NCBI GenBank assembly: GCA_964632045.1
Contig: CAZWBB010000004.1
Span: forward strand, 18,615 to 82,614
Direction of reading: 5' to 3'
Length of the DNA stretch: 64,000 bases
DNA from: an uncultured Methanosarcinales archaeon
GTDB lineage: Archaea > Nanobdellota > Nanobdellia > Woesearchaeales > GW2011-AR9
The notes beneath the pieces are model-generated. The model saw nothing but the letters and a program-made list of their open reading frames with translations, was not told where the DNA came from and ran no database searches. Positions 1 to 64,000 of this stretch are shown piece by piece. How positions within the stretch are numbered: the stretch's first letter is position 1; each line of letters starts with the position of its first letter. A program made the translations under genes and the position numbers.

Positions 1-3000
1 AAAAGTAGGAAATTACGGAATGAGAGGGTTAGGGAACTGGAAGAGCAGGGTGTTCTGAAAAGCAAAGCACATTCGATTGTCGATCAGGAGTTAGCTGTTA
101 TGGAAGGGACTTTGGAAAAAATAGGTATTAAAGGATATGAGCCAATGAAGTATAACCCATATGATGCGGGAATAGGGGTAGGGTATGAGTCTGATGCCAA
201 AGGATTGGTGACCTTGATGAATGGCCAAGAGATAGATTTGATTTCAGGTTTTGGTTATAGGATTACTGATCAAGCAGCTATCGACAGGGGATTTTTTGAA
301 GTAGCTCCAGGTGTTGTTGTGGACGTAGTACCAACACCAGATGGGAGAGGGCATAGAGTAGTATTATTCGACCTTGATGATGCGGGTAATCCAACCATTT
401 CAAAATTTTTCGAAGAGGGGGAGGAAGGAGTAAATTTCATGACTACAGATGCACTTCGGGCAAAATATACTTTTGAAAAAAGAGCAGATAGACTAGCTTT
501 GTTGGATGAAATTGATGAGGGTGTAGTTCCCCTAAGCGCGGAAGACATGTTTGACGTAAGGTCTCTTGAATCGGGTCCAGCTCGTCCTCCTGCTACCATA
601 CCTGATAGAATTTGGGTATCTGACATTGATAATCAAGCAACGATTGATTTCCTCACTGAAAATGGTTTTGTCAACCCTGACGGCACCGTTGTATTAAGAC
701 GGCCAGAGCCAAAGGCTTCAAAAAGTCTTAAAGACCAGGTAGGTACTGATTTGGAAGGTACGATCATTGACGATCTTAACCTGTATCAGGCGACTAAGGT
801 GATGGACAGTCACGGAAATTGGTGGTATCTTAAGTTAGGGTTGGATGGTGGATTTGAGCAGAAGATTGGGACAGTATATAGCATGCGTGATACAGTACGT
901 AGACATAAAGCCATGGAGAATATCCTTCGTAATATATTCGGTTTACCCGTACCGGAAACCAGGATTCTGCGTACAGCAGACGGTCTGACTATCATGGCTT
1001 CTCCTGCGTTGGACTCTTATACCTCTTTGGAGAAAGGAGAAGTACCCGAACTTCTTGCGCAATTCGTCGCTAATAATGGTCTTGGTCCCGAAGATGCAGC
1101 AAGATTACAGCGTGAAGCAGATTTGTATACCGCGTTACATGCAAAGTTCAGGATTGGCGATGCGGAACTGGGAGTGGCTTATTTTGACGGGATACCTCAC
1201 ATTGTATCTGTCGATAATGAGGTGGCTTTGGCTGGAATGCGTGTTGGGGAGATGATAAATGTTCTGCTTCATGATTTGATGGGAGTCCGCGATGAAACTG
1301 AAGTAATATCGAATGACAGGGTATTTGGCAGCCGTAGAAAGGGGCGATATTTTGGAGAAGTTAATGAAATTGATAGAGAATTATTTGAAAGTGATTTCGC
1401 TGATCATATTGCCATGATCGGGGATCGTGTTGATGGCCCTGATGGTGCTCAGAGGATGCGCAAAGAACTACTAGATGCGGGTTATTCAAAGTCTGAGGTA
1501 GATACGCTTGTAAGAGATATTCAGGATGTTGATGTACGCCATGACTTAGAGACGATAGTAAGAGGGAACGGTGAGGCTGTAGTTTCCGCAGATGGAAAGT
1601 TACGTACTAAGAGCGATTATATTGCCTTTAGGGAAACTGATGAAGGGGATCTTCTGTTCAGGAAGCATAGAAATGAAGTGGTTGCCGAAGCTAGGCAGTT
1701 GGAAGGAGAGGCAAAAGTCAGAAAAGCGGCTGAGTTTCCCGTAGATGAGACTGGTGCCGTACAAAGAAATGTCGTTAACTCAGAGATGATGGATCCTTGT
1801 CCAATCGCTGGGAGAGCAACAGGGATGGCTATGCCTTGTGGTCTCGGTGTTTCTCCCGGTAATTTGAAAGGAAGAAGAGTAAGTATCCAATCGGTCGAAG
1901 GCGGTTCTATCAATGGTGAGTATATGGGTCAGATGGGAGATCAACTGTATCTTAGGCTAGATAATGGTAATGTGAGAGTGCTGGATACCAATCAACTGGA
2001 TATTCATAGTATGGAGGAAGTACCGCTTCCCAAACAGGACACTATGGTTGAGGTTCGCACAGCTGATGGTCCGCTAAGGGGAAAATTCCAAGGTGTTGAT
2101 GAAGAGAATGGCCTTCTATTTGTTGAGGTGAACGGTGAAGTTAGGATTTTTGATGAACAGGAAGTCGCCTTTGCCAGCCTGCGGGAGTTACCGTCCAAAT
2201 CTAAAGTGGCAGCAAAAATTGCTAAGAATCGTCTAACTGGACAGACTTATGTCGGCCAGGGGCCACGCAAGGTTGTATTTAATCCCCAGAACATCAAAAA
2301 GTCTGGCCTAGATCTTGGGGAAGGTGAAACTCTTGTCGCTATGCATATAGATGGACAGACAGGAGAGGTTCGTCTACTTGATCCAACCAGAACATCTTCC
2401 GCCTCCGTGAAGGATGGAGATATTGTTACAAAGGTTAAAGTGAATAATAGAGGAAGAATCATCGAAGTGGAGGGGACGAGAATATCTCGCGCCGGCCAGC
2501 TTGAGAAAGTTGCAGAAGGCTCGGACTTTGGGGAGTATGTGAAATCCACAGCAAGAGAATTTAATGAGGAGTTCTTTCCTTCCTCGCGTATCCCTCCGGC
2601 AAGGACATCAGACGTGGCAAATATTCAGTCGGGAAAGAGGGGATATACTGCTGTGGGTGATTTACATGGCAGTTATGATAACCTCATGGATGACCTTAAC
2701 TTTGATCCAGACAATCCTCTTATTCGAGGTGATCCAGATGATATTGACAGTTGGCAATGGACTGGTGGGGATGCTGTTATTGTTCAGTCAGGAGATATTT
2801 ATGATAGAGGTCCGGATTCTTTGGCCATCCGAGAAGCGATGAACAAGTTGGATGGTCAAGCCAGGCGGCAGGGAGGTAGGGTGGTCCGCTTGATGGGCAA
2901 CCATGAGTTGGGCTTTGTTGATGGAAGTCCATTCATATCAATGTCCGAAGTTAATGAGATTATTGAGAGCGGCAGGGATGTGAGAGCTTACATTGACATG

Positions 3001-5976
3001 GTAAGAGGTCATATTCTGGAAGATGTCAAAGAAGGAAGAATAGTTGCAGCAACAGTAGTCAACGGAGAATTATTTACACATGCTGGTGTAAGCTTCCGCA
3101 AGTTTCCGGAATTTAGGGGTTTGTCTCCGCAAGGTGTTGCGGAGGAAATCAACAGGCGTTTTGTAAGAGCGATGGAATCCGGTGATTTTTCTGACCCCAT
3201 ATTTGATATTGGTATTACCGGAAGATTGGGGGAGGAAGGAGTAGCTCAGATTAAAGCCAATCCTGCCCTTCTCGATGATCCCGAGAATATTGGGGGTGTC
3301 TTCTGGGTGCGCAGAGCTGAGACGAAGGACTTACAGGATTTCAACCCAGCCAAGCACCGTAAGCGGGGTTATGCTCAATATACCGGTCATGAGGCCAAGC
3401 GGACAAAAGACGTGCAGGGGATTGAGGTTGTTGATTTGGGCGATGATGCTTTTGGTAATCCTGTCAAGTTGGGCAACCTTGATGTTGGCAGGACCAAAGC
3501 TTACGGGGGAGGTAAAGGTAGATTATCCAGAAGCGGTGATGATGCATTTGAGAATCTTATGGACAGAGGACTTATCCGGGATGAAGGAATACCTACAACA
3601 CAACAAAGAGCTGGCGAGGGAAGCGTAGTCAATGGCGAACTGATCAATCCTGATGTGGCCCAACCGTGCGTCCGTGTTGTGGGGGGAGCGATACATGGCT
3701 TTGCCGTCGGTTGTCCGGTCGGTTATTGGGACCCGGGCGATGAATTCCCCATCACCACATTAGCAGAGGCAAGAGCAGAAAGTGTTGTAAGATCAGACCC
3801 TGCTGATGTCTCTCACCTGGTCAGTCTTGTTGGTACGGAATCTGAGAGACTGGGGGTGGATCTGCGCTGGGGGGCAGACATCGATCCAGCGGTTGTGGCG
3901 CGGATGGATCCTGAAATAAAGCAGACAATATATGAGGCCTTCCGCGCTAATCCAGAGGAAACACTACGTAAGCTTGATCCTGAACTTGTCGATGAAGTAC
4001 TTGCTGAAAGAGGGATAGACTTGTTAGATTATCTGGAAGCTGCAGAGGATTTCGTTCCTGTCCCATTGCTGGAAGATGTCCGTGAGGGTAGGGTCGCTAG
4101 AAAAGTTATCCCTGCTTCTGGTGATGAAGCTGAGCTTAGAGCTGCTATAGGTACGTTGGAAGAAGCAAGGGGAAGGGTTGCCCGTGAAGGTTTACCAAAG
4201 AGAGAAGTACAATCTGATCTGCCAATTGATGACGATCATCTTGAGGTCGAATCGTTTGCAGGATACCGGGAAAGGGTTGCCCGTGAAGGTTTGCCCGAGG
4301 TAGAAGTGTTATATGGTGAAGAGAGATTCAGGGTTGCTACATTGGATGAAGTCAGAGCTGAGCGTCAAAGACCGCAAGTAGAATTGTCTGGTTGCCCATT
4401 TATCGGGAGAGCCATCGGTGGATGTCAGGGCAGGGGGACTGTGGGGGGAGTGGCTTGTGAGAAGACGGATGGAGTTGGTTGGCGTAGGTTGGATGGTGAG
4501 GAGATTACTCTGGAGCAGGTTGTTGCATTGGAATCTACTGACAGTGGTGTTGATCTGTTTGCTGGTGGAGGAAGACTTCCTGCTGATGCTGTTGGAGGGA
4601 TTGATCCAACTGTGAGAACAGCGATTGCTGACGCTTTTAGGGATGATCCTATCAGTGTATCTGGCAAAGTCAACAACAACATTCTTGGCAAGATGGGACT
4701 TGGCGGAAGGGAAGAGTTTGAATCAGCGTTAAGGGAGCAAGGTAGGGTAGCAGCCTTGTTAGATCAAGCATTACAAGATGGCTTCTCCGTTGGTATACAT
4801 CCAGGGACAGGCGAGATTACTTCCGGAACGCGAGGTGCACAGTACATAAACGGACGTTATGGAGTAGTTGTTGATGACAGCGCAGGAATCACAACAGTTC
4901 TTTATGAGAGTGGCGGCCAGATTCATGTTGCAGAGAAAGGCATGTTCTTTGATGATTTTGATGGAAGGTCCCTGGTAAGTCGTCTAAATGATGATCCTCA
5001 AGTTCAGTCAGACTTAGAGCGAATTGCCTCGGGACTAGAGATGCGTGGGGGGAGAGAGTTGAGAAGTGATATGGGCATTATTTCAGAGATAAGAAAGATG
5101 CATGGGAGAGATGCTCCAAGATATGAGGGTTTTTTTCCTGAAGATGTGCTGGAAGAGAACAGGGAAGCCTACCGGCAACTGCGAAGGGCCATGGCGGAAG
5201 ATCCACCTGATGCAATCTTCACCATTGAAAGGGGAGGAGGATTCATTGGAGAAAGTCTTGTAGAAGGGACTGTTTTCGCAGATAAATTATCAAAAGTCCC
5301 GAAATTTCGCCCTGGAAGTACAAGGGTTGGGGTAGATGTTCCTGATTTGGATCTTCTTAGAGAGAATATTCAGAAGTCGATTGATTCTGGCTCTACCACT
5401 ATATTCATCTCTAATAGTTACGGTAGCGGGGTCTTCAATGGAGGGGATTTGAAATCTCAAGTTATTGATCCCCTACTTAGGGAAAATCCTGGAGTTAAGC
5501 TGGATCTGGAAGTAAGGGATTATGAATACTTCAGACAGAAGTTGCAGGAAAAGATTGATGCAGGAGAGACAAAGCTTGCCATTACTGATACTTATTTTGG
5601 AGGTAGGTTCTCCAGAGAATTAAGAAGTAAAGTAGTGAAGCCTTTGCTAAGAAGTAATCCGGACATTGAAATAGATATATACTGGATGAGGGAGACATTT
5701 GGATTTGAACCTCTCTCGGCGGAAGGAATGCCCACCCTCACGCCATTCCAAGGATCAATAAAACCCACTTCTCCTTACGCATCCAGAGTAGAAGTCCACG
5801 AAGCCCGTACACGAGTCGTACTGGGTGATGATATGGACCTGATTTTTGATGGTTCTGATGACCCTTTAGTAATTTTTGATTCCGAAGGAAAAGTGGAACG
5901 ATTAGTACGACCTGAGACAACATCCCGCGAAGCCCTGGTTAATCTGCTGACGGAAGGTTCAGAGCAATCTAATTAA
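1..5976 (+). CDS. Giant multidomain protein (at least 1958 aa) with a central PPP-family (calcineurin-like) Ser/Thr phosphatase domain. The reading frame stays open back to base 1, so the N-terminus probably lies upstream of the window.
   Basis: ORF 100..5976 has no in-frame stop between 1 and 99. Motifs GDLHGSYDNL, GDIYDRGPDS and GNHE (GDxHG / GDxxDRG / GNHE) appear in order around aa 850-960. An internal RVAREGLP tandem repeat lies near 4170-4300. Confidence 0.6.
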   Translation, partial: KSRKLRNERVRELEEQGVLKSKAHSIVDQELAVMEGTLEKIGIKGYEPMKYNPYDAGIGVGYESDAKGLVTLMNGQEIDLISGFGYRITDQAAIDRGFFEVAPGVVVDVVPTPDGRGHRVVLFDLDDAGNPTISKFFEEGEEGVNFMTTDALRAKYTFEKRADRLALLDEIDEGVVPLSAEDMFDVRSLESGPARPPATIPDRIWVSDIDNQATIDFLTENGFVNPDGTVVLRRPEPKASKSLKDQVGTDLEGTIIDDLNLYQATKVMDSHGNWWYLKLGLDGGFEQKIGTVYSMRDTVRRHKAMENILRNIFGLPVPETRILRTADGLTIMASPALDSYTSLEKGEVPELLAQFVANNGLGPEDAARLQREADLYTALHAKFRIGDAELGVAYFDGIPHIVSVDNEVALAGMRVGEMINVLLHDLMGVRDETEVISNDRVFGSRRKGRYFGEVNEIDRELFESDFADHIAMIGDRVDGPDGAQRMRKELLDAGYSKSEVDTLVRDIQDVDVRHDLETIVRGNGEAVVSADGKLRTKSDYIAFRETDEGDLLFRKHRNEVVAEARQLEGEAKVRKAAEFPVDETGAVQRNVVNSEMMDPCPIAGRATGMAMPCGLGVSPGNLKGRRVSIQSVEGGSINGEYMGQMGDQLYLRLDNGNVRVLDTNQLDIHSMEEVPLPKQDTMVEVRTADGPLRGKFQGVDEENGLLFVEVNGEVRIFDEQEVAFASLRELPSKSKVAAKIAKNRLTGQTYVGQGPRKVVFNPQNIKKSGLDLGEGETLVAMHIDGQTGEVRLLDPTRTSSASVKDGDIVTKVKVNNRGRIIEVEGTRISRAGQLEKVAEGSDFGEYVKSTAREFNEEFFPSSRIPPARTSDVANIQSGKRGYTAVGDLHGSYDNLMDDLNFDPDNPLIRGDPDDIDSWQWTGGDAVIVQSGDIYDRGPDSLAIREAMNKLDGQARRQGGRVVRLMGNHELGFVDGSPFISMSEVNEIIESGRDVRAYIDMVRGHILEDVKEGRIVAATVVNGELFTHAGVSFRKFPEFRGLSPQGVAEEINRRFVRAMESGDFSDPIFDIGITGRLGEEGVAQIKANPALLDDPENIGGVFWVRRAETKDLQDFNPAKHRKRGYAQYTGHEAKRTKDVQGIEVVDLGDDAFGNPVKLGNLDVGRTKAYGGGKGRLSRSGDDAFENLMDRGLIRDEGIPTTQQRAGEGSVVNGELINPDVAQPCVRVVGGAIHGFAVGCPVGYWDPGDEFPITTLAEARAESVVRSDPADVSHLVSLVGTESERLGVDLRWGADIDPAVVARMDPEIKQTIYEAFRANPEETLRKLDPELVDEVLAERGIDLLDYLEAAEDFVPVPLLEDVREGRVARKVIPASGDEAELRAAIGTLEEARGRVAREGLPKREVQSDLPIDDDHLEVESFAGYRERVAREGLPEVEVLYGEERFRVATLDEVRAERQRPQVELSGCPFIGRAIGGCQGRGTVGGVACEKTDGVGWRRLDGEEITLEQVVALESTDSGVDLFAGGGRLPADAVGGIDPTVRTAIADAFRDDPISVSGKVNNNILGKMGLGGREEFESALREQGRVAALLDQALQDGFSVGIHPGTGEITSGTRGAQYINGRYGVVVDDSAGITTVLYESGGQIHVAEKGMFFDDFDGRSLVSRLNDDPQVQSDLERIASGLEMRGGRELRSDMGIISEIRKMHGRDAPRYEGFFPEDVLEENREAYRQLRRAMAEDPPDAIFTIERGGGFIGESLVEGTVFADKLSKVPKFRPGSTRVGVDVPDLDLLRENIQKSIDSGSTTIFISNSYGSGVFNGGDLKSQVIDPLLRENPGVKLDLEVRDYEYFRQKLQEKIDAGETKLAITDTYFGGRFSRELRSKVVKPLLRSNPDIEIDIYWMRETFGFEPLSAEGMPTLTPFQGSIKPTSPYASRVEVHEARTRVVLGDDMDLIFDGSDDPLVIFDSEGKVERLVRPETTSREALVNLLTEGSEQSN

Positions 5977-6843
5977 TCTTTCATAAAAGAGCTTCCTATC
6001 AAAATCGTAAAATGCAGTTATATTACCTCCTTCCATGGGTATACAATATAAAATATCGCCTTGTTTCCCACGTTCTTTTGTCAACCTGACCTCTTGTCCC
6101 TTGAAAATATCTGGAAACAAAAATGCTCCTACCGTGAGAGGATCACACAGTCTGAAAGAATCCCTTCCAGTGTAGGATAGGAAACAATCCGCTAATCCAG
6201 AGACGGCATCATGTAATTTTGACTTATTTGCTTTACTTCTAATCACTGCTGGATTTAGAAATAGGTCGTAAGTGATGTCACGAGGAAGCAGGGAGATCGG
6301 AATGTTCTGAGACGTAACATATTCAAAGGCCTTCCGGTCCCTCACGTAATTATGTTCTGGTTTGTGCAAATTATATTTGTTTCGGTAAAGCACTCCGCCC
6401 ATAAGGTAAATAGAATTGATTTTTGGAGCTATTGAGGGGTCTTTTAGTAGAGCATTTGCAAGATTTGTATTAGGTGCGAGAGAGATTAGATTGATTTCCT
6501 GAGGACTTTTGTGTATAGAGTCTATTATGAAATCAATTCCTTTGTCAGATATTCCAAACTCTACATCTTGCTCTTGCAAGTCCTTGTCAGAAAGGAATGA
6601 ATAGTCATAAACTGAGATGTAGTTCCCTTTTTTCTTCTTCAACTGGCCATCGTAGAAGACAGGAATCTCCTGTTTACCTGCCAGGTTGAGAATTTTCCTG
6701 GCAAATTTTGCTTTATCCCTAATATCTTCCTTTGTTGTGATGATCCCTTCCACTTGTATTTCAGGGGAATTGATTGCTAGAAGCATTGCTAGCAAGTCGT
6801 CAAAATCTCCACCAATATCCGTATTTATGATTACCTTTTGCAT
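5959..6843 (-). CDS. Inosine-uridine-preferring nucleoside hydrolase family protein
   Basis: N-terminal INTDIGGDFDDLLAMLLA matches the DTDPGxDD aspartate cluster of IU-nucleoside hydrolases. Length 294 aa. Its 3' end overlaps the giant ORF convergently by 18 nt. Confidence 0.6.
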   Translation of the reverse strand: MQKVIINTDIGGDFDDLLAMLLAINSPEIQVEGIITTKEDIRDKAKFARKILNLAGKQEIPVFYDGQLKKKKGNYISVYDYSFLSDKDLQEQDVEFGISDKGIDFIIDSIHKSPQEINLISLAPNTNLANALLKDPSIAPKINSIYLMGGVLYRNKYNLHKPEHNYVRDRKAFEYVTSQNIPISLLPRDITYDLFLNPAVIRSKANKSKLHDAVSGLADCFLSYTGRDSFRLCDPLTVGAFLFPDIFKGQEVRLTKERGKQGDILYCIPMEGGNITAFYDFDRKLFYERLIRLL

Positions 6844-7556
6844 ATTCTTTCTTTTGGTATTAGGCTGATGTAATTAATCCTTTCATTCTCTAGGGAGTCA
6901 GTAATGTTGCCTGAATGAATATGTAATACCCCTAGCAACTGGAATATTTTTGCTTGCTCTTCTAGCTTCTTGTAATTTCTTGTTGTGCCATTAATTAGAG
7001 GGATAATTCCTGTTGCTTTATGATAGCAGAAGTTCTCATCCCTCATTTGAAAAGTATCCATGTAATCCTGAACAGCTTGGTGATAAAGAGGATCTTCCCT
7101 ACAATAGTTCTCTTCTGCAAGCTTAAGTGCATTGGACGCTATCATGAACTCTGCTACATATTTATCCTTGTCATTGAAGATTGTCCTAATGCATTTTTCT
7201 ACAAGAAGTGGTTTTAACTTCCCAAAAAGGTTGTTATTATGGTAGTGTTCATACAATATCTCGATAGGTCCTCTCCCTTCACACATCAGCAAGTCCTTAT
7301 TGGATAAGTTTGGCCGCAGGATGTGAATCAACCTATCCTCTTGGTTGATTTTCTTGTCATTATGGCTAAAACCAAGCAAAACAACCGAAGGTGCTTCTCC
7401 TGAAACAGAATGTATGATATAACCATTCTGGTGGGCGGTCTCTACGAGCTTTTGTGAAAAAGGATCCAGCTCAAAGAAGTCAAAGTCTATTTCTTTTGGC
7501 TCAGAGTGTAGGTTTGCTTCTAGTTCCAGTAATTTAGTAACAATGTTGGGTTTCAT
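6831..7556 (-). CDS. Hypothetical protein (241 aa). Its C-terminal 50 aa are duplicated as a fragment at 8676-8867.
   Basis: Long ORF with an ATGA overlap to the upstream ORF. No recognisable motif. Confidence 0.45.
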   Translation of the reverse strand: MKPNIVTKLLELEANLHSEPKEIDFDFFELDPFSQKLVETAHQNGYIIHSVSGEAPSVVLLGFSHNDKKINQEDRLIHILRPNLSNKDLLMCEGRGPIEILYEHYHNNNLFGKLKPLLVEKCIRTIFNDKDKYVAEFMIASNALKLAEENYCREDPLYHQAVQDYMDTFQMRDENFCYHKATGIIPLINGTTRNYKKLEEQAKIFQLLGVLHIHSGNITDSLENERINYISLIPKERICKR

Positions 7557-7771
7557 TTGAAGATATACCTCACGCTTGGGTGTGAAGATTCTGGTCCTGT
7601 AAATGGATGGATCTCTCCAATGAGAATAACCTTTGGTTCTAAGACGCTTCCAGAGGTATAATAAGCATCTGCTGCCAAACAGGTCCCTTCTGTTGCCAAG
7701 AGAATAGCCTTTGCATAGCTACCTAATTCTACCTTGCCTTTTTCGAAACACGACCCCATTGTAATAAACAC
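7553..7771 (-). CDS. Hypothetical small protein (72 aa). It may be the N-terminal part of the 6831-7556 gene, split by a frameshift.
   Basis: 4-nt overlap with the downstream ORF on the same strand. Confidence 0.25.
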   Translation of the reverse strand: MFITMGSCFEKGKVELGSYAKAILLATEGTCLAADAYYTSGSVLEPKVILIGEIHPFTGPESSHPSVRYIFK

Positions 7772-7858
7772 TATGGGTCTGCTTATTTAAATCTTTCGGG
7801 AGATTGTCCTCTAGTAGTAGTCTTTTTTGTTTGTTGCCATCGCTGAGTCGTAGAAACA

Positions 7859-7866
7859 TTTAAATA
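7859..7866 (+). promoter_or_regulatory. TATA-box-like element (TTTAAATA) centred about 27 bp upstream of the ATG at 7889, implying a leaderless transcript
   Basis: AT-rich box at the archaeal TATA distance. There is no ribosome-binding site between the box and the ATG. Confidence 0.35.
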
Positions 7867-7888
7867 TGCTAACAGTTATAAGTTATCG

Positions 7889-8653
7889 ATGGTTAGAATA
7901 TTTTTTGTGGGGGATATTCATGGTCGAATTGATCAGATGTACGAAAAAGCACTCTCTTGGCAGGAAGATAATGGGAAAAAGCTAGATTTGATTATCCAAC
8001 TAGGTGATTTTGAGGTAGTGAGATTTGAGGAAGACATTCGTAACATCGTTGGGCCAAAGAAATATCGTCAATTGGGGGATTTCCATAAGTACTTCTCAGG
8101 TGAGAAATCGGCCCCTATTCCTACTTTTTTTGTGGGTGGCAATCATGAAAATTATGATTATCTGGATTTTCATTATCCGGAAGGTTTTGAAGTTGCGCTA
8201 AACATATTTTACTTAGGAAGATCTGGAGTTAAGGACATTAGTGGGCTGAGGATAGGCTATTTTAGTGGGATAGAAAGCTCACGTTATTTTGATACACCTA
8301 GAAAGTTTTCTAGCGAAAATGGCAAGGTCCATTCCAACAAGTCCCGCCGGAAAGCAATGTATTATAATGAAGATGAATTATCAAAGTTATATGGAGAAAA
8401 GATGGATATTCTTGTCGCTCACGAATTCCCTAAGATGAATCTCTTGGACGGGGAACCAAACCATGTAGACGATTTAGTTAGGAAGGTGAAACCAGTACAT
8501 TTCTTTGCAGGACACTTACATTGGCATCGGCAGAGGGACATCGAAGTCAATGGTCATACTATTAATGCAAGGATACTGGCTCAGATAGGTGATGGGGGCG
8601 ATTATGAAGTGTTGGAAATGGATGCGCAGGATTTTTGCGTGAATTGCTTGTGA
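7889..8653 (+). CDS. Calcineurin-like metallophosphoesterase, lariat-debranching-enzyme (Dbr1)-like
   Basis: VGDIHG ... LGDFEVVRFEEDIRNIVGPKKYRQLGDFHKYFSGEKSAPIPTFFVGGNHE closely follows the Dbr1 N-terminal pattern as I recall it (GDFQAVRNE.D...PPKYR...YYSGEK.AP..T.FIGGNHE), with a further HxH later in the protein. 254 aa. Confidence 0.65.
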   Translation: MVRIFFVGDIHGRIDQMYEKALSWQEDNGKKLDLIIQLGDFEVVRFEEDIRNIVGPKKYRQLGDFHKYFSGEKSAPIPTFFVGGNHENYDYLDFHYPEGFEVALNIFYLGRSGVKDISGLRIGYFSGIESSRYFDTPRKFSSENGKVHSNKSRRKAMYYNEDELSKLYGEKMDILVAHEFPKMNLLDGEPNHVDDLVRKVKPVHFFAGHLHWHRQRDIEVNGHTINARILAQIGDGGDYEVLEMDAQDFCVNCL

Positions 8654-8675
8654 ATCTACTAGCAGAGTATTCTTA

Positions 8676-8867
8676 TCACAGTATATCTGGATTAGGCATT
8701 AAACACAAGTAAGAAATATCTTCTTTTTCCAGGAAGTTGTTGATGTTCCCTGCCAAAGCATGGACACGACCTACCAACTGAAAGATTCTTCCTCCCTCCA
8801 ATTTCCTATAATTATGAGTGGTGCCAAGTATAAGTGGAATTATTCCGCTGGATTGATGGTCGCACAA
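8676..8867 (-). pseudogene. Truncated paralog fragment: 63 aa, about 55% identical to the C-terminus of the 6831-7556 protein
   Basis: SGIIPLILGTTHNYRKLEGGRIFQLVGRVHALAGNINNFLEKEDISYLCLMP compared with TGIIPLINGTTRNYKKLEEQAKIFQLLGVLHIHSGNITDSLENERINYISLIP. Confidence 0.4.
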
Positions 8868-8868
8868 A

Positions 8869-9582
8869 TTACGGTCTCTTGCTCGTAGTGCTGGCCTGTT
8901 CCTTCACACATAAGGATATCTCCCTCTTGCGTTGTGGAAGATGGTCCTCGCCCGGTTCGTTCTCCCCAAAACTCACCTCTCCCGCTTTCAGTAGTCGGAC
9001 AAAATCTTTCATATTACTAACTTCCCCTGCAATAGTCGTATAGGCACGACCAACCCTGCTGGCATAATGTGCGTCAGATCCGCCCACGACTGGAATGTTA
9101 TGTTCTCTGGCAAATTCCAACATCCTGCCGTTCTGCTCAACATCGCATTTTGAATTATATTCCAGGGCAGCGAAGTGTTGATGATATTCATGAAGCATAT
9201 CTCCAATACTGTCATCATAGCCTTTGAAAGGGTGGGCTGCCACCAAAGCCCAATCCTTCTGTTCAGCGATTCCGGCGATCACTGAAAGAGGGATCTTTTT
9301 TGTCGGGATATATTCGTCAGATTTGATGCCATAGATCAGCACATGTCCCTCCCTTGTCTTATATTCCACGCCACGTAAGATCAGCAGATCGCTGTCGCCA
9401 ATTTTCTCCCACGGCTCACTGGCATCATACGAATTGTGTTCCGTGATTATCACTCCATCAAGACCCAGACGCTTGGCCTTAGCGATTATCTCTTTTGGTT
9501 GACTGATGGAATCATGGCTGTACATACTGTGAACGTGAATATCAAACTTCACTGTACAAACTGTTCCGACCCCCATACACAT
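8869..9582 (-). CDS. PHP-domain metal-dependent phosphoesterase
   Basis: N-terminal FDIHVHSMYSHDS ... GLDGVIITEHN ... GSDAH is a PHP (polymerase/histidinol-phosphatase) motif pattern. 237 aa. Confidence 0.65.
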   Translation of the reverse strand: MCMGVGTVCTVKFDIHVHSMYSHDSISQPKEIIAKAKRLGLDGVIITEHNSYDASEPWEKIGDSDLLILRGVEYKTREGHVLIYGIKSDEYIPTKKIPLSVIAGIAEQKDWALVAAHPFKGYDDSIGDMLHEYHQHFAALEYNSKCDVEQNGRMLEFAREHNIPVVGGSDAHYASRVGRAYTTIAGEVSNMKDFVRLLKAGEVSFGENEPGEDHLPQRKREISLCVKEQASTTSKRP

Positions 9583-9673
9583 AATAGGAAGACTTTCTTT
9601 TATAAATGTTTCCCATTAACTACTTCAAAATAGTCTCGCATTAGTAAAACTTATAAATGTGGGCTCATAACAT

Positions 9674-10447
9674 GTGAATATGAAACCTCTTAATCAAGAG
9701 ATTATCGATGGGTGGGTCGTGCTTTTGCAGGAAGCTAGCTATGCTGGGTCCAAGAAAAAACAGATAAGAGAAGGTTATGAGCAACGTTTCGGTGAAGAAA
9801 ACTGGTCGAAAGGACATTATTATGACGAAAAGATCCTCTCCCGTGATGAAACCTATTCTGTCTATGAGGACGGCTACTTCCATTTTCTGAATGACAATCA
9901 GGACATCCTAGAATGGCTTGTAACAACTGCATGTGAAGTTTATGACATCGCTCCCTCCAATGTAGATTCCGGTTTGGATTATTCCGTCCAGGAATGCAAA
10001 GCTACTCACTTACAGGATATTTCAGTGAGAAGAGTAATGAAGCGCTTGGGAAAAGAGTTCCAGGGTGATCATCTGGTGCAGATAAGAGGTCATACTTCTG
10101 AAGGTTACATCCTGAATCCAGGGAAAGTCCCTTTTCACAAACCAGAACTGATACTTCATTCAGACAGGAAGAGCTGGTGGGATAAGGATTCAATAGAAGA
10201 TTTCTATCAGTCCAACAAAGCTCTTTTAGTCAATCCGGAAGTGCTGTCCCTAAGGCCTGTGATTCGGTGTCCTGATGGAGATACTATTTACAGCTACGAT
10301 AAACGAACGTATTATCGCATCTCTGAAGAGCAACCTAGGTTGTTGTGGATAATCAAAGGCAAGAAAGCGCGTCGGCTTCTGCATGAGGATAAGAGGTATA
10401 AGAGATTGCGTGGTGAGGAAAGGAAAGCATATTCTTGTTCTTTGTGA
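9674..10447 (+). CDS. Hypothetical protein (257 aa)
   Basis: Long ORF; no recognisable motif. Confidence 0.45.
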   Translation: MNMKPLNQEIIDGWVVLLQEASYAGSKKKQIREGYEQRFGEENWSKGHYYDEKILSRDETYSVYEDGYFHFLNDNQDILEWLVTTACEVYDIAPSNVDSGLDYSVQECKATHLQDISVRRVMKRLGKEFQGDHLVQIRGHTSEGYILNPGKVPFHKPELILHSDRKSWWDKDSIEDFYQSNKALLVNPEVLSLRPVIRCPDGDTIYSYDKRTYYRISEEQPRLLWIIKGKKARRLLHEDKRYKRLRGEERKAYSCSL

Positions 10448-10454
10448 TTTATGA

Positions 10455-10525
10455 TGACATACCCCGTCGCTCCCGCAGCAAAGCGAGGATTCAAAACGCA
10501 TGGTCGTTTTGTAAGTGGCGGGGTT
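10455..10525 (+). ncRNA. Candidate structured RNA, copy A. A 9-bp closing stem (10461-10469 paired with 10514-10522) encloses two hairpins.
   Basis: Closing stem CCCCGUCGC/GUGGCGGGG. Hairpin 1 is UCCCGC-AGCAAA-GCGAGGA with a bulged A. Hairpin 2 is AAAACG-CAUGGU-CGUUUU. The G-U pairs occur only on this strand. Confidence 0.4.
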
Positions 10526-10569
10526 GGCAGCATGACCAAAAACAGCACCGCAAAATGGTGGCGTTGTAT

Positions 10570-10640
10570 CGTCATACCCCATTGCTTCCGCAACGGAGTG
10601 AGGATTGAAAACGCGTAGTCGTTTTGTAAGCGGTGGGGTT
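10570..10640 (+). ncRNA. Candidate structured RNA, copy B (tandem paralog of copy A, 115-bp period)
   Basis: Same three helices as copy A with compensatory changes. The closing stem is CCCCAUUGC/GCGGUGGGG (G-C becomes A-U, plus wobble swaps). Hairpin 1 is UUCCGC...GUGAGGA (C-G becomes U-G, G-C becomes G-U). The loop sequences differ. Confidence 0.4.
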
Positions 10641-10763
10641 TTTGATTTTACACATAGGGTGTGCTTTAGAATATTCTGATCATTGCTAAACAGAAAAAAT
10701 AAAACCGAAAGAATTTAAAAGAGATCATCCTCCAACCATAAAAAATCAGACGAGGTCATTATC

Positions 10764-12227
10764 ATGGAACCAAAAATGGGACCACCATCAGAACTGAAGA
10801 AGATTAGCAATACCATCTGGGAGCTACCAACAACTTTCAAAAATGGGATGAGAGTTCCTGGAAGAGTCATAGCAACCGAAGAACTGATCCAATCGATGGA
10901 TGCAGGAGTATTCCAACAACTGAGCAACGTCGCAACCTTGCCGGGAATCCAGAAGTATGCATACTGTATGCCCGACGGTCATTGGGGCTACGGATTTCCC
11001 ATCGGAGGAGTGGCTGCTTTTGACATCAATCAAGGGGGAGTGATCTCACCTGGAGGAGTTGGATTTGATATAAATTGCGGCATCCGTATGATGACTACCA
11101 ACCTTTCAGTGGATGAAGTCAGGCCACGGATCAAAGAAATTGTTGATGCTCTTTATATGAAAGTTCCCGCGGGAGTAGGCTGCAAAGGTTTCGTACAGAT
11201 GGACAGGGAAGAATTCAAAGAAGTATTGAGAGATGGCGGAGCTTGGTGTCTGAAGAAAGGATATGCTACGGAGCATGATGTTGCTCATATCGAGGATAAA
11301 GGGAAGATTCCTGGAGCTGATCCCAGTAAAGTATCTGACAAAGCTATCAGCAGGGGATTCAGGCAAGTGGGCACTCTAGGCAGCGGGAATCATTTCCTGG
11401 AGATACAGCAGGTCAAAGAAGAGAACATTCATGACAAAGAACTTGCTGCAAAGATGGGCATTACTGGAGAAGGGCAGGTTGTGATCATGGTGCACTGCGG
11501 TAGCAGGGGATTAGGTCATCAGATAGGAACAGATTATCTACGCAGGTTCCTTGATGTGATGCCAAAATATGGGATCAGTATCCTGGACCGAGAGTTGGCC
11601 TGTGCCCCTTTTAATTCTCCAGAAGGCAAGGATTACTACGGTGCTATGGCCTGCGCCGCTAACATGGCCTTCGTCAACCGACAGGTGATCACTCATCGCA
11701 TCAGAGAAGTACTGAACCGCTTGTTTGATAAAGAAGTAGAAGTAAAGCTTGTCTATGACGTCTGCCACAACATCGCTAAGGTAGAGAAACACATCATCGA
11801 TGGGGAGGAAAAGGAATTGATCGTCCATCGTAAAGGTGCAACCCGCGCCTTCGGCCCATCTCGAGCAGACGACCTTCCTGAAGATTTCAAAGAGATCGGC
11901 CAACCAGTAATCATCGGTGGCTCCATGGAGACCGGTTCCTGGCTGCTGGTAGGGACGGACGGAGCAGAAGAGACTTTCGCTTCTACAGCACACGGAGCAG
12001 GAAGAGTGATGAGCCGCATGGCAGCGAAAAAGAAGTACCAGGGAGAAGAGCTGCAGAAAGACATGGAGAAGAGAGGGATCTACGTGCATGGTGTTACGAT
12101 GAAAGGTCTGGCTGAAGAAGCAGGTGGGGCATACAAAGATGTTGACATGGTCATCGATTCTCTGGCTAAAGCAGGTATCACTAAACCGGTTGTTGCACTG
12201 AAACCGATCGGGAATGTTAAGGGATGA
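10764..12227 (+). CDS. rtcB: RNA-splicing ligase RtcB (tRNA-splicing ligase)
   Basis: 487 aa. The N-terminus and the GVGFDINCGIR, HCGSRGLGHQIG and HGAGR motifs are typical of RtcB. Confidence 0.9.
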   Translation: MEPKMGPPSELKKISNTIWELPTTFKNGMRVPGRVIATEELIQSMDAGVFQQLSNVATLPGIQKYAYCMPDGHWGYGFPIGGVAAFDINQGGVISPGGVGFDINCGIRMMTTNLSVDEVRPRIKEIVDALYMKVPAGVGCKGFVQMDREEFKEVLRDGGAWCLKKGYATEHDVAHIEDKGKIPGADPSKVSDKAISRGFRQVGTLGSGNHFLEIQQVKEENIHDKELAAKMGITGEGQVVIMVHCGSRGLGHQIGTDYLRRFLDVMPKYGISILDRELACAPFNSPEGKDYYGAMACAANMAFVNRQVITHRIREVLNRLFDKEVEVKLVYDVCHNIAKVEKHIIDGEEKELIVHRKGATRAFGPSRADDLPEDFKEIGQPVIIGGSMETGSWLLVGTDGAEETFASTAHGAGRVMSRMAAKKKYQGEELQKDMEKRGIYVHGVTMKGLAEEAGGAYKDVDMVIDSLAKAGITKPVVALKPIGNVKG

Positions 12228-12244
12228 ATAGACGTTGTGGGATT

Positions 12245-12262
12245 CTACTTTTTTTTTCTTAT
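12245..12262 (+). terminator. Oligo-T tract (T9 at 12249-12257), an archaeal-type terminator 3' of rtcB
   Basis: ctaCTTTTTTTTTCTTatt lies 20 nt after the stop codon. Confidence 0.4.
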
Positions 12263-12375
12263 TAACAAAAACATAATTATTTCTCCCATAAGCAGCTCTA
12301 CTGGAGCTTGGCGGGTGTTGCAGATTTCCAATTCATACCAATAATAGTACGAAATGAGATACATTTATATAACAA

Positions 12376-12413
12376 ATACCATTTTTAGGATGAACTAAAA
12401 CCAAAAATGGTAT
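12376..12413. promoter_or_regulatory. Perfect 11-bp inverted repeat ATACCATTTTT-N16-AAAAATGGTAT upstream of the HTH-nucleotidyltransferase gene. It is a possible operator site or RNA hairpin.
   Basis: Read directly from the sequence. The downstream arm contains the ATG of a 32-codon micro-ORF (12407-12505). Confidence 0.35.
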
Positions 12414-12461
12414 CATACGAAGACCTCTTACAAATGCAGTTGATAAAGAGACTGGAAAAAG

Positions 12462-12713
12462 TTGAGAAAGAGAATTCTAACTTTGTTGGAGGAGGCGAGA
12501 AATGAATATATTTCTTTCACAGTATTGAAGAAGAGGAAGGAAGAGACCCTTCCAATGATACTTAAACAAAGCGCAGACAAAAGAAAGCGATACACATACT
12601 ATTCACAGGAAAGGGATCTACCAAAGGATGATGAGCAGTTGAGTGAAGCGAAAGTATTTTTGGAGTGTGTAGTTAAGCCTTTCTTATCAATAATGGAGAA
12701 ACTAAAGTGTTGA
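12462..12713 (+). CDS. Hypothetical small protein (TTG start, 83 aa; or only 52 aa if it starts at the internal ATG at 12555). Doubtful gene.
   Basis: ORF only. Overlaps the next gene by 7 nt. Confidence 0.2.
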   Translation: MRKRILTLLEEARNEYISFTVLKKRKEETLPMILKQSADKRKRYTYYSQERDLPKDDEQLSEAKVFLECVVKPFLSIMEKLKC

Positions 12714-13291
12714 TAGAACCAATACTTGGATACAAATCCACTTGGAGAATATTAAGCTTGCTGTTGGAAACACCCAGGAAGCTGGTGAGCAGAAAGGAGC
12801 TTTTTGAATTTACACACCTGGGAAATGAACCTTTAAGTAGAGGTCTGAGTAGGCTGGTCAAAGCAGGATTTCTGATTAGGGAAAAGAATGGTAGAAAAGA
12901 GTTTTACTATGTAAATATTGCAAATGACTACATGGTATTGGCGAAAGAGTTGTGGGAGAAGGAGAGGAGAAGAACCAGGAATCTGGATTATGAAATAAAA
13001 CTGATTGTTTCTGAGTTTGTGCGAATAGTATTGGAATTTCCAGATATTAGAAAAGTAATTTTGTTTGGTTCTCATGCAAAAGGAACCGCTTCTGTAAGAT
13101 CGGACATTGATTTGGCAGTAATCTTTGCTGATGAAAAGAGGGAAGAAACAGAGATTACGAGAATTGTGAAAATCTTGGAAGAGAAATTCAATAAGGAAAT
13201 ACAGGTGCACAGTTTAACTGAGAAGAGTTTTGTCGGAAAAAGTAAGTTGGTTGCCGAGATTAGGAAGGAAGGGATTGTGTTGTTGGGTTAA
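12707..13291 (+). CDS. Winged-helix DNA-binding domain fused to a minimal nucleotidyltransferase (pol-beta superfamily) domain
   Basis: N-terminal transcription-regulator-like HTH (ILSLLLETPRKLVSRKELFEFTHLG...LSRLVKAGFLIREKNGRKEFY). The GSHAKGTASVRSDIDLAV segment matches the GS-x9-13-DxD nucleotidyltransferase signature. Confidence 0.6.
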   Translation: MLIEPILGYKSTWRILSLLLETPRKLVSRKELFEFTHLGNEPLSRGLSRLVKAGFLIREKNGRKEFYYVNIANDYMVLAKELWEKERRRTRNLDYEIKLIVSEFVRIVLEFPDIRKVILFGSHAKGTASVRSDIDLAVIFADEKREETEITRIVKILEEKFNKEIQVHSLTEKSFVGKSKLVAEIRKEGIVLLG

Positions 13292-13338
13292 TACATTTTA
13301 TACCACTCGTGGTTGCTGTCAGCAGCTCGCGAACGTTA

Positions 13339-13413
13339 GTGACCTGGCCACCGAGTCGTTTTCGGTAGAGAACTCACGAACGAAGTGACTTGATGTTGAC
13401 CGGTGGTGGTCAC
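13339..13413 (+). other. Long imperfect hairpin (about 75 nt) in the 270-bp intergenic spacer. It is a possible small RNA or regulatory structure.
   Basis: Outer helix GUGACC/GGUCAC and inner helix CCACCG/CGGUGG, separated by a 3-nt/1-nt internal loop. A further inner helix AGUCGUUUU/GAAGUGACU (9 bp with 3 G-U pairs) closes a 19-nt loop. Confidence 0.25.
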
Positions 13414-13532
13414 GTACTTTTGACAGGTTTTGTGTAAGGCACTCCCTCTCTCAAAGAATAATCTTCAATAAGCAGCTCTGCCGTAGCAAGATGTGTCTTC
13501 TATATCTGCCGATGAATCTCTAAAAGCACAAA

Positions 13533-13541
13533 TTTTATAAA
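13533..13541 (+). promoter_or_regulatory. TATA-box-like TTTTATAAA about 26 bp upstream of the ATG at 13563 (leaderless kinase transcript)
   Basis: Spacing fits the archaeal TATA-to-start distance. Confidence 0.3.
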
Positions 13542-13562
13542 CATTTTACTATTTCATAGTAA

Positions 13563-14729
13563 TTGCACCTGATAAAAACAAATAAAATGGCTCCCACCAC
13601 CGCTACTGAAGAGAAAACAGGCCGAGATACTGATCTCAGCAGTGACTGGGCCAGATTCTGCGCAAAGCTGGAGAGGTCGGGAATCTACCACGAGTCATCA
13701 ACAGAAAGATATCAACTCAAAGAAGACTTTTCGAAGGATGGCAGCCTCACTTCAGTTGCCTTGTATGCAGACACGGAAGAAGGGAGAGATGTTATCCTGC
13801 GCCAGATTGATTTCCTTAGGGTAGATCCATCACTTCCGGGAGATGTTCTGGAAGCAAAAGTAAACCAAGCCGATAAACTTTTCAAAAGACAAGCCAAAGT
13901 CCTTCCAAAGATCAAACATTCTAACTTGGCTGATGTAGAAGGTTTCTTTGTAAACGGTGCTGGAGAATTCTATATCAAAAGAGAATATGTAGAAGGGAAG
14001 ACATTGCAGGAACTGCTCGATGAAGGGGTACGCTTTTCTGAACCAGAGGTTAAGAAGATCATGCTTGATATTGCTGCAGGAGTTGCCCAGATACATAAGT
14101 ATCAGACCATTCATAGAGATATCAAACCATCAAATGTAGTCATAAACTGCGATGGGAGAGCAGTTGTAACTGATTTCGACCTATTGAGTGACGGTATCCA
14201 GATGAATGGCGGTTCCACCTGCCTGATGGATGGATTTACTGAAGGTTACACTCCTCCGGAAGCAATAGCCAAAATGTATCTGCCACAATATGATGTATAC
14301 TCGTTGGGAGTATTGGGAATCCACCTGACTACCGGAAGGAGTCCTGTCATCGGCGGAAAGATAAATACTCTTAGAGGAGGATCGCCCTGGTTCAATTTCA
14401 GAAAATATTGCCGCATCTCTGAGGGATTTGCGGGAATTTTGGAGAAGATGGTGGAAGCAGATCATGGTAGTAGGCCTAAGAACATGAAAGCTGTGACTAA
14501 GATGTTAGATGGGGTCGAGAGCAATTATGAAAAAGATTCTCCTAAAGCAGGGAATCCAGGAAAACCATCAATCATAAGTGATGTTATTCGGAGGGTGAAG
14601 GGCATGTTCGCCTTCCCGCCTCCTATTGATCCTCATCCTTTACCGCTAGAGTTATTGGCTACCATACTTGTTAGCTCTGCAGGATTGGTCGGGTTGTTTA
14701 TCAGCATTACTATGCTCCATCTGAGATAG
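13563..14729 (+). CDS. Eukaryotic-type Ser/Thr protein kinase with a C-terminal transmembrane anchor
   Basis: Catalytic loop HRDIKPSNVV, DFD (DFG-like) and a GYTPPE (APE-like) motif. C-terminal hydrophobic segment LATILVSSAGLVGLFISITML. Confidence 0.8.
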   Translation: MHLIKTNKMAPTTATEEKTGRDTDLSSDWARFCAKLERSGIYHESSTERYQLKEDFSKDGSLTSVALYADTEEGRDVILRQIDFLRVDPSLPGDVLEAKVNQADKLFKRQAKVLPKIKHSNLADVEGFFVNGAGEFYIKREYVEGKTLQELLDEGVRFSEPEVKKIMLDIAAGVAQIHKYQTIHRDIKPSNVVINCDGRAVVTDFDLLSDGIQMNGGSTCLMDGFTEGYTPPEAIAKMYLPQYDVYSLGVLGIHLTTGRSPVIGGKINTLRGGSPWFNFRKYCRISEGFAGILEKMVEADHGSRPKNMKAVTKMLDGVESNYEKDSPKAGNPGKPSIISDVIRRVKGMFAFPPPIDPHPLPLELLATILVSSAGLVGLFISITMLHLR

Positions 14730-14740
14730 AGAAAGCTGCA

Positions 14741-15547
14741 GTGGTACAGACAGACACGGGTTTTACCGCCGCGAGTGAGAATGGAATCATGGAATATTCA
14801 TACTCCCCAGAAGATGATACCGGCAAGAAAGATCTATGTAAATATTTGGATGGGAGACACAAGTGGGAAGGCGAGGAATTACCTATGATCTGGGACTATG
14901 GTTGCGATCTACAAGCAGATGGCATACAGTTATGTCGGGACCTTACAGCAGATAATTGCAGCTTAGCCACTCCAGCCGGAGAACTTAGAAGGGAAGGAAT
15001 AATAGTCGAAGGAGGCAAGGTGAAACTAGTGAATTATGAATCACATGAATTGATCGAGGCCAATCTGCTGCTTTATGAGTGGGACTACCATCGCTTTGCA
15101 GTGGATAATGATATCGGAAATGCGGTAAGAAAGTGGAAGGCCGGAAACCTGGCCCGAGGAATCATGGACGATGAGGCTGTAACGATGGGTGAATCCGGTT
15201 TCTTGTTTGAGCTGCCTAAAGATATGTGGATGGAGTATGGTAGACGCTTCTCATACAGCTATTGGCCAGAGGGAAAATCTGTCTGCATGTTGGTGGATAG
15301 GGGTTTAAGCAGCACTCCTCACAGTCCCATAGACCACGGGTGTGATGGTTCAGTAGAAAAAGTAAGCCTAAGTCGGAAATATGATAATACACGATTTGTT
15401 TCTGAAGGAGAACTGGATCCCAAAATGAGAGTGTCTTATGACGCGAGGCTGCAGCAGGTGATGCAGGATTTTCATACTCCGGAGAGGATAGAAGCGTGGA
15501 AAGAGATATTTGGAAAAGAAGACAAAAAAATGATGTCTAAATTGTGA
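14741..15547 (+). CDS. Hypothetical protein (268 aa), probably co-transcribed with the kinase
   Basis: ORF starts 12 nt after the kinase stop codon. Confidence 0.45.
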   Translation: MVQTDTGFTAASENGIMEYSYSPEDDTGKKDLCKYLDGRHKWEGEELPMIWDYGCDLQADGIQLCRDLTADNCSLATPAGELRREGIIVEGGKVKLVNYESHELIEANLLLYEWDYHRFAVDNDIGNAVRKWKAGNLARGIMDDEAVTMGESGFLFELPKDMWMEYGRRFSYSYWPEGKSVCMLVDRGLSSTPHSPIDHGCDGSVEKVSLSRKYDNTRFVSEGELDPKMRVSYDARLQQVMQDFHTPERIEAWKEIFGKEDKKMMSKL

Positions 15548-15576
15548 CAACTTCTAATTTACTTCTGGTTATCAGA

Positions 15577-16002
15577 CTATCCCAGCAGATGAATGTCTAA
15601 CATCAGATTTATCTCGTAAGGCAAGCCCAACTTTCCGGTATTGAAACTGTAGCTGCAGCAGGCACCCCCACCGGTACATGGGTCCATAACTCTGCTCGGT
15701 TCGAATACCCCTCGTTGGGTAACGTTGCCATCAGCTAGTCTCTTACCTGGAGCTGGTCTCAAGACGATCAGACCTGCACCATGTTCCGCATTTAGAACTG
15801 GTTCGTCACACTGTGATTCTTGATAGACTCTTGCTGTTAATGATAGGTCGTGTCCATCAATTACCTTGAATGAGATCGGTAATCTCTCCAGCGTCTCTTC
15901 CAACTGTTCCCTTGACAAACGGGATGCCCCTTCGTCGTATCGTACTATTCTGTATTTATCCATGGTAAATCCTCCACTATTGTTTGCCAAAAACATCAGC
16001 AA
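15577..16002 (-). CDS. Hypothetical protein (141 aa; true start may be the internal MDKYRIV)
   Basis: ORF only. Confidence 0.35.
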   Translation of the reverse strand: MLMFLANNSGGFTMDKYRIVRYDEGASRLSREQLEETLERLPISFKVIDGHDLSLTARVYQESQCDEPVLNAEHGAGLIVLRPAPGKRLADGNVTQRGVFEPSRVMDPCTGGGACCSYSFNTGKLGLPYEINLMLDIHLLG

Positions 16003-16678
16003 CCCAAATTATATCTTTGCAACTTTTTCTTAGTTTCTTACTTTCTGTTTCGTCATCTGCTATGGTCTTCACCATTGAACATTTTTTGGCTACTTCTCTT
16101 GCCCATCTCTCACCCTTGTGATAGTCATGGTATATTATGCCCATTACTCCTCCCACTGCTCTTAAAGTGACATCTCGGGTCCGGGGATGGTTTTCTCTTT
16201 CCAGACCTTTGGTGAGTGTATCCAGAAATAAATCAACTCTTTTCTCATAATCCTGTTCAGTAAGATTAAGATGACCGATGTATGCGCCTACTAGGTGATA
16301 AGCGCTACTCTTTACCAAAGCATGATGCTCATGGTCAACAATAGCTAGGGCCCAATCTAACATTTTCTGATGGTTTGACTTGTCACTGGCAATCTTTGAT
16401 TCAGTTATATTCCTTACCCACCATGCCGGCAAACCTGTTGAATGGGTGAAATATGTATAGGGATCTCTGTTGTATAGATCGGATTCCAGGTAAACCCTTT
16501 CTTCCAGCTCTGCGAAAGGTTCATCTGAAAGGAAGCATAGAAAGTCCTTTGTAGACTTACCTGGGAACACTTCCGCTTCCATGTATTTACGAATATTAAA
16601 AATGCAATCTCCTTTGTTATTTGCTATTACATCAAATATGTCGTAAGGTATCTCAGTCATAAAGAATTCACAGGGCAT
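15977..16678 (-). CDS. Hypothetical protein (233 aa)
   Basis: ORF only. Confidence 0.4.
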   Translation of the reverse strand: MPCEFFMTEIPYDIFDVIANNKGDCIFNIRKYMEAEVFPGKSTKDFLCFLSDEPFAELEERVYLESDLYNRDPYTYFTHSTGLPAWWVRNITESKIASDKSNHQKMLDWALAIVDHEHHALVKSSAYHLVGAYIGHLNLTEQDYEKRVDLFLDTLTKGLERENHPRTRDVTLRAVGGVMGIIYHDYHKGERWAREVAKKCSMVKTIADDETESKKLRKSCKDIIWVADVFGKQ

Positions 16679-16745
16679 CCTGTTTTATAAACTTTTCGCT
16701 ACTTGCGAGGAGATACAGGTATTTGTGAAAAATGGTGTAGAATTC

Positions 16746-17174
16746 CTAAGGCAATTTCCTTACAGCGTTCTTAAACGTCACCAATTCTATCAAGTCTGGA
16801 TGGATGGCGATGACATCCTTAAAAGAAATTATCCCGGTAAGTCTTCCTCCCACTACAACTGGCAGATGTTTGACCTGCTTCTTTCCCATCAGAACGACAG
16901 CTTCATAGATATCCTTATCTGGAAGGACCGAGTGAAGTTTACTTGACATGATCTCCGAAACAGCCGTCATCTCCGGATCGATTCCCTGAGCCACAACTTT
17001 CCTGGCTAGGTCTTGTTCCGTGATAATTCCTATCGGTTCCTCACCTTCCATCACGACGAGACTGCCTATCTTCTTTCTGGCCATGCTCTGAGCTGCCGAG
17101 GTTATATTTTCGGTGCCTTGTATCGCAGATGGTTCGCGGGTCATTACTTCTCCAACTGAATAACCGGTTTTCAT
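16746..17174 (-). CDS. CBS-domain pair protein
   Basis: Two CBS-like segments: VGEVMTREPSAI...GSLVVMEGEEPIGIITEQDL and VSEIMSSKLHSVLPDKDIYEAVVLMGKKQVKHLPVVVGGRLTGIIS. Confidence 0.7.
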   Translation of the reverse strand: MKTGYSVGEVMTREPSAIQGTENITSAAQSMARKKIGSLVVMEGEEPIGIITEQDLARKVVAQGIDPEMTAVSEIMSSKLHSVLPDKDIYEAVVLMGKKQVKHLPVVVGGRLTGIISFKDVIAIHPDLIELVTFKNAVRKLP

Positions 17175-17425
17175 GTTGTAGAAGGAATGAAAATTAATTT
17201 AAATAGTTTCTGGAAGAAGGAGACAAGGAATCGTGTTATTTTGGAGTAGCAAGTATATATGGTCTTTACCTCCCAGGGGGACGGTATTTGTTTTTTTGCT
17301 GCAAAAAATTTATTAAGTTCTATCCTCCATAAGTATTTAGGGGTCATGAAGGAACAATATTTGGAAGATATGTAAAGATACTTTCCCCTTTGAGATAGAA
17401 ACCTCTTATTTACCATCAACTAACA

Positions 17426-19072
17426 ATGGCTGAATCATTTGCCCATCTTGAGAATATCTGTAATGCCCTCTTCAACAAATTGGAGAAGGATAATATTCCT
17501 CATCGGTTAGATAGATCCCAATCTCAGACAATTGGCACTTTGTACCATGACTATCATGAGAATGCAATATTACAGCATAAATTTTCATCATTCTTTGATT
17601 TCCTCAATGAGCTGCTTGCCTGGTCATATGGATTGCAACTGAATGTTGAAGCTGCACTGAAAGGACGACCAACTTTTACAGAAGTTACACCGTTACCTGA
17701 TCAGTTCTCAGGGAAAGTCGACCTCTTTTGCTTGATCGATGTGACCTACCAAGAGTATGAGATTAAAAACAAGCAGTATAATTTCCAGAAGAAAAGAAAA
17801 GTATTGATTGATGGCAAGAAAAAGTTGCTTGTGGCCTCATTCAACGATAATTTCTGGGATAATATCTATAACGACTTTGACAGTTATGAAGGTGGAGATG
17901 GAAAAGATATCTGTATCTTCAACAGATCAAAGCATAGCATTGGTTCATACCTCCATTGTGCCGAGGCAAATGTTAATTACCTAGATATCAAGTGTGATGA
18001 GTTAGATCTGAATCCAATCTGCAGGGCTATACTTCTTCTGGGTTTTGGAGTTGGAGGGTATTCTAAGAAGCATGCTAACAGCAGGCCTAGCAGGTATGTG
18101 GTAGTTGATGGAGTATTGGGCAACTTTGTTGATTTGGAAGATTCTGCAAAGAGAGAAGTGTATAAGCTGATGTGGGATTCGATTAGATCCTTTTCGTTCA
18201 AGAGAAAGTTCAATGTTCTCCTGAATACTTTCCACTCCGTGAATCAACCTGAACCTGATGAGTTTGTTGAATTTGTAAAGAATGTAGAAAGGAAGAAAAT
18301 ATTTGAAGAGATGAGTGTACATGAGGAGAATGGCATCCAATACACACATGAGCTAGTATTCCTTGACAATTCTGACATTGTCCAACGTTGTTCAAATATG
18401 GACAAAGAGAGATTTTTCTATCATGGCGAGCAATATTCAGATACATTCCATGCTATCAACAAAAGTCTGCTTCCCAAAGCAGGACATCCTGGTTCATTTT
18501 TCAAATTGGGGGGCTATGTCAAATGCTTGGAATTTAAGAACGTAGAGAGTCCGGAGGCACACAAGAGAACGAGGATACAAGGATGTCTAATTCTGTCAAT
18601 CGCTTCTATATTGATGTTAGGTAAATGCTATTCTTGTCTTACGGGGACTGAAACATTGGGCGGAAGGAAAGTGAACAATTATTATACCTATATGGACACA
18701 GCTGGAGAAAAGCAGTTACCTCATCTACGGCAGGAAATAGAAGAGACCGCATGGCACGAATGTTCTGGTTATCTGTCAGGTGAGTTCCTTGTCTGTAAAG
18801 CAGAGCATAATTGCGCTTCTAGATATCAGGATGAATGCTTAAAAGGAACAATCGATGTAGAGATACCTTTGAGGTCAATCGTAAACGTTAGTTACGTTAC
18901 CAAAGGTTTTTTTGGCTACCCTTGTCTGCAGGTTTCAATTGACCATCTAAGAAATGGCAGGGTAGACAATCTGCCTCTGGCCCCCATAAAGTTGCGGACG
19001 GAGGAGGGAGCGAAGCATTTAATCAGGCTGATTTCAAGATACCCCGTCGATAAACAAAGAGATGGAGAGTAG
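17426..19072 (+). CDS. Hypothetical protein, a divergent fourth member of the expanded novel family (see findings)
   Basis: RYVVVDGVLGNFVDLEDSAKREVYKLMW...FNVLLNTFHSVNQPEPDEFVEF...GEQYSDTFH aligns with LLVEGVxGVV...YLYSCL...LxFNLxFNPxSQ...FVNxxG...RYSDTWW of the other three. A transmembrane segment follows (LILSIASILMLG). Confidence 0.5.
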   Translation: MAESFAHLENICNALFNKLEKDNIPHRLDRSQSQTIGTLYHDYHENAILQHKFSSFFDFLNELLAWSYGLQLNVEAALKGRPTFTEVTPLPDQFSGKVDLFCLIDVTYQEYEIKNKQYNFQKKRKVLIDGKKKLLVASFNDNFWDNIYNDFDSYEGGDGKDICIFNRSKHSIGSYLHCAEANVNYLDIKCDELDLNPICRAILLLGFGVGGYSKKHANSRPSRYVVVDGVLGNFVDLEDSAKREVYKLMWDSIRSFSFKRKFNVLLNTFHSVNQPEPDEFVEFVKNVERKKIFEEMSVHEENGIQYTHELVFLDNSDIVQRCSNMDKERFFYHGEQYSDTFHAINKSLLPKAGHPGSFFKLGGYVKCLEFKNVESPEAHKRTRIQGCLILSIASILMLGKCYSCLTGTETLGGRKVNNYYTYMDTAGEKQLPHLRQEIEETAWHECSGYLSGEFLVCKAEHNCASRYQDECLKGTIDVEIPLRSIVNVSYVTKGFFGYPCLQVSIDHLRNGRVDNLPLAPIKLRTEEGAKHLIRLISRYPVDKQRDGE

Positions 19073-19074
19073 GT

Positions 19075-20154
19075 TCACACCTTCTGCACGTACTTAAACT
19101 GATTGAAGATTATGATCGAGTCGTAACTGATGATGTTTTCAGAGAATTCAGTCCTGATCTCATCGATGATTCGATGAAAGTCAGCATTGTCTCTGGCAAA
19201 GACGCTTAAGTGATAGTCCCACCTGCCGATCATCTTAATGTACCACACAACGTTAGAATGATATTTAAGGAAAGTGAAAAATTTTTCTTTGTTGAGGTGT
19301 TTAAACTTAAAAAAAACCTTCCACCACTGATAACCCATTTGGCTTAGTGAGGCCAGAGGCATGAATCGCTTGATCACCCCGGATAAGATCATCTTCTTTA
19401 TCCGGTTATCAACGGCTACAGGAGCCAGGTTCACCTTCTCTGAGATGTGCCTGATACTTGCCGCTGCCTCGAGCTTAAGAAGTTCCAGTATCTCTTTGTC
19501 TTTTCTGTCCAATTTCACCTGACTGTGGTCCCCCTTAGAGGCTTCGAATTCTTTCTGAAAAGTAGAACCCTTACGTTCTGAGATGTTGAGTTGACTGCAT
19601 TCTTCTCCCCTGAGTATGAAATCCAATCCCAGGAAATCTTCCTCCAATATTTCGAGGATGTCATACCCATGGATCACATGGTGATAATCATCAATGATGT
19701 TATCCAACAACTGCACAAATTCTTCCTCTTGCCTGACGCTTGCCAGGATCTGGATATCGTAACTGCCAGAACAATTTTTCAATCGTGTTATCTGATCAAA
19801 ATCAAACAGGAAGTCGATCAATTTTTTCTCGTCTGAGAGCGTCTTCAGTTTAATGTATATCAGATAATTCCTCAACCCAAGCCGACGATGGTCTAGTAAA
19901 GTAAGATTGCCGTAGAGGAAATTGCTTTCCATCATCCTTTTGATACGATAGGCTACCGTTTCTCTTTTCAGTCGCAGCTTCTTGGCGATAGCTGTATTGC
20001 TGTAGCGGGCATTCTGGTGGAGAATGTACAGGATTTTTTTGTCTACAAGATCCAACTTGATTGCCTCTCTTACCTTTCCATCTGCATACCTGTTGTATTC
20101 CCTCACTTGTCCTATAAATTTGTTTTGAGACATATCTTTACACAAAGCAAACAC
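19075..20154 (-). CDS. Tandem-duplicated Lrp/AsnC-family transcriptional regulator (two HTH+RAM units). The likely true start is the ATG at 20133.
   Basis: DKKILYILHQNARYSNTAIAKKLRLKRETVAYRIKRM, then a second unit DRKDKEILELLKLEAAASIRHISEKVNLAPVAVDNRIKKM. MSQNKFIGQV aligns with the N-termini of the two paralogs. Confidence 0.65.
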   Translation of the reverse strand: MFALCKDMSQNKFIGQVREYNRYADGKVREAIKLDLVDKKILYILHQNARYSNTAIAKKLRLKRETVAYRIKRMMESNFLYGNLTLLDHRRLGLRNYLIYIKLKTLSDEKKLIDFLFDFDQITRLKNCSGSYDIQILASVRQEEEFVQLLDNIIDDYHHVIHGYDILEILEEDFLGLDFILRGEECSQLNISERKGSTFQKEFEASKGDHSQVKLDRKDKEILELLKLEAAASIRHISEKVNLAPVAVDNRIKKMILSGVIKRFMPLASLSQMGYQWWKVFFKFKHLNKEKFFTFLKYHSNVVWYIKMIGRWDYHLSVFARDNADFHRIIDEIRTEFSENIISYDSIIIFNQFKYVQKV

Positions 20155-20155
20155 A

Positions 20156-20166
20156 ATATAAATAAT
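20156..20166 (-). promoter_or_regulatory. TATA-like box (ATATAAATAAT) about 28 bp upstream of the ATG at 20133 on the minus strand
   Basis: Spacing consistent with a leaderless start at 20133. Confidence 0.3.
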
Positions 20167-20221
20167 TTATGGTTTCCGGTCAAAATATGGAGAGAATTCT
20201 ACCATTTTTCTATATGTCAAT

Positions 20222-21325
20222 TCATCTACAATCACTATGGTAAATACAATATCTATTTGCTTCTTCCGGCAGGTCAATATTTGGCTGGTCAGGATCCAAA
20301 AGGATTTTCTTACACTGGCTGATGTCGGAGGTGCAGCAATCAGGATCCTCGCTTCTGGGAAAGTAGATTTTCCTGATCTTCCTAGCGTACTCTGAAGTTG
20401 CAGCCTTTGTAAGATTACCTTCTACAAATATTCCATCTTCAATAACAATACCGAGCTTGGCCAGGAAGTAGCTGTCCGCCATGATCGCTCCATCATATTC
20501 GACCATGACTCTTGGATAATCAAAGTCAAAAGCTATGTATGGGCGCCTGTACTTCCAGGAATGACTAAACTCTTCCCTATCTATCTTCTCCAATCTTTCT
20601 GCAAGGAACCGGTAATCCATCCCTTCCCATAGAAAGTTGTTATTCTCTGCCTTCCCGTATGGGGCGGTCTCCTGCATGTAGGGAAAGATATTGTTCTTCC
20701 TGTAGAATCTAAAAATGTTCTCCAGTTCTGGAGCATTGATGGTATTCATCACTGTTCCGCATCCCAATCTGTCTTCATCAGCGAAACCCTTTTCGAGGAG
20801 CATAGCCAATCCCTTTGGGATATGACCTTCTTTCAATTCGATAAATTCATATGACGTTCTTGGATTGACGATCCGGTTGGAAGTGTCGGGGATCATACTC
20901 TCCATCTTACCGATGACAGAAATATCCATCTTATAGAATTCATCGACTAACTCCTGGCTTGGTGTTGGATGCAGGCTGGAAAGCAGCACCACATGAAGTC
21001 CGTTCTCATTGGCTGCTTCCGCCAGCTCAAGGAAGACTTTCCCTTTCTTTCTCAGCAAAGGTTCACCCATCCCTGGTACAAAGACAGTCTTCACTCCTAA
21101 TCCAGCTATTTCCTTTAGAAGAAGCTTGTACTCATCCAGATCCATCTCCTCTTTGATCTTCCTTTTCTCCTCATAGCAGCACATCAGACAGTCGTTAAGG
21201 CATTCTGGGTAAAGAAATACATCTGCTAACAGGATCTCATCGTTTTCCCGGGCATCCCTGGCCTGCTGCGGAGTAAAGAATCCTTTGAGTAGAGGCGGAT
21301 GATTTTGGGAGTTTGTTTTTCTCAT
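20222..21325 (-). CDS. Radical SAM enzyme with a C-terminal Cys-rich tail
   Basis: CLNDCLMC (Cx3Cx2C) near the N-terminus and GMGEPLL. C-terminal CCTSDISQC...C...C could be an auxiliary cluster. Confidence 0.6.
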   Translation of the reverse strand: MRKTNSQNHPPLLKGFFTPQQARDARENDEILLADVFLYPECLNDCLMCCYEEKRKIKEEMDLDEYKLLLKEIAGLGVKTVFVPGMGEPLLRKKGKVFLELAEAANENGLHVVLLSSLHPTPSQELVDEFYKMDISVIGKMESMIPDTSNRIVNPRTSYEFIELKEGHIPKGLAMLLEKGFADEDRLGCGTVMNTINAPELENIFRFYRKNNIFPYMQETAPYGKAENNNFLWEGMDYRFLAERLEKIDREEFSHSWKYRRPYIAFDFDYPRVMVEYDGAIMADSYFLAKLGIVIEDGIFVEGNLTKAATSEYARKIRKIYFPRSEDPDCCTSDISQCKKILLDPDQPNIDLPEEANRYCIYHSDCR

Positions 21326-22041
21326 TCTGTATAAGCTTCACCAAAATAGTCTAATTCAATTTCTAATCTGGGAGGTGAATCAGGTTCAGCTTTGGCTCTG
21401 GCCAGCAGATAGATGTGGGAGTCCGCTAATGATTTCAATTTTGTACAAAGGTCTTTAGAGGTTGATTTTTCAACAGAAATTTTGCGTTCATGTCCACCCA
21501 AAGAGCCGATCCCTTCAGCTTTATAATGCGGCAATATTGGGCCGGTCCTCATCTCTCCATGTGCACCGCGAGGAAAAACCCTTTCCAAAGTCTCCTCTAT
21601 TTTCACATCACTCACATAAGCCCCATTGATAAAAACCAGTCCTTCCTCCGGATTTTGAAGATCTTCGACAGGAGCGATTAATTCACCGAACCAACGGTCG
21701 GAGCGTCGATACCTGTTCATGGGTCTGTAGTTGTGGTAAAATGTCTTACCATCAGAGAAGGGCTTTGTAATCAGCTCGTCAAAAAATGAGATTATCTCTC
21801 CGTGGTTGGTGAAAGTGTAGATCAGGCCCATCAAACCAAATGTTCCACCTAACAACCTTGGCATCTGGTCGTCGCAGCCAAACAATCCATAACCGCACAC
21901 GCCAAAATATCCAGCTGCTCCGACACCATAGGCAAGCGGCCTTATCTTTTCCCAGGTAGTCTTGGGCGATATCCTTGGCTGGGAGTTGCAGAGCTGTTCC
22001 AACCCTTTTTTTGAAGATAGTAAGTTTGTTGGTATCATCAT
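21322..22041 (-). CDS. Hypothetical protein (239 aa); ATGA overlap with the radical SAM gene implies an operon
   Basis: ORF. Gly-rich GVGAAGYFGVCGYGLFGCDD segment. Confidence 0.45.
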   Translation of the reverse strand: MMIPTNLLSSKKGLEQLCNSQPRISPKTTWEKIRPLAYGVGAAGYFGVCGYGLFGCDDQMPRLLGGTFGLMGLIYTFTNHGEIISFFDELITKPFSDGKTFYHNYRPMNRYRRSDRWFGELIAPVEDLQNPEEGLVFINGAYVSDVKIEETLERVFPRGAHGEMRTGPILPHYKAEGIGSLGGHERKISVEKSTSKDLCTKLKSLADSHIYLLARAKAEPDSPPRLEIELDYFGEAYTE

Positions 22042-22183
22042 ATTCTGTGGGGGAATATATTATTTAAATTTTTCTTATTTTTTAGTAGTACCCAGATTTA
22101 GTGGTACTAGTTTACCTGCTTTTGATGTGATTGAATTAATATTAAATCTTCTCATGATTGTTTTACGGAAATGACGATCCGAT

Positions 22184-24442
22184 ATGAGAATCCTGCTTTT
22201 TTGGGCGAAAGAAATATATAGTTTTTGGTATCTCATTATTTGGGGGGATTGTTTAATGGAAGAGAAGGAGATGACAAGAAAAGCAATTGAAACACTCATT
22301 GAAACAAGCCAGCAGTATCCTGAAAAAGCTGAAGAGCAGTTGGGGGAGTTGGAATTACTTTTCCACAAAGAGGGTGAAGGAGCTGGGAGAGGGGCAGGCT
22401 ATGAACTGAGAAGACAATTTGCTGGCGGCCGCGACGGATTTGGATTTTTTCTTTATGAATTGTTGAAGAAATCCGGAATGCATTTTGATAAAGAAGAATG
22501 GAAATATCAAAGGATAGAGAAAGCACCCTACCTCAGTCCTCTTGACCTCCTACGGATTGGTGAAAATTACCAACCTCCCCCAATCAAATTTAAACCTAAG
22601 GAAATCAAAAGCAAGAAATTGAGTCTACATGCCAAATTTGAAGATAATCCGTTGAAAATCGTTTACGATTCCACTTTCAACAAAACCAAACCTAAACCGG
22701 TCTGCACAAAAAACCGGGACACTCACGCCTTGGCTTCCTATCAGGATGCAGCTGATCCTCTTACACATCATCTGTATATAACCATTGAGAAAAAAAGAAG
22801 TAAAAGAGCCGATGTTTCTCCTACAGTGCTAGAAGCGATGATAATGGAGTGCGAAAAAGATGGCAAAGAGACATTATTAGTGGAAGGGGTCCATGGAGTA
22901 GTGCAAGACAAATTGAGAGAGGAAACCTTTGCTTATCTTTACTCCTGCCTGATTCAGTATGCATGCAAGGAGAAAAAGAGTCTTCTCTTCAATCTCAGTT
23001 TCAACCCCGGCTCCCAGGAAATGCCGATGCATTTTGTTAATTATGTGGGTTGGAGGAATAAGAAAGAAGTTTTCTATGGTATGGAAAATCCACGAAAGAA
23101 AGAGCAGAAGCTGGAGGAGTATAAATGCCAGGTTACAGCAATCACACTGAAAGATCTTTCAAGGAAAGTCAGGAAAATGAGACGTAATCTGGAAGAAAAG
23201 TTAAGGACAGTTTTTGCAGATAGCAGGGAAGCACTTGATGATTTTGCAGCAGAGAGAAGGTATAATGACGCCTGGTGGGGCTCCTCCGGAAAAGAAGAGT
23301 GGAACATGAGAAAGGGGGAAGCTTACTGTCTACAATTAACTCTACAAGAGGTAAAGAAAGAATATTTGAAACCAAAAAAAGAACTGGGCAGAAAAATTGT
23401 GATTAAAGGAATTCCCGTGCCACTGGCGTTTCTTTTGTTATATCTGGTGCCAAAAATGGCATCTCAGTACTGGGAAAAATACGGCGAGCATGTCAAGGAA
23501 CTGCCTGGCCTTCTTTCCTGGGATTTTGCGGACAAAAGGCTGCCGGAGATTGTAACGGATTATGACCCTGAAAAGTTTCTGGAAGAGCTTGCAGATGCAG
23601 CATCTAGCCCTTCTTCTGATGCACGGAGTTTTGATCTCTCAAATCTGGAGAGGCATCCAACTGTTATCTTCAACAAATACTTACAGGCGACAGATATGGG
23701 AGAAGAAAAATTTGGCGTGTTGGATTATCTGGAATCAAAAAGAAGATTGTATGAATGGTATGGAAGAGACGTGCCTAAGCAGAGATTCATCCAATATTCC
23801 TCAGGCTTTGGTAGCAAAAAAGAAGAGCGATGGAAAGAAGTAGTTGATGTTTTTTGGTATGATGCTGGGGATAAGGCTGGAGTTGTGATGAAGCTCACCG
23901 AAGGATTCAATGCTTATGTAGTAGCCAGAGAAGGAGCGAAGAGATACGTTGATTTATTGTATACTCAAATGAAAAGAGAGAGGGAAGAAGGCAGATACAT
24001 TCTGTACCCGGGAAAGAAGATTGAAATCCTAAGACCAGATCCAAAGAGATACTTTGATGAATTTGTTTTCTGTGATGTTGGAAAGTGTAAAGAGGAAAAA
24101 GTCAAGTTAGCTGAAATGAATAATGTGTTAGGGAGATTGTTTGAAGAAAGTACAGGAAATGGAGGGATTGTGCCCGTACAGGTACATGGTGGTAATCTCC
24201 TTTGTAAAGGGAAAGAAATTTATCCCATGGAAAGTCTTTCCCCTCTTGTAAGAATTCAGTACTTCTCTGACTCATTGGTGTTGCCGGCAGGGGAAGCCAC
24301 ACTGGCCTTACCAGGAGCGGAATGCATAATCCCCTTTGAGGAAATCCACCAGGCTAAGCAGGTGGCCGATGTTTTATTCACACTGAAAGAGAAGTACACT
24401 GAAACAGGTGACAAAGGAGGATTCCTAAATGCATTTAGATAA
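22184..24442 (+). CDS. Novel family protein, paralog 1 (alternative start at 22256, MEEKEMTRK)
   Basis: Conserved N-domain with ELRRQFAGGRDGF, YQPPPIKFKP, PVCTKNRDTHALASYQDAADPLTH, LLVEGVHGVV, YLYSCL, FNLSFNPGSQ, RYNDAWWGSSGKEEWN. Then a transmembrane segment (PVPLAFLLLYLV) and a variable C-terminal half. Confidence 0.55.
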   Translation: MRILLFWAKEIYSFWYLIIWGDCLMEEKEMTRKAIETLIETSQQYPEKAEEQLGELELLFHKEGEGAGRGAGYELRRQFAGGRDGFGFFLYELLKKSGMHFDKEEWKYQRIEKAPYLSPLDLLRIGENYQPPPIKFKPKEIKSKKLSLHAKFEDNPLKIVYDSTFNKTKPKPVCTKNRDTHALASYQDAADPLTHHLYITIEKKRSKRADVSPTVLEAMIMECEKDGKETLLVEGVHGVVQDKLREETFAYLYSCLIQYACKEKKSLLFNLSFNPGSQEMPMHFVNYVGWRNKKEVFYGMENPRKKEQKLEEYKCQVTAITLKDLSRKVRKMRRNLEEKLRTVFADSREALDDFAAERRYNDAWWGSSGKEEWNMRKGEAYCLQLTLQEVKKEYLKPKKELGRKIVIKGIPVPLAFLLLYLVPKMASQYWEKYGEHVKELPGLLSWDFADKRLPEIVTDYDPEKFLEELADAASSPSSDARSFDLSNLERHPTVIFNKYLQATDMGEEKFGVLDYLESKRRLYEWYGRDVPKQRFIQYSSGFGSKKEERWKEVVDVFWYDAGDKAGVVMKLTEGFNAYVVAREGAKRYVDLLYTQMKREREEGRYILYPGKKIEILRPDPKRYFDEFVFCDVGKCKEEKVKLAEMNNVLGRLFEESTGNGGIVPVQVHGGNLLCKGKEIYPMESLSPLVRIQYFSDSLVLPAGEATLALPGAECIIPFEEIHQAKQVADVLFTLKEKYTETGDKGGFLNAFR

Positions 24443-26789
24443 AATACTATGTTCACTTGAAGGAATAACTTTTCAAACTCCCGAATCTCTCCAAGAGCAG
24501 ATAGAAGATTTTGAACTGCTCTTCCATCGTAAGAGTGAGCAGGCAGAAAGGTATGGAAGCATAAGCAAGGAATTAAGGAGGCAGTTTGGGGGTGGTAGCG
24601 ATGGGTTTCATTGTTTCATAGAGGAGCTGTTGAACAATTCCAAGTTTGAGAGTGATGGCAAATATCAACGCAGATCAGAGGCTGCATTGAATGCTTTTGA
24701 CCTACTTCGACTTGCGGAACATTATCAGCCACCAAAGATTCAATTCAGACCGAGGAGGATAGATGGGGAAACAATTTTCTACGCAAAGTTCGTAGAAGAT
24801 CCTCTTGAATTCATCTTCAATTCAGCTTTCAATAGGACAGAACCTAAGGCAGTCTGTACAAAGAACAAAGAACCGCATTCTCTTGCCTCTTACCTGGACG
24901 CTGCCGATCCTTTCACCCATTATCTGCAGGTGTCTGGAGAAAATGATTCCTCTTTTCTGGAAGCGATAATCTGTGAATGCGAGGGGAAAGAAACATTGCT
25001 TGTGGAGGGGGTCTATGGAGTAGTTGAGGAAGAGAAGAGAGAGAAGTCTTTTGAATATCTGTATTCCTGCCTGACAGCGTATGCCCATAAGCAGAAGAAA
25101 AGTATTTCATTCAATCTCCATTTCAATCCTGCTTCTCAGCACATACCCATGCAGTTTGTCAATTTTGTGGGTAGGGGAGAGGAATTCTACCTTTTTGAAG
25201 ATAGCAGAAAGAATCCAAAGAGGATGGACAAAAGTGTTGCCAGGCATAAGAAGAATATCTCAGCTCTTAAAGAGCCAATAAAGTTACTGGAAGTGATTGA
25301 GAGAAATTTCACTGATCCGAAGGAAGTGCTGGACATTTTCACCAATCAAAAAAGATATTCCGACACATGGTGGGAATCTTCCGGTAAAGATGAATGGAAC
25401 AACAGGGAGGGAGAAGCATACTGTATGGAGATTGGTTTCAAAGAACTGAAGAAGATGTACAGGGTGCCCTTGCCGAGAATTGAATGGGGCGTGGGCCTGA
25501 TCCTGTTAGCTGCACTTGTAGGTGTAGGAGAGAATTACTTTTCAGGTGATGATTCCATAGAGTGTGCTTCGGCGAACATGAAAGGTCTGACCTTACACTG
25601 CGTTGATGATGAAGGAGAGAGGCAGTTCTATCTGGATGAGTTGGATAATCTTCATAGAGATGGGGACGTGTTCAAGGCATCTGTGAAAGGAGTAAAATAT
25701 CAGATAACTCCCATAAATGAGGGAGAAGCGGGAGAGTTGCATTCTGCAGCAGGTTTTCGCAGATTGATAGATGAGAACTTACAGAGATTCTGGGATGCTG
25801 GTGGGAAATTACGTGACAAATTCTGCAGACAACCACCTCCAAGCCGGAAATTATCGATCCCTGAATTGTCGGAATATACGATGGGTTGCACCGAAAATTC
25901 GGCCGTTTCATTCAGGACCTTGGATCTTGGAATTATTCTGGAGGAGGAGGGACTGAAAGAAGAAGCGGATACCATTATGGGCATTATTGCCCAAAGAGCT
26001 TACTCTACAAAAAATGCAGATGAAGTGCTATCAGCAGCAGGTTTCTTCAAAGATGAAAATATCTATGGATTGTTGAAGATGAGCAAACAATCAGGACAGA
26101 ATACTAATGAACTGGTTGCTCTATTGGGTCAGCTTTCCGAATGGAAAAACAGCCAGCTTCGTGGAAAAGTAATTGCATTGGCGCACTATTATGTTGGTAG
26201 TGGACAATTCACGGGAGGAGTTGTTGACATGGAGCAAGGGATAATAGATCCCAATTTTGGTAGGGGGTACATTGTTCTTTCTGATTTGGTGAAAGCTTCT
26301 GAATTTCTGAAGCCAGTGGGACTTGCAAAATATATTGCTCTGGCCGAAAAGCTTGCAGATCACCCTTATGCTGCTCACATCTTTGAGGATCTGAACCAAA
26401 TCGGGAAAGATGGGACATCAACCAGATCAGAACCCAGAAACAAGATGGGAAGGAAGTTTTTTCTTCACCTAATAGAAACAGTAGACAAATATGCGGCTGT
26501 TGAGAAAGTGGGAGATAAATTCTCAGGTAGAATTGGAAAGATTGTCAGCGGCATGAGGCACATCTCTGATGATGTGATCGGACAAGGAAATAACTTCTAT
26601 AAAGTATTAGGTTATGCTATGCTGTTACAGGAAGAATGCGTGTTTCAACGTCTTACCAACCTTAAGACGGAGAAGGAAGTAAATGATTATGTTGTTAAAG
26701 CCATTGAAGCGGCAAAGGAAGATGATTCAATATTACGTTTAGGCGATGTAAGTTGGGTCTATGAAAAAGGATTGTGTGTCAGGGAATGA
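24429..26789 (+). CDS. Novel family protein, paralog 2; 14-nt overlap with paralog 1
   Basis: Same conserved N-domain (KAVCTKNKEPHSLASYLDAADPFTH; LLVEGVYGVV; RYSDTWWESSGKDEWN) and a transmembrane segment GVGLILLAALVGV. Confidence 0.55.
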   Translation: MHLDKILCSLEGITFQTPESLQEQIEDFELLFHRKSEQAERYGSISKELRRQFGGGSDGFHCFIEELLNNSKFESDGKYQRRSEAALNAFDLLRLAEHYQPPKIQFRPRRIDGETIFYAKFVEDPLEFIFNSAFNRTEPKAVCTKNKEPHSLASYLDAADPFTHYLQVSGENDSSFLEAIICECEGKETLLVEGVYGVVEEEKREKSFEYLYSCLTAYAHKQKKSISFNLHFNPASQHIPMQFVNFVGRGEEFYLFEDSRKNPKRMDKSVARHKKNISALKEPIKLLEVIERNFTDPKEVLDIFTNQKRYSDTWWESSGKDEWNNREGEAYCMEIGFKELKKMYRVPLPRIEWGVGLILLAALVGVGENYFSGDDSIECASANMKGLTLHCVDDEGERQFYLDELDNLHRDGDVFKASVKGVKYQITPINEGEAGELHSAAGFRRLIDENLQRFWDAGGKLRDKFCRQPPPSRKLSIPELSEYTMGCTENSAVSFRTLDLGIILEEEGLKEEADTIMGIIAQRAYSTKNADEVLSAAGFFKDENIYGLLKMSKQSGQNTNELVALLGQLSEWKNSQLRGKVIALAHYYVGSGQFTGGVVDMEQGIIDPNFGRGYIVLSDLVKASEFLKPVGLAKYIALAEKLADHPYAAHIFEDLNQIGKDGTSTRSEPRNKMGRKFFLHLIETVDKYAAVEKVGDKFSGRIGKIVSGMRHISDDVIGQGNNFYKVLGYAMLLQEECVFQRLTNLKTEKEVNDYVVKAIEAAKEDDSILRLGDVSWVYEKGLCVRE

Positions 26790-26954
26790 AAAGGAAAATT
26801 GATTGCACTCCAGATGTCCGTGACAGATTTTTAGAATGTAAATATGGCAACGAACTTGGAGGATCAGTGAAATTAGGCAGGACAATATTTCTCAAAAAAG
26901 TTCCAGATAATATGCTCCCTTAGATTTTGGCCATTACTAACTGGAACATTCATA

Positions 26955-28010
26955 CTACTCCACCCGAGGCTCAAACTTATACTGATTGAAGATTAGGATA
27001 GAATCATAATAATTTATCCCCTCCTTAAACTCATCTCTTACTTCATTAAGCACTCGGTGAAATTCTTTATTATCTCTGGCGAAGATACTCAACTGGTAGT
27101 TCCACTGGCCGATACACTTGACGCACCACTCAATGTTGTTATGCTGTTCTGCATAACTGTACAAGCGACTGTCTTTCACTCCCACCAGATTAAGGAACAC
27201 CGTGAACCATTGATGACCTAGAGCAGAGAAAGAGACAAGCGGAGTAAAGGATTTGATGACCCCCTGAGAAACAAGGTTTCCCATTCGAAGCTTGACAGAG
27301 TTTGGAGCCACTCTAACTTGGTCAGAGATTTCCTTTAATGTTGCCCGGGCGTTGAACTTCAGCAGAGACAAGATTTGTCTGTCAGTATCATCGATTTTGA
27401 TCACACCATTATATGGTTTAAGTTTATCCCGTTCCCCAAATTCCTTGGCGAAAGCAGAGCCTTTCCTTTCCGCTATATTCATCTCCTGCAGCAGTTCAGA
27501 AGAGGGTTCGTCAAAGATCATCATGTTACCTGCCGGGTCCTCTCTCAGAAAATTCAGTATCACATACTCTCTCACTGCAGAAGCATGCTCCTGCAAAAAA
27601 TTGTTGATGAACGCCTCGAATTCTTCCAGGCTTCTGGTAGTTACATCAAAAGCCAAATCATATCTTCCGCTGCAGGCAGATAGAATGGTAATCTCCTCCC
27701 TGCTGATCAGATCCTCTATCATCTTCTCTTCATGGGTTACTTTCACTAACTTCAATAAAACATTGAAAGTCATAAAACCCAGTTTGCGCGGATCGAGAAG
27801 AGTAAGGAATCCGGTAATGATCTTCCTCTTGCGAAGCTGGGAGATTCTGTAAGCAACAACTTCCCGGCTTAGTTTGAGAGATTTAGCTAGGGCAGTGTTA
27901 GAGATACGGCAGTTCCTGGAAAGGATGTACAAAATCTTCTTATCTAACAAATCCACTTTTTGGGGCATGACATCCTGTAATACCTGCCCTCTAAAAATAT
28001 CTGTGTTCAT
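26955..28010 (-). CDS. Tandem-duplicated Lrp/AsnC-family regulator, paralog 2
   Basis: DKKILYILSRNCRISNTALAKSLKLSREVVAYRISQL, then a second unit DDTDRQILSLLKFNARATLKEISDQVRVAPNSVKLRM. Confidence 0.65.
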   Translation of the reverse strand: MNTDIFRGQVLQDVMPQKVDLLDKKILYILSRNCRISNTALAKSLKLSREVVAYRISQLRKRKIITGFLTLLDPRKLGFMTFNVLLKLVKVTHEEKMIEDLISREEITILSACSGRYDLAFDVTTRSLEEFEAFINNFLQEHASAVREYVILNFLREDPAGNMMIFDEPSSELLQEMNIAERKGSAFAKEFGERDKLKPYNGVIKIDDTDRQILSLLKFNARATLKEISDQVRVAPNSVKLRMGNLVSQGVIKSFTPLVSFSALGHQWFTVFLNLVGVKDSRLYSYAEQHNNIEWCVKCIGQWNYQLSIFARDNKEFHRVLNEVRDEFKEGINYYDSILIFNQYKFEPRVE

Positions 28011-28032
28011 ATATTATACGATAGAACGGATT

Positions 28033-28045
28033 TTATATAAAATTT
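28033..28045 (-). promoter_or_regulatory. TATA-like box (TTTTATATAAAAT) about 27 bp upstream of the Lrp paralog-2 start codon
   Basis: Leaderless spacing on the minus strand. Confidence 0.3.
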
Positions 28046-28136
28046 GTTGTTTTTCGTAAAATTTCCTTCCCTGAATTTTAGATGGTAGGTTCCAGTATCT
28101 TATTTCGAAATCATTAAATACTCCTGAGATCTCTGG

Positions 28137-29150
28137 ATGTTGATGAGGAAGACTTTATTGATTGCAGGAATCATTGCCGGGATTTCTGGTGGAATCTCCA
28201 ATTCTGATGCTCGGTTTAGGACCGGCAGCAATACTAAGATAGCTAGATTACGGGCCAACACTGATCTTCTCCTGGGCCGAGCTGATTATGATCTAAGATT
28301 GGATGTTGATATCCCAAGCAGATATGAGTTGGGATGTGTTGCTTGCAGAGACCCCTATTTGGATGACATAGACACTGTCGGGACGAGTTCGCTTACGCGG
28401 ATGGCGGATATAGGTATCAAACTAAAAGGATCTTCTTATGATTACGCAGAGGTTCTTCTTAGATTATCCAATGATTTGGAGAAGCAGTCCGCTTTACTGG
28501 ATCTGGGCGATTTATATCCTGCTCCCGCCCCTCAGGAGATGGATACCAGAACCATGATTACCAACAGTACCAGATTATTCTCGACTAGTGCCTTTTCTGT
28601 TCCAGAGATTCTTTTAAGAAACGAAAAAGCAGGAAATGAACATCTTGACGAGGGAAGAATCGAGACATTGTACGAGGATGCTAGGATACGGATTACGAAT
28701 GATTTCGGGTTACTTACTTTCCGTAACAATCAAAATGGAACGGAAGTCAGATTTAGGGAAGATCCTTCCGGCGGACTGTACAAACCAACAGATATGGGAG
28801 AAATCATACTTGAGCCAACTCGGCAGCTACTACAGACATCTGCTCTATTGCATGAAAGCAATAGTATTTTGTTGCACCACCCGGAAGAATATAGATTCTA
28901 TTTTCTGGAAAAGACCGACTTAAAGATTTTGAGGATTCTTGATGGCGCAGAAGGCAAGGAGGTGACGGACTACCTGCAGGATAATCTTGATTATTTTGAA
29001 AGTTATAATATTGTTCCATTGAATGATTATCTGGATAGCTTGGAGCACAAAGAGATTGTGAGCCGTGAGACGGGTATTGAAGTGAAAAAGGGCTGTAGTT
29101 TGTATGCTCCCCAACCTTTGGAAGTTTTCTTTTTGTATGGGCGAAGGTGA
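28137..29150 (+). CDS. Hypothetical secreted protein (N-terminal signal-like segment)
   Basis: N-terminal KTLLIAGIIAGISGGIS; ORF of 337 aa. Confidence 0.45.
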   Translation: MLMRKTLLIAGIIAGISGGISNSDARFRTGSNTKIARLRANTDLLLGRADYDLRLDVDIPSRYELGCVACRDPYLDDIDTVGTSSLTRMADIGIKLKGSSYDYAEVLLRLSNDLEKQSALLDLGDLYPAPAPQEMDTRTMITNSTRLFSTSAFSVPEILLRNEKAGNEHLDEGRIETLYEDARIRITNDFGLLTFRNNQNGTEVRFREDPSGGLYKPTDMGEIILEPTRQLLQTSALLHESNSILLHHPEEYRFYFLEKTDLKILRILDGAEGKEVTDYLQDNLDYFESYNIVPLNDYLDSLEHKEIVSRETGIEVKKGCSLYAPQPLEVFFLYGRR

Positions 29151-29237
29151 GCAGCAGATACTTAGTGCCGGACATCGTTTTAATCCTGCAGTAGTAAATG
29201 TAGAAAAGTTTAAATAATCTCGGTTTGTATACTCTTA

Positions 29238-31205
29238 GTGATGCAAGATTATATCCAGGAATGGAAAGAAGTGCTGCGGGGGGCAGGAAGATTTCACAAA
29301 GTACAGTTGAAGAAGCTGGTAATACAGGCCCTGGACTGTGCCGTAAACAGAAATGCGGATGACATTGAGGATGAGGGGACTAGGGACAGAATTCTGAAGA
29401 AACAGACAGAATTGCAGAGATGGAAAAGCTCTCTGGAGAAAGATGAGTCGCTTCAGTACAGTCCTGAGCAGGATGATTATCTAAGAATCCTAAATGATGA
29501 TTTCTCCCTCAAAGTAAAAGCGAAGGAAAATAAAATATCTGTATTTGAGGATCTTATCCCCTGCCTTGAAGAGTTCATAGAAAATGAAGAAGAGTCACAC
29601 GGGGGGATTGATCACAGTGTATTTGATTCTCAATTAAGGGATAGAGACAAAAGAAAATCTCTTGCTGAGCATTTTCTTGAATTCGCTTCCCTGGATAATA
29701 GGATTGATTATCTCCAGCGGGAGCTGATGATAAATGAGCAAAGATATCGGAAAACATCTCCTATTTGGACCTTGCAGGCAGAAGTAGACAGGGATAGGAT
29801 GGAAGAATCACTAGGTTTTGTCAGGATGATTGAAGGTAGTACGCCGTTGGACTATTCATTGCTGTTTAACAGGCCCATATTTGAAGAACCAAAGTGGAAG
29901 TTGCTGCACAGAGACAGGGAAGGCAGGCTGAAATATTTCTGCAGGGTTGAGGAAGAAAAAGATAAGTGGGAGAGGAATATTTTGGGGAATTGTGAAAGGA
30001 CATGGGGTGTCATCAATCAGCAACTAGGTGATTTAGGCGAGGTCAATACTACCAGTGATGCCCTGGTCTGCCTACAGAAGGTTGGCAGCAATCTGCAGAA
30101 AAGAGCGAGTCATCTTCTGAAAAGTAATAAGTACTTACTCAAAGCATTTCAGGTAAATGTTGGGAAGCATTATGAACTCCTGCAGTATTACCAGCTATTT
30201 GAAAAGAGAAGTAGGGATGGTAAGGAAGGAGAATATGAAAAAAAGCAGCTGGTGATCCGGCCACCCCAAACCTTGGCAGAACTGGTCGGTTGCAAAAGTC
30301 GTGATCATCTTTCAAACTATCCTGGACAATTACAGTATGACAATCTCCTTGGGAATTTTTGCTTCTTTGACCAGGATCAGAATCTGGCACAGCTCTATCT
30401 TTACGCAGCTCACGTACATACCCGCCTACTGGGCATCTGGATGAAGGATGAAGAAGGAGGAGAAGAGATGTTAGGCTTGGTACCGATGCTGATGCTACGG
30501 GACAAAAAGGGGAAGAAACCATGGTTGTATGTTGAAGCTCCCATGGTTCCGGCAGGACTGGCAACCCAAAGAGTAGAGTTTCAGGGTGAAAATATTGAAG
30601 TGAATTTCTATCAGGCTTTGATAGAGATTGTCGGTGCCTACAGTGTATTGCACGCTGGACAGCCGATGCCTATTGCTGGCTGTGCTAGGAAAGCAGATGC
30701 TGCTTACAGCTCCACGCTTGTACCGTGGATCGAGACACTTACTGAACAGTTCAGCACCCAAAAGTATCCGAATAAAGTGAGCTTTGGTAGCGCGACAACC
30801 GCCCAGAAAGGAATCAGAAAAGTAACCAGGCCAAAATATTTCGAGTCACTGGAGTTAGAGCTGCCCGACTACCAGAAACTCTTAGGATTTCTACAACATC
30901 TGGTCGTGTTAAAGGGAAGCAATCTTTATGAATACAATAAGTTGCTTACCAATACACAATCCTACCTGAATGATCCTGATCACGGTAGCAAGACATTATA
31001 TGATCAATGGCAGGAGATGTCTGGTGAGGTTGATTTTATCCCAATCATTAAGTATCTGCTATTGGTACATGACATGGACCAGTTGGATAAGGGAAAAGAA
31101 TTTACGTTGAGAGAGAAGATGGGAGAGATGTGGAAAAGATGTAAGTCTGGTGTAAGAATGTACGTTAAGCCTGTGGGGAAAACTGGAAGACGAGGGAGAA
31201 AATGA
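29238..31205 (+). CDS. Hypothetical protein (655 aa)
   Basis: Long ORF with an ATGA overlap to the next gene. Confidence 0.5.
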   Translation: MMQDYIQEWKEVLRGAGRFHKVQLKKLVIQALDCAVNRNADDIEDEGTRDRILKKQTELQRWKSSLEKDESLQYSPEQDDYLRILNDDFSLKVKAKENKISVFEDLIPCLEEFIENEEESHGGIDHSVFDSQLRDRDKRKSLAEHFLEFASLDNRIDYLQRELMINEQRYRKTSPIWTLQAEVDRDRMEESLGFVRMIEGSTPLDYSLLFNRPIFEEPKWKLLHRDREGRLKYFCRVEEEKDKWERNILGNCERTWGVINQQLGDLGEVNTTSDALVCLQKVGSNLQKRASHLLKSNKYLLKAFQVNVGKHYELLQYYQLFEKRSRDGKEGEYEKKQLVIRPPQTLAELVGCKSRDHLSNYPGQLQYDNLLGNFCFFDQDQNLAQLYLYAAHVHTRLLGIWMKDEEGGEEMLGLVPMLMLRDKKGKKPWLYVEAPMVPAGLATQRVEFQGENIEVNFYQALIEIVGAYSVLHAGQPMPIAGCARKADAAYSSTLVPWIETLTEQFSTQKYPNKVSFGSATTAQKGIRKVTRPKYFESLELELPDYQKLLGFLQHLVVLKGSNLYEYNKLLTNTQSYLNDPDHGSKTLYDQWQEMSGEVDFIPIIKYLLLVHDMDQLDKGKEFTLREKMGEMWKRCKSGVRMYVKPVGKTGRRGRK

Positions 31206-32266
31206 AATATGGTGGATTGAATGAAGAAAAGAATGGTGATCCCAATAAAAGATTATTTACAAAAGCAGTAGCTTATCTGTCAGACCCCATCAAGAAGGCA
31301 GCAAAAAGTGCTGGTTGTCTAGTTGCGGGAGCAAGTATGCTGACGGGAAGCGGTGTCTTTGGGCAGACTTTTGCTAACCCTGCATTATTTTATGGAGGGG
31401 CAAACGCAAGCCTGGATTTAGTAATGGGTATGGAAACTGCATTTGGTGGCATATCAGGTATGGAAGGAATTTATGGGGGGATGTTGATGGAAGAGACCAT
31501 TTTGCACCTTGATAGGCCAGAAGCAATGTTAATCGGTCTAGTGCTGGAATGCCATAATGGGGAGAGGTGTGACTTAGAAGAGATGAACTCATTAGCCGAA
31601 TCCATAACTGCAAAGAGGACGGGAAGGGGCAGTATTGTTGGTTCATCAGTGGATGATCTTTGGAGTGTACTTGAAGGCAAAAAATCTTCAAAGGGATCAT
31701 TCAGAGAAGCGTTGGCCGCCATCAGTATGAATCTACCTGTGCCTGATGAAAAGACAACGCCCGTAAAAAGAGTACTTGTACAAACTACAGAGGATGATTC
31801 ATTGAAGATAATGCGGGATTTTCATAACAGTGATGTCTACTTTTTCAATAAGAATGAAGGTCGTGTAAGCAAAATCAGTGCAGATTCTTTGGAAGGCTGG
31901 TCCAGGCAAGTGAATGGTAGGATCATCGGTCCGGAAGCTGCGCTTTTTATCCCTACAGAATTTGCGTATACCGGAGACACGAGACAATTGCTGCAGATTG
32001 CCGACTTGGGTCGTGTGGATAAAAATATTCTATTGCCCTGGACCCGGAAGTATGAAAGAGTAGTTTGGGAAGATGTCAACGACCCGTCCGAGTTTCATTC
32101 TGTTTTTGCAGCAAGCCCGATGGAAGACTATGTAAAAGATTTTAGCAAAGCAGGCAGACACGAAGTGAATGAAAAATCCGGGGTAGACACAGGCTGCCAA
32201 GTGTACGTACTAACGCAACAACACTCGTCACTTCTTTTTGGGGCATTGCTTGGGAATAGGCGATAG
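31202..32266 (+). CDS. Hypothetical protein with a Gly/Met-rich segment and a C-terminal domain shared with the next gene
   Basis: C-terminus DPSEFHSVF..PMEDYVKDFSKAGRHEVNEKSGVDTGCQVYVL compared with DPVLFYGDH..PMKEYVKALSSSGRKIAKINTGVGTGCQMYVV. Confidence 0.45.
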   Translation: MKYGGLNEEKNGDPNKRLFTKAVAYLSDPIKKAAKSAGCLVAGASMLTGSGVFGQTFANPALFYGGANASLDLVMGMETAFGGISGMEGIYGGMLMEETILHLDRPEAMLIGLVLECHNGERCDLEEMNSLAESITAKRTGRGSIVGSSVDDLWSVLEGKKSSKGSFREALAAISMNLPVPDEKTTPVKRVLVQTTEDDSLKIMRDFHNSDVYFFNKNEGRVSKISADSLEGWSRQVNGRIIGPEAALFIPTEFAYTGDTRQLLQIADLGRVDKNILLPWTRKYERVVWEDVNDPSEFHSVFAASPMEDYVKDFSKAGRHEVNEKSGVDTGCQVYVLTQQHSSLLFGALLGNRR

Positions 32267-32315
32267 TGGGATTTAGGCCGAAAGTATTATAAATTCCGGG
32301 AAATCTAATTATTAT

Positions 32316-33497
32316 ATGGGGGTCAAGAAGCTAAGAACATTAGGGATAGCAGCTGCTTTGGCAGGTAGCATCTCCTTCTCTCAACCTGCGCATTCTATGG
32401 TACAAACTGTATCCATGAACCTTCTGACAGCAAATTATGCTATGTCCATGAACTTTGGCTTTGTCTCCGGAATGGGGGTCGCAAGCATGGTCTATGATCC
32501 AGCAGTTATCAATCCGATGACCCATATGGTCTCTCTGCAGGTCCATAGCGATTATTTTAATGCGGTCAATTCACTTGGTCATATCATACAAGAAGCCGAT
32601 GATCCCTACAACAAACATGCTGTATGGACTGCTCTCAGGAAGGAAGCTGAGGATAATGGCTACAGAGAGGCGGTGAGGAGTCTTGACTACAATTATCAAA
32701 ATGATTATCTTGTCTATGAAGGTGATACCCTATGGGAGATCGCCAGAGCGTACTTAGGAGATCCTTTGAGGTGGGAGGAGATCGCTGCTGCGAATGATGT
32801 TTATGATCCCCGCCTGCTGCCGATCGGAAAAGGGTTAGTGATTCGTCAACAGTACCATTCAACAGAACAGCCAATAAATGAGCGGACAGTTAGTCGGACA
32901 AATTCTTTACCCACAGAGAAAGCAGTACCGCAACGAAGTTCCGATACAATATTCGGTTCACCAGCCCATCACCTTCGTCCAGAATCCCTACAACCAGTCT
33001 ACAGAGATGATTTTATGCAGATCGTACACGGTTCTTTTGATGGCAGTGTCCATTTTGTAAATTATGATCACGGAGTGATCAGCAGTGCTGATAGTACCGA
33101 ATCATCTGGCTGGTTCAAGTCTCCTCAGGGAGGGGTGGTTCGCCTGAAAGCAGAAGAGCAGCTCTTGATCAATTCGCCTAAACTCTTTGAAGGAGCTCTT
33201 GTTGATCTGTATCAGTTTGATCAAAGAAGGCTGGCTTTTGTCAACAGAGAGAACGGAGATATCGTTAAATTGTTTGATGCTCTGGATGGAGAGGAGGTGA
33301 CGACGATAGAGAATGATCCTGTTTTGTTCTATGGGGATCATCAACCGGTTCCGATGAAAGAGTATGTGAAAGCATTGAGCAGCAGCGGCAGGAAAATTGC
33401 AAAAATCAACACAGGAGTAGGTACTGGTTGTCAGATGTATGTTGTCCCCGCAGAACCTTCCCCAAAACTCCTGCAGGCTCTGATCAGGAGAAAGTAA
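32316..33497 (+). CDS. Secreted LysM-domain protein with the shared C-terminal domain
   Basis: Signal LGIAAALAGSISFS. LysM: YLVYEGDTLWEIARAYLGDPLRWEEIAAANDVYDPRLLPIGKGLVI. Confidence 0.55.
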   Translation: MGVKKLRTLGIAAALAGSISFSQPAHSMVQTVSMNLLTANYAMSMNFGFVSGMGVASMVYDPAVINPMTHMVSLQVHSDYFNAVNSLGHIIQEADDPYNKHAVWTALRKEAEDNGYREAVRSLDYNYQNDYLVYEGDTLWEIARAYLGDPLRWEEIAAANDVYDPRLLPIGKGLVIRQQYHSTEQPINERTVSRTNSLPTEKAVPQRSSDTIFGSPAHHLRPESLQPVYRDDFMQIVHGSFDGSVHFVNYDHGVISSADSTESSGWFKSPQGGVVRLKAEEQLLINSPKLFEGALVDLYQFDQRRLAFVNRENGDIVKLFDALDGEEVTTIENDPVLFYGDHQPVPMKEYVKALSSSGRKIAKINTGVGTGCQMYVVPAEPSPKLLQALIRRK

Positions 33498-33592
33498 TTC
33501 CACAAGTAATCAATTTCTTTTCTGAATAGTATTGTTTTCGTAAAAGAAGCAGAAGAAGATTTTATATTTGACAAAGCGTACGATAATCCAAC

Positions 33593-34063
33593 ATGAATAT
33601 CAGTTCAAAACTCTCTGATATTAAAGAGAGCATCTACGACAGCATCGACTCAATTGCAGATGAAACAAAAGAAGCACTCCTTGGCGGCCTGATCATGGCC
33701 ACTGTTCTCGGAGGCAGCTGCTATTACTGCAGGGGACAGGAGCTGCATGATGTTACCGTCTCTTCATTTGAAAGAAACATGGGCTACTGCGGAGAGTACG
33801 GTGAAGTGGACTGCTATAACCCAGTCCACACTTTTTCAGGGGTAGAAGGCTGCTTTGAAGACAAAAGCTTGAATGGCTGCTACAATTTCGAAGAAGGTGA
33901 GAAGCTGATCATGCAGCCAGGTGATAAGATGAAAACTGTCACCTATCGTAATCCAGTACTTCCTCCTTGGGGATGTGATGTGATAACTGAAGTGGATCCT
34001 TCCAAGGAAGAGATGGCTGGTAAAGGCAGATGGAGGGACAAGATACTTTGTCTGTTCAGGTGA
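33593..34063 (+). CDS. Hypothetical Cys-rich membrane-anchored protein (156 aa)
   Basis: Transmembrane segment LLGGLIMATVLGG, then 8 Cys. Confidence 0.4.
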   Translation: MNISSKLSDIKESIYDSIDSIADETKEALLGGLIMATVLGGSCYYCRGQELHDVTVSSFERNMGYCGEYGEVDCYNPVHTFSGVEGCFEDKSLNGCYNFEEGEKLIMQPGDKMKTVTYRNPVLPPWGCDVITEVDPSKEEMAGKGRWRDKILCLFR

Positions 34064-34084
34064 TGAGGTAAGCTGAGGTAAAAA

Positions 34085-34507
34085 ATGGAACATATTGAAA
34101 AGCTGTTGAATCAAAGTATTATTGAAAAATCTGTACTCATTTATGGGCAGATGAACAGATTAGGTCTCAGGCATACCTGCGACGAATCCATCCCCTGCAC
34201 TTATATGGAACATCGTTATACCAAAGACACTCATAGGTGGGAGTTTCGGGATGGAAATGGAATAAGGTATCAGATCGACTATGAAGAGAACGAAAAATAC
34301 AGTCGCTCAGAACATGGTACACGGACAACAGAAGTCAAAGTTATCCGTCATAACCCTGATTCCACAAAAAGTAAGATCCTATCCAGCAAACATGTCTACT
34401 GGTGGACAGATTATGTGCAGGAAAGGGAAGAGACGCTGGAATGTTACACCCGTCTGCATATGGAAGATGATCTTGGTAGATTTCTGATGGGGAAGCTTAG
34501 AGAATGA
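34085..34507 (+). CDS. Hypothetical protein (140 aa)
   Basis: ORF with a GAGGT-type ribosome-binding site upstream. Confidence 0.4.
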   Translation: MEHIEKLLNQSIIEKSVLIYGQMNRLGLRHTCDESIPCTYMEHRYTKDTHRWEFRDGNGIRYQIDYEENEKYSRSEHGTRTTEVKVIRHNPDSTKSKILSSKHVYWWTDYVQEREETLECYTRLHMEDDLGRFLMGKLRE

Positions 34508-34523
34508 AGCACTTGCCATCTAC

Positions 34524-35480
34524 TTAATAAGAAGTTGTTCTTGTTAAATGGTATGGTTTATCGTTTTTTAGTTTCTTTTGACCTAGCATCCAAATATGGT
34601 CATTAACATGAATTGAATCTGCGTGTAAGATCTTCTTCTGAATTTTTTGTTTTATTAATTCAACAACCCAAATTGTATTTGCTCTTAACTCAATCTCTTC
34701 TTCACTATCTCTCTCTATTGGTATTTGATTATCAATTTTACCTGCTAGATTATCTGAATAAGAAAAAATACCTAGTCTCCTTAAAACAAATGGTAATTTA
34801 TAATCAGCACACGCGGTCAATTCATTGATATTCTTTAATCTACCCAGTCCGTGTCCACCAAATGCCTGAACAATATCTGAAACTAGAAGTTGGGCACGTT
34901 TGTAGAAATAGACTTTTTCACCTTTGTATATTGATGAATCCTCAAATGATGGAAAATTCTTTACTATCAATCTCAATAATTCTTGTGAATCCCCTTTGGC
35001 ATCTTTAACGAGATTAGTGAAATCCCCTTCAAAGTTATTTACTAAAGTTGTTCCAATTTCTCTAAGAATATTTAACCTTTCTTCAAATAAAGGGATTTGG
35101 ACATTTCCTTCTAAAATTTTACTCAACTCAGATTTTTTAATTTGAGATAGATATTTTGTATCCAGGATGCGCAATCCGTTTTCAACGGCTCTGGCCACAG
35201 CACAAATCATCCCATATGCACCATCCACTTCTTTAGAATGGTATTGTATTTTCCATTTTGGATCACCCCAATAAGAAAAGCTAATTGAATTAAATACGAG
35301 TAAAAAATGCAGTCTGTCTTTTGGAATTAAGTTCTTTATATCAAATGGTGATTCATTTATCCAATGTTTAATGTGCTTATAATCAAAATAATTACAAAAT
35401 TCATCAACTTTTTGAGAGTTTATTCTTACGTGTTGAGAATTTTCAACAACGAATTTGGGAGATTCTATGATTCTATTCAT
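34524..35480 (-). CDS. Hypothetical protein (318 aa); speculative resemblance to queuosine-salvage (DUF2419/Qng1-like) proteins
   Basis: Size and vague composition only. Immediately downstream of Lrp paralog 3 on the same strand. Confidence 0.35.
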   Translation of the reverse strand: MNRIIESPKFVVENSQHVRINSQKVDEFCNYFDYKHIKHWINESPFDIKNLIPKDRLHFLLVFNSISFSYWGDPKWKIQYHSKEVDGAYGMICAVARAVENGLRILDTKYLSQIKKSELSKILEGNVQIPLFEERLNILREIGTTLVNNFEGDFTNLVKDAKGDSQELLRLIVKNFPSFEDSSIYKGEKVYFYKRAQLLVSDIVQAFGGHGLGRLKNINELTACADYKLPFVLRRLGIFSYSDNLAGKIDNQIPIERDSEEEIELRANTIWVVELIKQKIQKKILHADSIHVNDHIWMLGQKKLKNDKPYHLTRTTSY

Positions 35481-35523
35481 GTGGCAAATAGAAAAGCGAG
35501 ATTACTTAAAAAATGTTTGCTAT

Positions 35524-36567
35524 TTACTTAACATAAGAAACATACTGTGGATTCCTGAACACAGGCAGACTTTCGATATGACTTATCCCTTCTCCAAACT
35601 GCTGGCATAATTCCTGCAGGATGTCTGACAGATGGGCGTTATGTTTGACGAAGAAACTTAATTTGTAGTTATAATCCCCAAGATACTTGGTGCACCAGAC
35701 AATGTGCGGGTGCTGCTCAGTCCAAGTTTTGAATGCTGTCTCCACCCCCTGCTTTACATTCAGAAATACAAAGTTGAACTGCAATCCAAGGTGGGCAAGT
35801 GCTGCGTAGCAGATGAAACCATGGATGACATCTTCTTTTATTAACTTCCTGATCCTGTTCTGCAGCTGGAAGACGCTGATACCGGTCTTCTTGGACAGAT
35901 CTGTCAAAGGAATCCGTGCATTCAATTTCAGTTCATCAAGAATAACTTTGTCTGTATGATCGATTTTGATCATTTCTCTGCTGATGTTCTGCATGTCAAA
36001 TTCTTTCTGGAAGGCACTACCTTTCCGCTCTTTGATCTTATTGAGATAATCCCGGTCTTTCTTTTCATCTACGAGCATCTTCAGTCTCATGAAACGCTGC
36101 TCGAGACGGGTTAGGATGTTATAATTCTTGATCTTGTCTCCATGACGAAGCAGCAGGTTATGGAAGACATCATAACAGGTATGTTCATCCTTGGCCATTA
36201 TGGTAAGGATGATGTCATGCATCCCCCCACATTGAAAAACAGAACTTATTTCCGGGATGGTCTTAATGTCATTTACAACATCGTCAACCTTGACTGTAGT
36301 ATTGACCTTCAGCCCCACTCCCTTAGAACACAGACCTACTTTTTGCACATTGATCAGAGTCAGATAACCATGGATGATTTTAAGCTCCTGCATCCTTTTG
36401 ATGCGGTAAGCCACCACTTCCCTCCCTATCTTAAGATGTTTGGCGATGGTCGTATTTGAGAGTCTGGCATTGCATGAAAGCAGGTACAAGATCTTTCTAT
36501 CTATTAGGTCCACTTTTTCCTGTTTGACCTTTACCTGCAATTGACCTATAAATTCTTCGCCGTTCAT
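35524..36567 (-). CDS. Tandem-duplicated Lrp/AsnC-family regulator, paralog 3
   Basis: DRKILYLLSCNARLSNTTIAKHLKIGREVVAYRIKRM, then a second unit DHTDKVILDELKLNARIPLTDLSKKTGISVFQLQNRIRKL. Confidence 0.65.
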   Translation of the reverse strand: MNGEEFIGQLQVKVKQEKVDLIDRKILYLLSCNARLSNTTIAKHLKIGREVVAYRIKRMQELKIIHGYLTLINVQKVGLCSKGVGLKVNTTVKVDDVVNDIKTIPEISSVFQCGGMHDIILTIMAKDEHTCYDVFHNLLLRHGDKIKNYNILTRLEQRFMRLKMLVDEKKDRDYLNKIKERKGSAFQKEFDMQNISREMIKIDHTDKVILDELKLNARIPLTDLSKKTGISVFQLQNRIRKLIKEDVIHGFICYAALAHLGLQFNFVFLNVKQGVETAFKTWTEQHPHIVWCTKYLGDYNYKLSFFVKHNAHLSDILQELCQQFGEGISHIESLPVFRNPQYVSYVK

Positions 36568-36798
36568 TTTCTACAGTATGCTTAGAATTGCAGTTCTTTT
36601 TTAATCTATCGGAAGAAAATGGGCTGATTTGTCTTTTATAATTATACGCTAGTAGTCATACAACGTGAAACATACCTACCTTTCCTCTAATTTTCCGAAA
36701 AGTATACTCCAGCTGTGGCAACTATTCTTTTCGGCAAATATCTGGAAGGAGATTTTATTATTTATTTTGAGTACTGGTATACACAACAGAGGGGATAA

Positions 36799-37839
36799 TT
36801 GGAGGATTTGAAAATGGGAAATAGGAAATTTGGACGCCAAATGTTATTGTATTCTTTGGCAGGAGTGGTGGGGTTGGGCAGTTTGGGCGGCTGCGGTTCA
36901 GTGAAGTTGGAGCAGAGGGGTCAGCTGCTTGTGGAAAAAACAGTTAGACCGTTTGGCACAGACACTGAGAGAGTTACAGGTCGTCTACCCATCACGCCTT
37001 CGTATCGGCCAGGAGTTGATCCAGGGGCTGTCGCAATAAACGTGGCAGAGTTTGAACGCTACTGCCATGAAACATTCAACTTTACCGAGTGGGTTGACCG
37101 GGAGGCTAAGATCAACAGTCCGTCTCCTTCCAGAGAAGTCTGCAGAATTGCCAGGGAGAGGGTTGGTGAAGCCCAGCTGGATTATCTCAAGGCCAAGGAG
37201 TTGCGGGAGCAGTTGCTTGTTCATACGGGAAGGTTGGACCGGATCGTAGACAGGTTGATCGGGGTTCTGGATGAGAGGGACAGTAACCTGACTATCTCAC
37301 CAACAACAACCATCTCACCGACGACGACTGTAAGCCCTGGAACAACTCTGAATGCAACAGTTGAGTCTGGTCTGTCTCAAAGCGCCGCCAAACTTGCAGC
37401 GGCCGGTTCCTGGGTGAGCAGGGAGATAAGCAGCGATTATCTGTCGAGAGAGATTCAGAAAGCTGTATGCAACGGTGAATCTGTGAAAGAGATCAGTTAT
37501 GAGAAGGTGGGAGCACTTACTTTTGCTGACTGCAGAGTTGATCCTTTTGAGAAGACATCTGATGGAATCTATTCGTTGACTGAAAAGGCTAGTTCGTACT
37601 CGGATGCAGGTAAATTGACAAGAGGTACTTTACTGCTGTGCGGTAATGCCGATAAGAGAGCTGCCGACAGATGTTTCTCTAAGACAAATCTTGACCTGTC
37701 CGGTCACAGAGCGGTGTCTGTGCTTAATGCCGTCTATAGGAAACTGGGAGAAGGCAAACTGCAGCAGACACATGCGGACGTTTACTCAAATGGAGAGAAG
37801 CTGGATGAAAGGACGGTTGAGGTGTATTTGGTTAAATAG
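36799..37839 (+). CDS. Lipobox lipoprotein, hypothetical (contains ISPTTTISPTTTVSPGTT Thr/Pro repeats)
   Basis: GGAGG ribosome-binding site; signal plus LGSLGGCGS lipobox. Confidence 0.5.
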   Translation: MEDLKMGNRKFGRQMLLYSLAGVVGLGSLGGCGSVKLEQRGQLLVEKTVRPFGTDTERVTGRLPITPSYRPGVDPGAVAINVAEFERYCHETFNFTEWVDREAKINSPSPSREVCRIARERVGEAQLDYLKAKELREQLLVHTGRLDRIVDRLIGVLDERDSNLTISPTTTISPTTTVSPGTTLNATVESGLSQSAAKLAAAGSWVSREISSDYLSREIQKAVCNGESVKEISYEKVGALTFADCRVDPFEKTSDGIYSLTEKASSYSDAGKLTRGTLLLCGNADKRAADRCFSKTNLDLSGHRAVSVLNAVYRKLGEGKLQQTHADVYSNGEKLDERTVEVYLVK

Positions 37840-37850
37840 GAGGCAAAAAA

Positions 37851-38117
37851 ATGAACAGATACTATAGTCTGATTGTGGGTGCGGCTGCCCTTGCTCTAAG
37901 CGGAGCTTACATGACAGGATGTGATGATGAGCATCCTAAAGAATGCTGCGAACAGATGTCACGGGAATCGCCCTGCAAGAACGATTACCACTGCGGGTAT
38001 GCAGATCAGGAAGATGCTAAACTATGCATCCAGAATTCTTCCGGAAAATACGAATGCTGTAAATGCAAACCGGACATAGATGATGATTATGATCGGGGAT
38101 ACGATGATGACTTCTAG
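37851..38117 (+). CDS. Small Cys-rich lipoprotein (88 aa)
   Basis: LSGAYMTGCDD lipobox-like; 9 Cys. Confidence 0.4.
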   Translation: MNRYYSLIVGAAALALSGAYMTGCDDEHPKECCEQMSRESPCKNDYHCGYADQEDAKLCIQNSSGKYECCKCKPDIDDDYDRGYDDDF

Positions 38118-38307
38118 GAAGCTCACTTGGTTACTTGGACTTTCTGCTCTGGCATATGGAGGTTGCGATCTGACTGGCAGCGATGATGACCTCTACTCGC
38201 AGGATGCTGGAGGTTTCATAGAGATGGATGGTGTCAGCCACAATTCGGGGGACGGGGGAGAGTGGGGCAGGGAGGATCGAGGTTTCCGCTGCTGCGTAGA
38301 CATTTGA
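38080..38307 (+). CDS. Small secreted protein (75 aa) ending in RGFRCCVDI, the same tail as the next gene
   Basis: Signal LLGLSALAYGGCDL; C-terminal ...DRGFRCCVDI. Confidence 0.4.
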   Translation: MMIMIGDTMMTSRKLTWLLGLSALAYGGCDLTGSDDDLYSQDAGGFIEMDGVSHNSGDGGEWGREDRGFRCCVDI

Positions 38308-38321
38308 ACGAGGTAAATAAA

Positions 38322-40400
38322 ATGCTTGAAAAAATATTGAAGATCGGTCTGACCACCGCTGTTTTAGGGATTGGAGCATTAACCTACAGTGCATGCGGCG
38401 TGAATAGTTTTGAAGGAGACGGACAGATAGATATTGGTTATAGTACTATAGATGCTGGTTATGTCCAGGATGTATCAGGCAACGATAACGTTGTTGTATG
38501 CAGTGATAAAGATATGGATGGATTTGCTGATAATGCTGGTTGTGGGACACAAGTTGATTGCAACGACAGAGATGCGGAAATCAATCCAGGTAAAGCAGAG
38601 CTTCCAGACGGAGTTGACAATAATTGTGACGGACAGATCGATGATGATTTTTCCGTACGGTATGATGATTTTGATGATCATCCTGAGAATTTTCAGACCG
38701 GACCTTGTTCTTTTGACCACACTCCAATCACCTATGCTTTCGACAATTTTACCCCGGACATGAATGGTGTAGATGTCCAAGCTTCGTTTTCGAGAGCTTT
38801 TTCCCTATGGGAGAATCAAACCAGCCTGAGGTTCGAAGAGATTGCAAGTGTGGGTGAAGCGGACATTGTGATTCTGTTTGATACGTTTGGGCACACGTGG
38901 AGCGATGGTAACGCTTGTTTTCCTTTTGACGGCCCATATGATGTATTGGCCCATGCCTATCATCCGTGCTATTCTTCCCCCATCACGGAAGGCCATTTTG
39001 ATGACTCTGAAGACTGGACAGATGACATTAGGAATAGTGTATATCAACCGATTGATATGGATACAGTTGCAGCACATGAGATTGGTCACATGTTGGGACT
39101 ACATCATTCAGATGTTGATACGGCATTGATGGCTCCTTTATATGTTGGTTCGCACCGTTATCTTGACCAGGATGACGTAGATGGTATTCAGGCACTGTAT
39201 CCTGGGGACTTGCCCCCTCCATGCAATGATGACGATGGTGATGGCTATGGGAATCCAGGGATCTATTCCTGCCGATTAGGGGAGCAGGATGACTGCGATG
39301 ACTCAAATGTTGCTATTCATCCCAATGCGGATGAACTCTGTGACCTTCTGGACAATGACTGCAATGGATTAGTCGATGAGGATCCAGATAACTGGAGTTC
39401 AGACTGTGGCTCATGTCTTGATACAGATGGAGATGGTTACGGCGAGTTGGGATCAAATTTGTCAAGTTGTCTATATCCAAATCAGGTTGATTGTAACAAC
39501 GATAACGCGGATATGTATCCTGGTGCTCCAGAATTTTGTGACGCAAAAGACAACAACTGCAATGGTGAGATAGATGAAGACCCTGGCTTCTATAATAACT
39601 GTGGAAGTTGCGGTCCTGATGAGCTTGGAATTGGTGATACCTGTGGAGAGTGTGGATCTGTTCAGTGCAGAAACGGAGGTGGAGTAGAATGTAATGATCC
39701 ATGTGAATGTCCCGGTCACCCTGAGATGATCCGGAAAGGAGATTATTGCATCGATAAATGGGAAAATTCTGTGTGGAGCAGTTCTCAGTGTAATGGAAGG
39801 CAGTGGGGATTGGGAAGGGATGATTGGCTAGGGGAATTTCCAGTAAATGTTCACAGCAGGGGATTGGTCCGTGGGGGAAATACGCATTGGCCGAGCTATT
39901 GTTGCATAGATGCAGGTGTGATGCTCTATGCCTGTTCAAAGGCAGGAGTGATCCCAGCTTATCAAGTTACCTGGTTCAGAGCAAGAAAGGCTTGCGAGAA
40001 TTCCGATAAGAGACTCTGTACCAGAGAAGAGTGGGTTGATGGCTGTGATGGTCAGGTTGGAGACGGTGGCTGTGAATATGGTACAAACTCATGCGACAGT
40101 CTCCCAGATGGTGTGTGTAACCTGCAGGATGGGTTAGGTCAGATCGCCCCGACTGGTTCATTTCAAGGTTGCAGAAGTGCAGGGGGTGCCTTTGATATGA
40201 CCGGGAATCTGTCAGAAGTGTTTGAAGACCATTTCATCCAGCATGGTAACAAGTACAGGAATTACTGTACAAGTACTGGGTACGACTGGCCGTTTGACCA
40301 AAACCATATACACGACTGCAGCACAGAGGGTGAAAGCTGTCGCAGTGATGCAGGCATGGTCGAGAATCATCGGGGTTTCAGATGTTGTGTTGATCTTTAG
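38322..40400 (+). CDS. Secreted lipoprotein: MopE-like Cys/Asp repeats, a matrixin (MMP-like, M10) zinc metalloprotease domain and a C-terminal FGE-sulfatase-like domain
   Basis: VAAHEIGHMLGLHHSDVDTALMAPLY has the metzincin HExxHxxGxxH plus the Met-turn ALMxPxY as in MMPs. Several CDDxDxxIxPxAxExCDxxDNDCNGxxDE repeats. C-terminal GAFDMTGNLSEVFED resembles the FGE-sulfatase GNxxEW motif. Ends ...HRGFRCCVDL. Start taken at MLEKIL (38322); the ORF is open from 38262. Confidence 0.7.
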   Translation: MLEKILKIGLTTAVLGIGALTYSACGVNSFEGDGQIDIGYSTIDAGYVQDVSGNDNVVVCSDKDMDGFADNAGCGTQVDCNDRDAEINPGKAELPDGVDNNCDGQIDDDFSVRYDDFDDHPENFQTGPCSFDHTPITYAFDNFTPDMNGVDVQASFSRAFSLWENQTSLRFEEIASVGEADIVILFDTFGHTWSDGNACFPFDGPYDVLAHAYHPCYSSPITEGHFDDSEDWTDDIRNSVYQPIDMDTVAAHEIGHMLGLHHSDVDTALMAPLYVGSHRYLDQDDVDGIQALYPGDLPPPCNDDDGDGYGNPGIYSCRLGEQDDCDDSNVAIHPNADELCDLLDNDCNGLVDEDPDNWSSDCGSCLDTDGDGYGELGSNLSSCLYPNQVDCNNDNADMYPGAPEFCDAKDNNCNGEIDEDPGFYNNCGSCGPDELGIGDTCGECGSVQCRNGGGVECNDPCECPGHPEMIRKGDYCIDKWENSVWSSSQCNGRQWGLGRDDWLGEFPVNVHSRGLVRGGNTHWPSYCCIDAGVMLYACSKAGVIPAYQVTWFRARKACENSDKRLCTREEWVDGCDGQVGDGGCEYGTNSCDSLPDGVCNLQDGLGQIAPTGSFQGCRSAGGAFDMTGNLSEVFEDHFIQHGNKYRNYCTSTGYDWPFDQNHIHDCSTEGESCRSDAGMVENHRGFRCCVDL

Positions 40401-40430
40401 GAATGTTCAATAGATACAAGGGGAAAGCTT

Positions 40431-41894
40431 ATGTCAAAATTGAAAGAAATCATCTATAGTTTTGGAGCAGTAGCTCTCTTGATGGGAGCAACTTCCTGTG
40501 ATGATGGTCAGGAATTGGACAGTTCCCGTGAATTTGAGAAGATTGAGGATGCAGGGGTTGCTTATGACAGTACGGAGCAGGGGGAAGTGCCTAACCTGGA
40601 TATTGGCGATCTCCCCGGCGAGTTAACAGTCTGCTGGAGGGATGAAGATGGAGATGATTATCCAGCTAAAGGAAAACAGATAAGGACAAGGTATGAATGT
40701 CCTGAAGGAACAGCTGAAGCGGAGTGCACGGATCATCCCAGCTGCTTCGACTGTGATGATAGTGATGAGCGCATAAATCCCGGGGCGCAAGAGATATGTA
40801 ACGGGATCGATGATGATTGTGATGGTGTGATTGATGGTAATCTGACCAGGCAATGCCACTCAATCTGTGGAGAGGGACTTGAGTATTGCATCGATGGAGA
40901 TTATCAGGACTGCGATGCTCGTGTTCCTAGTGATGAGGTATGCGACGGTATTGACAATGATTGTGATGGTGAAACCGATGAAGGACTATTTGAGTTGTTC
41001 TTTCGGGATCATGATCAGGATGGCTATGGGAATCCGAATGATACGATAGAAGCATGCCAGTGTCCTGACGGGTATACACAAGACAATACAGATTGCGATG
41101 ATGATAATCCTTTTGCCCATGAGTATATCACATGTATCCATGATGAGAACCGCTGTGGATCTTTCCAGCTCTGCATAGATCCTTGCCCACCCCCTCCCGA
41201 AGAAATCTGCGATGGGATAGATAATGATTGCAATGGTTTGATTGATGAGATTGAATGCTGTGAGGAAGGTGATGTGAGAGATGTGGTTGAATGTCCACCT
41301 TCACCTCAAAGTTTTGTATTTGTAATTGATAATTCGGGAAGTATGCGTGAGAGGAGTGATCCTAATTATGTGCGGTATGCTGGTTTGAGGGGGTTTGTCG
41401 AACTTATGGATGATGAGGATGAGGCAGCAATAATTGCTTTTACTAATAACATGCAGGTCTATTGTGGTAACTTCTCTTCTGATCGTGACGCTCTGATGGA
41501 TTGCATCACCCAGGCAAGACAGTTTAGTCTGGGTGGAAGTACGGACATTGATCCGCCAATGTATCAAGCAATTGATATTGTGTCAGGAAGAAATAACCGC
41601 AAAATAATCATACTTCTTACTGATGGTGTTGACGCTAATGGTGATTATGACGCTGATAATATTCGCATCACTGCAGAAAATAGGAGAGCAACAATATACG
41701 CTTTGGGTTTTGGAGAGGCTGATGAGGAAGCACTAAGGCAGACTATTACTGCCGATGGAAGTTATTCTTTGATTAATAATGCTGAGGAAATTCCTGGCTT
41801 GTATGAACAAATCTTTCAGCATAGTAATTATGAGTCGTGGAGAGAGTGTGATAGAAATGGTATGTGGATAGAAAGACAGGGGGAGTGTGAATAA
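40431..41894 (+). CDS. Lipoprotein with MopE-like Cys/Asp repeats and a C-terminal von Willebrand factor A (vWA) domain
   Basis: Lipobox LLMGATSCDD. Repeats CDDSDERINPGAQEICNGIDDDCDGVID. vWA MIDAS motif FVFVIDNSGSM...ILLTDG. C-terminal SWRECDRNGMWIERQGEC. Confidence 0.7.
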   Translation: MSKLKEIIYSFGAVALLMGATSCDDGQELDSSREFEKIEDAGVAYDSTEQGEVPNLDIGDLPGELTVCWRDEDGDDYPAKGKQIRTRYECPEGTAEAECTDHPSCFDCDDSDERINPGAQEICNGIDDDCDGVIDGNLTRQCHSICGEGLEYCIDGDYQDCDARVPSDEVCDGIDNDCDGETDEGLFELFFRDHDQDGYGNPNDTIEACQCPDGYTQDNTDCDDDNPFAHEYITCIHDENRCGSFQLCIDPCPPPPEEICDGIDNDCNGLIDEIECCEEGDVRDVVECPPSPQSFVFVIDNSGSMRERSDPNYVRYAGLRGFVELMDDEDEAAIIAFTNNMQVYCGNFSSDRDALMDCITQARQFSLGGSTDIDPPMYQAIDIVSGRNNRKIIILLTDGVDANGDYDADNIRITAENRRATIYALGFGEADEEALRQTITADGSYSLINNAEEIPGLYEQIFQHSNYESWRECDRNGMWIERQGECE

Positions 41895-43726
41895 TGATTA
41901 AAAATATCATATATTCAGTGGTTGGATTAACTCTCTTATCTGGATGCGGTGATATGAGCCGTCCAATGGACCATTCAATTGATGAACCAGAAGTGAAGAA
42001 TGATACTGAAAAGGACGATGTAAATTCCAACGTAGACTACTATTTTAATGGTGACTTGGTTGATAGGATTGCTGGTGACAAAAATCAGCTGAATCCGTAT
42101 GACTTCAGAAACGAGAATGGAAATGCACCTACTTTTCCTGATTACAACAATGGTTGGAAAGAGCGGGTAATTGCATGTTTCCTGGATGCTGATGGAGATG
42201 GTTATGGAATAAAAGAGATCCAGATAAGAGATGTTGAATGCCCTCCTGGCTATGCTGGATTCAACGGTCTGTTTGATTGCGATGATGACAATGAACTTAT
42301 CTATCCTGATGCCCAAGAGTTGTGTGATTATTGGGATAATGATTGTGATGGTCTTATTGATGAGGATTGTCTATGCAGGATGGAAGAGGGAAAATTATGC
42401 GGCAGCAGTGATGTTGGAGAATGCCGCTATGGAATACAGGTATGTGATTTATATGGAGACTGGGGAGAGTGCGATTGCAATGTCGAGCCGGCAGAGGAAG
42501 TATGCGATGGATTGGACAATGATTGCGACGGCAGGGTGGATGAAGGTGTACAGGCAACGTACTATGAGGATGAGGATGGAGACAGTTTTGGTAATGCGCA
42601 AGTGGAAGTCAATCACTGCTTTCTACCGGAAGGTTACGTCGAAAATATGCTGGATTGCGATGATGGCAATGCAGATATCTACCCTGACGCTCCGGAGTTG
42701 TGCGACTACTGGGACAACGACTGTGATGGTGAGACGGATGAAGATTGCGTCTGTATCAAAGGAGAGACACAACAGTGCGGTAGGATTGACATCGGGGAAT
42801 GTGAATACGGCACTCAAACATGTGACATTAATGGGGGCTGGGGTGAGTGTATAGGCAGGATCGTCCCCAGATCAGATTTCTGTGACGGGCTGGACAATGA
42901 TTGTGATGGGGAGACTGATGAAAGATATAATGCAGGAGAAGTCTGTTACACAGGAAGGGGGGAATGCAGAAGAGAAGGGATCTTTCATTGCACAGAAAAC
43001 ACGATAGACACTATTTGTGATGCCATCGCCGGTGAACCAGGAGAAGAATTTTGTGGAGATGATCTTGATAATGACTGTGACGGAAGAACTGATGAAGATT
43101 GCTGTCGGCAGGGAATGATCAGAGATGTTGTTAGGTGCCCTTATTTTCCACATAGTTTCTCTTTTGTAATCGACAACTCCGGGAGTATGTTAAGTAATGA
43201 TCCAACTAATATCAGATATCGTGGTTCGCACGACTTTGTGAATTCGATGCGCAATACAGACGAAGCAAGCGTCATGGTTTTCGCAAGAAGACATGAGGTT
43301 GTATGTGGTTTCACTTCTGACAAAGAAGATCTTAGAGATTGCTTTATTGAAGCAGAGAACTATGATGTTGACAGTGGTGCAACTAATATTGGTCCTGCTT
43401 TATCAGATGCGATAGATGACATCTCTTTGAGAATTGCAAGAAAAGTGATCATCCTCCTAACAGATGGAGATAGTGATTATAATGAGAACTCGATGAGGAT
43501 AAGGGCTGAGCAGAATGGGATTAGCGTTTACACTCTTGGGCTGGGTGCCGCGGACGAACAGAGTCTCATGGCAACAGCAACACCGGATGGTGGATACTTT
43601 GGCATCGATGAAGTAGAAGAGATTCCTGCTCTTTACAACCGGATCTTCCGGGAAAGAAGGAACCAGTCGTGGGAATCATGCAACGAGCGCGGGATGTGGG
43701 TAGAAAGGAGGGGAAATTGTCGATGA
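41894..43726 (+). CDS. Lipoprotein with MopE-like repeats and a vWA domain (paralog)
   Basis: Lipobox LLSGCGD; six or more DNDCDG repeats; FSFVIDNSGSM...ILLTDGDSD; C-terminal SWESCNERGMWVERRGNC. Confidence 0.7.
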   Translation: MIKNIIYSVVGLTLLSGCGDMSRPMDHSIDEPEVKNDTEKDDVNSNVDYYFNGDLVDRIAGDKNQLNPYDFRNENGNAPTFPDYNNGWKERVIACFLDADGDGYGIKEIQIRDVECPPGYAGFNGLFDCDDDNELIYPDAQELCDYWDNDCDGLIDEDCLCRMEEGKLCGSSDVGECRYGIQVCDLYGDWGECDCNVEPAEEVCDGLDNDCDGRVDEGVQATYYEDEDGDSFGNAQVEVNHCFLPEGYVENMLDCDDGNADIYPDAPELCDYWDNDCDGETDEDCVCIKGETQQCGRIDIGECEYGTQTCDINGGWGECIGRIVPRSDFCDGLDNDCDGETDERYNAGEVCYTGRGECRREGIFHCTENTIDTICDAIAGEPGEEFCGDDLDNDCDGRTDEDCCRQGMIRDVVRCPYFPHSFSFVIDNSGSMLSNDPTNIRYRGSHDFVNSMRNTDEASVMVFARRHEVVCGFTSDKEDLRDCFIEAENYDVDSGATNIGPALSDAIDDISLRIARKVIILLTDGDSDYNENSMRIRAEQNGISVYTLGLGAADEQSLMATATPDGGYFGIDEVEEIPALYNRIFRERRNQSWESCNERGMWVERRGNCR

Positions 43727-45789
43727 TGATGAAAGAAGGGATTGGAATGATCCTGTATGGGGTTGCAGGACTGGCTGCCCTGGTTGGTTGCGAAAGCGAA
43801 GCTCCTCGTTATGGGGTGGTGGCAGATGCAGGAGCGGATGCAGAATTTACTGAAGTAAATGATGCAGGTATGGATAAAAGGATGGATATTAGCACAGATA
43901 CAAGAATTGGTACTGCAGGAAATGCAGAACATGATTTTGATATTGGTGCTAGAAACGTGCTTGCCTGTTTCAAAGACTGGGATGGAGATGGTTTCCCAGT
44001 CAAGGAAGATCAAGTCTGGGATGAGATCTGTCCGGAAGGATACATTCAATATGATCGAAGGGCCTTTGATTGTGATGATGAAGATGCTCATAGACATCCT
44101 GGGGTTGTGGAGTTATGTGATGGGGTAGATAGTAATTGTGATGGGGCTGTGGATGAGGGCTGTTATTGTATAACAGGAGAATCCCAAGTGTGTGGAAGTA
44201 CTGATGTCGGACAGTGTACCTACGGCTCTCAAACATGCGATGTATATGGACGATGGAGTGAATGTGAAGGCAATGTTGAACCTTCTGAAGAGGTGTGTGA
44301 TATTCGCGATAATGACTGCGATGGTGGGATAGATGAAGGTACAAAAATAGTGGCCTGCAGGGACAGAGATCACGACGGCTTCGGAGACCGTTTTGAATTT
44401 ATCGAAACTTGTGAGCATTTGATAGGAACTCCTCCTTTAGGCGGTTATGTGGTTGACTGCACCGATTGTAATGATCATGAGAGTGACATAAATCCAGAAG
44501 CGGTAGAACTTTGTGATCTTCGCGACAACAATTGCGATGGTGAAGTAAATGGAGGCTTCCCTGACTGGGGGCAACCATGTGCTGTGGGGGTGGGAGGATG
44601 TCAAAGGGAGGGAGTAAATAATTGTAGTGAGGACGGGCTGGAGGTGATTTGTAGTGCTGTTGAAGGACAGCCAAGTGAAGAAATATGTGATGGGATAGAT
44701 AACGATTGCGATGGTATCTTGGACAATAATGAGATAGAATACGTGCAGCTAACTGAACATTGTCCCCCTGATTTGGTGGAGGACAAAAGGCCGTTGTTTT
44801 CCCCGGATGGTTCAACAATCGCTTTCTTAAGGTACGCTGAGAGAAGATATGAAGGGGTGTTTGTAATAGATATTGATGGAGAGAATGAGAGGAAACTATT
44901 TGATGGTTTTGGCAGATATGTCTGGCATCAAGACGGAAGTAAATTATACTTTGCATCTGAATCAGATAACACAGTCAGCTCTATCGATACAGATGGAAAT
45001 AATAGAAGAGAGCTACTGCAGCTTAATACTAATGTGAAAGCAATCTTTCACAACAACGGAGATCTGTTAGTAGCGTATCAGCAAGACCAAAATTTTCAAA
45101 TACGTTCAATTAACTCTGGGATGGATATCTTTAGTGAATTACTTCCGCAGGTGAATGAGATATACATATCTCCTGATGGATCAAAATGTGTTTTTCATAT
45201 CTATGCGGGATTCTGTCCAGAAGCAGACTGTTATCGTTATCACCTCTGGAATCGACATACGGATGAGTTCCGGCAAATGACGGATAATCTACCCTATTTA
45301 CTCGCAACAAAAGATTTTTGGTTTCCTGATAATATCAGGTTTGCTTTCACAAAGTCGGTAGACCAAGATGATCCCGGATTTGTACCAGGTCAACCTGATC
45401 TTATTCCTCAAGTGATAGACACCAACACTGGGATTATTCAGGATTTGATTGTTAGGAATTGTATTGGTGAAAGAGGAGAGGAAAAACCTTGTGGTGGTGC
45501 ATTACTTGGTATCTCTGGTGATGGCCAGAAAGTTTTTCTTAATGGATTTGTAGGGGGGGCATTTCTAAGAGAGGGGATTCTAGGGGGGGCATTTAATCTC
45601 TACTTCCCTGAAGTTGATCAAGGGATGATCTCAGATCTGGCATTCCTCTGGAATCCAATTGACTTTTCACCGGATAGCAGGTCATTGGTAAGTTCAAATA
45701 ATCCTTTCCATCATTGTTATGGACTGTTCAAACTCACGCTTCCATACAATCCAGAGATTGATTATGAACCATATTGGTTGAGTTTATGA
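43723..45789 (+). CDS. Lipoprotein with MopE-like repeats and a C-terminal TolB/PD40-like beta-propeller
   Basis: Lipobox LVGCESE; repeats CDGVDSNCDGAVDEG and similar. SPDGSTIAFLRYAE...IDIDGENERKLFDG...WHQDGSKLYF resemble PD40 repeats. Start overlaps the upstream stop codon (ATGATGATGA). Confidence 0.6.
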   Translation: MMMKEGIGMILYGVAGLAALVGCESEAPRYGVVADAGADAEFTEVNDAGMDKRMDISTDTRIGTAGNAEHDFDIGARNVLACFKDWDGDGFPVKEDQVWDEICPEGYIQYDRRAFDCDDEDAHRHPGVVELCDGVDSNCDGAVDEGCYCITGESQVCGSTDVGQCTYGSQTCDVYGRWSECEGNVEPSEEVCDIRDNDCDGGIDEGTKIVACRDRDHDGFGDRFEFIETCEHLIGTPPLGGYVVDCTDCNDHESDINPEAVELCDLRDNNCDGEVNGGFPDWGQPCAVGVGGCQREGVNNCSEDGLEVICSAVEGQPSEEICDGIDNDCDGILDNNEIEYVQLTEHCPPDLVEDKRPLFSPDGSTIAFLRYAERRYEGVFVIDIDGENERKLFDGFGRYVWHQDGSKLYFASESDNTVSSIDTDGNNRRELLQLNTNVKAIFHNNGDLLVAYQQDQNFQIRSINSGMDIFSELLPQVNEIYISPDGSKCVFHIYAGFCPEADCYRYHLWNRHTDEFRQMTDNLPYLLATKDFWFPDNIRFAFTKSVDQDDPGFVPGQPDLIPQVIDTNTGIIQDLIVRNCIGERGEEKPCGGALLGISGDGQKVFLNGFVGGAFLREGILGGAFNLYFPEVDQGMISDLAFLWNPIDFSPDSRSLVSSNNPFHHCYGLFKLTLPYNPEIDYEPYWLSL

Positions 45790-45836
45790 AAATGAAAAAA
45801 TGTGTGATTTGAGGATCATACTATTGGAGGAATAAA

Positions 45837-48806
45837 ATGTTAGGAAAAAAAATTGAATGTATATTGAGGAAGCATCCAGCGATAGGATTGATGATAGGGG
45901 TGGCAGGTTTAGCTTATGGTTGTGATGACGTCCCAGATAATCATGCAGATAACGACTATACAACGCATACTTCTACTGGAAGTGACGATCCTTCTGGGAA
46001 TCAACCACAGTCACATGATTCTGGGAATAATGGTCCTGCTGTTGATGCTGGTAATCCTCAACTAGAAGATCCAGCTTCAAACAATGCAGATTGTTCAATA
46101 CGATACTTCTTAGATAATGATAGAGATGGCGCAACACCAAACAAAGCAACCTGGATTTGTACAGAAGAAGATGGCTATGCAGCATCCTTTGCACCTTATA
46201 GCGTCGAGTTTGACTGTGATGATAATAATGAGAACATAAATCCAAATGCGGATGAACTATGTGATGGGTTGGACAATAATTGTGACTTGCAGGTGGATGA
46301 AGAGTGTGATTGTAGTGACGGAGAGACAAAACGATGTGGCAGTAGTGAAGAAGGAGAATGTTCATACGGTATACAGACCTGCAACATCAACGGCGCATGG
46401 GCTGTATGTGTCGGAAATGTTGAACCCGTGGATGAGATCTGTGATGATCTGGACAATAATTGTGATGGGACGACCGATGAAGGGATCACTCGGGATTGTT
46501 CCAACAATTGTGGAGCTGGCCTGGAGGAATGTATCGCAGGGATATGGCGAAATTGTGATGCTCCACAGGTAGAGATGGAACGGTGCGACGGGGAGGACAA
46601 TGATTGTGACAGTGTTGTTGACAACGACTGCATCAACACTTTTGAAAGTGTCTATAGTCTCAATACAGTTGATGAAGCGATGGCTGTGCAGCAAACAGTT
46701 GATGGAGGGTACATCTTTGTTGGTTACACAGGATTCAATGAGCAGTATGATGCTTTTCTCATTAAGACTGATGCCTTCGGGAATGAAGAATGGTCAAACG
46801 TGTACGGTGGACAAGGTGATGAACAGGCTTTCTCAGTTCAACAGTCGGCAGATGGCGGGTATGTTTTTGTGGGGTGGACAGAATCTTATGGGAACGGCGG
46901 CAAAGATGTCTATCTTGTGAAAGTAGATGGAGTTGGTGACGAAATACTTGAAGAGACTTTTGGTGGGGTTGAGGATGAGGTCGGTTTCTCACTGAATGTG
47001 AACCAAGACGGCAGTCTGGTAATGACCGGAAGAGCAAACTCTGAGGAGGGGGCTGGCCAAGATGTATTCCTTCTTAAGACAGATGAACTGGGAAGTGAAG
47101 ATTGGTTCAGGACTTATGGTGGGATGGGAGATGAAAAAGGGCTTTCAGTAATCGAAGATTCCAACCAAGATTTTGTTGTTGCTGGCGTCAGACATTCCTT
47201 TGGCGGAAGCGGACTTGACATTCTGCTCTTGAAAGCAGACAGGCAAGGAAATCTTGAGTGGTCACGTACTTATGGAGAAGGAGGTGATGAGACTGCATTT
47301 GAGATTAAGGAAGCCGTTGACAGGAGTCTGATAGCTGTAGGAAAGACAAATTCTGAGGGGGCTGGTCTGGATGATATCTGCCTGCTCAAGACATCAGGAG
47401 ATGGAAGGGAGATCTGGAAGAGAACGTATGGTGGAGCGTTCAATGAAGAAGGACAGTCAGTTCAGTTGACCACAGATGATAATCTTGTGATAGTTGGAAG
47501 CGAGCAGTCAGAAGAAGGCGGGGATACTGATCTCTATCTGGTCAAAGTTGATCTGGATGGACGTGAGTTGTGGTCAAAGAATTATGGAGGGATGGATAAT
47601 GAGAGAGGATACTTTATACAGGAGACAGTAGATGGTGGTTTTGTTGCTGCGGGACATATCGAATCTAGAAGAGACCGATCCAAGTCTGTCTACATGATCC
47701 GTACTAATGAGGCTGGAGACGTACAACGACATAAAGCGTATGGTACTTCTTCAGATGAAGTTGGACTGGAGGTCATAATCGATGGTGAAGATAGTGTTGT
47801 AGTGGGTTGGACAGAGGCAGCTGCGAATATGGCCAAACAGGCTGTAGTTATGAAGTATGACTCTGAGGGAAATCAGCTTTGGCAAAGCTTGATGGGTGAA
47901 GAGCTGGATGAAGTTGGTCAAACAATTGTAAAAGGCTCTGACGGTAATTATGTAATAGCTGGAAGTGTTGGTAATGATGAACCCCATAGCAAAGATATCT
48001 ATTTGTCAGGATTAGATGTTAACGGTAACCCTGTCTGGAGTAATTCATTTGGAGGGCCCAGGACAGATGTTGCATCGCAGATAAAGAGCCTACCAGATGA
48101 GGGATACCTTCTCGTAGGATCATCAGATTCTCAGGGAGAAGAGGATATGGATGTCTATTTAGCTAAAGTTGACATGATGGGAATTCCTATCTGGCAGATG
48201 CACTATGGAGGGGCAGGTAATCAAGTGGGGATGGCAGTTGAAGTGCAGGACGACGGGTTTGTGATAGCAGGCTATCGGGAATCTTTTGGCAACGGTGGAA
48301 ATGATATCTATGTGTTGAAGACTGACACTCAGGGCAGTCTCAGATGGTCGCAACCGTTTGGCGGAGATAAGGACGATATTGCCTATGCGATCAGAGCGGA
48401 GGGCGGGGGATATGTCATAGCCGGTAGCACAGAATCAGAAGGTGCTGGTGGGAAAGACGCTTTCCTGCTGAGGATAGATGATCAAGGTTTTCAAGAGTGG
48501 TTTAGGTCATATGGAGGGGTGGATGATGAGGTTGCCTATTCCATCTTACCAGGGAATCGAGAATCACTTTACCTGGTCGGTTCTACCTCTTCTTTCGGAG
48601 CTGGTGGAAAAGATGTTTATCTGGTAAAAGCTGATGGAGACGGTAGGCAGCAGTTCTTCAGGGCTTTTGGAGGTCATGACGATGATGAAGGTCGCTCAAT
48701 AGTTGCTTCTGGGGATGAATTCATCATCTCTGGTTGGACAGATTCCTTCGGAGCAGGAGGGAAGAATATCTACATCATACGGACGGATGAGGATGGTAAT
48801 CTATGA
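45837..48806 (+). CDS. Large lipoprotein (989 aa): N-terminal MopE-like repeats followed by about 13 tandem beta-propeller-type (SBBP-like) repeats of about 50 aa
   Basis: Lipobox LAYGCDD. Recurrent YGGxGDExGxSVxxTxDGGYVxxGxTxSxGxGGxDxYLxKxDxxGxxxW units. Confidence 0.6.
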   Translation: MLGKKIECILRKHPAIGLMIGVAGLAYGCDDVPDNHADNDYTTHTSTGSDDPSGNQPQSHDSGNNGPAVDAGNPQLEDPASNNADCSIRYFLDNDRDGATPNKATWICTEEDGYAASFAPYSVEFDCDDNNENINPNADELCDGLDNNCDLQVDEECDCSDGETKRCGSSEEGECSYGIQTCNINGAWAVCVGNVEPVDEICDDLDNNCDGTTDEGITRDCSNNCGAGLEECIAGIWRNCDAPQVEMERCDGEDNDCDSVVDNDCINTFESVYSLNTVDEAMAVQQTVDGGYIFVGYTGFNEQYDAFLIKTDAFGNEEWSNVYGGQGDEQAFSVQQSADGGYVFVGWTESYGNGGKDVYLVKVDGVGDEILEETFGGVEDEVGFSLNVNQDGSLVMTGRANSEEGAGQDVFLLKTDELGSEDWFRTYGGMGDEKGLSVIEDSNQDFVVAGVRHSFGGSGLDILLLKADRQGNLEWSRTYGEGGDETAFEIKEAVDRSLIAVGKTNSEGAGLDDICLLKTSGDGREIWKRTYGGAFNEEGQSVQLTTDDNLVIVGSEQSEEGGDTDLYLVKVDLDGRELWSKNYGGMDNERGYFIQETVDGGFVAAGHIESRRDRSKSVYMIRTNEAGDVQRHKAYGTSSDEVGLEVIIDGEDSVVVGWTEAAANMAKQAVVMKYDSEGNQLWQSLMGEELDEVGQTIVKGSDGNYVIAGSVGNDEPHSKDIYLSGLDVNGNPVWSNSFGGPRTDVASQIKSLPDEGYLLVGSSDSQGEEDMDVYLAKVDMMGIPIWQMHYGGAGNQVGMAVEVQDDGFVIAGYRESFGNGGNDIYVLKTDTQGSLRWSQPFGGDKDDIAYAIRAEGGGYVIAGSTESEGAGGKDAFLLRIDDQGFQEWFRSYGGVDDEVAYSILPGNRESLYLVGSTSSFGAGGKDVYLVKADGDGRQQFFRAFGGHDDDEGRSIVASGDEFIISGWTDSFGAGGKNIYIIRTDEDGNL

Positions 48807-48840
48807 GACCAATTGAGCATCAGATAGGGGAGGTATAAAA

Positions 48841-50142
48841 TTGCACACACACAAAATTTGGAAAATCATTCGAGATAGAAGTTTTGGGATTGGAATCAGT
48901 GCTCTGGTTTTGGCGGCTTCAGCAGGTTGCGATGACAGTCAGAATAACGCTGGCATACCAATAGATGACGAATATGTTGATGTGGTTATACCAGCAAGTG
49001 ATTCTGGTGTGGAGGATACAGGTATGCCTGATTGTGAAAGCAAATACTTCCGCGATTTTGATGGTGATCGCTTCGGAGATTACAGTGCTGCATTTGTATG
49101 CGAGCTGGTTCAGGGTTACGTTGGAAATAACCTTGATTGCAATGATTCCCATGGGGGCATTAATCCAGGTGCCCAAGAAGTTTGCGACGGGATAGACAAT
49201 AATTGTGACGGAGATATTGATGAAGGTTTTCCGAAGATGGATTTTTACTTAGACAGAGATAGAGATACTTATGGAGACGATTCCTCAGTAACGATTGGAT
49301 GCGATCCTCCCAATGATTTCTACGTTCTTCTTGGAGGAGATTGCAACGATACAAATCCAAATATCAATCCGATGGCCCCGGATATCAAATGCAGCGGCGT
49401 AGATGAGAACTGTGATGGGATCTTAGATAATAACAGGATCATGCGACATAAAAGAGAGTGTCAAGGTGGAGATGCTTACTGGAGGGATAATTGTGGCGAC
49501 CTAGGTGACCTTGCGGAAAGATGTGCTGAAAACCAAGTTTGCGAGGATGGGGAATGCAAGTGCATTCCAGATTGTACAAACAGGGAATGCGGTTCGGATG
49601 GTTGCGAGGGAAGTTGCGGTATCTGTCAGGGAGAAAACTCAGAATGTATCTCCGGAGATTGTGTTTGCGAGACTACATGTGGTAGAGACCAATGTGGACC
49701 AGATGGTTGTGGTGGAACATGCGGGGAATGCTCTCCCAGGAACCAATGCGTCGAAAGATATCGTGGAGGGTTGATGATGGTCTGTGAGTGCGAACCAGAT
49801 TGTGGTAGTCTTTGTTGTTGGGAAGATGGACTTGAATGTCTGCATGTGGAGATGTATGGGAGAGATATCTGCATCCCACCTGGAAGTGATGTATGCAGAT
49901 CCAGGGATGGACGGACTTACGGTTTCTGCCGACCAGGGTTGGTGTGTGGTGAAGGTTGGGAGTGTCAGATGGGTCCAGTAGATGTACAATGCTGCCCTCC
50001 TAATAGGGCGCACTACCAGAGGGTCAGGATAGGACGGGCAGCAGCACCCTCCAGGTTGTGCTGTGATGCATGTTATGATAGTTTTGATAATAATCAGGAG
50101 GCGAACGCGCACTGCACCACTCCGGTTGATCAGAGCAGGTGA
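48841..50142 (+). CDS. Lipoprotein with MopE-like repeats and C-terminal Cys-rich CGxDGCGGxCGxC repeats (TTG start with a GGGGAGGT ribosome-binding site)
   Basis: Lipobox LAASAGCDD. CGSDGCEGSCGIC, CGPDGCGGTCGEC. 433 aa. Confidence 0.55.
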   Translation: MHTHKIWKIIRDRSFGIGISALVLAASAGCDDSQNNAGIPIDDEYVDVVIPASDSGVEDTGMPDCESKYFRDFDGDRFGDYSAAFVCELVQGYVGNNLDCNDSHGGINPGAQEVCDGIDNNCDGDIDEGFPKMDFYLDRDRDTYGDDSSVTIGCDPPNDFYVLLGGDCNDTNPNINPMAPDIKCSGVDENCDGILDNNRIMRHKRECQGGDAYWRDNCGDLGDLAERCAENQVCEDGECKCIPDCTNRECGSDGCEGSCGICQGENSECISGDCVCETTCGRDQCGPDGCGGTCGECSPRNQCVERYRGGLMMVCECEPDCGSLCCWEDGLECLHVEMYGRDICIPPGSDVCRSRDGRTYGFCRPGLVCGEGWECQMGPVDVQCCPPNRAHYQRVRIGRAAAPSRLCCDACYDSFDNNQEANAHCTTPVDQSR

Positions 50143-52046
50143 ATGGATTGTTGGGTGCCAAAATGGTAATTGTAAAGTATATCTCAAATGCAGAGAATTT
50201 TGTGAAAGGATATGTTGGTAATCCATTATCCACAGCAATAATAGCTGCTGCCATTGCAGTTGGCTCATTACTTACCCCTGGTTGTACCGATGAGGATCCT
50301 GCGGATGATCTAGTTCATGAGGAATGCTTTGAAAACTTGGAGGTACGTAGAGGTTGTGATGAAGACGAGGAATGTGGATCTAGGAAACATTGTTCCAGAA
50401 GCAGGTGTTATTACAACCGCTGTGAAGATCGTGAAGGATATTATAAAGTAGAGGACAGATGTTGTACAGATGGTACTGAGGGGAGTATTGTCTGTATTGA
50501 GAACTCACATCCAATTCATTCTCCTTATCCCTTGGATCTCAGTTGGAACAAAGACAAGGGTCTTGCCTGCTTAGATAAGAAGATCAAAATTTATTATTAC
50601 GATATTGAGAATGTTGATTTGCAGCCGATTGTCCCCATGTCAGGCATCTGTCCAGTAAGTATCATTGAAAGAGAAAGTATAGCTTGGGCTCTGGACTTCC
50701 GGGAGAATTCTCTGGTCACTATGGAGAATTATGAAGTAGTGGATTCTGTTCCTCTTCCTGGAGAAAGTCCGTTGAACCTCGCTTTTGCTCCTGCGGATAC
50801 ATTTTGGTATCTTGATGGCGATATCGGATTAAGCAGAATTGACATGGCCGGCAAGGTGATCGATTCTGTCCGTACACCTGACTTAGAGATGAAAGGGATG
50901 GCTACTGAAAGAGCATATCTTTGGTTCGTGGGAACTCATGATGGATTGTCATCGAGAATTCTCAAGACAAGCCACTCTGGAAACATACTTAACGAGTTCA
51001 ATTCTCCTGCAGATTCTCCGGTAGGGATAGCGGTCGCTGATTCTTCCGTATGGGTACTGGATGAGAGTCTACGGGTGGTCATCCAAATGACAGAACTTGT
51101 CTCTCAGCAAGCAATTGAGTGTTATCTTGATTCTGATGGGGACGGTTTCGGCCATGAGCGGACTATAGTTTCACCTATGAAAGGAAGATGTCCAGAAGGT
51201 TATGTGAAAAATCCGTTCGACTGTGATGATACAAATGCAAGAGTGCATCCTGGAATGAATGAAGTATGCAATGGAATTGATGATGATTGTAATGATGGTG
51301 TTGATGAAAATCTTGAGATGAATTGTATGTATGTATGTCCGGAAATTGGTCTGGAGATCCATGGGAAAGTATTCTGTCGTAATGGAGAATGGACAGAATG
51401 TAGCGCGAATACACAATGTTGTGAGTATGGTGATATCATGGACCGCGTTTATTGTGATGATAATTTGTCATTGCTGTTTGTAATAGACAATTCTGGCAGT
51501 ATGACTGGTAGTGATGGTAATGACCATAGTGGAATGCGCTATAATGGGCTGAATGAACTTGTTGATGAGATGGAACATGGAGACGAAGCGTCTATCATCC
51601 CTTTTGGAGATCGGTCTGAGGTGTCATGCGAGTTTACTTCAAACCCAGGTAGCCTAGATGATTGTGTTTCCCGGGCAAGGGCGGCTTCTGTGGGAGGTGG
51701 AACTAATATCAGGGGGGCATTGCAACGAGCCATGTCTCATATTAATAGTGCTAGTTACAGAAAAATAATTGTGCTTCTTACTGATGGGGAGGACAGTTAT
51801 GATGCTGATTCATTTAGACAAGAGGCAGAAAGAGCAGATATCACCTTATATGCCATGGGATTTGGAAGTGCAGATGAAGATGTATTGCGGGCGACGGTAA
51901 CTGAAGATGGAGATTATTTCAAGATAGATAATGCCCAGCAGATCCCTTCAGGGTACAAGACCATCTTACATAGCAACAAGATCAAGTCCTGGAAAGAATG
52001 TGATGATCGAGGTAACTGGCAACAAAGATATGGTGTGTGTGATTAA
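50139..52046 (+). CDS. Lipoprotein with a Cys-rich N-terminal region, a beta-propeller-like middle, one MopE-like repeat and a C-terminal vWA domain (third vWA paralog)
   Basis: Lipobox LLTPGCTDE. CDDTNARVHPGMNEVCNGIDDDCNDGVDE. LLFVIDNSGSM...VLLTDGEDS. C-terminal SWKECDDRGNWQQRYGVCD. Start ambiguous (GTG at 50139 or ATG at 50163). Confidence 0.65.
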   Translation: MNGLLGAKMVIVKYISNAENFVKGYVGNPLSTAIIAAAIAVGSLLTPGCTDEDPADDLVHEECFENLEVRRGCDEDEECGSRKHCSRSRCYYNRCEDREGYYKVEDRCCTDGTEGSIVCIENSHPIHSPYPLDLSWNKDKGLACLDKKIKIYYYDIENVDLQPIVPMSGICPVSIIERESIAWALDFRENSLVTMENYEVVDSVPLPGESPLNLAFAPADTFWYLDGDIGLSRIDMAGKVIDSVRTPDLEMKGMATERAYLWFVGTHDGLSSRILKTSHSGNILNEFNSPADSPVGIAVADSSVWVLDESLRVVIQMTELVSQQAIECYLDSDGDGFGHERTIVSPMKGRCPEGYVKNPFDCDDTNARVHPGMNEVCNGIDDDCNDGVDENLEMNCMYVCPEIGLEIHGKVFCRNGEWTECSANTQCCEYGDIMDRVYCDDNLSLLFVIDNSGSMTGSDGNDHSGMRYNGLNELVDEMEHGDEASIIPFGDRSEVSCEFTSNPGSLDDCVSRARAASVGGGTNIRGALQRAMSHINSASYRKIIVLLTDGEDSYDADSFRQEAERADITLYAMGFGSADEDVLRATVTEDGDYFKIDNAQQIPSGYKTILHSNKIKSWKECDDRGNWQQRYGVCD

Positions 52047-52100
52047 TTACCCAAAAAACAACTGGAAGACGCTCAGGATTTACTTTATGTAAAAAAACCA

Positions 52101-53225
52101 GTGAATTATTTATTATATTCGCTCAACTATCTGAAAAATAGAAAAATGAACATTATCGATCCCGGTTTTCGGAAACGGATGACTCAGTATAGTGAGCAAG
52201 AAAGGGATACGATTACTGATATTGAAGCGCTCATCGAAGAGCAGGAAGCGTTGGAAAGAGAAGCTGAGATGAGAAAAAGGAAGTTAGCGATCAGGACAGG
52301 GATTGCAGGATCCTTTATGGCAGCCGCACTTAGCATTTGCGCTTATTGCATTAGCGAGACTGGATTTACAAACATGGGAGAGCCAGAACTGACCATAAAT
52401 CAGTATGATGAGGAAATACCCATCTATCGGAATCAGACTTGGGATACGAACATTGTGATTCCCAATGTTGTTGCTGAATCTATTGATGATAGTGTTGCTG
52501 TTCAGGAAAGTTGCAGGTTCTGGAACTGGACAGAAGACTGTTGGAAGATCAAGGAGAATAATACGGGGCCTAAACCTGCATCTGATTTAAAAGTAGAACC
52601 AGCCGTTAAATATGTGCCGACAAAAGATCATCCTTTGGCTACAGCTAATGGGAAAGGAGGTTTTTCTTTGGGAGAAAATGGGAGCGGTTCTGGTCTCACG
52701 TATGCTTTCACATTTACCAGGAACTATCATGGACGTCGAGTGGGTGTACCTTACAAAGTTGTACCGGAGTGGAAGCAGACCGCTCCAGGTAGGAAGAAAA
52801 TTCAATGGAGGGTAACCCGCAACAGGATTAAAGATTATCGGAAATCAGAAGATATAAATATCGGCAGGTTCATCAGCCCCGTTAGTCTGAATTCTGTAAT
52901 AGGAAAGGTTGATAGCTATACTTTAGAGTTTAGAGGGGGGAGGAAAATTCCAGTTGTTAGACCAAAGTCGAACATTTGGAGTCATGGGCTGCATATTGAC
53001 AATTACTATGAGATAGCTAAGATAGAAGTCAAAGCAGGTGAGGACCCACAACCATGGATCACCAAAACGGTAGTTGACGTGGGACCTGAAGTTATCAAGA
53101 AGAGATTTGATACTACGATGTTGACCTATACCCGGGCCGTGGATCATCTGGGCAATTTTGGAAAGACTCCTAACGATGCGGAAGATTTGCCTTCGCCCAT
53201 ACAGTTTAAGAAGAGTATCAATTGA
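52101..53225 (+). CDS. Hypothetical membrane-anchored protein (374 aa)
   Basis: Transmembrane segment IAGSFMAAALSICAYCI after a charged N-terminus. Confidence 0.45.
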   Translation: MNYLLYSLNYLKNRKMNIIDPGFRKRMTQYSEQERDTITDIEALIEEQEALEREAEMRKRKLAIRTGIAGSFMAAALSICAYCISETGFTNMGEPELTINQYDEEIPIYRNQTWDTNIVIPNVVAESIDDSVAVQESCRFWNWTEDCWKIKENNTGPKPASDLKVEPAVKYVPTKDHPLATANGKGGFSLGENGSGSGLTYAFTFTRNYHGRRVGVPYKVVPEWKQTAPGRKKIQWRVTRNRIKDYRKSEDINIGRFISPVSLNSVIGKVDSYTLEFRGGRKIPVVRPKSNIWSHGLHIDNYYEIAKIEVKAGEDPQPWITKTVVDVGPEVIKKRFDTTMLTYTRAVDHLGNFGKTPNDAEDLPSPIQFKKSIN

Positions 53226-53269
53226 CAATACTGTAAATGAACGGATAATATGGTAGATGAAAGGATAAA

Positions 53270-54337
53270 ATGGTAAAGGAAAAATGTTTGATGGCTGTCT
53301 GCATTGCAGCTCTTACAGCAGTAAGTCCCTTACAGGCGGAAGACGGGGACTCACAGATGACTCTGGATCAGATGGTGCAGCAGGTGGACAAAGAGCGTTA
53401 TGAAATCAAACCATTCAGATCCTTGCCTGCAAATGTAGAACAGCTCCTGTATGAAAGGATGCAGGTTGATGAGATGGAAAGAATATTTCGTGAAATGCTG
53501 GATAACAGGGAGAAATCAGAGGATGGTTCACGTGGAGTATTTTCTGAAGAAGATATCAAGACAAGGAAACCTTTGAAATATGATATCAAATCAAGACTGA
53601 AAGATATCCCATACCCTGATGAAAAAGAGAGAGCCCTGCAATACTGGGAAAAAAAGAAAGTCTATTCTGCTATCATCGTTGATAAGACACAGCAAAAAAA
53701 ATACCATGTGCTTTACTTTGCTGTTGATCTGGACAATCCCTCAGGATATAAGATACTGAGGATTCCCAACAATAATTTCCTCTTCAATAACAGCCCATTT
53801 CTTGAGGCTAGTGATTTCCTGCGTAGTCATGTGAATAAGCTGGCATATGAGGTTTTTGTCCAGGCAAAAACAAAAGGTAAGATTGAGTTTGTTGATAAAG
53901 GCAATACAAACACCCTGACTGCACTGAGACAACAGGCAGATCTTACTAAATATGTTACGGATGCGCTTCAGGATATCCGAAGAAAAAAGAAAGATTATCC
54001 AAGGGAGGTTATTGAAGATATTGAGAAGTATTTCGTTGACATAAACGATTCTGTTCTTCCGGAGTGGCTTGATTATGAAATATTCAGGAAAGGCCAGGGC
54101 CAATATGCACAATGGTTCGCCTTTGTGTATGCAGATCACAACCAGAATAAGAAGTGGGATAAAGGAGAAAAGTTGTTTGCGCGCGGCGACTTACCGATTC
54201 TTATTCCCATAGATCCTATTGATAATGCCCAGATAAGAAAAGAGTCAACTGAAAAGCAGGAGACCAGTGACAGAGATTCTCCCAGTGCGCGCATCTATGG
54301 AAAAAAGGTGCCATCAGGAGGGGCTGGAGAATTATGA
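53270..54337 (+). CDS. Hypothetical secreted protein (355 aa)
   Basis: Signal MAVCIAALTAVSPLQA. Confidence 0.45.
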   Translation: MVKEKCLMAVCIAALTAVSPLQAEDGDSQMTLDQMVQQVDKERYEIKPFRSLPANVEQLLYERMQVDEMERIFREMLDNREKSEDGSRGVFSEEDIKTRKPLKYDIKSRLKDIPYPDEKERALQYWEKKKVYSAIIVDKTQQKKYHVLYFAVDLDNPSGYKILRIPNNNFLFNNSPFLEASDFLRSHVNKLAYEVFVQAKTKGKIEFVDKGNTNTLTALRQQADLTKYVTDALQDIRRKKKDYPREVIEDIEKYFVDINDSVLPEWLDYEIFRKGQGQYAQWFAFVYADHNQNKKWDKGEKLFARGDLPILIPIDPIDNAQIRKESTEKQETSDRDSPSARIYGKKVPSGGAGEL

Positions 54338-54348
54338 CTATTTACAGG

Positions 54349-55290
54349 CTATGAACCGGTTTCTGGTCGTTCAGGATTTATCTCTTCGGCGTGATCGTAT
54401 ATCTTCTCCACGACAAATGGCACCTCCTGGTCGCAACTGGTATAACCTGATCTCGAAAGAAGAGCAAATTCCTCTTCTTTATTCAGGAAAGTAGTAAACT
54501 CTGTAGGGATTGAGCTTTGGAAGAGGTACTTAAATTTCCTTTCTTCATCATATCTGCTCAGGACAAATGAACCCTCGTAATAAGTTACTGTTCTGGTATC
54601 ATTACCCTCGGGATCATATTCCTGTTCCTCAATTTCATACTTACGTTGGGCAACATCGCTGATCTGTAGGCGGTCCAGGAAAGTGCATCCGCCAAGGTGG
54701 TGTTCACGAGATGATGATTTGCCAAGCAATTCCAAGCTCTCTGCCGCTGCAACAGGTTGACCATATCTCTTCTCCACAATTGTCCTTTCAGTAGATATCT
54801 TATCCTTGAGGAGATAAAAGCCTCTGCTATCGATAGTAAGGTCAACTTCTTTTTCAAATGTTAAGCAGGTCCTTGCTGCCTCCTGTAGGGAATTGGCGGC
54901 CAATCCTCCTATAAACAGACCGGCACCAGCCAGAAGGAGGTAGCCGAAAGAGAAACCTTCACTATAGAAATGATTCACTGCGTAAGCAATCGCACCGCAG
55001 CCGCCAGCGGTGAAAGTGGCTCCCCAAAAGATCTGCCCTCCTATGTAGTTTCGTCTGAAAGATGTGTCAACGTCGTCCTCTATTGCAATCTGTTCTAAGG
55101 TGGGCAGGGCGGAAGCTCTTTTTATCATTGCATTTTTTTCTGTCATGAATACAGTATGGACATATTTAATTATTAAAGTTTTTGTTGATATTTTTACGGA
55201 AACTATTTCTGCTGTGTAGAGATTTTGGTTTTTTGGGAAAGGTTTAAATAAATCAGGGGGCCATTTCTTTTTATGGGGGTCAGTGGACAT
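54349..55290 (-). CDS. Hypothetical membrane protein (probable start at 55146, MTEKNAMIK)
   Basis: Two hydrophobic segments (WGATFTAGGCGAIAYAV; YLLLAGAGLFIGGLAA). Confidence 0.4.
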   Translation of the reverse strand: MSTDPHKKKWPPDLFKPFPKNQNLYTAEIVSVKISTKTLIIKYVHTVFMTEKNAMIKRASALPTLEQIAIEDDVDTSFRRNYIGGQIFWGATFTAGGCGAIAYAVNHFYSEGFSFGYLLLAGAGLFIGGLAANSLQEAARTCLTFEKEVDLTIDSRGFYLLKDKISTERTIVEKRYGQPVAAAESLELLGKSSSREHHLGGCTFLDRLQISDVAQRKYEIEEQEYDPEGNDTRTVTYYEGSFVLSRYDEERKFKYLFQSSIPTEFTTFLNKEEEFALLSRSGYTSCDQEVPFVVEKIYDHAEEINPERPETGS

Positions 55291-57612
55291 AATACACCAG
55301 AAATAGTAGATTTTCTCAAGGGAATCTCATTCCAGTATCCTGAAAAGCTAGAAGAACAACTAACGGAACTCAGAGAATTATTCAACAAAGAAAGCAAGGT
55401 CTCAAGAAGGTATGAATTAGTCAGCCAAGAATTGCGAGTCCAATTTGGCGGTGGTAGTAAAGGTTTTTCAACCTTCATTGAAGAGATTACAGAGAAATCC
55501 GGATATTACCTAGATTCTGAAAATGAGAGATACATGCCACTGACAGAAGGATTAAGCATCTTTGACCTCCTGAAAATAGCTGAACGATATCAACCCCCTT
55601 CAACACAATTCAAACCAAAATCCCTCTCTTCAGGGAAAAAACCCGCGAGAAAATCCAGGAGAAGTCTGCATGCCAGATTTGAGACTATCCCATTGAGCAT
55701 AGTCTATAACTCCTTTTTCAAGCAGACAAGACCGAAAGCTGTCTGCACCAAGAACAGGGAAGCGCATTCCCTAGCCGGGTACCAGGATGCGGCTGATCCA
55801 TTCACGCATAATCTGTCATTATCTCTGGAAGAAGCGCGGAAGGAAGGTAAAACATCACATCAACTTTTGGAAGCGATCGTTATCGAGACTGAAAAAGTCG
55901 AGGGTGGGAATGATAAGAACGGGAATGATGATGGTTGCCTGTTGGTAGAAGGTGTCTTTGGAGTTGTCGATGAAGAGATGAGGGAGTCCGTGTTTGATTA
56001 TATCTACTCCTGCCTGATTAAGTATGTCTACGAAGAGAAGAAAAACCTTCTCTTCAATCTCAGTTTCAATCCCGGTAGCCAGCATCTCCCTTTGCATTTC
56101 ATCAACTGGTTGGGCTGGAAGAAGCTGAATAAAGTGTTTTATGAGTTCTCTGAGGAAGGGAAGAGAGTGAAAAGGAAGGTGGAGAGTATTGAAGAGCATT
56201 CTTGTGAGTTGCAGGCAGTTAGGTTGTCGGATAGTGAAAGAGCTGGATTGGAAGAGCGGGTGGGGGATTGTTTTGACGCTCCACAGGAAGTATTAGATAG
56301 ATTCGACCGGGAGAAGAGATATTCTGATACTTGGTGGTGGATTTCCGGGAAGAGTGAATGGAATATGAGAGAAGGGAGTGTACATTGTCTGGAAATAAAT
56401 CGTGAGATGATAAAGGAGGAATATGAAAGACTTTTCGTCTCCAATAGTTTTTCCATAAAGAGATTATTGACAACTGGTCTGTTCGGTCTGCTGTTTGTAG
56501 GAGGATTGATTGGACTATTACATCAGAGCGGACTTTTAAAGATTAAAGGGATAGATGTTGAGAGTTCGGATGCCGGTAAGTTTCCGGAGTATCAATCGCT
56601 TGAAAAAAGGGTAAGATGGAGCAGTGGCGGGTGCAGTCTGATCGGAATTGAGGAAAGAGATCCATTGTGTAAAGTAGTCGGCAGCTGGGATTTTGAAGAC
56701 AAGACAGAATTTGAGAGGAATAATGCTGTTCAGCAGTACTTTCCTATTTTCTGTTCGGCTCAGGACAGAAATGATTTAGATACGATCTGGGGCCTGAACT
56801 TCATCGCAAAGAATGCCGATAAAGGTAATAAGGAAAAGTTCATGAGGAGAATATTGAGCGGAGATTGTGGAAATCAGGCATTAGTCAATCTATTGACCTA
56901 CCCATGCGATGTCGACAACTTTGATTATCTGGAGCCTTTGTCTTTTTGTCCTTCGGATCTGGTCCGTTTTGAGATGCCGCCAGATTACATCATAAATGGT
57001 TATGCCAATACTGATTTTTTTATGGGAAGAGTTCTTCTCCTGGCTAGAATGGGTCCAGAAAATAGTATGGTTTTTATGGAGGCTGAGAAGATGTACTCAA
57101 AAGTCTTTTTGGGGGAAGCAGGCCCAGGAGAACTTGAGTTCATCGGCAAATATCATGATCTGGACCGCTTGAAAAGGTTCTATCTGTGGGATCATGAAAA
57201 TCGAAAAGAGGGGGACTGCGATTCTGACGAACAAAACGGTTGGAAACATCTGATGAGACTTAATATTGTGAAATTACTGCGTCAGACTGACAAAGGGAGA
57301 GCTTTCTTGGAACAAAAGTTCTGGAAAAGCAAAAAACCTGAGGAAATTGTCAGTATAGGAAGATATCTTCTACCGTTGCAGGAATTATCAGGTCGAGAAA
57401 AGTTTTTGAGGAGATACACTTTGACCCTGGCTGGGCTGGGAGTGGCAGATAGTAACATCTACGGAGATGAATCGCCAGGCCAGTTTAGGTTAGAAGATTG
57501 CATTGAAAAGAAGAGGGAAGTAACAACTGGATGTCTTTATCTGGATTGTATGGTGATGGCTATCCCTTCAGGAGGGGGTATAACCAAATGCGATCTGGGA
57601 GTGCATCACTGA
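55273..57612 (+). CDS. Novel family protein, paralog 3
   Basis: KAVCTKNREAHSLAGYQDAADPFTH; LLVEGVFGVV; YIYSCL; FNLSFNPGSQ; RYSDTWWWISGKSEWN; transmembrane segment LFGLLFVGGLIGLL; variable C-terminal half. Confidence 0.55.
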   Translation: MGVSGHNTPEIVDFLKGISFQYPEKLEEQLTELRELFNKESKVSRRYELVSQELRVQFGGGSKGFSTFIEEITEKSGYYLDSENERYMPLTEGLSIFDLLKIAERYQPPSTQFKPKSLSSGKKPARKSRRSLHARFETIPLSIVYNSFFKQTRPKAVCTKNREAHSLAGYQDAADPFTHNLSLSLEEARKEGKTSHQLLEAIVIETEKVEGGNDKNGNDDGCLLVEGVFGVVDEEMRESVFDYIYSCLIKYVYEEKKNLLFNLSFNPGSQHLPLHFINWLGWKKLNKVFYEFSEEGKRVKRKVESIEEHSCELQAVRLSDSERAGLEERVGDCFDAPQEVLDRFDREKRYSDTWWWISGKSEWNMREGSVHCLEINREMIKEEYERLFVSNSFSIKRLLTTGLFGLLFVGGLIGLLHQSGLLKIKGIDVESSDAGKFPEYQSLEKRVRWSSGGCSLIGIEERDPLCKVVGSWDFEDKTEFERNNAVQQYFPIFCSAQDRNDLDTIWGLNFIAKNADKGNKEKFMRRILSGDCGNQALVNLLTYPCDVDNFDYLEPLSFCPSDLVRFEMPPDYIINGYANTDFFMGRVLLLARMGPENSMVFMEAEKMYSKVFLGEAGPGELEFIGKYHDLDRLKRFYLWDHENRKEGDCDSDEQNGWKHLMRLNIVKLLRQTDKGRAFLEQKFWKSKKPEEIVSIGRYLLPLQELSGREKFLRRYTLTLAGLGVADSNIYGDESPGQFRLEDCIEKKREVTTGCLYLDCMVMAIPSGGGITKCDLGVHH

Positions 57613-57618
57613 GATGGA

Positions 57619-58965
57619 ATGGAGGAACAAATGAATAAATTAAACTTGGAAAATATTGCTGTGATGACCGCGACTCTTGCAGCGGTAGGGATAAATTCTA
57701 TCAGTTTATCCGGTTGTAAACAGGGCTGCTCGGAGGAGGCTGTGGGTCCGGTAGATACTATGACTCATATGGATGCTGGAAAGAAGTTTGAACCTGGCAA
57801 AGATGATGCTGGCAAGCCATCTGCAGTAGTTAAAGGTTCTGATGGTCAAAGAATTATTCCCATTAAAATTTTGGATGACCAGGAGGGGAGATGCGGCGAA
57901 TTTGAGATGCGGATGCTGCTTGGACCAGAGAGCTGGAGGGCAGACCGTAATGATTTGGATAAAATTGTGAAAGTTTTTGACCATCTACATAACAACCGGA
58001 ATAAGGATTGGCGCGATAGGGTGGAACTGACCGACGATGAGGTTGCTGGTTGTGATTATGAATGTCTGGAAGCCTGTGACAGTTCTACCATGGCATGGTT
58101 GAATGATACTGTGGGACAAAGATGTTTCCGGACAGGTATTGTGGAGAAGTTCAGGTTCAAAAGAAAAGCAGTCAGGCAAGTAGAAGTGAGTTATCATGAA
58201 GGTATTAACAGCTGGGGAGAAGTTGATGTTTTGGCGGGTGAAGGTAGGGAGGAGAGGAATCATGTTTTCCGGTTCAGGACGGAGAAAGAGATCGATGAAT
58301 TTGTTAGGGATTTAGGTCCTTATGAAAAGGAGACAGAATGGAAAAACAAAGAAAAGGAACGGGTTGTCCGGTATGTGAGGGATGGGGCAGTAGAACCCAT
58401 CACCCATCCAAAAGAAGAGGGCAGTTCAAACGAATATGGGAGAATTCTCTTTTCTGTTGGAGAGATGAAAAAAGGATTAACATTGTTGGACAGGAGAGTT
58501 GGAGGAGATTGTCGACCGGATGAAGTTTTGGCATTCTTTAAAGGCCGTGATGAAGTGGAGAGGCGTCACCAAGAATGTGATGTTTGTTCTTTAAAAGAAA
58601 CAGTTGGATCTTATAATCTGATGAACGATGCGGAGAAAAGTCTTTGTGATTCAGTCATCCTCAGTAAGAAAGAGCTTTTTTGTCTCTTGAGGGAATGCAC
58701 CTACGGATGTTTAGGAGTAAAGCCAAATAATTTTGGTAGCATAACCTGCACCGGCTTTATTCCAAAAGAGCAGTACAGGATACGGTTGAGCAATATTCAG
58801 AAAGTTAGCCAAGGAAATTTCTATGTAGATCGGGGATATGGTTCGGTGACGATAGCCTGGATTGATCAAGAGTCAAAGAAGAGTAAGAAAAGCCTATTTG
58901 TTTTCAGAAAAGAGAACCAGATGAAGCGATTTACTGATGATCTGGGACAATATGTCCGGAGGTGA
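57619..58965 (+). CDS. Hypothetical lipoprotein (448 aa)
   Basis: Signal plus lipobox ISLSGCKQG. Confidence 0.45.
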   Translation: MEEQMNKLNLENIAVMTATLAAVGINSISLSGCKQGCSEEAVGPVDTMTHMDAGKKFEPGKDDAGKPSAVVKGSDGQRIIPIKILDDQEGRCGEFEMRMLLGPESWRADRNDLDKIVKVFDHLHNNRNKDWRDRVELTDDEVAGCDYECLEACDSSTMAWLNDTVGQRCFRTGIVEKFRFKRKAVRQVEVSYHEGINSWGEVDVLAGEGREERNHVFRFRTEKEIDEFVRDLGPYEKETEWKNKEKERVVRYVRDGAVEPITHPKEEGSSNEYGRILFSVGEMKKGLTLLDRRVGGDCRPDEVLAFFKGRDEVERRHQECDVCSLKETVGSYNLMNDAEKSLCDSVILSKKELFCLLRECTYGCLGVKPNNFGSITCTGFIPKEQYRIRLSNIQKVSQGNFYVDRGYGSVTIAWIDQESKKSKKSLFVFRKENQMKRFTDDLGQYVRR

Positions 58966-58990
58966 TGCCTTTCTCCAAAGAATTCCTCGT

Positions 58991-59045
58991 ACCCCCATTC
59001 ACCCAAACCCCTCCATTCTCCCCACAGAATCCCCATTCCCCCCTA
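58991..59045 (+). repeat. C-rich tract with three CCCCATTC-like units in an otherwise AT-rich spacer
   Basis: acccccattcacccaaacccctccattctccccacagaatccccattcccccc. Confidence 0.4.
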
Positions 59046-59134
59046 CAAATCTATACTTTTCGTAAAATTCTTCATCAATTATTTCTTATATTACTTTCAC
59101 TATAGCAAATTCATCAAATTATGGAGGAAATACC

Positions 59135-59653
59135 ATGAAAAGAACACCTTATACGATCTCTGCCCTCATTCTTGGAATTGGGGCGGGGATAGGATTAGCA
59201 TATGCAGAAGTTGTTAAAGATGGAGAATGTTCGCATGCCGCCCAAGCTAGGATCGAAGCAAGAGGGGCCGCCTCCCAACTGGAAGGACAATTGGCAAAAT
59301 CAGAAGAGTGCAGCTCTTTCAACATTGATCTGGCTCACGGAACAGCTACATGCTACAAAGAAATATGTCTAGAGAAGAAGATGGAGACGGACTGGTCCTG
59401 CGCGGAACGTCATGGGCCGAAGAAGTGGTGTAAGGTTGAGGTATGCAAGAAAGATGGGTTAGATGCAATACATCAATACAGGGTGAGAGAGGTAAATGAT
59501 GTAACCATCGACGGTTCAAGGATGGATGTGCGGTTTGATGAAGGGCAGGTATCTTATTCATTCCCATCAGGGGAACAGGCTGAAGCTGCCCGGGTCAATT
59601 TCATAAAACTGTGGGGCAATATAGGATATTTTGAAGGAGGTAACTCAAAATGA
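59135..59653 (+). CDS. Small secreted protein (172 aa)
   Basis: Strong GGAGG ribosome-binding site; signal peptide; EECSSFNIDLAHGTATC motif. Confidence 0.45.
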   Translation: MKRTPYTISALILGIGAGIGLAYAEVVKDGECSHAAQARIEARGAASQLEGQLAKSEECSSFNIDLAHGTATCYKEICLEKKMETDWSCAERHGPKKWCKVEVCKKDGLDAIHQYRVREVNDVTIDGSRMDVRFDEGQVSYSFPSGEQAEAARVNFIKLWGNIGYFEGGNSK

Positions 59654-60021
59654 AAGGACTGACAGCAATTCTATCAACGCTGCTTGTTGCAGGAAGCAGC
59701 GGCTATGCTCTGGCGAACGGAAATGCTGCAAGTGCAGCCCGTGCGACAAGGTTGTCGCTTGTTGAAGCAGAAGAATGCAGTTCCGTTGATGTAGATATGG
59801 TACTAGGTCTGCTTAACTGCAATGGTGAGGTAAAAGATCATAGTTTCTTCAGTTTCGAAGATGTAGCCAGGTTGGGGACATATCAGACAAAATTACATGT
59901 GTATCTTAGAAACAGGAAGAGGTTCACCTATAATTTCTCTACGGAAGAGAAGATGCAATCAGCCGTGGAAGCTATGAGAGAGCTGATAAGCGGTTACAGG
60001 GCCAGTTTGCAGGTTAGGTGA
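59650..60021 (+). CDS. Small secreted protein (123 aa), tandem paralog of the preceding gene
   Basis: Signal peptide; EECSSVDVDMVLGLLNC; ATGA overlap. Confidence 0.45.
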   Translation: MKGLTAILSTLLVAGSSGYALANGNAASAARATRLSLVEAEECSSVDVDMVLGLLNCNGEVKDHSFFSFEDVARLGTYQTKLHVYLRNRKRFTYNFSTEEKMQSAVEAMRELISGYRASLQVR

Positions 60022-60638
60022 GTGAAAAAGTGGAAGATGCTTACCTGCATCTGGCGGAATGCTTCTCAACTATGAACGATTATCTGCGTAATCCTAAACT
60101 CTACAGGCCGTCTGATGGATTGCTGGAGAAACTTGGTTACAGTAAGGTAAAAGAGGATTTCTGGCAGAGAGATGAGCAGGTATATGCGTTGGCCGGAGAA
60201 AGAAGGATGCCCGCTCTGGGAGAAGGAATTACCGAAGGAGATCTGGAGAAGATCGCTGCCCGTTCGGATGATCCATTCCGGCTGCAGTTTGGCCTATATT
60301 TTGCAGGAGGATGTTCCATGGTCTACACACTCCCCTGGATCTTCTTTGGAGCCCTTCAAAGTTGTGAGTATGGTTGCAGTGATGGCTGGGAAAAAGGAGG
60401 AGAAATCGCCAGTTTCACAGGCATGGTCGTTGGAGGGCTTGTTGCGGTAGGCTTTTCACTGATGGGATTGAAGAAACTTAAGCAGTATCTGGATGCGGAT
60501 GTTCTGAAACGGCAAGGATTTCCCGTACATTTTTCTGAATATAGGTTTGGAGAGGAAGCGGTGAAAGAGATTGTTGAAGAAGGGCAAAGTATAGGATTTG
60601 AGGATGCTGCGATGAATATATTTCCTAGAAAGCAGTGA
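60018..60638 (+). CDS. Hypothetical membrane protein (GTG start; 206 aa)
   Basis: Two hydrophobic segments. GTGA overlap with the upstream gene. Confidence 0.4.
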   Translation: MSEKVEDAYLHLAECFSTMNDYLRNPKLYRPSDGLLEKLGYSKVKEDFWQRDEQVYALAGERRMPALGEGITEGDLEKIAARSDDPFRLQFGLYFAGGCSMVYTLPWIFFGALQSCEYGCSDGWEKGGEIASFTGMVVGGLVAVGFSLMGLKKLKQYLDADVLKRQGFPVHFSEYRFGEEAVKEIVEEGQSIGFEDAAMNIFPRKQ

Positions 60639-60702
60639 GATGAGAAATATCAAGGTTGACAAAGTAGAAAATTATTTAAGCAAGTTATCAAATGGTTGAC
60701 AC

Positions 60703-61458
60703 ATGGTTAGAAAGGATGTTTTCTTTGTATTGTTAGTTCTGTTTGTACTCTTAGGATGCACTGAGGAATTAGACAAAGAACTTGAAGTAGAAGATATTGT
60801 TACAGGAGAGTCTCAAACAGCAGCACGAGAGAGGGCTCCTGCACAACTTGATGAAACACCTGAAGGGGCCGTGACAGTGTCGGAAGTAGTTACTCCCTGC
60901 ACTGCTGGCTGGAAGTGCATGAGTTCAAGGAAGAAGATTTATCAGCTGGCCAACTGCAGCTTCGGGGAAAGGATTGACTGCCCACTGGGTTGTGAGAACG
61001 ATGCTTGTGTTGTGAGGACAGAAACCTGTGATTCAGGATTCATGTGCAAAGATGATTTTACCATTGCTTTCCAAACTGAAAGCTGCTCCTGGATCAGGGA
61101 GACGGAATGTGAGTGGGGATGTGAGGACGGGGAGTGTCGCTTGGAGGCAGAAAGTGTTGCAGAGCAAGTGGATGAACCAAGTTCTGCCGTTGATGAAGAG
61201 GAGCAAGAGGAACGTATACAATTATCTACTCTAAGAATGGGCGAAAGTACAACTGTTGAAGTTGACGGTGTGGAGCACAGCATCAGTCTTTATCTCATCC
61301 AAGCGGGAGAGGTAAAGATGAAGATTGATGATGAAAGAAGCGAGTGGATGAATGAAGGGGACAGTTTTTCTTATGATGGTGTAACAATCGTAGTTGAGGA
61401 GATCCTTTTCCAATCATTTGATGGTGGAATTAGACAGGTTGGTTATCGGGTAGGATAA
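60703..61458 (+). CDS. Cys-rich lipoprotein (251 aa)
   Basis: Lipobox VLLGCTEE; acidic C-terminal region. Confidence 0.45.
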   Translation: MVRKDVFFVLLVLFVLLGCTEELDKELEVEDIVTGESQTAARERAPAQLDETPEGAVTVSEVVTPCTAGWKCMSSRKKIYQLANCSFGERIDCPLGCENDACVVRTETCDSGFMCKDDFTIAFQTESCSWIRETECEWGCEDGECRLEAESVAEQVDEPSSAVDEEEQEERIQLSTLRMGESTTVEVDGVEHSISLYLIQAGEVKMKIDDERSEWMNEGDSFSYDGVTIVVEEILFQSFDGGIRQVGYRVG

Positions 61459-61464
61459 GATTTT

Positions 61465-61479
61465 TCTCTCTCTCTCTCT
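61465..61479. repeat. (TC)7 dinucleotide microsatellite
   Basis: tctctctctctctc read directly. Confidence 0.5.
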
Positions 61480-61563
61480 TTTTATAAACCAAAACCACAA
61501 GTAATATAAACATTGAGAAAATCCTCTTCTAAAATAATAGTAATAAAAACTGAGGTGTTAAAC

Positions 61564-63630
61564 ATGAAAAAGGTTTTATTCTTGAGTGTTCTATTAGCAG
61601 CATTATTGTTAGTAGTTGGTTGTGCAGAAGAAGCTGTAGAAGAAACAGCTGTGGAAATGGACGCGAGTGATGGCGAAGAGTTCTCAGATGGGTTAGATGA
61701 AGAGGAACCTACTGAAGAAGTTCCTAAAGATGCGGCCATTACTGGGCAAGGTTACAGGGCCACAGGATTTAAGGTTGCGCATTATGATTTTGACGGAGCA
61801 GGAGACGTTATAATTGATAAAGGTGAATTTGACGGAGCAAATTATCTAACAGCAGGAAATGCACAGACCGTTACGACAATGCTAGCTGCGGGTGAGGGTG
61901 TATTCGACCGTAATAAAGGAACTTATCTTGTAAAAGAAGATTTTCAGAATTTTCCAAGAACAACTGGAACCTGGGCTTTCTGGTTAAAATTGGATGAGGA
62001 TGCTGGGAGCGCGGGAGTCATTTCGTATTCAGTTGGTCGAAAAGATAGGACTTGGGGTAGGTCTTCTAATGAGTTTTTGTTGTATTACGGCCAACCAAGT
62101 ACACGACATCCTAATGGTTTGTTTAGCGTCACGGTTGATAGGAACGGAGGCAAAAGAAGTAAGTCTGGAGCGGGTTTCCCCTTACCAGAGGATATCCGAG
62201 GCGGTTGGCATCACATAGCAGTAGTCTGGGCTAAAAACAATGGTGAAGCTTGGTTTTACGTAGATGGGGAGAGAATTGGCTATTCCGGAAAAAGTAAAGT
62301 TGCTAAGCGTCGTAATATTGGGAGAGATGGGACTCTTGTCATTGGTAATGATCAGGACTGTAGGTTCCCTCGGCAATGTAAAGCATATAAGAACAAGGCA
62401 AGTTTCAAAGGAGGATTTGATGCTAAACAGGCTTTGAAAGGTCGTATTGACGATTTGCGGATCTATGATTATAAAGTTGATGGGACCGGTAGCCAAGCTA
62501 GGAAGATTAAAGAACTTATGGACTTGTACCCAAAAGGTGATTGCGGTAATGGTGTTGCAGATGAAGGAGAGACTTGTACTATCTGTATGGAAGATGTATG
62601 TGAGGCAGGTCAAACATGTGTGAATGATGAATGTTTTTCTTGTGAAGCAGCTGTTTGTACAGAAGGGCAGTGCGGTGCAATAGATGATGGTTGTGGTGGA
62701 ACGGTTGAATGTGGAGAATGTAGTGGTGGCCTTAACTGTGTAGAAAGTGTATGTGGCTGTGAACCTCGTGAATGTCCCCTTGGATGGTGCGGCGAAGTGG
62801 ATGACAGATGTGGCGGGACGATCGATTGCGGAGGATGTGGTGAAGGAGGGATTTGCATAAGTCAGATCTGCAATGATTTGTTTGTAGGATCTGCTAGCAT
62901 TGATGAGACTTTTAGTGAAATAATCTCGTTTGGTGATTCGGTTTATCGAGTCGGATTCGTGCAACGGGATTTTCCTGATTCTACGGGTCTTGGAGACTTA
63001 ATGGGTGATGCTGTACCCAGGATGCGTGTACATAACACCGTCACACCCTCACCTGTTTTATTAGGAACCGGCCAAGTCCGAATTGGCGAATGGTTGACTC
63101 TTGATGATGGTAACCGGCTGATTGTAGATGAACTTTCTACCTATGAAATCTATGGTAATAGTATTTGGAGAGTTAATGTACATATGGCGGAGCCTGTTGG
63201 GAATGGTCAAGTCTGCGACGATACACACTTCTGCAGGGAAGAATCAATGGTATGTTATGCTGAGACTGCAGAAAGGAGTACCTGTAGTCACAGAGAGGAA
63301 GGCTGGCAGTGTGAAGAAGACGCAGAATGTTTTGACGGAAGATGTATTGGAGGAAGGTGCGGGTCAGTGAATTGTATTGGTGATAACGTTGGTGATGCCT
63401 GTGAGGTTAGAGTGTGTACTGGTTCACCTGTACAATGTCGAACAGAAATAGTGGGATCGCATAATGTAACACTAGCTGACCCTTGTATCATCTCGGATCA
63501 ATGCGAATCACTGGACGAGGTCTGCCATGAAGCAATGTGTAAGGTTGTACGTAGAGTAGGAGAAAACTGTGGGATACGTCATCAAGTCTGTGAGGATGGG
63601 ACAGAATGTGTAGATGGAATATGCACATAA
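61564..63630 (+). CDS. Lipoprotein with a LamG (concanavalin-A-like lectin) domain followed by Cys-rich CGxxDDxCGGTxxCGxC repeats
   Basis: GAGGTG ribosome-binding site; lipobox LVVGCAEE. GRIDDLRIYDYKV is typical of LamG_3. CGAIDDGCGGTVECGEC, CGEVDDRCGGTIDCGGC. The ORF is open from 61513. Confidence 0.55.
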   Translation: MKKVLFLSVLLAALLLVVGCAEEAVEETAVEMDASDGEEFSDGLDEEEPTEEVPKDAAITGQGYRATGFKVAHYDFDGAGDVIIDKGEFDGANYLTAGNAQTVTTMLAAGEGVFDRNKGTYLVKEDFQNFPRTTGTWAFWLKLDEDAGSAGVISYSVGRKDRTWGRSSNEFLLYYGQPSTRHPNGLFSVTVDRNGGKRSKSGAGFPLPEDIRGGWHHIAVVWAKNNGEAWFYVDGERIGYSGKSKVAKRRNIGRDGTLVIGNDQDCRFPRQCKAYKNKASFKGGFDAKQALKGRIDDLRIYDYKVDGTGSQARKIKELMDLYPKGDCGNGVADEGETCTICMEDVCEAGQTCVNDECFSCEAAVCTEGQCGAIDDGCGGTVECGECSGGLNCVESVCGCEPRECPLGWCGEVDDRCGGTIDCGGCGEGGICISQICNDLFVGSASIDETFSEIISFGDSVYRVGFVQRDFPDSTGLGDLMGDAVPRMRVHNTVTPSPVLLGTGQVRIGEWLTLDDGNRLIVDELSTYEIYGNSIWRVNVHMAEPVGNGQVCDDTHFCREESMVCYAETAERSTCSHREEGWQCEEDAECFDGRCIGGRCGSVNCIGDNVGDACEVRVCTGSPVQCRTEIVGSHNVTLADPCIISDQCESLDEVCHEAMCKVVRRVGENCGIRHQVCEDGTECVDGICT

Positions 63631-63707
63631 ATATTTCTCTTTTTTTTCTTTTTTCCCAAACAATTAAATAATCCTACTTTTTCTCCATATCCAAAAAAGA
63701 GGTAAAC

Positions 63708-64000
63708 ATGAAAGCGACAAAAATATTCCGTATCTTTGGTATAGATGTAAAACTACACATCTCCTGGTGGTTTGTCTTTATCCTGATAGCCTGGAGTCTC
63801 TCAGAATCGTTCTTCCCACACCACTTTGAGGGATATAACACAATTACGTACTGGTTTATGGGGATAGTCGCATCCTTGCTGTTGTTCGTATCAGTCCTTT
63901 TGCATGAACTGGCCCATTCTCTTGTAGCTAAAGCAAAGAAGATTAAGGTGGAATCGATCACTCTCTTCTTTTTTGGTGGAGTTGCAGGCATAACTAAAGA
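63708..64000 (+). CDS. Site-2 protease family (M50) zinc metalloprotease, 5' part (runs off the window end)
   Basis: LHELAHSLVA (HExxH inside a transmembrane helix) and a later FGGVAG. AAGAGGT ribosome-binding site 6 nt upstream. Confidence 0.6.
   Translation, partial: MKATKIFRIFGIDVKLHISWWFVFILIAWSLSESFFPHHFEGYNTITYWFMGIVASLLLFVSVLLHELAHSLVAKAKKIKVESITLFFFGGVAGITK

Follow-up and report, generated by a model that had tools for sequence, protein, structure and literature searches.

In polymorphic toxins and in multi-effector toxins of the MARTX type, an export signal at the N-terminus precedes a long, variable body whose enzymatic modules can be swapped. Phages and conjugative elements encode polyvalent proteins, which, like the protein described here, hold unrelated enzymatic domains in one chain that are shuffled between proteins. 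Polyvalent proteins combine kinases, GNATs and Pol-beta nucleotidyltransferases (NTases), are few in archaea, and their examples of more than 1,000 aa are nearly all bacterial (Iyer, Burroughs, Anand, de Souza, Aravind 2017, PMC5512222); the main text of that paper makes no mention of a phosphatase domain. Giant membrane-anchored extracellular proteins have been implicated in host interaction in other DPANN archaea, the Nanohaloarchaeota, whose SPEARE proteins combine Ig-like/fibronectin-like domains with a VirB4/TraG-like ATPase (PMC10266531). These nanohaloarchaeal giants belong to DPANN episymbionts and are presumed to act at the host interface, as is proposed below for the present protein, but no sequence relationship between the two was found, and neither Ig-like/fibronectin-like nor VirB4/TraG-like domains were detected in the 1991 aa of the present protein that are visible.

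This protein is encoded at the left edge of the window (the whole 64,000-nucleotide stretch of DNA that was analysed) by a giant ORF, a real gene on the chromosome of a DPANN archaeon of Woesearchaeota-like affinity. Its visible modules are, in order, NTase-like, kinase-fold, beta-rich repeats, PPP phosphatase, a helical/repeat region and a C-terminal domain. Residues are given in frame-1 numbering, from which 33 is subtracted to obtain numbering from the first ATG. The features of the locus are:

1..5976, + strand: giant ORF of 1991 visible codons, truncated 5′ by the window edge and ending in TAA at 5974-5976
1..540 (aa 1-180), + strand: M1, C-terminal two thirds of a Pol-beta NTase-like module (alignments with relatives)
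583..1680 (aa 195-560), + strand: M2, protein-kinase-like fold domain (alignment, AlphaFold2, Foldseek)
901..903, + strand: codon 301, AGA (Arg), within the 'RRHK' helix that is conserved in the kinase-like domain; TGA in the ENA assembly (L001)
1798..1839, + strand: Cys-flanked Gly/Ala loop 1, C600...C613, 'DPCPIAGRATGMAMPC'
1849..2175 (aa 617-725), + strand: two beta-rich repeats, SH3/Sm-like by eye, with a weak BPL_C match
2203..2604 (aa 735-868), + strand: M4, basic repeat module of ~130 aa, pI 9.6 (local mapping)
2608..3555 (aa 870-1185), + strand: M5, PPP-family phosphatase of the bacterial-like/Shewanella-like type (Pfam, PHROG, PDB match, motifs)
3667..3714, + strand: Cys-flanked Gly/Ala loop 2, C1223...C1238, 'QPCVRVVGGAIHGFAVGC'
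4154..4307, + strand: two copies of a diverged 33-aa (99-nt) unit with RVAREGLP (DNA-level self-comparison)
4393..4458, + strand: Cys-flanked Gly/Ala loop 3, C1465, C1475, C1486
4918..5973 (aa 1640-1991), + strand: M7, conserved C-terminal domain, 42% identity to the C-terminus of the relative P0045
5959..6843, - strand: convergent inosine-uridine nucleoside hydrolase gene, overlapping the end of the giant ORF by 18 nt and marking synteny with the related genome L083
13563-14729: protein kinase ORF (Pkinase, E 6e-30)

The initial annotation held that the frame is open from base 1 and the protein longer than shown, and this was borne out: frame 1 contained no stop before the TAA, and the first ATG, at nt 100, would give 1958 aa. 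The chance of so long an open frame, calculated from base composition, is ~3e-56. The full protein has at least 1991 aa, probably ~3000 aa overall; the visible part has a pI of 4.8. The same sequence was present in two other public assemblies, as JGI contig Ga0118720_1008589 (L088), identical (100%) to window positions 1291-10646, and as ENA scaffold_11326 (L001), which equals window positions 529-6273 save for two A-to-T differences. The long frame and the junctions between modules are thus found in more than one assembly, and at the junctions the three assemblies were concordant, without indels. Because codon 301 reads TGA in L001, the gene was called there from Met305. Recoding of TGA as the explanation of this stop was rejected, as 22 of the 42 ORFs in the window end in TGA, more than in any other stop codon. 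Stop-codon use in the window was standard, upstream regions were TATA-like and of the leaderless type, and the nearest relatives of the window's RtcB were found in Woesearchaeota/Nanoarchaeia MAGs (72-76% identity). The internal RVAREGLP repeat reported at first was found at aa 1392 and aa 1425; the copies of the 99-nt unit (4154-4208 and 4253-4307) had 76% identity over 55 nt. BLAST self-comparison and Tandem Repeats Finder revealed no long internal repeats in the giant ORF.

M5 contained the complete PPP signature that had been placed near residue 850 in first-ATG numbering, with GDLHG at aa 886 (2656-2670 nt), GDIYDRG at aa 931 (2791-2811 nt) and GNHE at aa 966 (2896-2907 nt), followed by the C-terminal motifs HAG (aa 1027), W1102-x-R, GH (aa 1129-1130) and LDVG (aa 1160); HAG and GH supply the metal-binding histidines of the C-terminal half. 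Pfam Metallophos matched aa 884-979 (E 2e-6), PHROG 246 (NinI-like phosphatase) gave a weak profile match, and the best PDB match was the Shewanella cold-active phosphatase 1v73/2z72 (E 6e-8). The GDLHG, GDIYDRG and GNHE columns were near-invariant across 145 aligned hits and the His of the HAG motif was present in 111 of 113. All metal-binding and catalytic motif residues were retained in the present protein and in 136-145 aligned relatives; the motifs, whose possible degeneracy the initial annotation had flagged for checking, are not degenerate, and M5 is predicted to be catalytically intact. No SAPNY-like motif was found in M5. In bacterial-like PPPs this motif is replaced by (I/L/V)D(S/T)G, with Val or Phe third in most Shewanella-like phosphatases (Shelphs; PMC535813), and the LDVG of M5 has Val at the third position, like most Shelphs. 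By its motifs and its best PDB match, on which the Shelph-type call rests, M5 is of the bacterial-like (Shewanella-like) PPP type and not of the conventional eukaryotic/archaeal type.

M5 has the GDxHG, GDxxDRG, GNHE, H(A/G)G and (I/L/V)D(S/T)G-type motifs in common with the Shelphs/SLPs, represented by the Shewanella cold-active protein-tyrosine phosphatase (1V73/2Z72), although identity to that enzyme is low and phmmer aligned the N-terminal half only (motifs I-III). Known Shelphs stand alone at ~300-400 aa, whereas M5 is one part of a chain of 1991 aa or more. The PPP catalytic core is also common to lambda phosphatase/NinI-like enzymes (PHROG 246), ApaH, PrpA/B and PrpE, which, unlike the present protein, are small and single-domain; the profile matches of M5 to them were weak, scoring far under the family cut-offs (19 bits against 176 for ApaH). 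Carriage of a phosphatase by a giant protein had been thought uncommon in prokaryotes. For this subfamily that does not hold: among 136 cluster representatives that matched M5, 41 reached a length of 1,000 aa or more and 15 of 2,000 aa or more, so that embedding in a giant protein is here common, not exceptional. Capture of M5 from a neighbouring gene was considered and rejected, there being no similarity to the adjoining stand-alone metallophosphoesterase genes.

M2 had no sequence-level match in PDB or Pfam, nor to any kinase family. Its AlphaFold2 model (pLDDT 87.6, pTM 0.88) was searched with Foldseek, and the top PDB matches were all kinases (PI4K-II beta/alpha, PI4K-III beta, Fam20, PI3K, HipA and CtkA), with a best E of 6e-5 and a probability of ~1.0 but a TM score of only 0.3-0.4; the top 50 PDB matches were almost all atypical kinases of this sort. 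As modelled, M2 is a bilobal kinase fold. Among the BFVD matches were a phage protein with a PI3/4-kinase domain and fusion proteins of large size, likewise from phages. A nine-sequence alignment showed K278, D387, E389, D405, E407 and D439 to be invariant. Placed by the order of secondary-structure elements, K278, D387 and D405 would fall on kinase positions, corresponding to the conserved N-lobe strand Lys and the two Asp at the catalytic-loop/DFG positions of PI3K/PI4K, HipA, CtkA and Fam20. M2 differs from these atypical kinases in its low identity (8-13%) and in having a D-x-E catalytic loop instead of D-x-x-x-x-N; because the usual catalytic-loop Asn is absent, M2 may act as a pseudokinase or catalyse some other reaction. 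The Ser/Thr kinase that had been reported 7.5 kb downstream of the giant ORF is real but absent from L083; of the kinase-like candidates to partner the phosphatase, the more pertinent is M2, within the same polypeptide.

Scans with Pfam, NCBIfam and PHROG of the whole protein and of nine overlapping 300-aa segments found the phosphatase alone. The regions flanking M5, which the initial annotation had called unassignable, nevertheless proved assignable to modules despite having no Pfam/NCBIfam match: besides the kinase-like domain, these are a degenerate NTase-like module, a module of repeats and, at the C-terminus, a conserved domain. M1 had 61% identity to the relative P0006, 57% to g83 (the corresponding gene in L083) and 37% to the giant ORF of L014. 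A segment of ~33 residues with the active-site motif 'SGSG ... GDADxLI' is present in seven relatives, which also carry 'IDLI', and is missing from M1; lacking this GS/DxD active-site segment, M1 is degenerate and probably inactive. The NTase fold call for the M1 relatives was made from the motif and a non-significant PDB profile match (putative NTase TM1012, E 0.76). The beta-rich repeats, common to the present protein, P0014 and P0036, matched BPL_C (SH3-like barrel) at E 0.0014 with 18.9 bits, under the 21-bit cut-off. M4 was found in three copies in P0045 and also in P0014 and P0007. M7 contained an insertion of ~63 aa (aa ~1800-1862) that duplicates a 'TDTYFGGRFS' element. A phosphoribosyltransferase-like fold, suggested for M7 by eye, was dropped: the AlphaFold2 model, built from two sequences, was poor (pLDDT 43.6), Foldseek returned no significant match, and comparison by hhalign with the module at the C-terminus of the L014/P0008/P0053 group reached only E 0.48. 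Structure prediction of the flanks, which the initial annotation had proposed, gave a model of pLDDT 88 for M2 and the poor one for M7.

All seven cysteines of the visible protein lie in short Gly/Ala loops between modules, and the Cys-flanked loop motif was enriched (11 against 1.0 expected). Nowhere is the visible protein more hydrophobic than in loop 2. Cys-flanked Gly/Ala-rich loops of this kind may resemble internal fusion loops and glycine-zipper peptides.

An exhaustive search returned 2176 hits, the top hits having 1,200-7,989 aa, and dozens of giant proteins in this size range each have single modules in common with the present protein. Judged by these similarities, it is one of a large set of giant proteins, almost wholly without annotation, among which these modules are shuffled. 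Most complete members begin with a signal peptide: such a peptide or a membrane anchor was present in ten of the complete relatives (P0002, P0003, P0006, P0007, P0027, P0038, P0042, P0045, P0054 and the L014 ORF). The four relatives whose gene neighbourhoods were read were all in archaeal genomes, on contigs with archaeal ribosomal proteins. A HopA1 domain was found in P0002, and HopA1, GNAT, LPD38, PT-HINT/intein and GGDEF domains were found among 14 other relatives; the carriers of HopA1, LPD38 and PT-HINT have one module in common with the present protein, which itself lacks those domains. The relatives of M5 included many giant cysteine-free proteins, and P0011, the only one of these whose context was read, is located in a region that resembles a prophage and includes an integrase. 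P0003 and P0011 each have a 334-aa gene upstream, and no homology was found for these genes. None of the other ORFs in the window qualified as a member of the giant family. A word-indexed search with the whole protein recovered its near-identical copy only, and two such searches with segments returned nothing, not even that copy, so that these negatives are unreliable. Pattern-based locus searches of GTDB genomes, IMG/VR and JGI metagenomes found no relatives, the JGI scan missing a JGI contig that exact look-up did find, and tblastn against a phage database (INPHARED) gave no match for the present protein or P0011.

L083 was the only syntenic relative found. The corresponding region there is split into g83 and P0045, with a pair of opposite-strand genes lying between them. 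g83, the closest syntenic relative, is also truncated and has a different C-terminal module of its own, and the signal anchor of P0045 is absent from the present protein. The N-terminus of the present protein lies outside the window, none of the three assemblies reaching beyond the window start, and signal peptides are known from the relatives alone.

We suggest that the giant protein is an exported or surface-anchored mosaic array of protein-modifying enzymes that would act on the proteins of another cell, the host of an episymbiont, a reading in which we place middling confidence. The reading takes polyvalent proteins, polymorphic toxins and multi-effector toxins as its models; for the present protein we infer export, the target cell, the substrates and any role of the Cys loops. 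An N-terminal signal or anchor would export the protein or hold it on the cell surface, M5 would take phosphate off Tyr, Ser or Thr of host proteins, and the kinase-like domain M2 would add phosphate to them. In the visible 1991 aa no transmembrane segment was seen and a Pfam scan found no secretion-related domain, and no immunity-like, secretion-system or mobile-element gene adjoins the giant ORF, all of which speaks against this reading. The degenerate state of the NTase-like module, the missing catalytic-loop Asn of M2 and the stop inside M2 in one assembly likewise speak against it. The likeness to polymorphic and MARTX-type toxins lies in the relatives, which show the N-terminal signal, variable body, swappable modules, PT-HINT and HopA1. 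In the present protein, by contrast, the Pfam scan found neither RHS, RTX or filamentous repeats nor a cysteine-protease domain for processing; the protein also has no pre-toxin or C-terminal toxin domain, and the next gene is the convergent nucleoside hydrolase gene and not an immunity gene.

A possible but rather unlikely alternative is that the protein is an intracellular signalling scaffold, in which the kinase-like domain and the phosphatase set the archaeon's own protein phosphorylation, perhaps together with the downstream Ser/Thr kinase. The presence of a kinase fold and an intact PPP phosphatase on one chain agrees with this, as do the nearby Pkinase gene, the lack of a transmembrane segment in the visible part and the need of the modules for ATP and metal ions, which are normally found in the cytoplasm. 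However, ten of the complete relatives, including the four with archaeal neighbourhoods, have an N-terminal signal or anchor, some relatives carry HopA1, PT-HINT or LPD38 domains, and the downstream kinase is not conserved at the syntenic locus. The modules are also freely shuffled, lost and degenerated, a pattern less fitting for a conserved regulator than for proteins engaged in conflict or interaction.

Were the protein instead a polyvalent protein of an integrated virus or mobile element, it would be packaged or transferred with the DNA and act early in the recipient; we regard this as unlikely. The many giant cysteine-free proteins among the phosphatase-module relatives, the prophage-like setting of P0011 and the matches of the M2 fold to large phage fusion proteins point in this direction, and relatives carry GNAT and LPD38, the latter a phage-type polyvalent-protein domain, as polyvalent proteins do. 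The present gene, by contrast, is chromosomal and belongs to a DPANN archaeon: its locus is syntenic with a related chromosome, the flanking genes are of housekeeping type (nucleoside hydrolase, PHP, RtcB, queuosine salvage) and the 64-kb window holds no integrase, terminase, portal or capsid gene. The protein lacks MuF, MPTase and LPD domains, ten of its complete relatives bear signal peptides or anchors, and INPHARED phages and IMG/VR yielded no match.

That the gene is an artefact or is decaying, either as two neighbouring genes fused by misassembly or a frameshift (a concern raised in the initial annotation) or as a pseudogene, is highly improbable: the L083 region does consist of two genes with two opposite-strand genes between them, codon 301 is TGA in the ENA assembly and the NTase-like module lacks its active-site segment, yet three assemblies agree across the junctions, chance would not be expected to leave 1991 codons open, the invariant residues of the phosphatase and the kinase-like domain are all intact, and with the differing C-terminal module of g83 and the missing P0045 anchor the gene is not a simple end-to-end join.

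The reading of an exported or surface-anchored enzyme array can be extended, at a level that we consider decidedly doubtful, to the whole family as a protein-delivery device of DPANN archaea. The N-terminal anchor would hold the giant protein on the symbiont, the Cys loops would insert in or be processed at the host membrane, and the enzymes would reach the host cytoplasm and rewire phosphorylation there. If true, this would be an archaeal counterpart of multi-effector toxins, with a module pool in common with phage polyvalent proteins.

For the manipulation of hosts by DPANN episymbionts, few candidate effectors are available besides the giant surface proteins of nanohaloarchaea. The family described here is barely annotated by Pfam and yet includes a kinase fold, an intact PPP phosphatase, NTase, GNAT, HopA1 and GGDEF, and it exchanges modules with giant proteins of which at least one is prophage-encoded. 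It also extends the polyvalent protein theme to archaeal chromosomes, and the phosphatase and the kinase-like domain are candidates that can be expressed separately and tested.

Frame 1 of the plus strand was open from base 1 of the window to a TAA at 5974–5976 (1991 codons), as the initial annotation had described; its figure of 1958 amino acids (aa) was a count from the first ATG, at nt 100. A frame of this length has a chance probability of ~3e-56, with ~6% stops among random codons of the regional base composition. The N-terminus of the giant protein lies outside the window. At least 929 residues precede the first module, M1, in g83 (a giant gene on L083, a Logan contig from a related archaeon), and 1,450–1,860 in P0006 and the giant ORF of contig L014, so by comparison with these relatives the full protein would probably have ~3,000 aa or more. 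The RVAREGLP repeat was located at aa 1392 and aa 1425 (numbered in frame 1 from base 1), and comparison at the DNA level revealed that each of them lies in one of two diverged copies of a 99-nt unit.

The PPP phosphatase signature was present as GDLHG (aa 886), GDIYDRG (aa 931) and GNHE (aa 966) in a module, M5 (aa 870–1185), that matched Pfam Metallophos (aa 884–979) and PHROG 246, a NinI-like Ser/Thr phosphatase (aa 884–1042). The C-terminal PPP elements were HAG (aa 1027), W1102-x-R, GH (aa 1129–1130) and LDVG (aa 1160). In an alignment of M5 with 145 phmmer hits the query had the consensus residue at every PPP motif position, which answered the concern that the motifs might be degenerate. 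The closest solved structures were the Shewanella cold-active protein-tyrosine phosphatases 1V73, 2Z72 and 2ZBM (E 6e-8). The PPP signature, H(A/G)G and the bacterial-type (I/L/V)D(S/T)G were defined by Andreeva and Kutuzov (PMC535813), and the third position of the last is Val or Phe in most Shewanella-like PPPs (Shelphs; PMC535813), a description that LDVG fits. Since the motifs are kept and LDVG agrees with this description, M5 can be classed by its motifs as a PPP of the bacterial-like, Shewanella-like type and looks competent for catalysis. A bacterial PPP may be specific for Tyr or have a broad range (PMC535813), and the sequence does not give the substrate class. Giant phosphatase scaffolds had been considered uncommon in prokaryotes; however, 41 of the 136 phosphatase-module representatives among the matches listed had at least 1,000 aa (15 at least 2,000 aa), so that in this subfamily giant carriers are usual.

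The sequences flanking M5 had been called unassignable. This held for Pfam and NCBIfam, which gave nothing beyond the phosphatase even with the protein in 300-aa pieces, but not for comparison with other giant proteins, among which its modules are shuffled as a common pool. An exhaustive phmmer search of aa 1–1200 against 1.84 billion cluster representatives (E ≤ 1e-3) gave 2176 matches; the best, mapped locally onto the query, were other giant proteins (P numbers below) with one or two modules in common each. Two word-indexed segment searches gave no match even though the segments occur in P0001, a database protein of 100% identity, and one JGI contig, found by exact-sequence look-up, had escaped a JGI pattern scan; because both gave false negatives here, absences from them are weak.

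M1 (aa 1–180) matched P0006 (2760 aa, 61% identity), P0009, P0042, P0044, P0053, g83 and a 2438-aa ORF beside RtcB in the Woesearchaeota MAG SI037_bin144 (L014). In 7/7 relatives M1 opened with W-A-x-S-G-S-G ... G-D-A-D-x-L-I, then I-D-L-I, the G-S / D-x-D / acidic signature that marks Pol-beta-type nucleotidyltransferases (NTases). This assignment is based on the motif; the PDB profile match, to the putative NTase TM1012 and aligned on the motif, was non-significant (E 0.76). The query copy is probably inactive, because ~33 residues with the GS and DxD are missing from it, while the flanking 'SR' and 'LEEQGV' still align.

M2 (aa 195–560) matched P0004 and P0005 (twice each), P0007, P0008, P0027, P0051 and P0054. 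A nine-sequence alignment, in which K278, D387, E389, D405, E407 and D439 were invariant, yielded an AlphaFold2 model with pLDDT 87.6 and pTM 0.88. Nearly all Foldseek matches of this model in the PDB were kinases (PI4K-II beta and alpha, PI4K-III beta, Fam20, PI3K, HipA and CtkA; best E 6e-5, probability ~1, TM-scores only 0.3–0.4), whereas the alignment profile matched nothing in the PDB by sequence. Among viral models the best matches were a phage PI3/4-kinase-domain protein and phage fusion proteins of 1,000–1,340 aa with ADP-ribosyltransferase or portal annotations. The model thus predicts a kinase-fold domain, at modest TM-scores, in which, judged by the order of secondary-structure elements, the Lys and two Asp of kinases appear to be retained, with D-x-E in place of the catalytic-loop Asn. 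Two beta-rich repeats followed (aa 617–725; SH3-like BPL_C match below threshold), then M4 (aa 735–868), a basic module found in three copies in P0045. The C-terminal M7 (aa 1640–1991) and the C-terminus of P0045 were 42% identical, the query carrying an insertion of 63 aa; a low-confidence AlphaFold2 model of M7 (pLDDT 43.6) gave no significant Foldseek match, so no fold was assigned to it. The stretch aa 1185–1640 gave a weak match to P0010 and nothing else.

All seven cysteines of the visible protein lay within three inter-module Gly/Ala-rich hydrophobic loops:

nt 1798–1839 (aa 600–613), plus strand: Cys-flanked loop 1
nt 3667–3714 (aa 1223–1238), plus strand: Cys-flanked loop 2, with the highest hydrophobicity in the visible protein, shorter than a membrane span
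nt 4393–4458 (aa 1465–1486), plus strand: Cys-flanked loop 3

The motif, approximately D-P-C-P-h-h-G-G-A-I-h-G-x-A-P-C, was also found in P0002, P0004, P0007 and P0027; a simple definition of it matched 11 times, where shuffling the sequences gave an expectation of 1.0 (at most 4 in any of 100 shuffles).

Ten relatives (P0002, P0003, P0006, P0007, P0027, P0038, P0042, P0045, P0054 and the L014 ORF) had an N-terminus resembling a signal peptide or anchor, and several of them had an N-terminal module in common (aa ~270–800 of the L014 ORF). The four neighbourhoods read were all archaeal, with genes for ribosomal proteins L15e, S3Ae and S15/S13 and for Orc1/Cdc6. The archaeal P0002 (3484 aa, signal peptide; GCA_040751885.1, JBFMFP010000009.1, L082 10001–20455) had the phosphatase module closest to the query (48% identity), three Cys-flanked loops and a HopA1 type III effector-family domain (aa 3084–3250). 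Pfam analysis of 14 other giant carriers revealed Metallophos (5), another HopA1, GNAT, LPD38, intein/PT-HINT and GGDEF; the HopA1, LPD38 and PT-HINT carriers possibly have a single module in common with the query. A second group of phosphatase carriers had no signal sequence and many had no cysteine (15 cysteine-free proteins of at least 1,000 aa among the matches listed). One of these, P0011 (1851 aa; CP019865.1, a 1.33-Mb genome, L084 10001–15556), was encoded in a prophage-like region that also contained integrase, YopX, HTH and HicA. Neither PHROG profiles nor a phage database gave anything besides the phosphatase.

The shuffled modules, the export signals of relatives, the protein- or nucleotide-modifying kind of enzyme in the pool, the effector, toxin and polyvalent-type domains and the prophage link together favour an exported or surface-anchored enzyme array, a reading to which we give an even chance. 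An intracellular scaffold is the next candidate, though an unlikely one.

Elsewhere the window contained:

10764–14729, plus strand: RtcB RNA ligase, winged-helix and Pol-beta nucleotidyltransferase protein, and Ser/Thr protein kinase in a row
19075–20154, 26955–28010 and 35524–36567, minus strand: three paralogous tandem-fused AsnC proteins
22184–26789, plus strand: two large overlapping ORFs (752 and 786 aa)
38262–53225, plus strand: eight successive ORFs, each with Cu-binding_MopE-type Cys motifs

The kinase noted downstream was a genuine ORF (13563–14729, TTG start; Pkinase E 6e-30, the profile aligning only from position 41). Giant ORFs lay just 3′ of RtcB in two other Woesearchaeota MAGs (L014 12707–20023, 2438 aa; L011 3766–5031, truncated); that of L014 combined a signal anchor with an NTase-like module whose GS/DxD motif is intact, a kinase-like stretch ('GNYDRAAWN...FIDQG') and a C-terminal module also present in P0008 and P0053. 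The AsnC proteins (~350 aa each) had two AsnC-type HTH and an Lrp/AsnC ligand-binding domain. The 752- and 786-aa ORFs had no Pfam match and no kinship to the giant-protein family by phmmer. The MopE-type motifs were combined with matrixin and FGE-sulfatase, VWA or PD40 beta-propeller domains, and the eight appear to form an array of paralogues, probably secreted. Neighbours of the giant ORF included RtcB, a PHP phosphoesterase, a queuosine-salvage protein and the three double AsnC-type regulators, and many window ORFs had A/T-rich, TATA-like stretches immediately 5′ of the start. Nearly all of the ~30 nearest RtcB (GTDB species representatives, 72–76% identity) had Woesearchaeota, Nanoarchaeia or Nanoarchaeota labels, and a few were labelled Methanosarcinales. 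The simplest view is that the window comes from the chromosome of a Woesearchaeota-like DPANN archaeon. No genes for an integrase, a terminase, a capsid or conjugation were seen within its 64 kb, and a third reading of the giant protein, as a polyvalent protein of a mobile element, is accordingly quite improbable.

L083 shared with the window the convergent nucleoside hydrolase gene downstream and contained a homologue of the ORF at 9674–10447; the RtcB/Pol-beta NTase/kinase cluster was missing from it. Its counterpart of the giant ORF was two genes parted by two small opposite-strand genes: g83 (>2034 aa, running off the contig; M1 and M2 with another C-terminal module) and P0045 (1318 aa; own signal anchor, three M4 copies, M7). 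The giant ORF therefore puts these parts together in another way and adds a phosphatase module; it is not a mere read-through of two such genes. Two further public assemblies contained the sequence: JGI contig Ga0118720_1008589 (100% identity to window 1291–10646) and ENA scaffold SUTE22-1_SAMN10231903 scaffold_11326 (L001, an assembly of the same population; window 529–6273), with two A-to-T differences. One (nt 2680) gives N894Y, beside GDLHG; the other turns codon 301, AGA (window 901–903), into TGA (L001 373–375) inside the kinase-like domain, where the gene call splits. Recoding was rejected, as TGA is an ordinary stop and the commonest in the window (22/42 ORFs), so this TGA is a true nonsense allele or a read error. 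The two-gene counterpart and this TGA would suit an artefact or pseudogene, but three concordant assemblies argue against the suspected artificial fusion and make this very unlikely.

The whole set of family facts resembles the theme of polyvalent proteins (Iyer et al., PMC5512222), whose protein-modifying domains include kinases, GNATs, ARTs and Pol-beta NTases and in which archaea are poor, and in a wider sense multi-effector toxins. Giant membrane-anchored host-interface proteins are documented for Nanohaloarchaeota (PMC10266531) but are unrelated to the query by sequence and domain content. The analysis establishes the gene, its modules, the intact phosphatase motifs, the predicted kinase fold, the family and the synteny, whereas the export of the query, its target, its substrates and the function of its loops are inferred: as an exported or surface-anchored enzyme array, the giant protein would act on host-cell proteins.

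Follow-up and report, generated by a model that had tools for sequence, protein, structure and literature searches.

[quoted passage not shown]

For hydrolysis of the 2'-5' bond of lariats, Dbr1 has been called "the only enzyme known" (PMC10470207, PMC9202583). DBR1 was left out of a systematic study of spliceosome origins, and no paper among the searchable literature treats the evolutionary origin of Dbr1. A metallophosphoesterase (MPE) encoded by an uncultured archaeon labeled Methanosarcinales raises a question, as it had been predicted from the DNA sequence to resemble Dbr1 specifically, to represent a eukaryote-like feature, and to lie in an RNA-processing-flavored neighborhood disturbed by a local duplication. 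Is this enzyme a Dbr1, a relative of Dbr1, or an ordinary member of its superfamily, and do its neighbors say what it does? We addressed this using the window, a 64,000-nucleotide stretch of DNA (GCA_964632045.1 CAZWBB010000004.1:18615-82614), together with related loci from other genomes. An ORF check of the window located every ORF of the original prediction where it had been placed (Table 1).

Table 1. Features at and around the MPE gene (positions counted from the first letter of the window)
Feature	Position	Strand	Remarks
X241	6831-7556	-	intact orphan gene, 241 aa; divergent from MPE
N-terminal X fragment (ORF)	7553-7771	-	72 aa with the GTG start; 68 aa with the ATG start at 7759
TATA-box-like TTTAAATA	7784-7791	-	divergent transcript; ~25-32 nt upstream of ATG at 7759
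TATA-box-like TTTAAATA	7859-7866	+	23-30 nt upstream of MPE ATG
MPE	7889-8653	+	254 aa; Asp-type (GDIHG); without Dbr1 C-terminal domain
C-terminal X fragment	8676-8879	-	matches X241 residues 172-238; open ORF 8676-8867, 63 aa
PHP phosphoesterase	8869-9582	-	PHP and PHP_C domains; convergent with MPE
Probable middle X relic	8895-8914	-	LMCEGTG versus LMCEGRG of X241 (residues 90-96); different frame, in PHP 3' coding region
Tandem structured RNA, 68-nt repeat	10458-10525 and 10573-10640		
RtcB	10764-12227		E 7e-169

Sequence and predicted fold agree in placing Dbr1 as by far the closest characterized relative of the window MPE. The Pfam match was to the generic Metallophos family only. Searching the PDB with phmmer gave Dbr1 (E = 3.6e-29, query residues 4-188) and CWF19L1 as the sole matches, and a profile built from the close family matched Dbr1 at E = 2.3e-35 (profile positions 2-213) and CWF19L1 at 9e-11, the next MPE being a purple acid phosphatase at 0.17. 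Neither the phmmer nor the profile searches gave a match to Mre11, SbcD, or YfcE at E ≤ 10. When the AF2 model of the enzyme (pLDDT of 88) was compared with known structures by Foldseek, Dbr1 aligned with a TM score of 0.84 to 0.85 (E = 6e-21) and CWF19L1 with 0.71, versus 0.45 for LpxH and 0.40 for Mre11 (other families, 0.40 to 0.48). We reject assignment to the Mre11/SbcD or YfcE type, given the absence of any sequence match and an Mre11 TM score of only 0.40. The predicted likeness to Dbr1 in particular, rather than to MPEs in general, was thus upheld by all three comparisons, and the outcome that would have spoken against it, best matches to generic MPE families, was not seen.

Relatives of the enzyme are numerous: a cutoff of E < 1e-3 admits 3,271 cluster representatives, and one of E < 1e-30 admits 280. 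The best 150 include 75 long proteins with a GCxHG motif I, 54 short proteins with GDxHG, and 14 long proteins with GDxHG; motif I carries Cys in all 75 long Dbr1-type proteins and Asp in all 53 short and 14 long Asp-type relatives. PF05011, the Dbr1 C-terminal domain, was found by Pfam in a Cys-type control but not in any of nine long Asp-type proteins that were scanned, and the short Asp-type proteins have too few residues beyond the last motif to accommodate it. We define the short Asp-type family by a GDxHG motif I, a length of ~230 to 290 aa, a loop-length insertion, the lack of a C-terminal domain, and a position apart from Cys-type Dbr1, all of which are found in the window MPE. Taking genome and MAG labels as given, the archaeal hosts are Woesearchaeota, Nanoarchaeota, and "Methanosarcinales," and the bacterial hosts are Myxococcota, Planctomycetota, Paenibacillus, and Acidimicrobiia. 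Judged by its sequence, the window MPE is a member of a large, widespread prokaryotic sister family of Dbr1 that spans archaea and bacteria. No description of this family was found in the literature searched, and it is apparently undescribed so far. Because the family occurs in both archaea and bacteria, apart from true Dbr1, likeness to Dbr1 is not specific to eukaryotes; the label of a eukaryote-like feature does not suit an enzyme that has neither the Cys nor the C-terminal domain of the eukaryotic protein.

How far the window MPE departs from true Dbr1 can be read from a residue map made against the Dbr1 features reported in PMC4176325. All metal and catalytic residues are kept (D9, H11, D40, N85, H86, H178, H209, and H211). 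Cys14 of Entamoeba histolytica Dbr1 is invariant and replaces the canonical Asp, and the C14A and C14S variants are inactive in vivo (PMC4176325); the window MPE has Asp9 at this position. The branch-point adenine is sandwiched between His16 and Tyr64 in Dbr1 (PMC4176325), and the alignment places H11 and Y59 at the equivalent positions, with the Tyr64 position being aromatic (Y, H, or F) in 49 of the 53 short Asp-type proteins. A 29-residue insertion (residues 126 to 154) matches, in position and length, the Dbr1 lariat-recognition loop, which comprises 28 to 29 residues (130 to 158) with an invariant Arg158 and RNA contacts at I132, K134, F136, F155, and H156 (PMC4176325). This insertion, where AF2 confidence is lowest (pLDDT of 67 to 81), is kept across the short Asp-type family at a median of 28 aa, as in Dbr1. 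Its anchors are also kept, I128 corresponding to I132 and R154 to R158 (K or R across the family), and K134, F155, and H156 are not conserved in the window MPE. Only 43 residues follow the last motif, versus a median of 221 in Dbr1, and a Pfam scan of the window MPE gave no match to PF05011. In true Dbr1, complementation depends on each of Cys14, the recognition loop, and the C-terminal domain (PMC4176325), and human Dbr1 loses both solubility and activity when truncated ahead of residue 399 (PMC10470207). Given an Asp in place of the invariant Cys and no C-terminal domain, identity as a true Dbr1 is rejected, and for the same two reasons the enzyme may not debranch lariats.

The same differences could in principle mark a eukaryotic Dbr1 that was acquired horizontally and then degenerated, losing its C-terminal domain and exchanging Cys for Asp. 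The ~35% identity of the window MPE to eukaryote-type Dbr1 over ~230 aa, equal to that with Asp-type proteins outside its own clade, is compatible with such a history. A distance-based neighbor-joining tree, the only phylogeny used here, argues otherwise, as it places the window MPE in a well-supported clade of archaeal MAG proteins (bootstrap, 93/100) inside an Asp-type group drawn from many bacterial and archaeal phyla, and gives the Cys-type proteins a split of their own (89/100). Moreover, Asp is common to 67 of 67 Asp-type proteins among the best 150 and the C-terminal domain occurs in 0 of 9 long Asp-type proteins scanned, a uniformity unlike that expected from independent degeneration. 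We consider transfer from a eukaryote extremely improbable.

What the enzyme does is a matter of narrower preference. We lean slightly toward a catalytically intact prokaryotic sister of Dbr1 that is most likely a stand-alone RNA 2'-5' phosphodiesterase, with the flanking pieces of a gene here termed X (see below) as relics of duplication. The product would be a binuclear metallophosphoesterase acting alone as a phosphodiesterase on RNA, and its most likely target would be a 2'-5' linkage, for example, in a lariat or another branched nucleic acid. Positioning of the nucleotide would fall to the loop-like insertion and the aromatic pair, and the canonical Asp-ligated two-metal center would perform the chemistry.

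A competing possibility, to which we attach considerable weight without preferring it, is that the enzyme is a phosphodiesterase or phosphatase whose substrate is not a 2'-5' linkage (for example, an ordinary end of RNA or DNA, an oligonucleotide, cyclic or linear, or a small phosphoester) and that its likeness to Dbr1 reflects ancestry only, branch specificity having arisen in eukaryotes with the Cys and the C-terminal domain. Both features, experimentally essential for debranching by Dbr1, are absent, as are conserved equivalents of the loop residues K134, F155, and H156, and the neighbors are heterogeneous across the family. Nor was a lariat- or branch-producing element found nearby: neither the window nor the flanks of related loci yielded a reverse transcriptase, a group II intron, or a retron, leaving no evident source of substrate. 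Such divergence of substrate sits poorly with the retention of a loop-length insertion across the family, with the preserved I132 and R158 equivalents and the aromatic Tyr64 position, and with the fact that no other MPE family is close in sequence or fold. At the other extreme, the short Asp-type family might be the missing prokaryotic debranching enzyme, acting on group II lariats, retron-type branches, or other 2'-5' RNAs, and also the ancestral form of Dbr1, from which the eukaryotic enzyme would have arisen once Asp had changed to Cys and a C-terminal domain had been gained. We hold this broader proposal tentatively and think it rather unlikely.

The PHP phosphoesterase, RtcB, and the tandem structured RNA are all present as predicted, and the group from the MPE to RtcB lies within 4.4 kb. 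Across ~70 related loci examined for 8 kb on either side, RtcB recurs beside the MPE in none, no recurrence was seen for the 257-aa gene, the nucleotidyltransferase, or the nucleoside hydrolase of the window, and PHP reappears in just one further lineage. At none of the related loci do the flanks contain the structured RNAs, and no Pfam family recurs among 73 neighbors from 19 related loci. The only recurring partners of the MPE are the divergent orphan gene X and PHP, each in two lineages. The "RNA-processing" genes around the MPE are no conserved functional unit, and that part of the original prediction falls away.

We accordingly find it quite unlikely that the MPE, PHP, the two structured RNAs, and RtcB together form an RNA repair or processing island. 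Their physical proximity within 4.4 kb is suggestive, MPE and PHP are also adjacent at a related locus, L001, where X, MPE, and PHP are syntenic, and proteins with PHP and PHP_C domains weakly resemble nucleotide or RNA phosphoesterases; for the window PHP, the NCBIfam matches were to RNase RNM (2.6e-4) and a bisphosphate phosphatase (1.3e-4), both far below cutoffs. Yet the genes are read from different strands and separate promoters, the MPE being on the plus strand and PHP convergent with it on the minus strand, RtcB and the RNAs are missing at all related loci, and residual synteny could account for MPE and PHP lying side by side in two lineages.

Transcription of the MPE appears to be independent. 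TTTAAATA occurs only six times in 64 kb; two copies precede the MPE and the divergent ORF, and three others lie 20 to 30 nt upstream of ORF starts. The position of the MPE copy has the spacing expected of a TATA box, consistent with a leaderless mRNA from the gene's own promoter, as had been proposed.

The pieces of gene X complicate the picture around the MPE. X241 matched nothing in Pfam, NCBIfam, or the PDB, had no homologues in the databases, and aligned weakly but collinearly with a 230-aa protein of L001 (E = 0.011 to 0.033, the lower value by hhalign). TGAGGT lies ~10 nt upstream of its ATG, so the divergent transcript probably carries X241 as its second cistron. The ORF ahead of it, whose stop overlaps the X241 start (ATGA), matches the N terminus of the same L001 gene (BLASTP E = 7e-7, 47% over 30 aa) and is annotated as a 68-aa gene in the contig L071; on this similarity, it is a remnant of the syntenic partner gene. 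On the other side of the MPE, the 63-aa ORF and the X241 C terminus share 52% identity (33/63; 71% positives; E = 8e-20), close to the ~55% first estimated and enough to establish it as a true paralogue of that region. A tblastn search extends this match to position 8879, equivalent to X241 residue 172; the DNA is 61% identical. Farther upstream, the short match inside PHP (repeat family D5) has a local alignment score reached by 6 of 500 shuffles and a collinear protein match (DILMCEGTG--QHY), and it is probably the middle part of the same X copy. It falls where the C-terminal tail of PHP, which overlaps the X relic, is not conserved. Two other samples yielded contigs (L071 and L072) that match the window with 100% identity across 9.4 kb and 2.5 kb, so the arrangement is not an assembly artifact.

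A local duplication or rearrangement is therefore real, although the single fragment originally described is too simple, there being also an N-terminal fragment and a frame-shifted middle relic. The pieces at 7553-7771 and 8676-8914 may be leftovers of old duplications of X, possibly of a whole X-MPE unit, followed by deletions, and X241, the intact paralogue, would today be transcribed from the ancestral divergent promoter, downstream of the N-terminal fragment. It seems unlikely that the 63-aa ORF instead encodes a working small protein, with the C-terminal module of X standing alone and being translated by termination-reinitiation after PHP. The reading frame stays open for 67 codons with only one in-frame indel, the TTG start is 1 nt past the stop codon of PHP, and its divergence from X241 is mostly at third positions (22/17/38 by codon position; dN of 0.37, dS saturated, ratio of ~0.12), but this signal of selection can predate truncation. 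TTG is the only start, with no ATG or GTG and no Shine-Dalgarno-like motif; the ORF is absent from the gene calls in L071 or L072 and has no counterpart in L001, where the MPE-PHP gap is 9 nt; and homology to X241 goes on upstream in a different frame after a ~65-aa deletion, as is typical of a decaying pseudogene.

The locus itself is otherwise ordinary, holding one family member among many, no conserved operon, and flanking fragments that are probably gene relics. Its interest lies in the family, a large prokaryotic group with the Dbr1 catalytic core, adenine-stacking pair, and loop-length insertion but with the canonical Asp and no C-terminal domain. Its members are concrete, easily expressed candidates for branched-RNA turnover in archaea and bacteria, and they bear on which features of Dbr1 arose only in eukaryotes, the Cys and the C-terminal domain being the ones in question.

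Compared with known systems, the PHP protein is closest to PHP plus PHP_C phosphoesterases of the TrpH/YciV-like kind, having both domains and matching PDB 3E0F (E = 4e-8); it scores 76 bits against a cutoff of 80 for the NCBIfam CehA/McbA domain and falls below every equivalog cutoff. Mre11/SbcD, YfcE, LpxH, and purple acid phosphatase share with the window MPE the generic calcineurin-like fold and metal-binding motifs I to V. The second-best relative is the N-terminal MPE-like domain of CWF19L1/Drn1, seen in the intron-lariat spliceosome (8RO1/8RO2), which belongs to the same Dbr1-like branch of the superfamily; it is far more distant than Dbr1, and membership in this group is rejected, as the window MPE has a complete catalytic set, unlike CWF19L1, and carries no CwfJ-type C-terminal domains. 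Dbr1 itself (PF00149 plus PF05011; E. histolytica structures 4PEF, 4PEH, and 5K77) is the top sequence match and has the same MPE subfold, and its catalytic and metal ligands are shared by the window MPE with the single exception of Cys14.

[quoted passage not shown] Pfam places the protein in the generic Metallophos family alone, and an NCBIfam scan returned no match. Searched against all PDB sequences (E ≤ 10), it matched just Dbr1 of E. histolytica (3.6e-29) and, in its MPE domain, CWF19L1 (human, 2.9e-9). A profile of its four nearest homologues matched Dbr1 across the whole catalytic domain (2.3e-35) and CWF19L1 at 9e-11, with every other MPE at 0.17 or higher. An AlphaFold model built from nine sequences (pLDDT 88, pTM 0.88) retrieved Dbr1 first in Foldseek (TM 0.84 to 0.85, E 6e-21) and CWF19L1 second (0.71), followed after a large drop by purple acid phosphatase (0.46), LpxH (0.45), and Mre11 (0.40). 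By PDB, profile, and structure searches alike, the best matches were thus not generic MPE families, and the analysis shows that the protein belongs to the Dbr1 branch as an intact two-metal phosphoesterase.

The interest lies in the family revealed rather than in the locus: a broad, unnamed prokaryotic sister group of Dbr1, here called Asp-type (GDxHG), without the C-terminal domain (PF05011) of the Cys-type (GCxHG) true Dbr1 proteins. When 1.84 billion cluster representatives were searched exhaustively with a profile, 3,271 scored E < 1e-3, about 1,300 E < 1e-10, and 280 E < 1e-30. The best 150 fall cleanly into three sets: 75 long GCxHG, 54 short (about 210 to 330 aa) GDxHG, and 14 long GDxHG proteins. 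PF05011 was found in none of nine long Asp-type proteins and was present in a Cys-type control; thus, the cysteine and the C-terminal domain travel together. In a distance tree, Cys-type proteins form a single group (bootstrap, 89/100), and the window MPE and its homologues P0002, P0003, P0004, and P0011 form a small clade (93/100) nested among Asp-type proteins. Genome matches place archaeal Asp-type proteins in metagenome-assembled genomes (MAGs) labeled Woesearchaeota, Nanoarchaeota, and “Methanosarcinales”; bacterial hosts include Myxococcota, Planctomycetota, Paenibacillus, Acidimicrobiia, and others. The window MPE resembles true Dbr1 (median, 120 bits; about 35% identity) as closely as it does Asp-type proteins outside its own clade (118.5 bits), and it ranks 22nd of 84 in closeness to Dbr1, with the homologue P0014 first (42% identity). 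The sole source name retrieved was “metallophosphoesterase,” and a literature search for a prokaryotic Dbr1 relative returned generic CDD boilerplate and no description; DBR1 and CWF19L1 were explicitly left out of an analysis of spliceosome origins (Vosseberg et al. 2023).

Features around the MPE gene in the window
Feature	Position	Strand	Basis or remark
Nucleoside hydrolase	5959-6843	-	Pfam/NCBIfam domain scans
X241, 241 aa	6831-7556	-	no known domain
72-aa ORF	7553-7771	-	stop overlaps X241 start (ATGA)
MPE, 254 aa	7889-8653	+	Pfam Metallophos
63-aa ORF	8676-8867	-	
PHP/PHP_C phosphoesterase	8869-9582	-	domain scans
257-aa ORF	9674-10447	+	between PHP and tandem RNAs; no domain
Tandem 68-nt elements, 82% identical	10458-10525 and 10573-10640	+	intergenic, upstream of RtcB
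RtcB	10764-12227	+	domain scans

The arrangement is not an assembly artifact: over this region, contigs of two further samples match the window at 100% identity. Locus L001 of a relative (GCA_964552945.1; MPE 47% identical) reads giant protein, 230-aa gene (-), MPE (+), and PHP (-), with a 9-nt gap between MPE and PHP, the latter homologous to the window PHP (E 2e-27). When homologues of the window PHP, RtcB, 257-aa protein, nucleoside hydrolase, and nucleotidyltransferase were sought in the flanks of related loci L001 to L070, the PHP of the L001 lineage alone was recovered. Among 73 neighbors at 19 loci, each Pfam family occurred once and none recurred. The RNA-processing neighborhood of the original prediction is not supported; its flavor is therefore a local coincidence or at most lineage specific, and guilt by association across the MPE family yielded nothing recurrent. 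For the 257-aa ORF, Pfam and NCBIfam scans were empty, and none of the related loci has a homologue. The window also holds a 1,958-aa ORF at 100-5976(+), in which a calcineurin-like phosphoesterase segment (residues 851 to 946; GDLHG...GDxxDRG...GNHE) is the only Pfam domain. Giant ORFs lie directly upstream of the X/MPE pair in L001 (>4,700 aa) and in the Woesearchaeota MAG nzgw50 (locus L003; >2,000 aa), with no detectable homology to the 1,958-aa ORF.

There are six copies of the motif TTTAAATA in the 64-kb window, versus about 3 expected by chance, and two of them, one on each strand, fall in the 117-nt divergent intergenic region beside the MPE gene. Both lie 23 to 32 nt upstream of an ATG, that of the MPE (7889) and, for the small ORF, that of its 68-aa form (7759), a spacing that suits archaeal TATA boxes of leaderless transcripts and agrees with the promoter proposed earlier. 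Of the remaining four copies, three, at 22061-22068(-), 29209-29216(+), and 55243-55250(+), precede the ORF starts 22041, 29238, and 55273 by 20 to 30 nt. The motif pattern suggests that leaderless transcripts are common in this genome. TGAGGT lies ~10 nt upstream of the X241 ATG, which fits translation of X241 as a second cistron.

The fragments flanking the MPE gene are gene relics. The duplicated fragment first noted beyond the MPE is real, the 63-aa ORF being 52% identical to X241 residues 176 to 238 (E 8e-20), but it is not single: an N-terminal fragment and a probable middle relic accompany it. tblastn stretches the C-terminal match to X241 residue 172, at window position 8879, ~10 nt into the PHP gene. 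At 61% nucleotide identity, codon-position differences of 22/17/38, saturated synonymous sites, and a dN/dS of about 0.12, the X copies diverged mainly as coding sequence. The 63-aa ORF has no ATG, GTG, or Shine-Dalgarno-like motif, and its sole start is a TTG that follows the PHP stop TAA by 1 nt. Upstream of it and collinear, the middle relic (8895-8914) reads LMCEGTG..QHY against LMCEGRGPIEILYEHY of X241, at an alignment score reached by 6 of 500 shuffles. It lies in a third frame and implies a ~65-residue deletion and a frameshift, under the nonconserved C-terminal tail of PHP. That tail, 8869-8960(-), comprises ~33 residues not conserved with the L001 orthologue and is partly DNA that is X relic in other frames; the PHP reading frame may have extended over a decaying pseudogene. 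The 72-aa ORF is the N-terminal fragment; it matches the N terminus of the syntenic 230-aa gene of L001 (E 7e-7), to whose product X241 itself aligns weakly but collinearly (E 0.011 to 0.033).

A simple insertion of the MPE gene into an X gene was rejected because the C-terminal fragment precedes the N-terminal one on the coding strand, and because the former is X241-like and the latter L001-like; this mismatch of order and resemblance implies at least three X copies. We infer that the N-terminal fragment would be the remnant of the original divergent partner, its promoter kept, that X241 would be a paralogue expressed behind it, and that the fragment beyond the MPE would be a decaying third copy. 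A tandem X-MPE duplication, followed by loss of the second copies of promoter region and MPE, could have produced the present layout. The presence of two tandem Dbr1-like MPE genes in locus L003, 6958-7695(+) and 7947-8702(+), is in keeping with recurrent duplication at this site. GDIHG is intact in the first, and motif I is degenerate (LPVEHS) in the second (P0011), which may be inactive.

X241 had no match in Pfam, NCBIfam, or PDB scans even at E ≤ 10, neither it nor the L001 230-aa protein had a homologue in a 5.8-billion-protein index, and its single-sequence AlphaFold model reached a pLDDT of 36. A ChaN/TraB/erythromycin-esterase-like fold (motif GE.H ... G.xH) was dropped for want of support. 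In loci L069 and L070, a 241-aa gene also lies divergent from the MPE; it equals X241 in length and is unrelated to it. A 101-aa ORF of L003, on the minus strand between the two MPE genes and overlapping the 5′ end of the second, resembled an X C terminus by eye; at an hhalign E of 0.13, this is not claimed.

Each 68-nt tandem element holds an inner hairpin, AAAACG/CGUUUU, within a long terminal stem, CCCCGUCGCU/AGUGGCGGGG in one copy and CCCCAUUGCU/AGCGGUGGGG in the other; the stems differ by at least one compensatory G-C to A-U change. Folding z-scores are -3.0 and -2.1, and AUGAUGA lies just 5′ of copy 1. Rfam gave nothing near a gathering score, the best match being SNORD96 (E 0.55) on the opposite strand.

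Elsewhere in the window, seven large same-strand genes at 38262-52046(+) have a MopE-type Cu-binding motif in common, alongside matrixin, FGE-sulfatase, VWA, or PD40 domains; they look like paralogous secreted or surface proteins. Three ~350-aa proteins, at 19075-20154(-), 26955-28010(-), and 35524-36567(-), each carry two AsnC-type HTH matches and an Lrp/AsnC ligand-binding domain and look like duplicated-module regulators.

The MPE probably acts on RNA. A 2′-5′ or branched RNA substrate is the likeliest, though tentative, reading, which we place somewhat short of an even chance; it is drawn because, outside the generic MPE core, what the protein has in common with Dbr1 is precisely the features that hold the branch nucleotide and its 3′ arm. 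The missing cysteine and C-terminal domain speak against it, as does the lack of a visible substrate source nearby: neither a reverse transcriptase nor a group II intron occurs in the window, and none of 11 related loci has group II intron RNA. That the substrate is a different phosphodiester is a lesser though appreciable possibility, and the remaining probability goes to unknowns. Locus L069 has a Card1-type (CARF) endonuclease gene at 4039-5208(-), ~2 kb from the Dbr1-like MPE P0012, and AbiEii/AbiEi, Fic, PIN, and DDE transposase genes occur near MPEs of other loci, once each, which may hint that some family members reside in variable or defense regions. In a MAG labeled Methanosarcinales (L013), a 117-nt tRNA match at 1837-1953(+), long enough for an intron, lies ~6 kb from a distant Dbr1-like MPE.

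Three elements are unique to Dbr1, namely, the invariant Cys14 of the alpha metal pocket, the lariat-recognition loop (130 to 158, with invariant R158), and the C-terminal domain (262 to 354), and complementation requires each of them (Montemayor et al. 2014, PMC4176325). His16 and Tyr64 of Dbr1 sandwich the branch-point adenine (PMC4176325); both are conserved in the window MPE, as H11 and Y59. Cys14 is replaced by Asp9, whereas the remaining catalytic residues are all kept. An insertion at 126 to 154 has the length of the lariat-recognition loop and keeps the equivalents of Ile132 and Arg158 but not K134, F155, or H156. The protein ends 43 residues past its last motif and therefore has no C-terminal domain; it is not a true Dbr1. 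Human Dbr1 is neither soluble nor active when cut before residue 399, as in a 1-253 construct (PMC10470207), so that true Dbr1 depends on a domain that the Asp-type family never had.

Follow-up and report, generated by a model that had tools for sequence, protein, structure and literature searches.

Introduction

In bacteria, an operon layout is found in which rsr, two Y RNA genes (YrlA and YrlB), rtcB and rtcA lie together. The bacterial Y RNAs YrlA and YrlB have been described, and in M. smegmatis a single precursor is processed into both of them (PMC4201824). The locus presented in this study is similar in that two candidate genes for small structured RNAs stand in tandem beside rtcB, with their ends paired in a long terminal stem. 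However, it departs from the YrlA/YrlB arrangement in that its host is archaeal, a Ro60/Rsr (TROVE) gene and T-arm/D-arm mimicry of tRNA are both lacking, and the element is found without rtcB association in other genomes. Additionally, the sequence of the terminal stem varies between the copies, so that no Ro-binding helix is offered.

Tandem-aptamer riboswitches (such as those for glycine, or NAD+-I at nadA) are a second point of comparison, as they also place two similar structured domains between genes, in the orientation of the gene that follows. However, the units reported here lie upstream of the promoter of the downstream gene and are followed by a T-run, and they are not consistently associated with one gene family, match nothing in Rfam and do not covary significantly. 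Archaeal lineage-specific and 3'-UTR-derived sRNAs share several traits with the units, being ~70-120 nt long, closed by a stem, ended by oligo-U, located directly 3' of a coding gene, devoid of a recognisable promoter of their own and narrow in phylogenetic range. What is unusual for a vertically inherited sRNA is that the element occurs in two unrelated contexts and is absent from close relatives; it is also known here from sequence alone. Finally, REP/BIME sequences, MITE-like elements, the PATEs derived from IS200/IS605 ends, and attC sites resemble the units in being short, structured, strand-specific in their pairing, patchy, intergenic and placed at synteny breaks. In contrast to these, the units are two adjacent copies in 64 kb, lack attC cores, and have a stem that covaries instead of conserved inverted repeats; no transposase or integrase gene lies nearby in the window.

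Results

All positions given here are those of the window, by which we mean the whole 64-kb stretch of DNA that was analysed. A repeat search of the window returned one direct-repeat family with two copies of 68 nt, at 10458-10525 (unit 1) and 10573-10640 (unit 2), both on the + strand. The units are 82% identical, are spaced 115 nt start to start, and lie in the 316 nt that separate the stop codon of a 257-aa gene (10447) from the ATG of rtcB (10764) in a Woesearchaeota-like archaeal genome. A 31-nt core pattern allowing up to 3 mismatches matched at both units and nowhere else in the 64 kb, where shuffles lead one to expect 0 matches. A covariance model run with filters off scored units 1 and 2 at 94.9 and 96.7 bits and found no third copy in the window. 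The two similar units 115 nt apart that had been described in a sequence-only reading of this DNA are borne out by these results.

Unit 1 starts 10 nt past the stop codon of the 257-aa gene. It consists of CAUA and a closing stem of 9 bp (10462-10470/10515-10523) around hairpin 1 (10471-10489), UUC, hairpin 2 (10493-10510) and GUAA, and no T-run comes after it. Unit 2 has the same plan, with CAUA, a closing stem again of 9 bp (10577-10585/10630-10638), a candidate hairpin 1 with a bulged A (10586-10604), UUG, hairpin 2 (10608-10625) and GUAA. The 47-nt spacer between them (10526-10572, + strand) holds a small hairpin, CACC-GCAAAAU-GGUG. This spacer is unlike the sequence 3' of unit 2, and the 5' flanks of the two units have just CAUA in common. 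Flanks and spacer cannot be aligned and the similarity stops at the limits of the stem-closed unit, so that the conserved segment and the structural unit are one and the same.

Two simple origins of such a repeat were rejected. If it were a coding repeat, the units would be read in different frames, as a spacing of 115 nt puts them out of register, and reading on in the frame of unit 1 leads to a stop in unit 2. If it were a palindromic transcription-factor operator (AAAACG-N6-CGTTTT), the outer covarying stem would be left unexplained, and no other copies of the palindrome are present in the window.

JGI metagenome contigs, in a collection that does not include the window's own JGI contigs, were scanned with an exact 22-base pattern. 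The scan matched one other organism, on two overlapping Woesearchaeota-type contigs (L085 and L086). This outside copy, called the L085 copy below, is single and matches unit 2 at ~88% identity, the TTTTTSATTTT tail included. Its neighbours are a divergent 82-aa gene on one side and a lipoprotein-like gene on the other, and the 4.7 kb of sequence collected there contain no rtcB. At rtcB loci the element was present in 0 of 80 cases, which covered related and other organisms with RtcB 60-76% identical. It was also missing from contigs with homologs of the 257-aa protein (57-61% identity), which counts against reading the units as a small RNA, and a genome-contig search with the 257-aa protein found nothing. 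In relatives of the L085 organism, recognised by a 193-aa neighbour that is 79-90% identical, the 193-aa/82-aa gene pair is kept and the element is absent. Such absence at the same locus in close relatives is a pattern also expected of a mobile or decaying element, and again argues against a small RNA. A structural descriptor applied to all collected loci gave no new members, pattern scans of IMG/VR and blastn against phages and plasmids gave chance matches or none, and no targets complementary to the invariant core were found in the collected sequences. The single 28-bit match, on contig L021, is antisense to a 290-aa ORF that contains it, and was judged to be chance. The sparse matches and their changing contexts suggest that the element is rare or patchy and non-syntenic, where 'rare' is meant cautiously given the make-up of the scanned collection.

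Both units can accommodate the helices proposed from the sequence, and the 21 proposed pairs are canonical throughout. The 12 differences between unit 1 and unit 2 fall in loops (5), the junction (1) and stems (6). When the substitutions were relocated at random, all pairs were kept in 0.4-1.4% of trials (p ~0.004-0.014), values that err on the optimistic side, the structure having been derived from the very sequences tested. With the L085 copy added as a third sequence, a single pair is changed on both sides (closing stem, G-C to A-U), one-sided wobble changes are seen in 6 pairs, and hairpin 2 is invariant. The covariation score of the three sequences was reached by 161 of 500 column shuffles and is not significant. 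The compensatory differences described in the sequence-only reading are real insofar as the pairs stay canonical, but only one pair has changed on both sides, and the description of the structure as supported by covariation goes beyond these data. The G-U pairs had also been read as a sign of the + strand, and the folding energies agree, being lower on the + strand (-30.0 and -23.8 kcal/mol for units 1 and 2) than on the - strand (-24.6 and -18.6 kcal/mol). Both lines of evidence favour the + strand.

The shared three-way junction that had been proposed is the dominant fold in unit 1 only, where helix probabilities are ~0.99 and the minimum free energy is -30 kcal/mol (z -3.5). In unit 2, hairpin 1 has a probability of ~0.01 and hairpin 2 of ~0.1, and the junction (-19.9 kcal/mol) lies 3.9 kcal/mol above the minimum, a rod of -23.8 kcal/mol. 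For the L085 copy the junction is 14 kcal/mol above the minimum. ViennaRNA and RNAalifold both prefer a rod-like fold for unit 2 and the L085 copy. In the RNAalifold rod, 'hairpin 1' contributes its 5' half and 'hairpin 2' its 3' strand to one helix, and this fold has a double change of its own (C-G to U-A, columns 27/45). The three sequences offer 1-2 double changes, and two inner folds compete. In each of the three the closing-stem pairs have probabilities of 0.7-1.0. In these models the robust part is the 9-10-bp closing stem only, and the predicted inner fold is ambiguous between junction and rod. Homologs with a preserved structure had been expected if the RNA were real; one homolog was found and the junction is not its favoured fold, which comes close to having no such homolog at all.

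A further feature was seen outside the units. In the spacer, 15 nt at 10537-10551 (CAAAAACAGCACCGC) are 87% complementary to 10630-10644, which comprises the 3' strand of the unit 2 closing stem and the U tract. At the L085 locus an upstream GAAAAACCC is likewise able to pair with GGGUUUUUC. This complementarity may be a chance product of low complexity, or may give a longer RNA an alternative outer helix.

Contigs from the same species break at the units. In one JGI sample one contig runs up to 10646 and another begins at 10531, and in a second sample a contig start is also at 10531 (the end of L095 and the starts of L003 and L004, window 10531-10646). The two contigs from the same sample overlap by exactly 116 nt, made up of the 3' part of the spacer, unit 2 and T5GAT. 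The longest exact word common to the units is 13 nt, and the unit 1/unit 2 repeat therefore cannot explain this overlap. The breaks suggest that the 116-nt segment may be present in a second context in the population.

This is what would be expected of the main rival to a small RNA, in which the units are a small non-autonomous mobile or selfish element, or the relic of one, of 70-116 bp and without a dedicated cellular function. The pairing would then be the structure needed for mobility, as single-stranded DNA or as RNA. The element is found in two organisms in different contexts, each at a synteny breakpoint, the orthologous locus in close relatives of the L085 organism is without it, and the L085 copy is nearer to unit 2 than unit 1 is (~88% versus 82%). 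Additionally, in contigs L100-L103 an IS200-type Y1 transposase gene (PF01797) is present ~1.2-1.7 kb from the 193-aa gene, in the neighbourhood that holds the element in L085, but nothing element-like was found there or near Y1 transposase genes. However, when the units were tested as a MITE or IS-derived repeat, just two copies were found in the 64 kb and these are adjacent, the contig breaks being a hint of a second context. Apart from the covarying stem, the ends carry no inverted repeats, and no duplicated target site is clear. The stem varies with compensation in a way that ends bound by a transposase do not, and the IMG/VR, phage and plasmid searches contributed no match. A mobile or selfish element is an unlikely explanation of the units, though a serious one.

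Known RNA families did not account for the units. Rfam 15, with its models for riboswitches, ribozymes, Y RNA, C/D, H/ACA, SRP, 5S and others, gave 0 matches at gathering score over the whole 64 kb, and at E<=10 no + strand match in 10300-10800 overlapped either unit. The best nearby match was SNORD96 on the minus strand, with 19 bits against a gathering score of 43, and nothing relevant was found at the L085 locus. ARAGORN found no tRNA or tmRNA in the 64-kb window, and by direct reading the units have no GG/T-psi-C-type loops such as a tRNA, split tRNA or tRNA-like RNA would show. An archaeal C/D box sRNA was rejected: a C-box-like AUGAUGA (10451-10457) is found only 5' of unit 1 and not at unit 2 or the L085 copy, the nearest + strand CUGA (10674) is ~220 nt away from it, and there is no properly placed D box. 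An archaeal H/ACA sRNA was rejected because the stems are followed by UUGGCA, UUUUUG or UUUUUC with no ACA, and there is no paired GA/GA on opposite strands. Direct reading, Rfam and ARAGORN thus agree with the earlier statement that C/D, H/ACA and tRNA signatures are lacking, and the covariance-model check that had been suggested alongside it matched no known family.

Repeat-based systems were also considered. Type III toxin-antitoxin RNA repeats were rejected, as the units are 82% identical with an unrelated 47-nt spacer and the downstream gene encodes RtcB and no endoribonuclease toxin. Integron attC sites were rejected, as no RYYYAAC/GTTRRRY cores are present at the stem bases of unit 2 or the L085 copy and the window has no more copies. 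CRISPR, template and variable repeats of a DGR, hammerhead and other ribozymes, and a K-turn were rejected on their defining features.

The position beside rtcB raises the possibility that the RNA is coupled to RtcB, either as a Y-RNA-like cofactor or decoy or as a ligation substrate, with the tandem units marking off a 115-nt RNA to be excised and circularised. The tandem small-RNA genes next to rtcB do recall the bacterial rsr/YrlA/YrlB/rtcB/rtcA operon, and a long terminal stem would suit such an RNA. Y RNA status was judged by a neighbouring TROVE gene, a tRNA-like module and a conserved Ro-binding helix. However, a scan of 45 window ORFs gave no TROVE/Ro60 protein, a tRNA-like domain is lacking, Rfam families of riboswitches, ribozymes and Y RNAs gave no match at the units, and direct reading found no bulge-helix-bulge splice site in the closing stems. 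Moreover, the element is absent at other rtcB loci, and the L085 copy has no rtcB in its 4.7 kb. The neighbourhood is in the end the only point in favour, and coupling to RtcB is highly improbable.

Transcription signals were sought with a position weight matrix made from 15 window promoters, which have the form RAAAnnTTTAWATA and stand ~22-40 nt 5' of start codons. In the + strand interval scanned (10380-10660, cut-off 4 bits) there was no promoter-like site of at least 4 bits, and neither unit has a recognisable promoter. This leaves independent expression of the units in the window unproven, which weighs against a small RNA. Because there is no promoter-like site between the 257-aa gene and unit 2, the 257-aa gene is the probable source of transcription, which would read through into the units.

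Directly 3' of unit 2 is an oligo-T tract (10639-10649, + strand, TTTTTGATTTT), with a counterpart in the L085 copy (TTTTTCATTTT). Past the stop codon of the 257-aa gene, no T5 run comes earlier than the one at 10639-10643 in this tract, which continues with GATTTT. Archaeal transcription termination requires oligo-T alone, and by analogy we infer that 10639-10649 is a putative termination site of the transcript that bears the units. The end of rtcB has a T10 run.

The promoter of rtcB is found further downstream. A BRE/TATA-like promoter lies at 10707-10722 (+ strand, GAAAGAATTTAAAAGA) and has the same consensus as before ~14 other window genes; it scores 12.2 bits, a value for a site that is itself within the training set of the matrix. 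It is followed by a Shine-Dalgarno sequence (GAGGT, 10752-10756) and the ATG at 10764, so that promoter and Shine-Dalgarno are both downstream of units 1 and 2 and of T5GAT4. At the L085 locus, a quasi-symmetric TATA of 9.9 bits stands 5' of the element and serves the divergent gene too, and the element is followed by a T-run and then by a 12.2-bit TATA 24 nt before the next ATG.

The sequence-only reading had offered a cis-regulatory element of rtcB, a leader with tandem aptamers or a riboswitch, as one of two possibilities. The units are upstream of rtcB and co-oriented with it, the L085 copy is co-oriented with its own downstream gene, and a switch could in principle be built from the two alternative folds and an upstream stretch able to pair with the 3' strand of the closing stem. 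However, the rtcB promoter and Shine-Dalgarno sequence come after the units and the T-run, the element is missing from all 80 rtcB loci, the outside copy is followed by an unrelated gene and lies 5' of that gene's TATA, and no riboswitch family was matched. The leader reading fails both on a position inside the 5' UTR, as deduced from these signals, and on recurrent gene association. The cis-regulatory reading is therefore not supported, and we consider it very improbable.

The same signals bear on another explanation, in which the units are a 3'-end or insulator module whose stem and oligo-U would terminate and stabilise the upstream transcript and shield the downstream promoter. Its targets would be the mRNA of the 257-aa gene in the window and transcription from the divergent promoter at the L085 locus. 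There is no promoter-like site upstream of the units, the first T5 past the 257-aa stop codon comes after unit 2, and T5-N2-T4 closes the block in each of the two organisms, with a consensus TATA for the next gene after it. However, unit 1 has no T-run, the L085 locus has no co-oriented upstream gene, and other window genes end at T-runs without such a block. As oligo-T suffices for archaeal termination, an insulator leaves the conservation of 68 nt across organisms unexplained. An insulator is improbable here.

The genes around the units were also compared. The 257-aa gene (9674-10447, + strand) has no Pfam or PDB match and belongs to a family found in DPANN-type archaea, several members of which are fused to a PF01467 (nicotinate-nucleotide adenylyltransferase-like) domain or adjoin a NUDIX gene. 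In relatives, the homolog of the 257-aa gene is followed by rpoE-spt4-S24e-S27e and not by rtcB. The rtcB gene (10764-12227, + strand) encodes 487 aa (PF01139, E 7e-169), and its product is 72-76% identical to RtcB of Woesearchaeota/Nanoarchaeia MAGs. Directly 3' of rtcB (12462-13291, + strand) is a 194-aa wHTH-Pol-beta nucleotidyltransferase (MNT-like) gene whose start is overlapped by an 83-aa ORF. This pair is followed by a Ser/Thr kinase gene and is present in all contigs of this species. On the other side, a 63-aa ORF (8676-8867, - strand) is 52% identical (E 8e-20) to the C-terminal 63 residues of a 241-aa protein (6831-7556, - strand) and looks like a gene fragment left by local rearrangement. 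In relatives a PHP gene adjoins the 243-aa homolog, and in the window a metallophosphoesterase gene lies in between.

Further away in the window are three paralogous regulators of ~350 aa (19075-20154, 26955-28010 and 35524-36567, all - strand) with two AsnC-type wHTH and an Lrp/AsnC ligand-binding domain, and a similar gene adjoins the 193-aa gene in contig L098. A region at 38262-52046 (+ strand) encodes seven co-oriented large proteins with MopE-type Cu-binding motifs and VWA, M10 peptidase, FGE-sulfatase or beta-propeller domains, and shows strong positive + strand GC skew throughout.

Discussion

We tentatively favour, at somewhat less than an even chance, the reading that the two units are diverged paralogous copies of an orphan module, a small structured RNA encoded on the + strand, with the adjacency to rtcB incidental and the units not forming a leader. 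This corresponds to the other possibility in the sequence-only reading, two copies of a new small RNA. It stays viable, and is preferred, on account of the match to no known family, the pairing on one strand and the oligo-U end, but it is based on only three distinct sequences, with no promoter-like site upstream of either unit in the window.

If the units are such an RNA, the module would be roughly 70 nt long, or perhaps ~116 nt with a 5' extension. The units would be transcribed as the tail of the 257-aa gene transcript, which would end at the oligo-U 3' of unit 2. The terminal stem of 9-10 bp would define and protect the RNA ends, and a partner, protein or RNA, might recognise the invariant segment GAGGAUU-S-AAAACGC-N-U-N-GUCGUUUUGUAAG. 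Both the expression and processing of a discrete RNA and the existence of the partner are what we infer from these features. Judging from the loci collected, the module appears patchy among Woesearchaeota-type archaea, with a genomic context that changes. That it represents an undescribed Woesearchaeota (DPANN) family of stable structured small RNAs is a more doubtful proposition. Such a family would be a relocatable 70-116-nt module that is closed by a stem, ends in oligo-U, has an invariant hairpin-junction core and is here duplicated in tandem.

For the biology of rtcB the outcome of this study is negative. Neither an archaeal counterpart of the Y RNA/rtcB arrangement nor an rtcB riboswitch is supported by gene association or by promoter position, and nothing supports a functional tie of the element to RtcB-type RNA end-joining. 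What remains is a candidate, drawn from three sequences, for either a new small RNA or a repeat of an ordinary kind. To our knowledge, almost no non-coding RNAs have been characterised in DPANN archaea apart from the universal ones. If real, the units would be a lineage-specific structured RNA in this group of archaea, and their patchy distribution in changing contexts would raise the question of how so small a module spreads.

What the first reader, a model, noticed from the sequence alone, without database searches (positions are those of the whole stretch)
17426..26789. Expanded uncharacterised protein family (four paralogs, two in tandem) with conserved N-domain, transmembrane segment and variable C-terminal half
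ORFs 22184-24442, 24429-26789 and 55273-57612, plus a divergent member at 17426-19072, share a roughly 350-aa N-terminal domain. Its invariant blocks are ELRxQFGGGxDGF, YQPPxIxFKP, AVCTKNxExHSLASYxDAADPFTH, LLVEGVxGVV, YLYSCL, FNLxFNPxSQ and RYSDTWWxSSGKxEWNxREGEAYC. One predicted transmembrane helix follows, then about 350 aa of unrelated paralog-specific sequence. The conserved Cys...His...Asp spacing could be a catalytic core. I cannot match the domain to any family I know. Constant head plus diversified tail resembles polymorphic toxin or receptor families.
Basis: seen in the sequence. Interest (0 to 1): 0.75.

Follow-up and report, generated by a model that had tools for sequence, protein, structure and literature searches.

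The report
Archaeal membrane proteins with acetyltransferase-like heads
Four genes in this archaeal (Woesearchaeota-type) DNA encode an unannotated, rare kind of membrane protein with an acetyltransferase-shaped domain inside the cell and a swappable domain outside, nearly always encoded next to one particular gene regulator, which suggests (but does not prove) a new way for these tiny archaea to pass signals across the membrane.

Summary
Four paralogs (17426-19072, 22256-24442, 24429-26789, 55273-57612) share a 345-390 aa N-terminal "head", then one transmembrane helix and mutually unrelated "tails".

New findings:
1. The family is rare: 46 clusters among 1.84 billion representative proteins. 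It has no Pfam or NCBIfam match. Every named member is a hypothetical protein from a Candidatus Woesearchaeota MAG.
3. Flanking charges put the head in the cytoplasm and the Cys-rich tail outside.
4. Tails are not orphans. Each belongs to a tail family found in other genomes and combined with different head subtypes.
5. In 13 of 14 independent loci the head gene or array lies next to a tandem-duplicated Lrp/AsnC regulator, usually convergent. Regulator clades track head subtype, not tail type.

Best reading (inferred, about 0.4): a modular signalling unit of external sensor tail, cytoplasmic acyltransferase-like head and cognate Lrp regulator. The polymorphic-toxin idea is not supported, and the proposed Cys-His-Asp triad only partly.

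The parts
17426..19072 (+). Paralog P4 (548 aa), head subtype B (C-I-F-N motif). Head is about 17426-18571, TM about 18584-18640, and the short Cys-rich tail about 18641-19069.
   Evidence: ORF. HMM E = 1e-112. TM peak. The tail clusters with P0019, P0020, L013 and L015.
19075..20154 (-). Tandem-duplicated Lrp/AsnC regulator (2x HTH_AsnC + RAM), the clade B partner of P4. It is convergent with P4, with a 2-nt gap.
   Evidence: Pfam, NCBIfam. It is 54-64% identical to regulators next to subtype-B heads in other genomes, but only 42% identical to the window's other partner regulator.
20222..22041 (-). Radical-SAM protein (20222-21325) and a 239-aa membrane protein (21322-22041). Both run in the same direction as the regulator at 19075-20154 and sit between P4 and P1. 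They are local context, not conserved in other loci.
   Evidence: Pfam Radical_SAM. The same arrangement is seen only in near-identical contigs L002-L004 and is absent from L006-L018.
22256..24442 (+). Paralog P1 (728 aa from the called start; the ORF opens at 22184), head subtype A. Head is about 22256-23383, TM about 23396-23452. The tail is a singleton type.
   Evidence: (P0002).
24429..26789 (+). Paralog P2 (786 aa), head subtype A. It overlaps the end of P1 by 14 nt, so the two are probably one operon. Head is 24429-25463, TM about 25470-25526. The tail is type 1 (juxtamembrane C-x(9-12)-C module plus a long helical region).
   Evidence: Structure model. The tail is homologous to tails of P0017 (E = 1e-43), P0039, P0007, P0006 and P0011, which carry heads of subtypes A, B and C.
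26955..28010 (-). Tandem-duplicated Lrp/AsnC regulator, the clade A partner of the P1-P2 array. It is convergent with P2.
   Evidence: Pfam. It is 53-56% identical to the regulators next to subtype-A heads in L001 and L009. The same gene pair is seen in the Woesearchaeota MAG locus L001.
55273..57612 (+). Paralog P3 (779 aa), head subtype A. Head is 55273-56448, TM about 56464-56520. The tail is type 3. It is the only head gene found without an adjacent tandem Lrp.
   Evidence: The tail is homologous to part of the P0030 tail (E = 4e-35).
54349..55290 (-). 313-aa two-TM protein, divergent from P3. It is a stand-alone homolog of the tail of family member P0016.
   Evidence: BLASTP E = 8e-23 over 250 aa against the C-terminal half of P0016.
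57619..58965 (+). 448-aa protein whose N-terminal hydrophobic segment ends in a lipobox-like ...SGC. It lies immediately downstream of P3 and is a conserved companion of tail type 3.
   Evidence: Homologous (E = 6e-60) to the gene immediately downstream of P0030 in L010, whose tail is homologous to the P3 tail.

Best explanation
These genes encode a Woesearchaeota-specific family of receptor-like, single-pass membrane proteins.

Shown:
- The conserved head is a helical subdomain plus a very divergent GNAT (acyl-CoA N-acyltransferase) fold.
- The head is predicted to face the cytoplasm.
- The Cys-rich tails are predicted to be extracellular, and they are exchanged among head subtypes.
- Head genes sit next to a tandem-duplicated Lrp/AsnC transcription factor, and the factor's clade matches the head subtype.

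Inferred: head plus tandem Lrp form a signalling pair. The interchangeable tail senses something outside the cell, plausibly a host-cell or surface ligand since these archaea are thought to be symbionts. The tail controls the head. The head then acts on its cognate regulator by acyl transfer. That transfer could go directly onto the regulator (lysine acetylation) or onto a small molecule, such as an amino acid, that the regulator's RAM domains bind. Either route would change transcription.

Head-only and N-extended soluble members would be the same enzyme-regulator pair driven by cytoplasmic inputs.
For: Family and rarity:
- 46 representative clusters at E <= 1e-3 among 1.84e9 proteins.
- No Pfam or NCBIfam hit in any member.
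- All named members come from Candidatus Woesearchaeota MAGs.

Fold:
- AF2 model with a 31-sequence alignment gave pLDDT 92.7 and pTM 0.91.
- Foldseek hits are also all GNAT, but weak.
- Secondary-structure order is beta1-alpha1-alpha2-beta2-beta3-beta4-alpha3-beta5-alpha4...beta7.

Conserved residues: the most conserved polar or small residues are C143 and N146 (alpha1-alpha2 loop), E/D193-G194-G/A197 (beta4), Q237, P240 and F243 (beta5-alpha4), and Y310 and G328. By established GNAT structural knowledge, these elements line the cofactor and acceptor cleft.

Topology:
- K+R averages 4.3 before the TM and 2.1 after it (p = 3.7e-5, n = 30).
- Tail Cys content is 2.1% against 1.2% in heads, and 23 of 30 tails have an even Cys count.

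Modularity: tail type 1 is found on heads of subtypes A, B and C, and so is tail type 3.

Regulator link:
- 13 of 14 independent head arrays have an adjacent full-length tandem Lrp. Twelve are convergent downstream and one is divergent upstream.
- The link holds even for head-only members and for soluble N-extended members (L014, L012).
- Head identity versus regulator identity gives Spearman 0.64, Mantel p = 6e-4.
- Regulator clades follow head subtype even though the exchangeable tail-coding DNA lies between head and regulator. L017 has head B with tail 1 and regulator B. The window's own two partner regulators are only 42% identical to each other.

Precedent: a GNAT-type acetyltransferase (Pat) acetylates Lrp K36 and lowers its DNA binding in Salmonella (PMC5112231).
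Against: - No biochemical evidence exists, and everything about activity is inference.
- The canonical GNAT motif A (Q/R-x-x-G-x-G/A) is absent. The beta4-alpha3 junction varies in length and is acidic in subtype A, so acetyl-CoA use is unproven.
- There is no sequence or profile similarity to any GNAT, and the Foldseek E-values are weak.
- The genes are mostly convergent, so they are not co-transcribed.
- Co-diversification could partly reflect duplication of linked blocks.
- P3 has no adjacent regulator.
- The sample of loci is small (14), and several come from related MAGs.
- I could not inspect model coordinates to check that the conserved residues cluster in 3D or that a CoA pocket exists.
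Confidence: 0.4

Rival explanations
1. Co-regulation only. The tandem Lrp is just the local transcriptional regulator of the head genes, for example responding to amino-acid status. The head is a membrane-proximal acyltransferase that modifies an envelope component, lipid or surface protein. The tail is an adhesin or surface-binding domain. No signal passes from head to regulator.
For: - Lrp/AsnC proteins are common local regulators in archaea (established knowledge).
- Tail-specific secreted companions exist. The window is rich in secreted surface proteins.
- P3 functions without an adjacent regulator.
Against: - Regulator clades follow head subtype and not tail type, even though the tail DNA lies between them. 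Simple linkage or promoter-level regulation does not predict this.
- The pairing persists for soluble head-only and N-extended members (L012, L014).
- Convergent orientation is unusual for a local regulator and its target.
Confidence: 0.3
2. Non-catalytic sequestration. The head is a pseudo-enzyme that has kept the GNAT fold as a binding scaffold. It tethers its cognate tandem Lrp at the membrane, like an anti-sigma factor or like the Mlc-PtsG pair, and releases it when the tail binds its ligand.
For: - The canonical CoA-binding loop motif is missing and there is no sequence similarity to active GNATs.
- The head-regulator match is subtype-specific.
- Short head-only members end in amphipathic-looking C-termini that could keep them at the membrane (sequences).
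Against: Near-invariant polar residues sit at positions typical of the GNAT active cleft: C143, N146, H164 and E/D193. That pattern suggests a ligand or catalytic site rather than only a protein-binding surface. However, it does not exclude this model.
Confidence: 0.15
3. Polymorphic toxin or contact-dependent effector family. A constant N-terminal trafficking domain delivers variable C-terminal toxins.
For: The constant head with diversified, recombining tails resembles the domain logic of polymorphic toxins.
Against: - The head has no signal peptide and is predicted cytoplasmic.
- Tails have no toxin-domain hits in Pfam or in PDB sequences.
- Tails are large and conserved across genomes rather than hypervariable tips.
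- The downstream gene is a 350-aa transcription factor, not a small immunity protein.
Confidence: 0.03
4. GNAT-type toxin-antitoxin pair, of the TacT/TacA or AtaT/AtaR kind. The GNAT-fold head would be a toxin and the DNA-binding neighbour its antitoxin.
Against: - The genes are convergent, not a two-gene operon.
- Heads are 350-400 aa, mostly membrane-anchored with 150-1200 aa ectodomains, and occur in arrays of 1-3 per regulator.
- The partner is a full tandem Lrp, not a small RHH antitoxin.
Confidence: 0.03

Closest known systems
GNAT (Gcn5-related N-acetyltransferase) superfamily, e.g. NatD/Naa40 (4u9w), PA3270 (1yre), RimI
   Different: - There is no detectable sequence or profile similarity.
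- There is no Q/R-x-x-G-x-G/A loop motif.
- The signature motifs are its own: C-x-x-N...H-S-x-A-S-Y, V-E-G-V-x-G, N-Q-x-E-P-x-E-F and Y-x-D-T-[FW].
- A roughly 75-aa variable insert lies between alpha4 and the last strand.
- The domain is fused to a TM helix and a large ectodomain.
Sensor-fused protein acetyltransferases, e.g. the mycobacterial cAMP-regulated acetyltransferase (4orf) and Pat/PatZ
   Same: Both follow the logic of a regulatory or sensor module controlling a GNAT domain. Pat acetylates an Lrp regulator in Salmonella (PMC5112231).
   Different: Those enzymes are soluble, sense cytoplasmic ligands and carry canonical GNAT motifs. They are not encoded as a conserved pair with a regulator. 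Here the putative sensor is extracellular and swappable.
LuxI/LuxR-type synthase-receptor gene pairs
   Same: In both, an enzyme with a GNAT-like fold is encoded next to (often convergent with) a ligand-binding transcription factor, and the pairs co-diversify.
   Different: LuxI enzymes are not among the listed structural hits. The partner here is a tandem Lrp with RAM domains, not a LuxR. No product is known. The TM helix and ectodomain have no LuxI counterpart.
Membrane-anchored regulators of transcription factors (anti-sigma/ECF sigma pairs, Mlc-PtsG sequestration)
   Same: Both have an extracellular or membrane input domain, a single TM helix, and a cytoplasmic domain matched to a cognate, adjacently encoded transcription factor.
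   Different: The cytoplasmic domain has a different fold, the factor belongs to a different family (tandem Lrp/AsnC), and the genes are convergent rather than in one operon.
Polymorphic toxin systems
   Same: Both combine a constant N-terminal region with recombining C-terminal regions.
   Different: Here the head is cytoplasmic without a secretion signal, there are no toxin domains, and there are no immunity genes.

Membership tests
GNAT acyl-CoA N-acyltransferase superfamily | Mixed alpha/beta fold with order beta1-alpha1-alpha2-beta2-beta3-beta4-alpha3-beta5-alpha4-beta6(-beta7) | tested here: met
GNAT acyl-CoA N-acyltransferase superfamily | Sequence or profile match to a GNAT family (Pfam Acetyltransf_* and relatives, or solved GNAT sequences) | tested here: not met
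   No GNAT family appears even at E <= 10 for any of 31 members. There are 0 PDB sequence hits at E <= 10 with the family profile.
GNAT acyl-CoA N-acyltransferase superfamily | Motif A pyrophosphate-binding loop Q/R-x-x-G-x-G/A between beta4 and alpha3 | tested here: not met
   By inspection of alignment A3 and the model, the junction reads V-E-G-V-x-G followed by 2 to about 20 variable residues. It is acidic in subtype A. A non-canonical loop cannot be excluded.
GNAT acyl-CoA N-acyltransferase superfamily | Binds acyl-CoA and transfers the acyl group to an amine | not testable with these tools
   This needs binding and activity assays, or inspection of the model with CoA docked.
Polymorphic toxin systems | N-terminal secretion or trafficking domain exported from the cell | tested here: not met
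   No N-terminal hydrophobic signal is present. The charge bias places the head in the cytoplasm.
Polymorphic toxin systems | C-terminal toxin domain followed by a cognate immunity gene | tested here: not met
   No domain hits occur in the tails. The downstream gene is a tandem Lrp regulator.
GNAT toxin-antitoxin modules (TacAT/AtaRT type) | Small soluble GNAT co-transcribed with a small DNA-binding antitoxin | tested here: not met
   The genes are convergent. The proteins are 400-1660 aa and mostly membrane-anchored. The partner is a 350-aa tandem Lrp.
Lrp/AsnC (feast/famine) regulators (the partner gene) | HTH_AsnC DNA-binding domain followed by a RAM (AsnC_trans_reg) ligand-binding domain | tested here: met
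   Two HTH_AsnC/HTH_24 stretches plus AsnC_trans_reg are present in 19075-20154 and 26955-28010. The best NCBIfam hits are Lrp/AsnC/LysM-type regulators, all below equivalog cut-offs.
Single-pass receptor-like membrane proteins | One TM helix separating a conserved cytoplasmic domain from a variable extracellular domain | tested here: met
   There is one hydrophobic segment after the head in all 30 tailed members. The positive-inside bias has p = 3.7e-5. Tails are Cys-rich with even Cys counts. Topology is predicted, not measured.
Synthase/enzyme plus cognate transcription-factor pair (LuxI/LuxR-like logic) | Conserved adjacency and co-diversification of enzyme and regulator | tested here: met
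   Adjacency is found in 13 of 14 arrays. The Mantel test gives p = 6e-4. Regulator clades track head subtype. A product or ligand is not testable here.

The most novel reading that the evidence does not exclude
Head, TM helix and tail together with the tandem Lrp make up a previously undescribed type of prokaryotic transmembrane signal transduction system, a 'receptor acyltransferase'. Interchangeable extracellular sensor domains control a cytoplasmic GNAT-fold enzyme. That enzyme acylates its cognate Lrp-type transcription factor, or synthesises that factor's ligand. In Woesearchaeota this would fill the role that histidine kinases and response regulators fill elsewhere.
Probability: 0.3. 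Interest if true: 0.9.

Novelty: new variant of a known kind. Interest (0 to 1): 0.68.

Why it matters
DPANN archaea such as Woesearchaeota have small genomes, and their lifestyles are thought to depend on contact with host cells. How they sense and respond to their surroundings is largely unknown, and much of their proteome is unannotated.

This family is entirely unannotated and confined to one lineage. It is expanded within a genome: four copies in 64 kb here, and arrays of two or three elsewhere. It also has the architecture expected of a receptor.

If the head really acts on the paired Lrp regulator, this would be a new logic for signalling across a membrane. It would also give a direct handle on how these archaea perceive hosts or environment, namely defined pairs of proteins to express and test. 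Even under the conservative reading, it adds a very divergent, membrane-tethered branch to the GNAT fold, along with a set of new extracellular domain families.

Tried and rejected
- Word-indexed homology search with the P2 head found nothing. With the 31-sequence profile it found only 2 proteins, although the family is in the collection. That tool's index is insensitive here, so the exhaustive HMM search was used instead.
- The first structure model, from 4 sequences, was poor (pLDDT 60.8). It already pointed to GNAT but was replaced by the 31-sequence model.
- The AFDB Foldseek library was unavailable.
A subtype-B alignment then gave only 4 loci.
- The genome scan gave 1 locus.
- The two neighbouring membrane proteins at 21322-22041 and 54349-55290 are not homologous to each other.
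- Tails were searched against PDB sequences and gave nothing meaningful.
- Pfam, NCBIfam, tRNA and Rfam scans gave no family assignment and no RNA genes in the window.
- Literature searches found no description of this family or of the head-Lrp pairing.
- The third tandem Lrp in the window (35524-36567) was considered as the missing partner of P3. It is equidistant (30-40% identity) from all partner clades, so this was rejected.


Full report
**1. Observation**

The four ORFs are present as described. I call them P4 (17426-19072), P1 (ORF 22184-24442; gene callers start it at 22256, giving 728 aa), P2 (24429-26789) and P3 (55273-57612).

Their N-terminal 345-390 aa align without difficulty. 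P2 is 50%, 48% and 24% identical to P1, P3 and P4. A family HMM scores them at E = 1e-91 to 1e-112, while the next best window ORF scores E = 0.67. The similarity is therefore homology, not composition.

They are only partly kept in P4. A single hydrophobic segment follows the head in each protein. The four tails do not match one another.

**2. Organism and rarity**

The window carries RtcB, a queuosine-salvage protein, a eukaryote-type Ser/Thr kinase, three tandem Lrp/AsnC regulators and many secreted MopE/VWA proteins. It has no tRNA or Rfam hits.

The exhaustive profile search found 46 representative clusters at E <= 0.001 among 1.84 billion proteins. Four of those are the window's own proteins. 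Every member that carries a source name is a "hypothetical protein" from a Candidatus Woesearchaeota MAG.

None of 24+ members scanned has any Pfam or NCBIfam domain, in head or tail.

**3. What the head is**

With only the four paralogs the structure model was poor. With a 31-sequence family alignment (A3) it became confident: pLDDT 92.7, pTM 0.91.

The model for P2 has these elements:
- Residues 1-96 form a helical subdomain.
- The strand/helix order that follows is beta1 (115-121), alpha1, a loop, alpha2 (152-159), beta2, beta3, beta4 (189-198, LLVEGVYGV), alpha3 (201-221), beta5 (225-229) and alpha4 (238-248).
- A variable insert comes next, then a final strand (327-335) and a helix leading into the TM segment.

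At sequence level there is nothing. The family profile gives no PDB hit at E <= 10, and no member hits a GNAT Pfam family at E <= 10.

The head is thus a GNAT-fold domain far outside the recognised sequence families. The canonical CoA pyrophosphate loop motif (Q/R-x-x-G-x-G/A) is not present. The beta4-alpha3 junction is V-E-G-V-x-G followed by 2 to about 20 variable residues.

Across 47 non-redundant members the best conserved residues, in P2 numbering, are:
- C143: 44/47
- N146: 42/47
- H164: 40/47
- E/D193: 45/47
- G194: 42/47
- G/A197: 44/47
- Q237: 33/47
- F/W243: 46/47
- Y310: 39/47
- G328: all 40 aligned sequences

From established GNAT structural knowledge, the alpha1-alpha2 loop, the end of beta4 and the beta5-alpha4 region line the cofactor and acceptor cleft. 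The conservation pattern therefore looks like a working site, but this is inference. I could not inspect coordinates.

H150 is conserved in 30/47 members and D160 in 26/47.

**4. Topology and architectures**

In 30 tailed members, the 15 residues before the TM carry on average 4.3 Lys+Arg against 2.1 after it (Wilcoxon p = 3.7e-5). Tails are richer in Cys than heads (2.1% versus 1.2%), and 23 of 30 tails have an even Cys count. There is no N-terminal signal sequence. This supports a cytoplasmic head and an extracellular tail.

Three architectures exist:
- head-TM-tail, which is the majority
- head only, 380-450 aa, some ending in amphipathic-looking peptides
- a 400-575 aa N-terminal extension followed by the head core, without a TM

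**5. Tails are modular**

All-against-all BLAST of tails groups them as follows:
- The P2 tail clusters with tails attached to subtype-A heads (P0006, P0007, P0009-P0011), a subtype-B head (P0017, E = 1e-43) and a subtype-C head (P0039).
- The P3 tail matches part of the 1660-aa P0030 (subtype C, E = 4e-35), and also P0014 (subtype B).
- The P4 tail matches P0019 and P0020.
- The P1 tail is a singleton.

Tail domains also occur as separate genes. The 313-aa protein divergent from P3 (54349-55290) is homologous to the tail of P0016 (E = 8e-23).

The gene just downstream of P3 (57619-58965, lipobox-like N-terminus) is homologous (E = 6e-60) to the gene just downstream of P0030. Tail type 3 thus has a conserved secreted companion.

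**6. The conserved partner**

Every locus I could retrieve was screened for heads and for the window's tandem Lrp. Of 14 independent head genes or arrays (1-3 heads each), 13 have a full-length tandem-duplicated Lrp/AsnC regulator (about 350 aa, HTH-RAM-HTH-RAM) next to them.
- Twelve are convergent, immediately downstream of the last head gene. Gaps range from an overlap to about 170 nt; in one case a companion gene intervenes.
- One is divergent upstream (L018).
- Only P3 lacks an adjacent regulator.

The pairing also holds for a head-only member (L014) and for a soluble N-extended member (L012).

Pairwise identities of heads and of their regulators are correlated (Spearman 0.64, Mantel p = 6e-4). 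The regulators fall into three clades that match head subtypes A, B and C.

Within this one window the two partner regulators are only 42% identical to each other. Each is 53-64% identical to regulators beside same-subtype heads in other genomes.

The regulator clade follows the head and not the tail. L017 has head B, tail 1 and regulator B. L018 has head C, tail 1 and regulator C. P2 has head A, tail 1 and regulator A. This holds although the tail-coding DNA lies between head and regulator in the convergent loci. Simple linkage would predict the opposite, which argues for selection on head-regulator matching.

The window's third tandem Lrp (35524-36567) is equidistant from all three clades and has no head neighbour.

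**7. Mechanism**

Shown:
- the family is real
- the head has a GNAT fold
- the topology is predicted N-in/C-out
- tails are shuffled among head subtypes
- heads are paired with, and co-diversify with, the tandem Lrp

Inferred: the unit is a signalling module. A swappable extracellular tail controls a cytoplasmic acyltransferase-like head, and the head acts on its cognate tandem Lrp. I rate this at about 0.4.

Two catalytic routes are open:
- Direct acylation of the regulator. There is precedent: Pat acetylates Lrp K36 in Salmonella and lowers its DNA binding (PMC5112231).
- Acylation of a small-molecule effector of the RAM domains, following LuxI/LuxR-like logic.

Rivals:
- The regulator merely controls transcription of envelope-modifying, adhesin-bearing enzymes (about 0.3).
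- The head is a non-catalytic tether for the regulator (about 0.15).
- Polymorphic toxin (about 0.03). The head is cytoplasmic, there are no toxin or immunity features, the genes are convergent and the proteins are large and membrane-bound.
- GNAT toxin-antitoxin (about 0.03), disfavoured for the same reasons.

**8. Comparison and novelty**

The family works like, and at fold level belongs to, the GNAT superfamily. It fails the sequence-level and motif-level membership tests and has its own signature motifs.

I know of no described single-pass receptor with a cytoplasmic GNAT-fold domain, and two literature searches found none. I found no described pairing of such a protein with a tandem Lrp either.

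I rate it a new variant of a known kind. There is a substantial chance (about 0.3) that the whole unit is a new type of transmembrane signalling system. All functional claims await biochemistry.

Noticed in passing
window 38262-52046 (+ strand): A run of seven large predicted secreted proteins, each with Cu-binding_MopE motifs. The motifs are combined with matrixin protease + FGE-sulfatase, VWA, or PD40/beta-propeller domains. This is a second expanded surface-protein family in the same window.
   Followed up: partly
window 100-5976 (+): A 1958-aa ORF whose only recognisable domain is a calcineurin-like phosphoesterase around residues 851-946. The rest is unannotated.
   Followed up: no
window 35524-36567 (-): A third tandem-duplicated Lrp/AsnC regulator, next to a queuosine-salvage gene. 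It is 30-40% identical to all three head-associated regulator clades and has no head-family neighbour. Tandem Lrps therefore seem to be a broader regulator class in this lineage.
   Followed up: partly
window 54349-55290 (-): A stand-alone two-TM protein homologous to the C-terminal half of family member P0016 (E = 8e-23). This shows that tail modules also exist as separate genes beside head genes.
   Followed up: yes
window 57619-58965 (+) and L010 10010-11650: A lipoprotein-like secreted protein, conserved immediately downstream of heads that carry tail type 3 (E = 6e-60). It contains an internally repeated Cys-rich module that resembles modules inside several tails.
   Followed up: partly
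L006 9142-10288, L007 9830-11937, L018 8267-9349, L017 6637-7068: Tandem runs of small (about 75-145 aa) Cys-rich proteins with an N-terminal hydrophobic segment. Many begin MLEEKI... or end the signal in G-C. They recur next to head-regulator loci in several Woesearchaeota contigs. Their function is unknown.
   Followed up: no
window 20222-22041 (-): A radical-SAM protein and a 239-aa membrane protein lie in the same direction as the P4-partner regulator and may form one transcription unit with it. The arrangement is seen only in near-identical contigs, not in other family loci.
   Followed up: partly
window, whole length: GC skew is positive in nearly every 2-kb bin, and cumulative skew rises steadily across all 64 kb. 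Most large genes are on the + strand.
   Followed up: no
method note (versus 28, 84): The word-indexed protein search missed almost the whole family, including the query's own full-length protein. The exhaustive HMM search and the exact look-up both show that these proteins are in the collection.
   Followed up: yes
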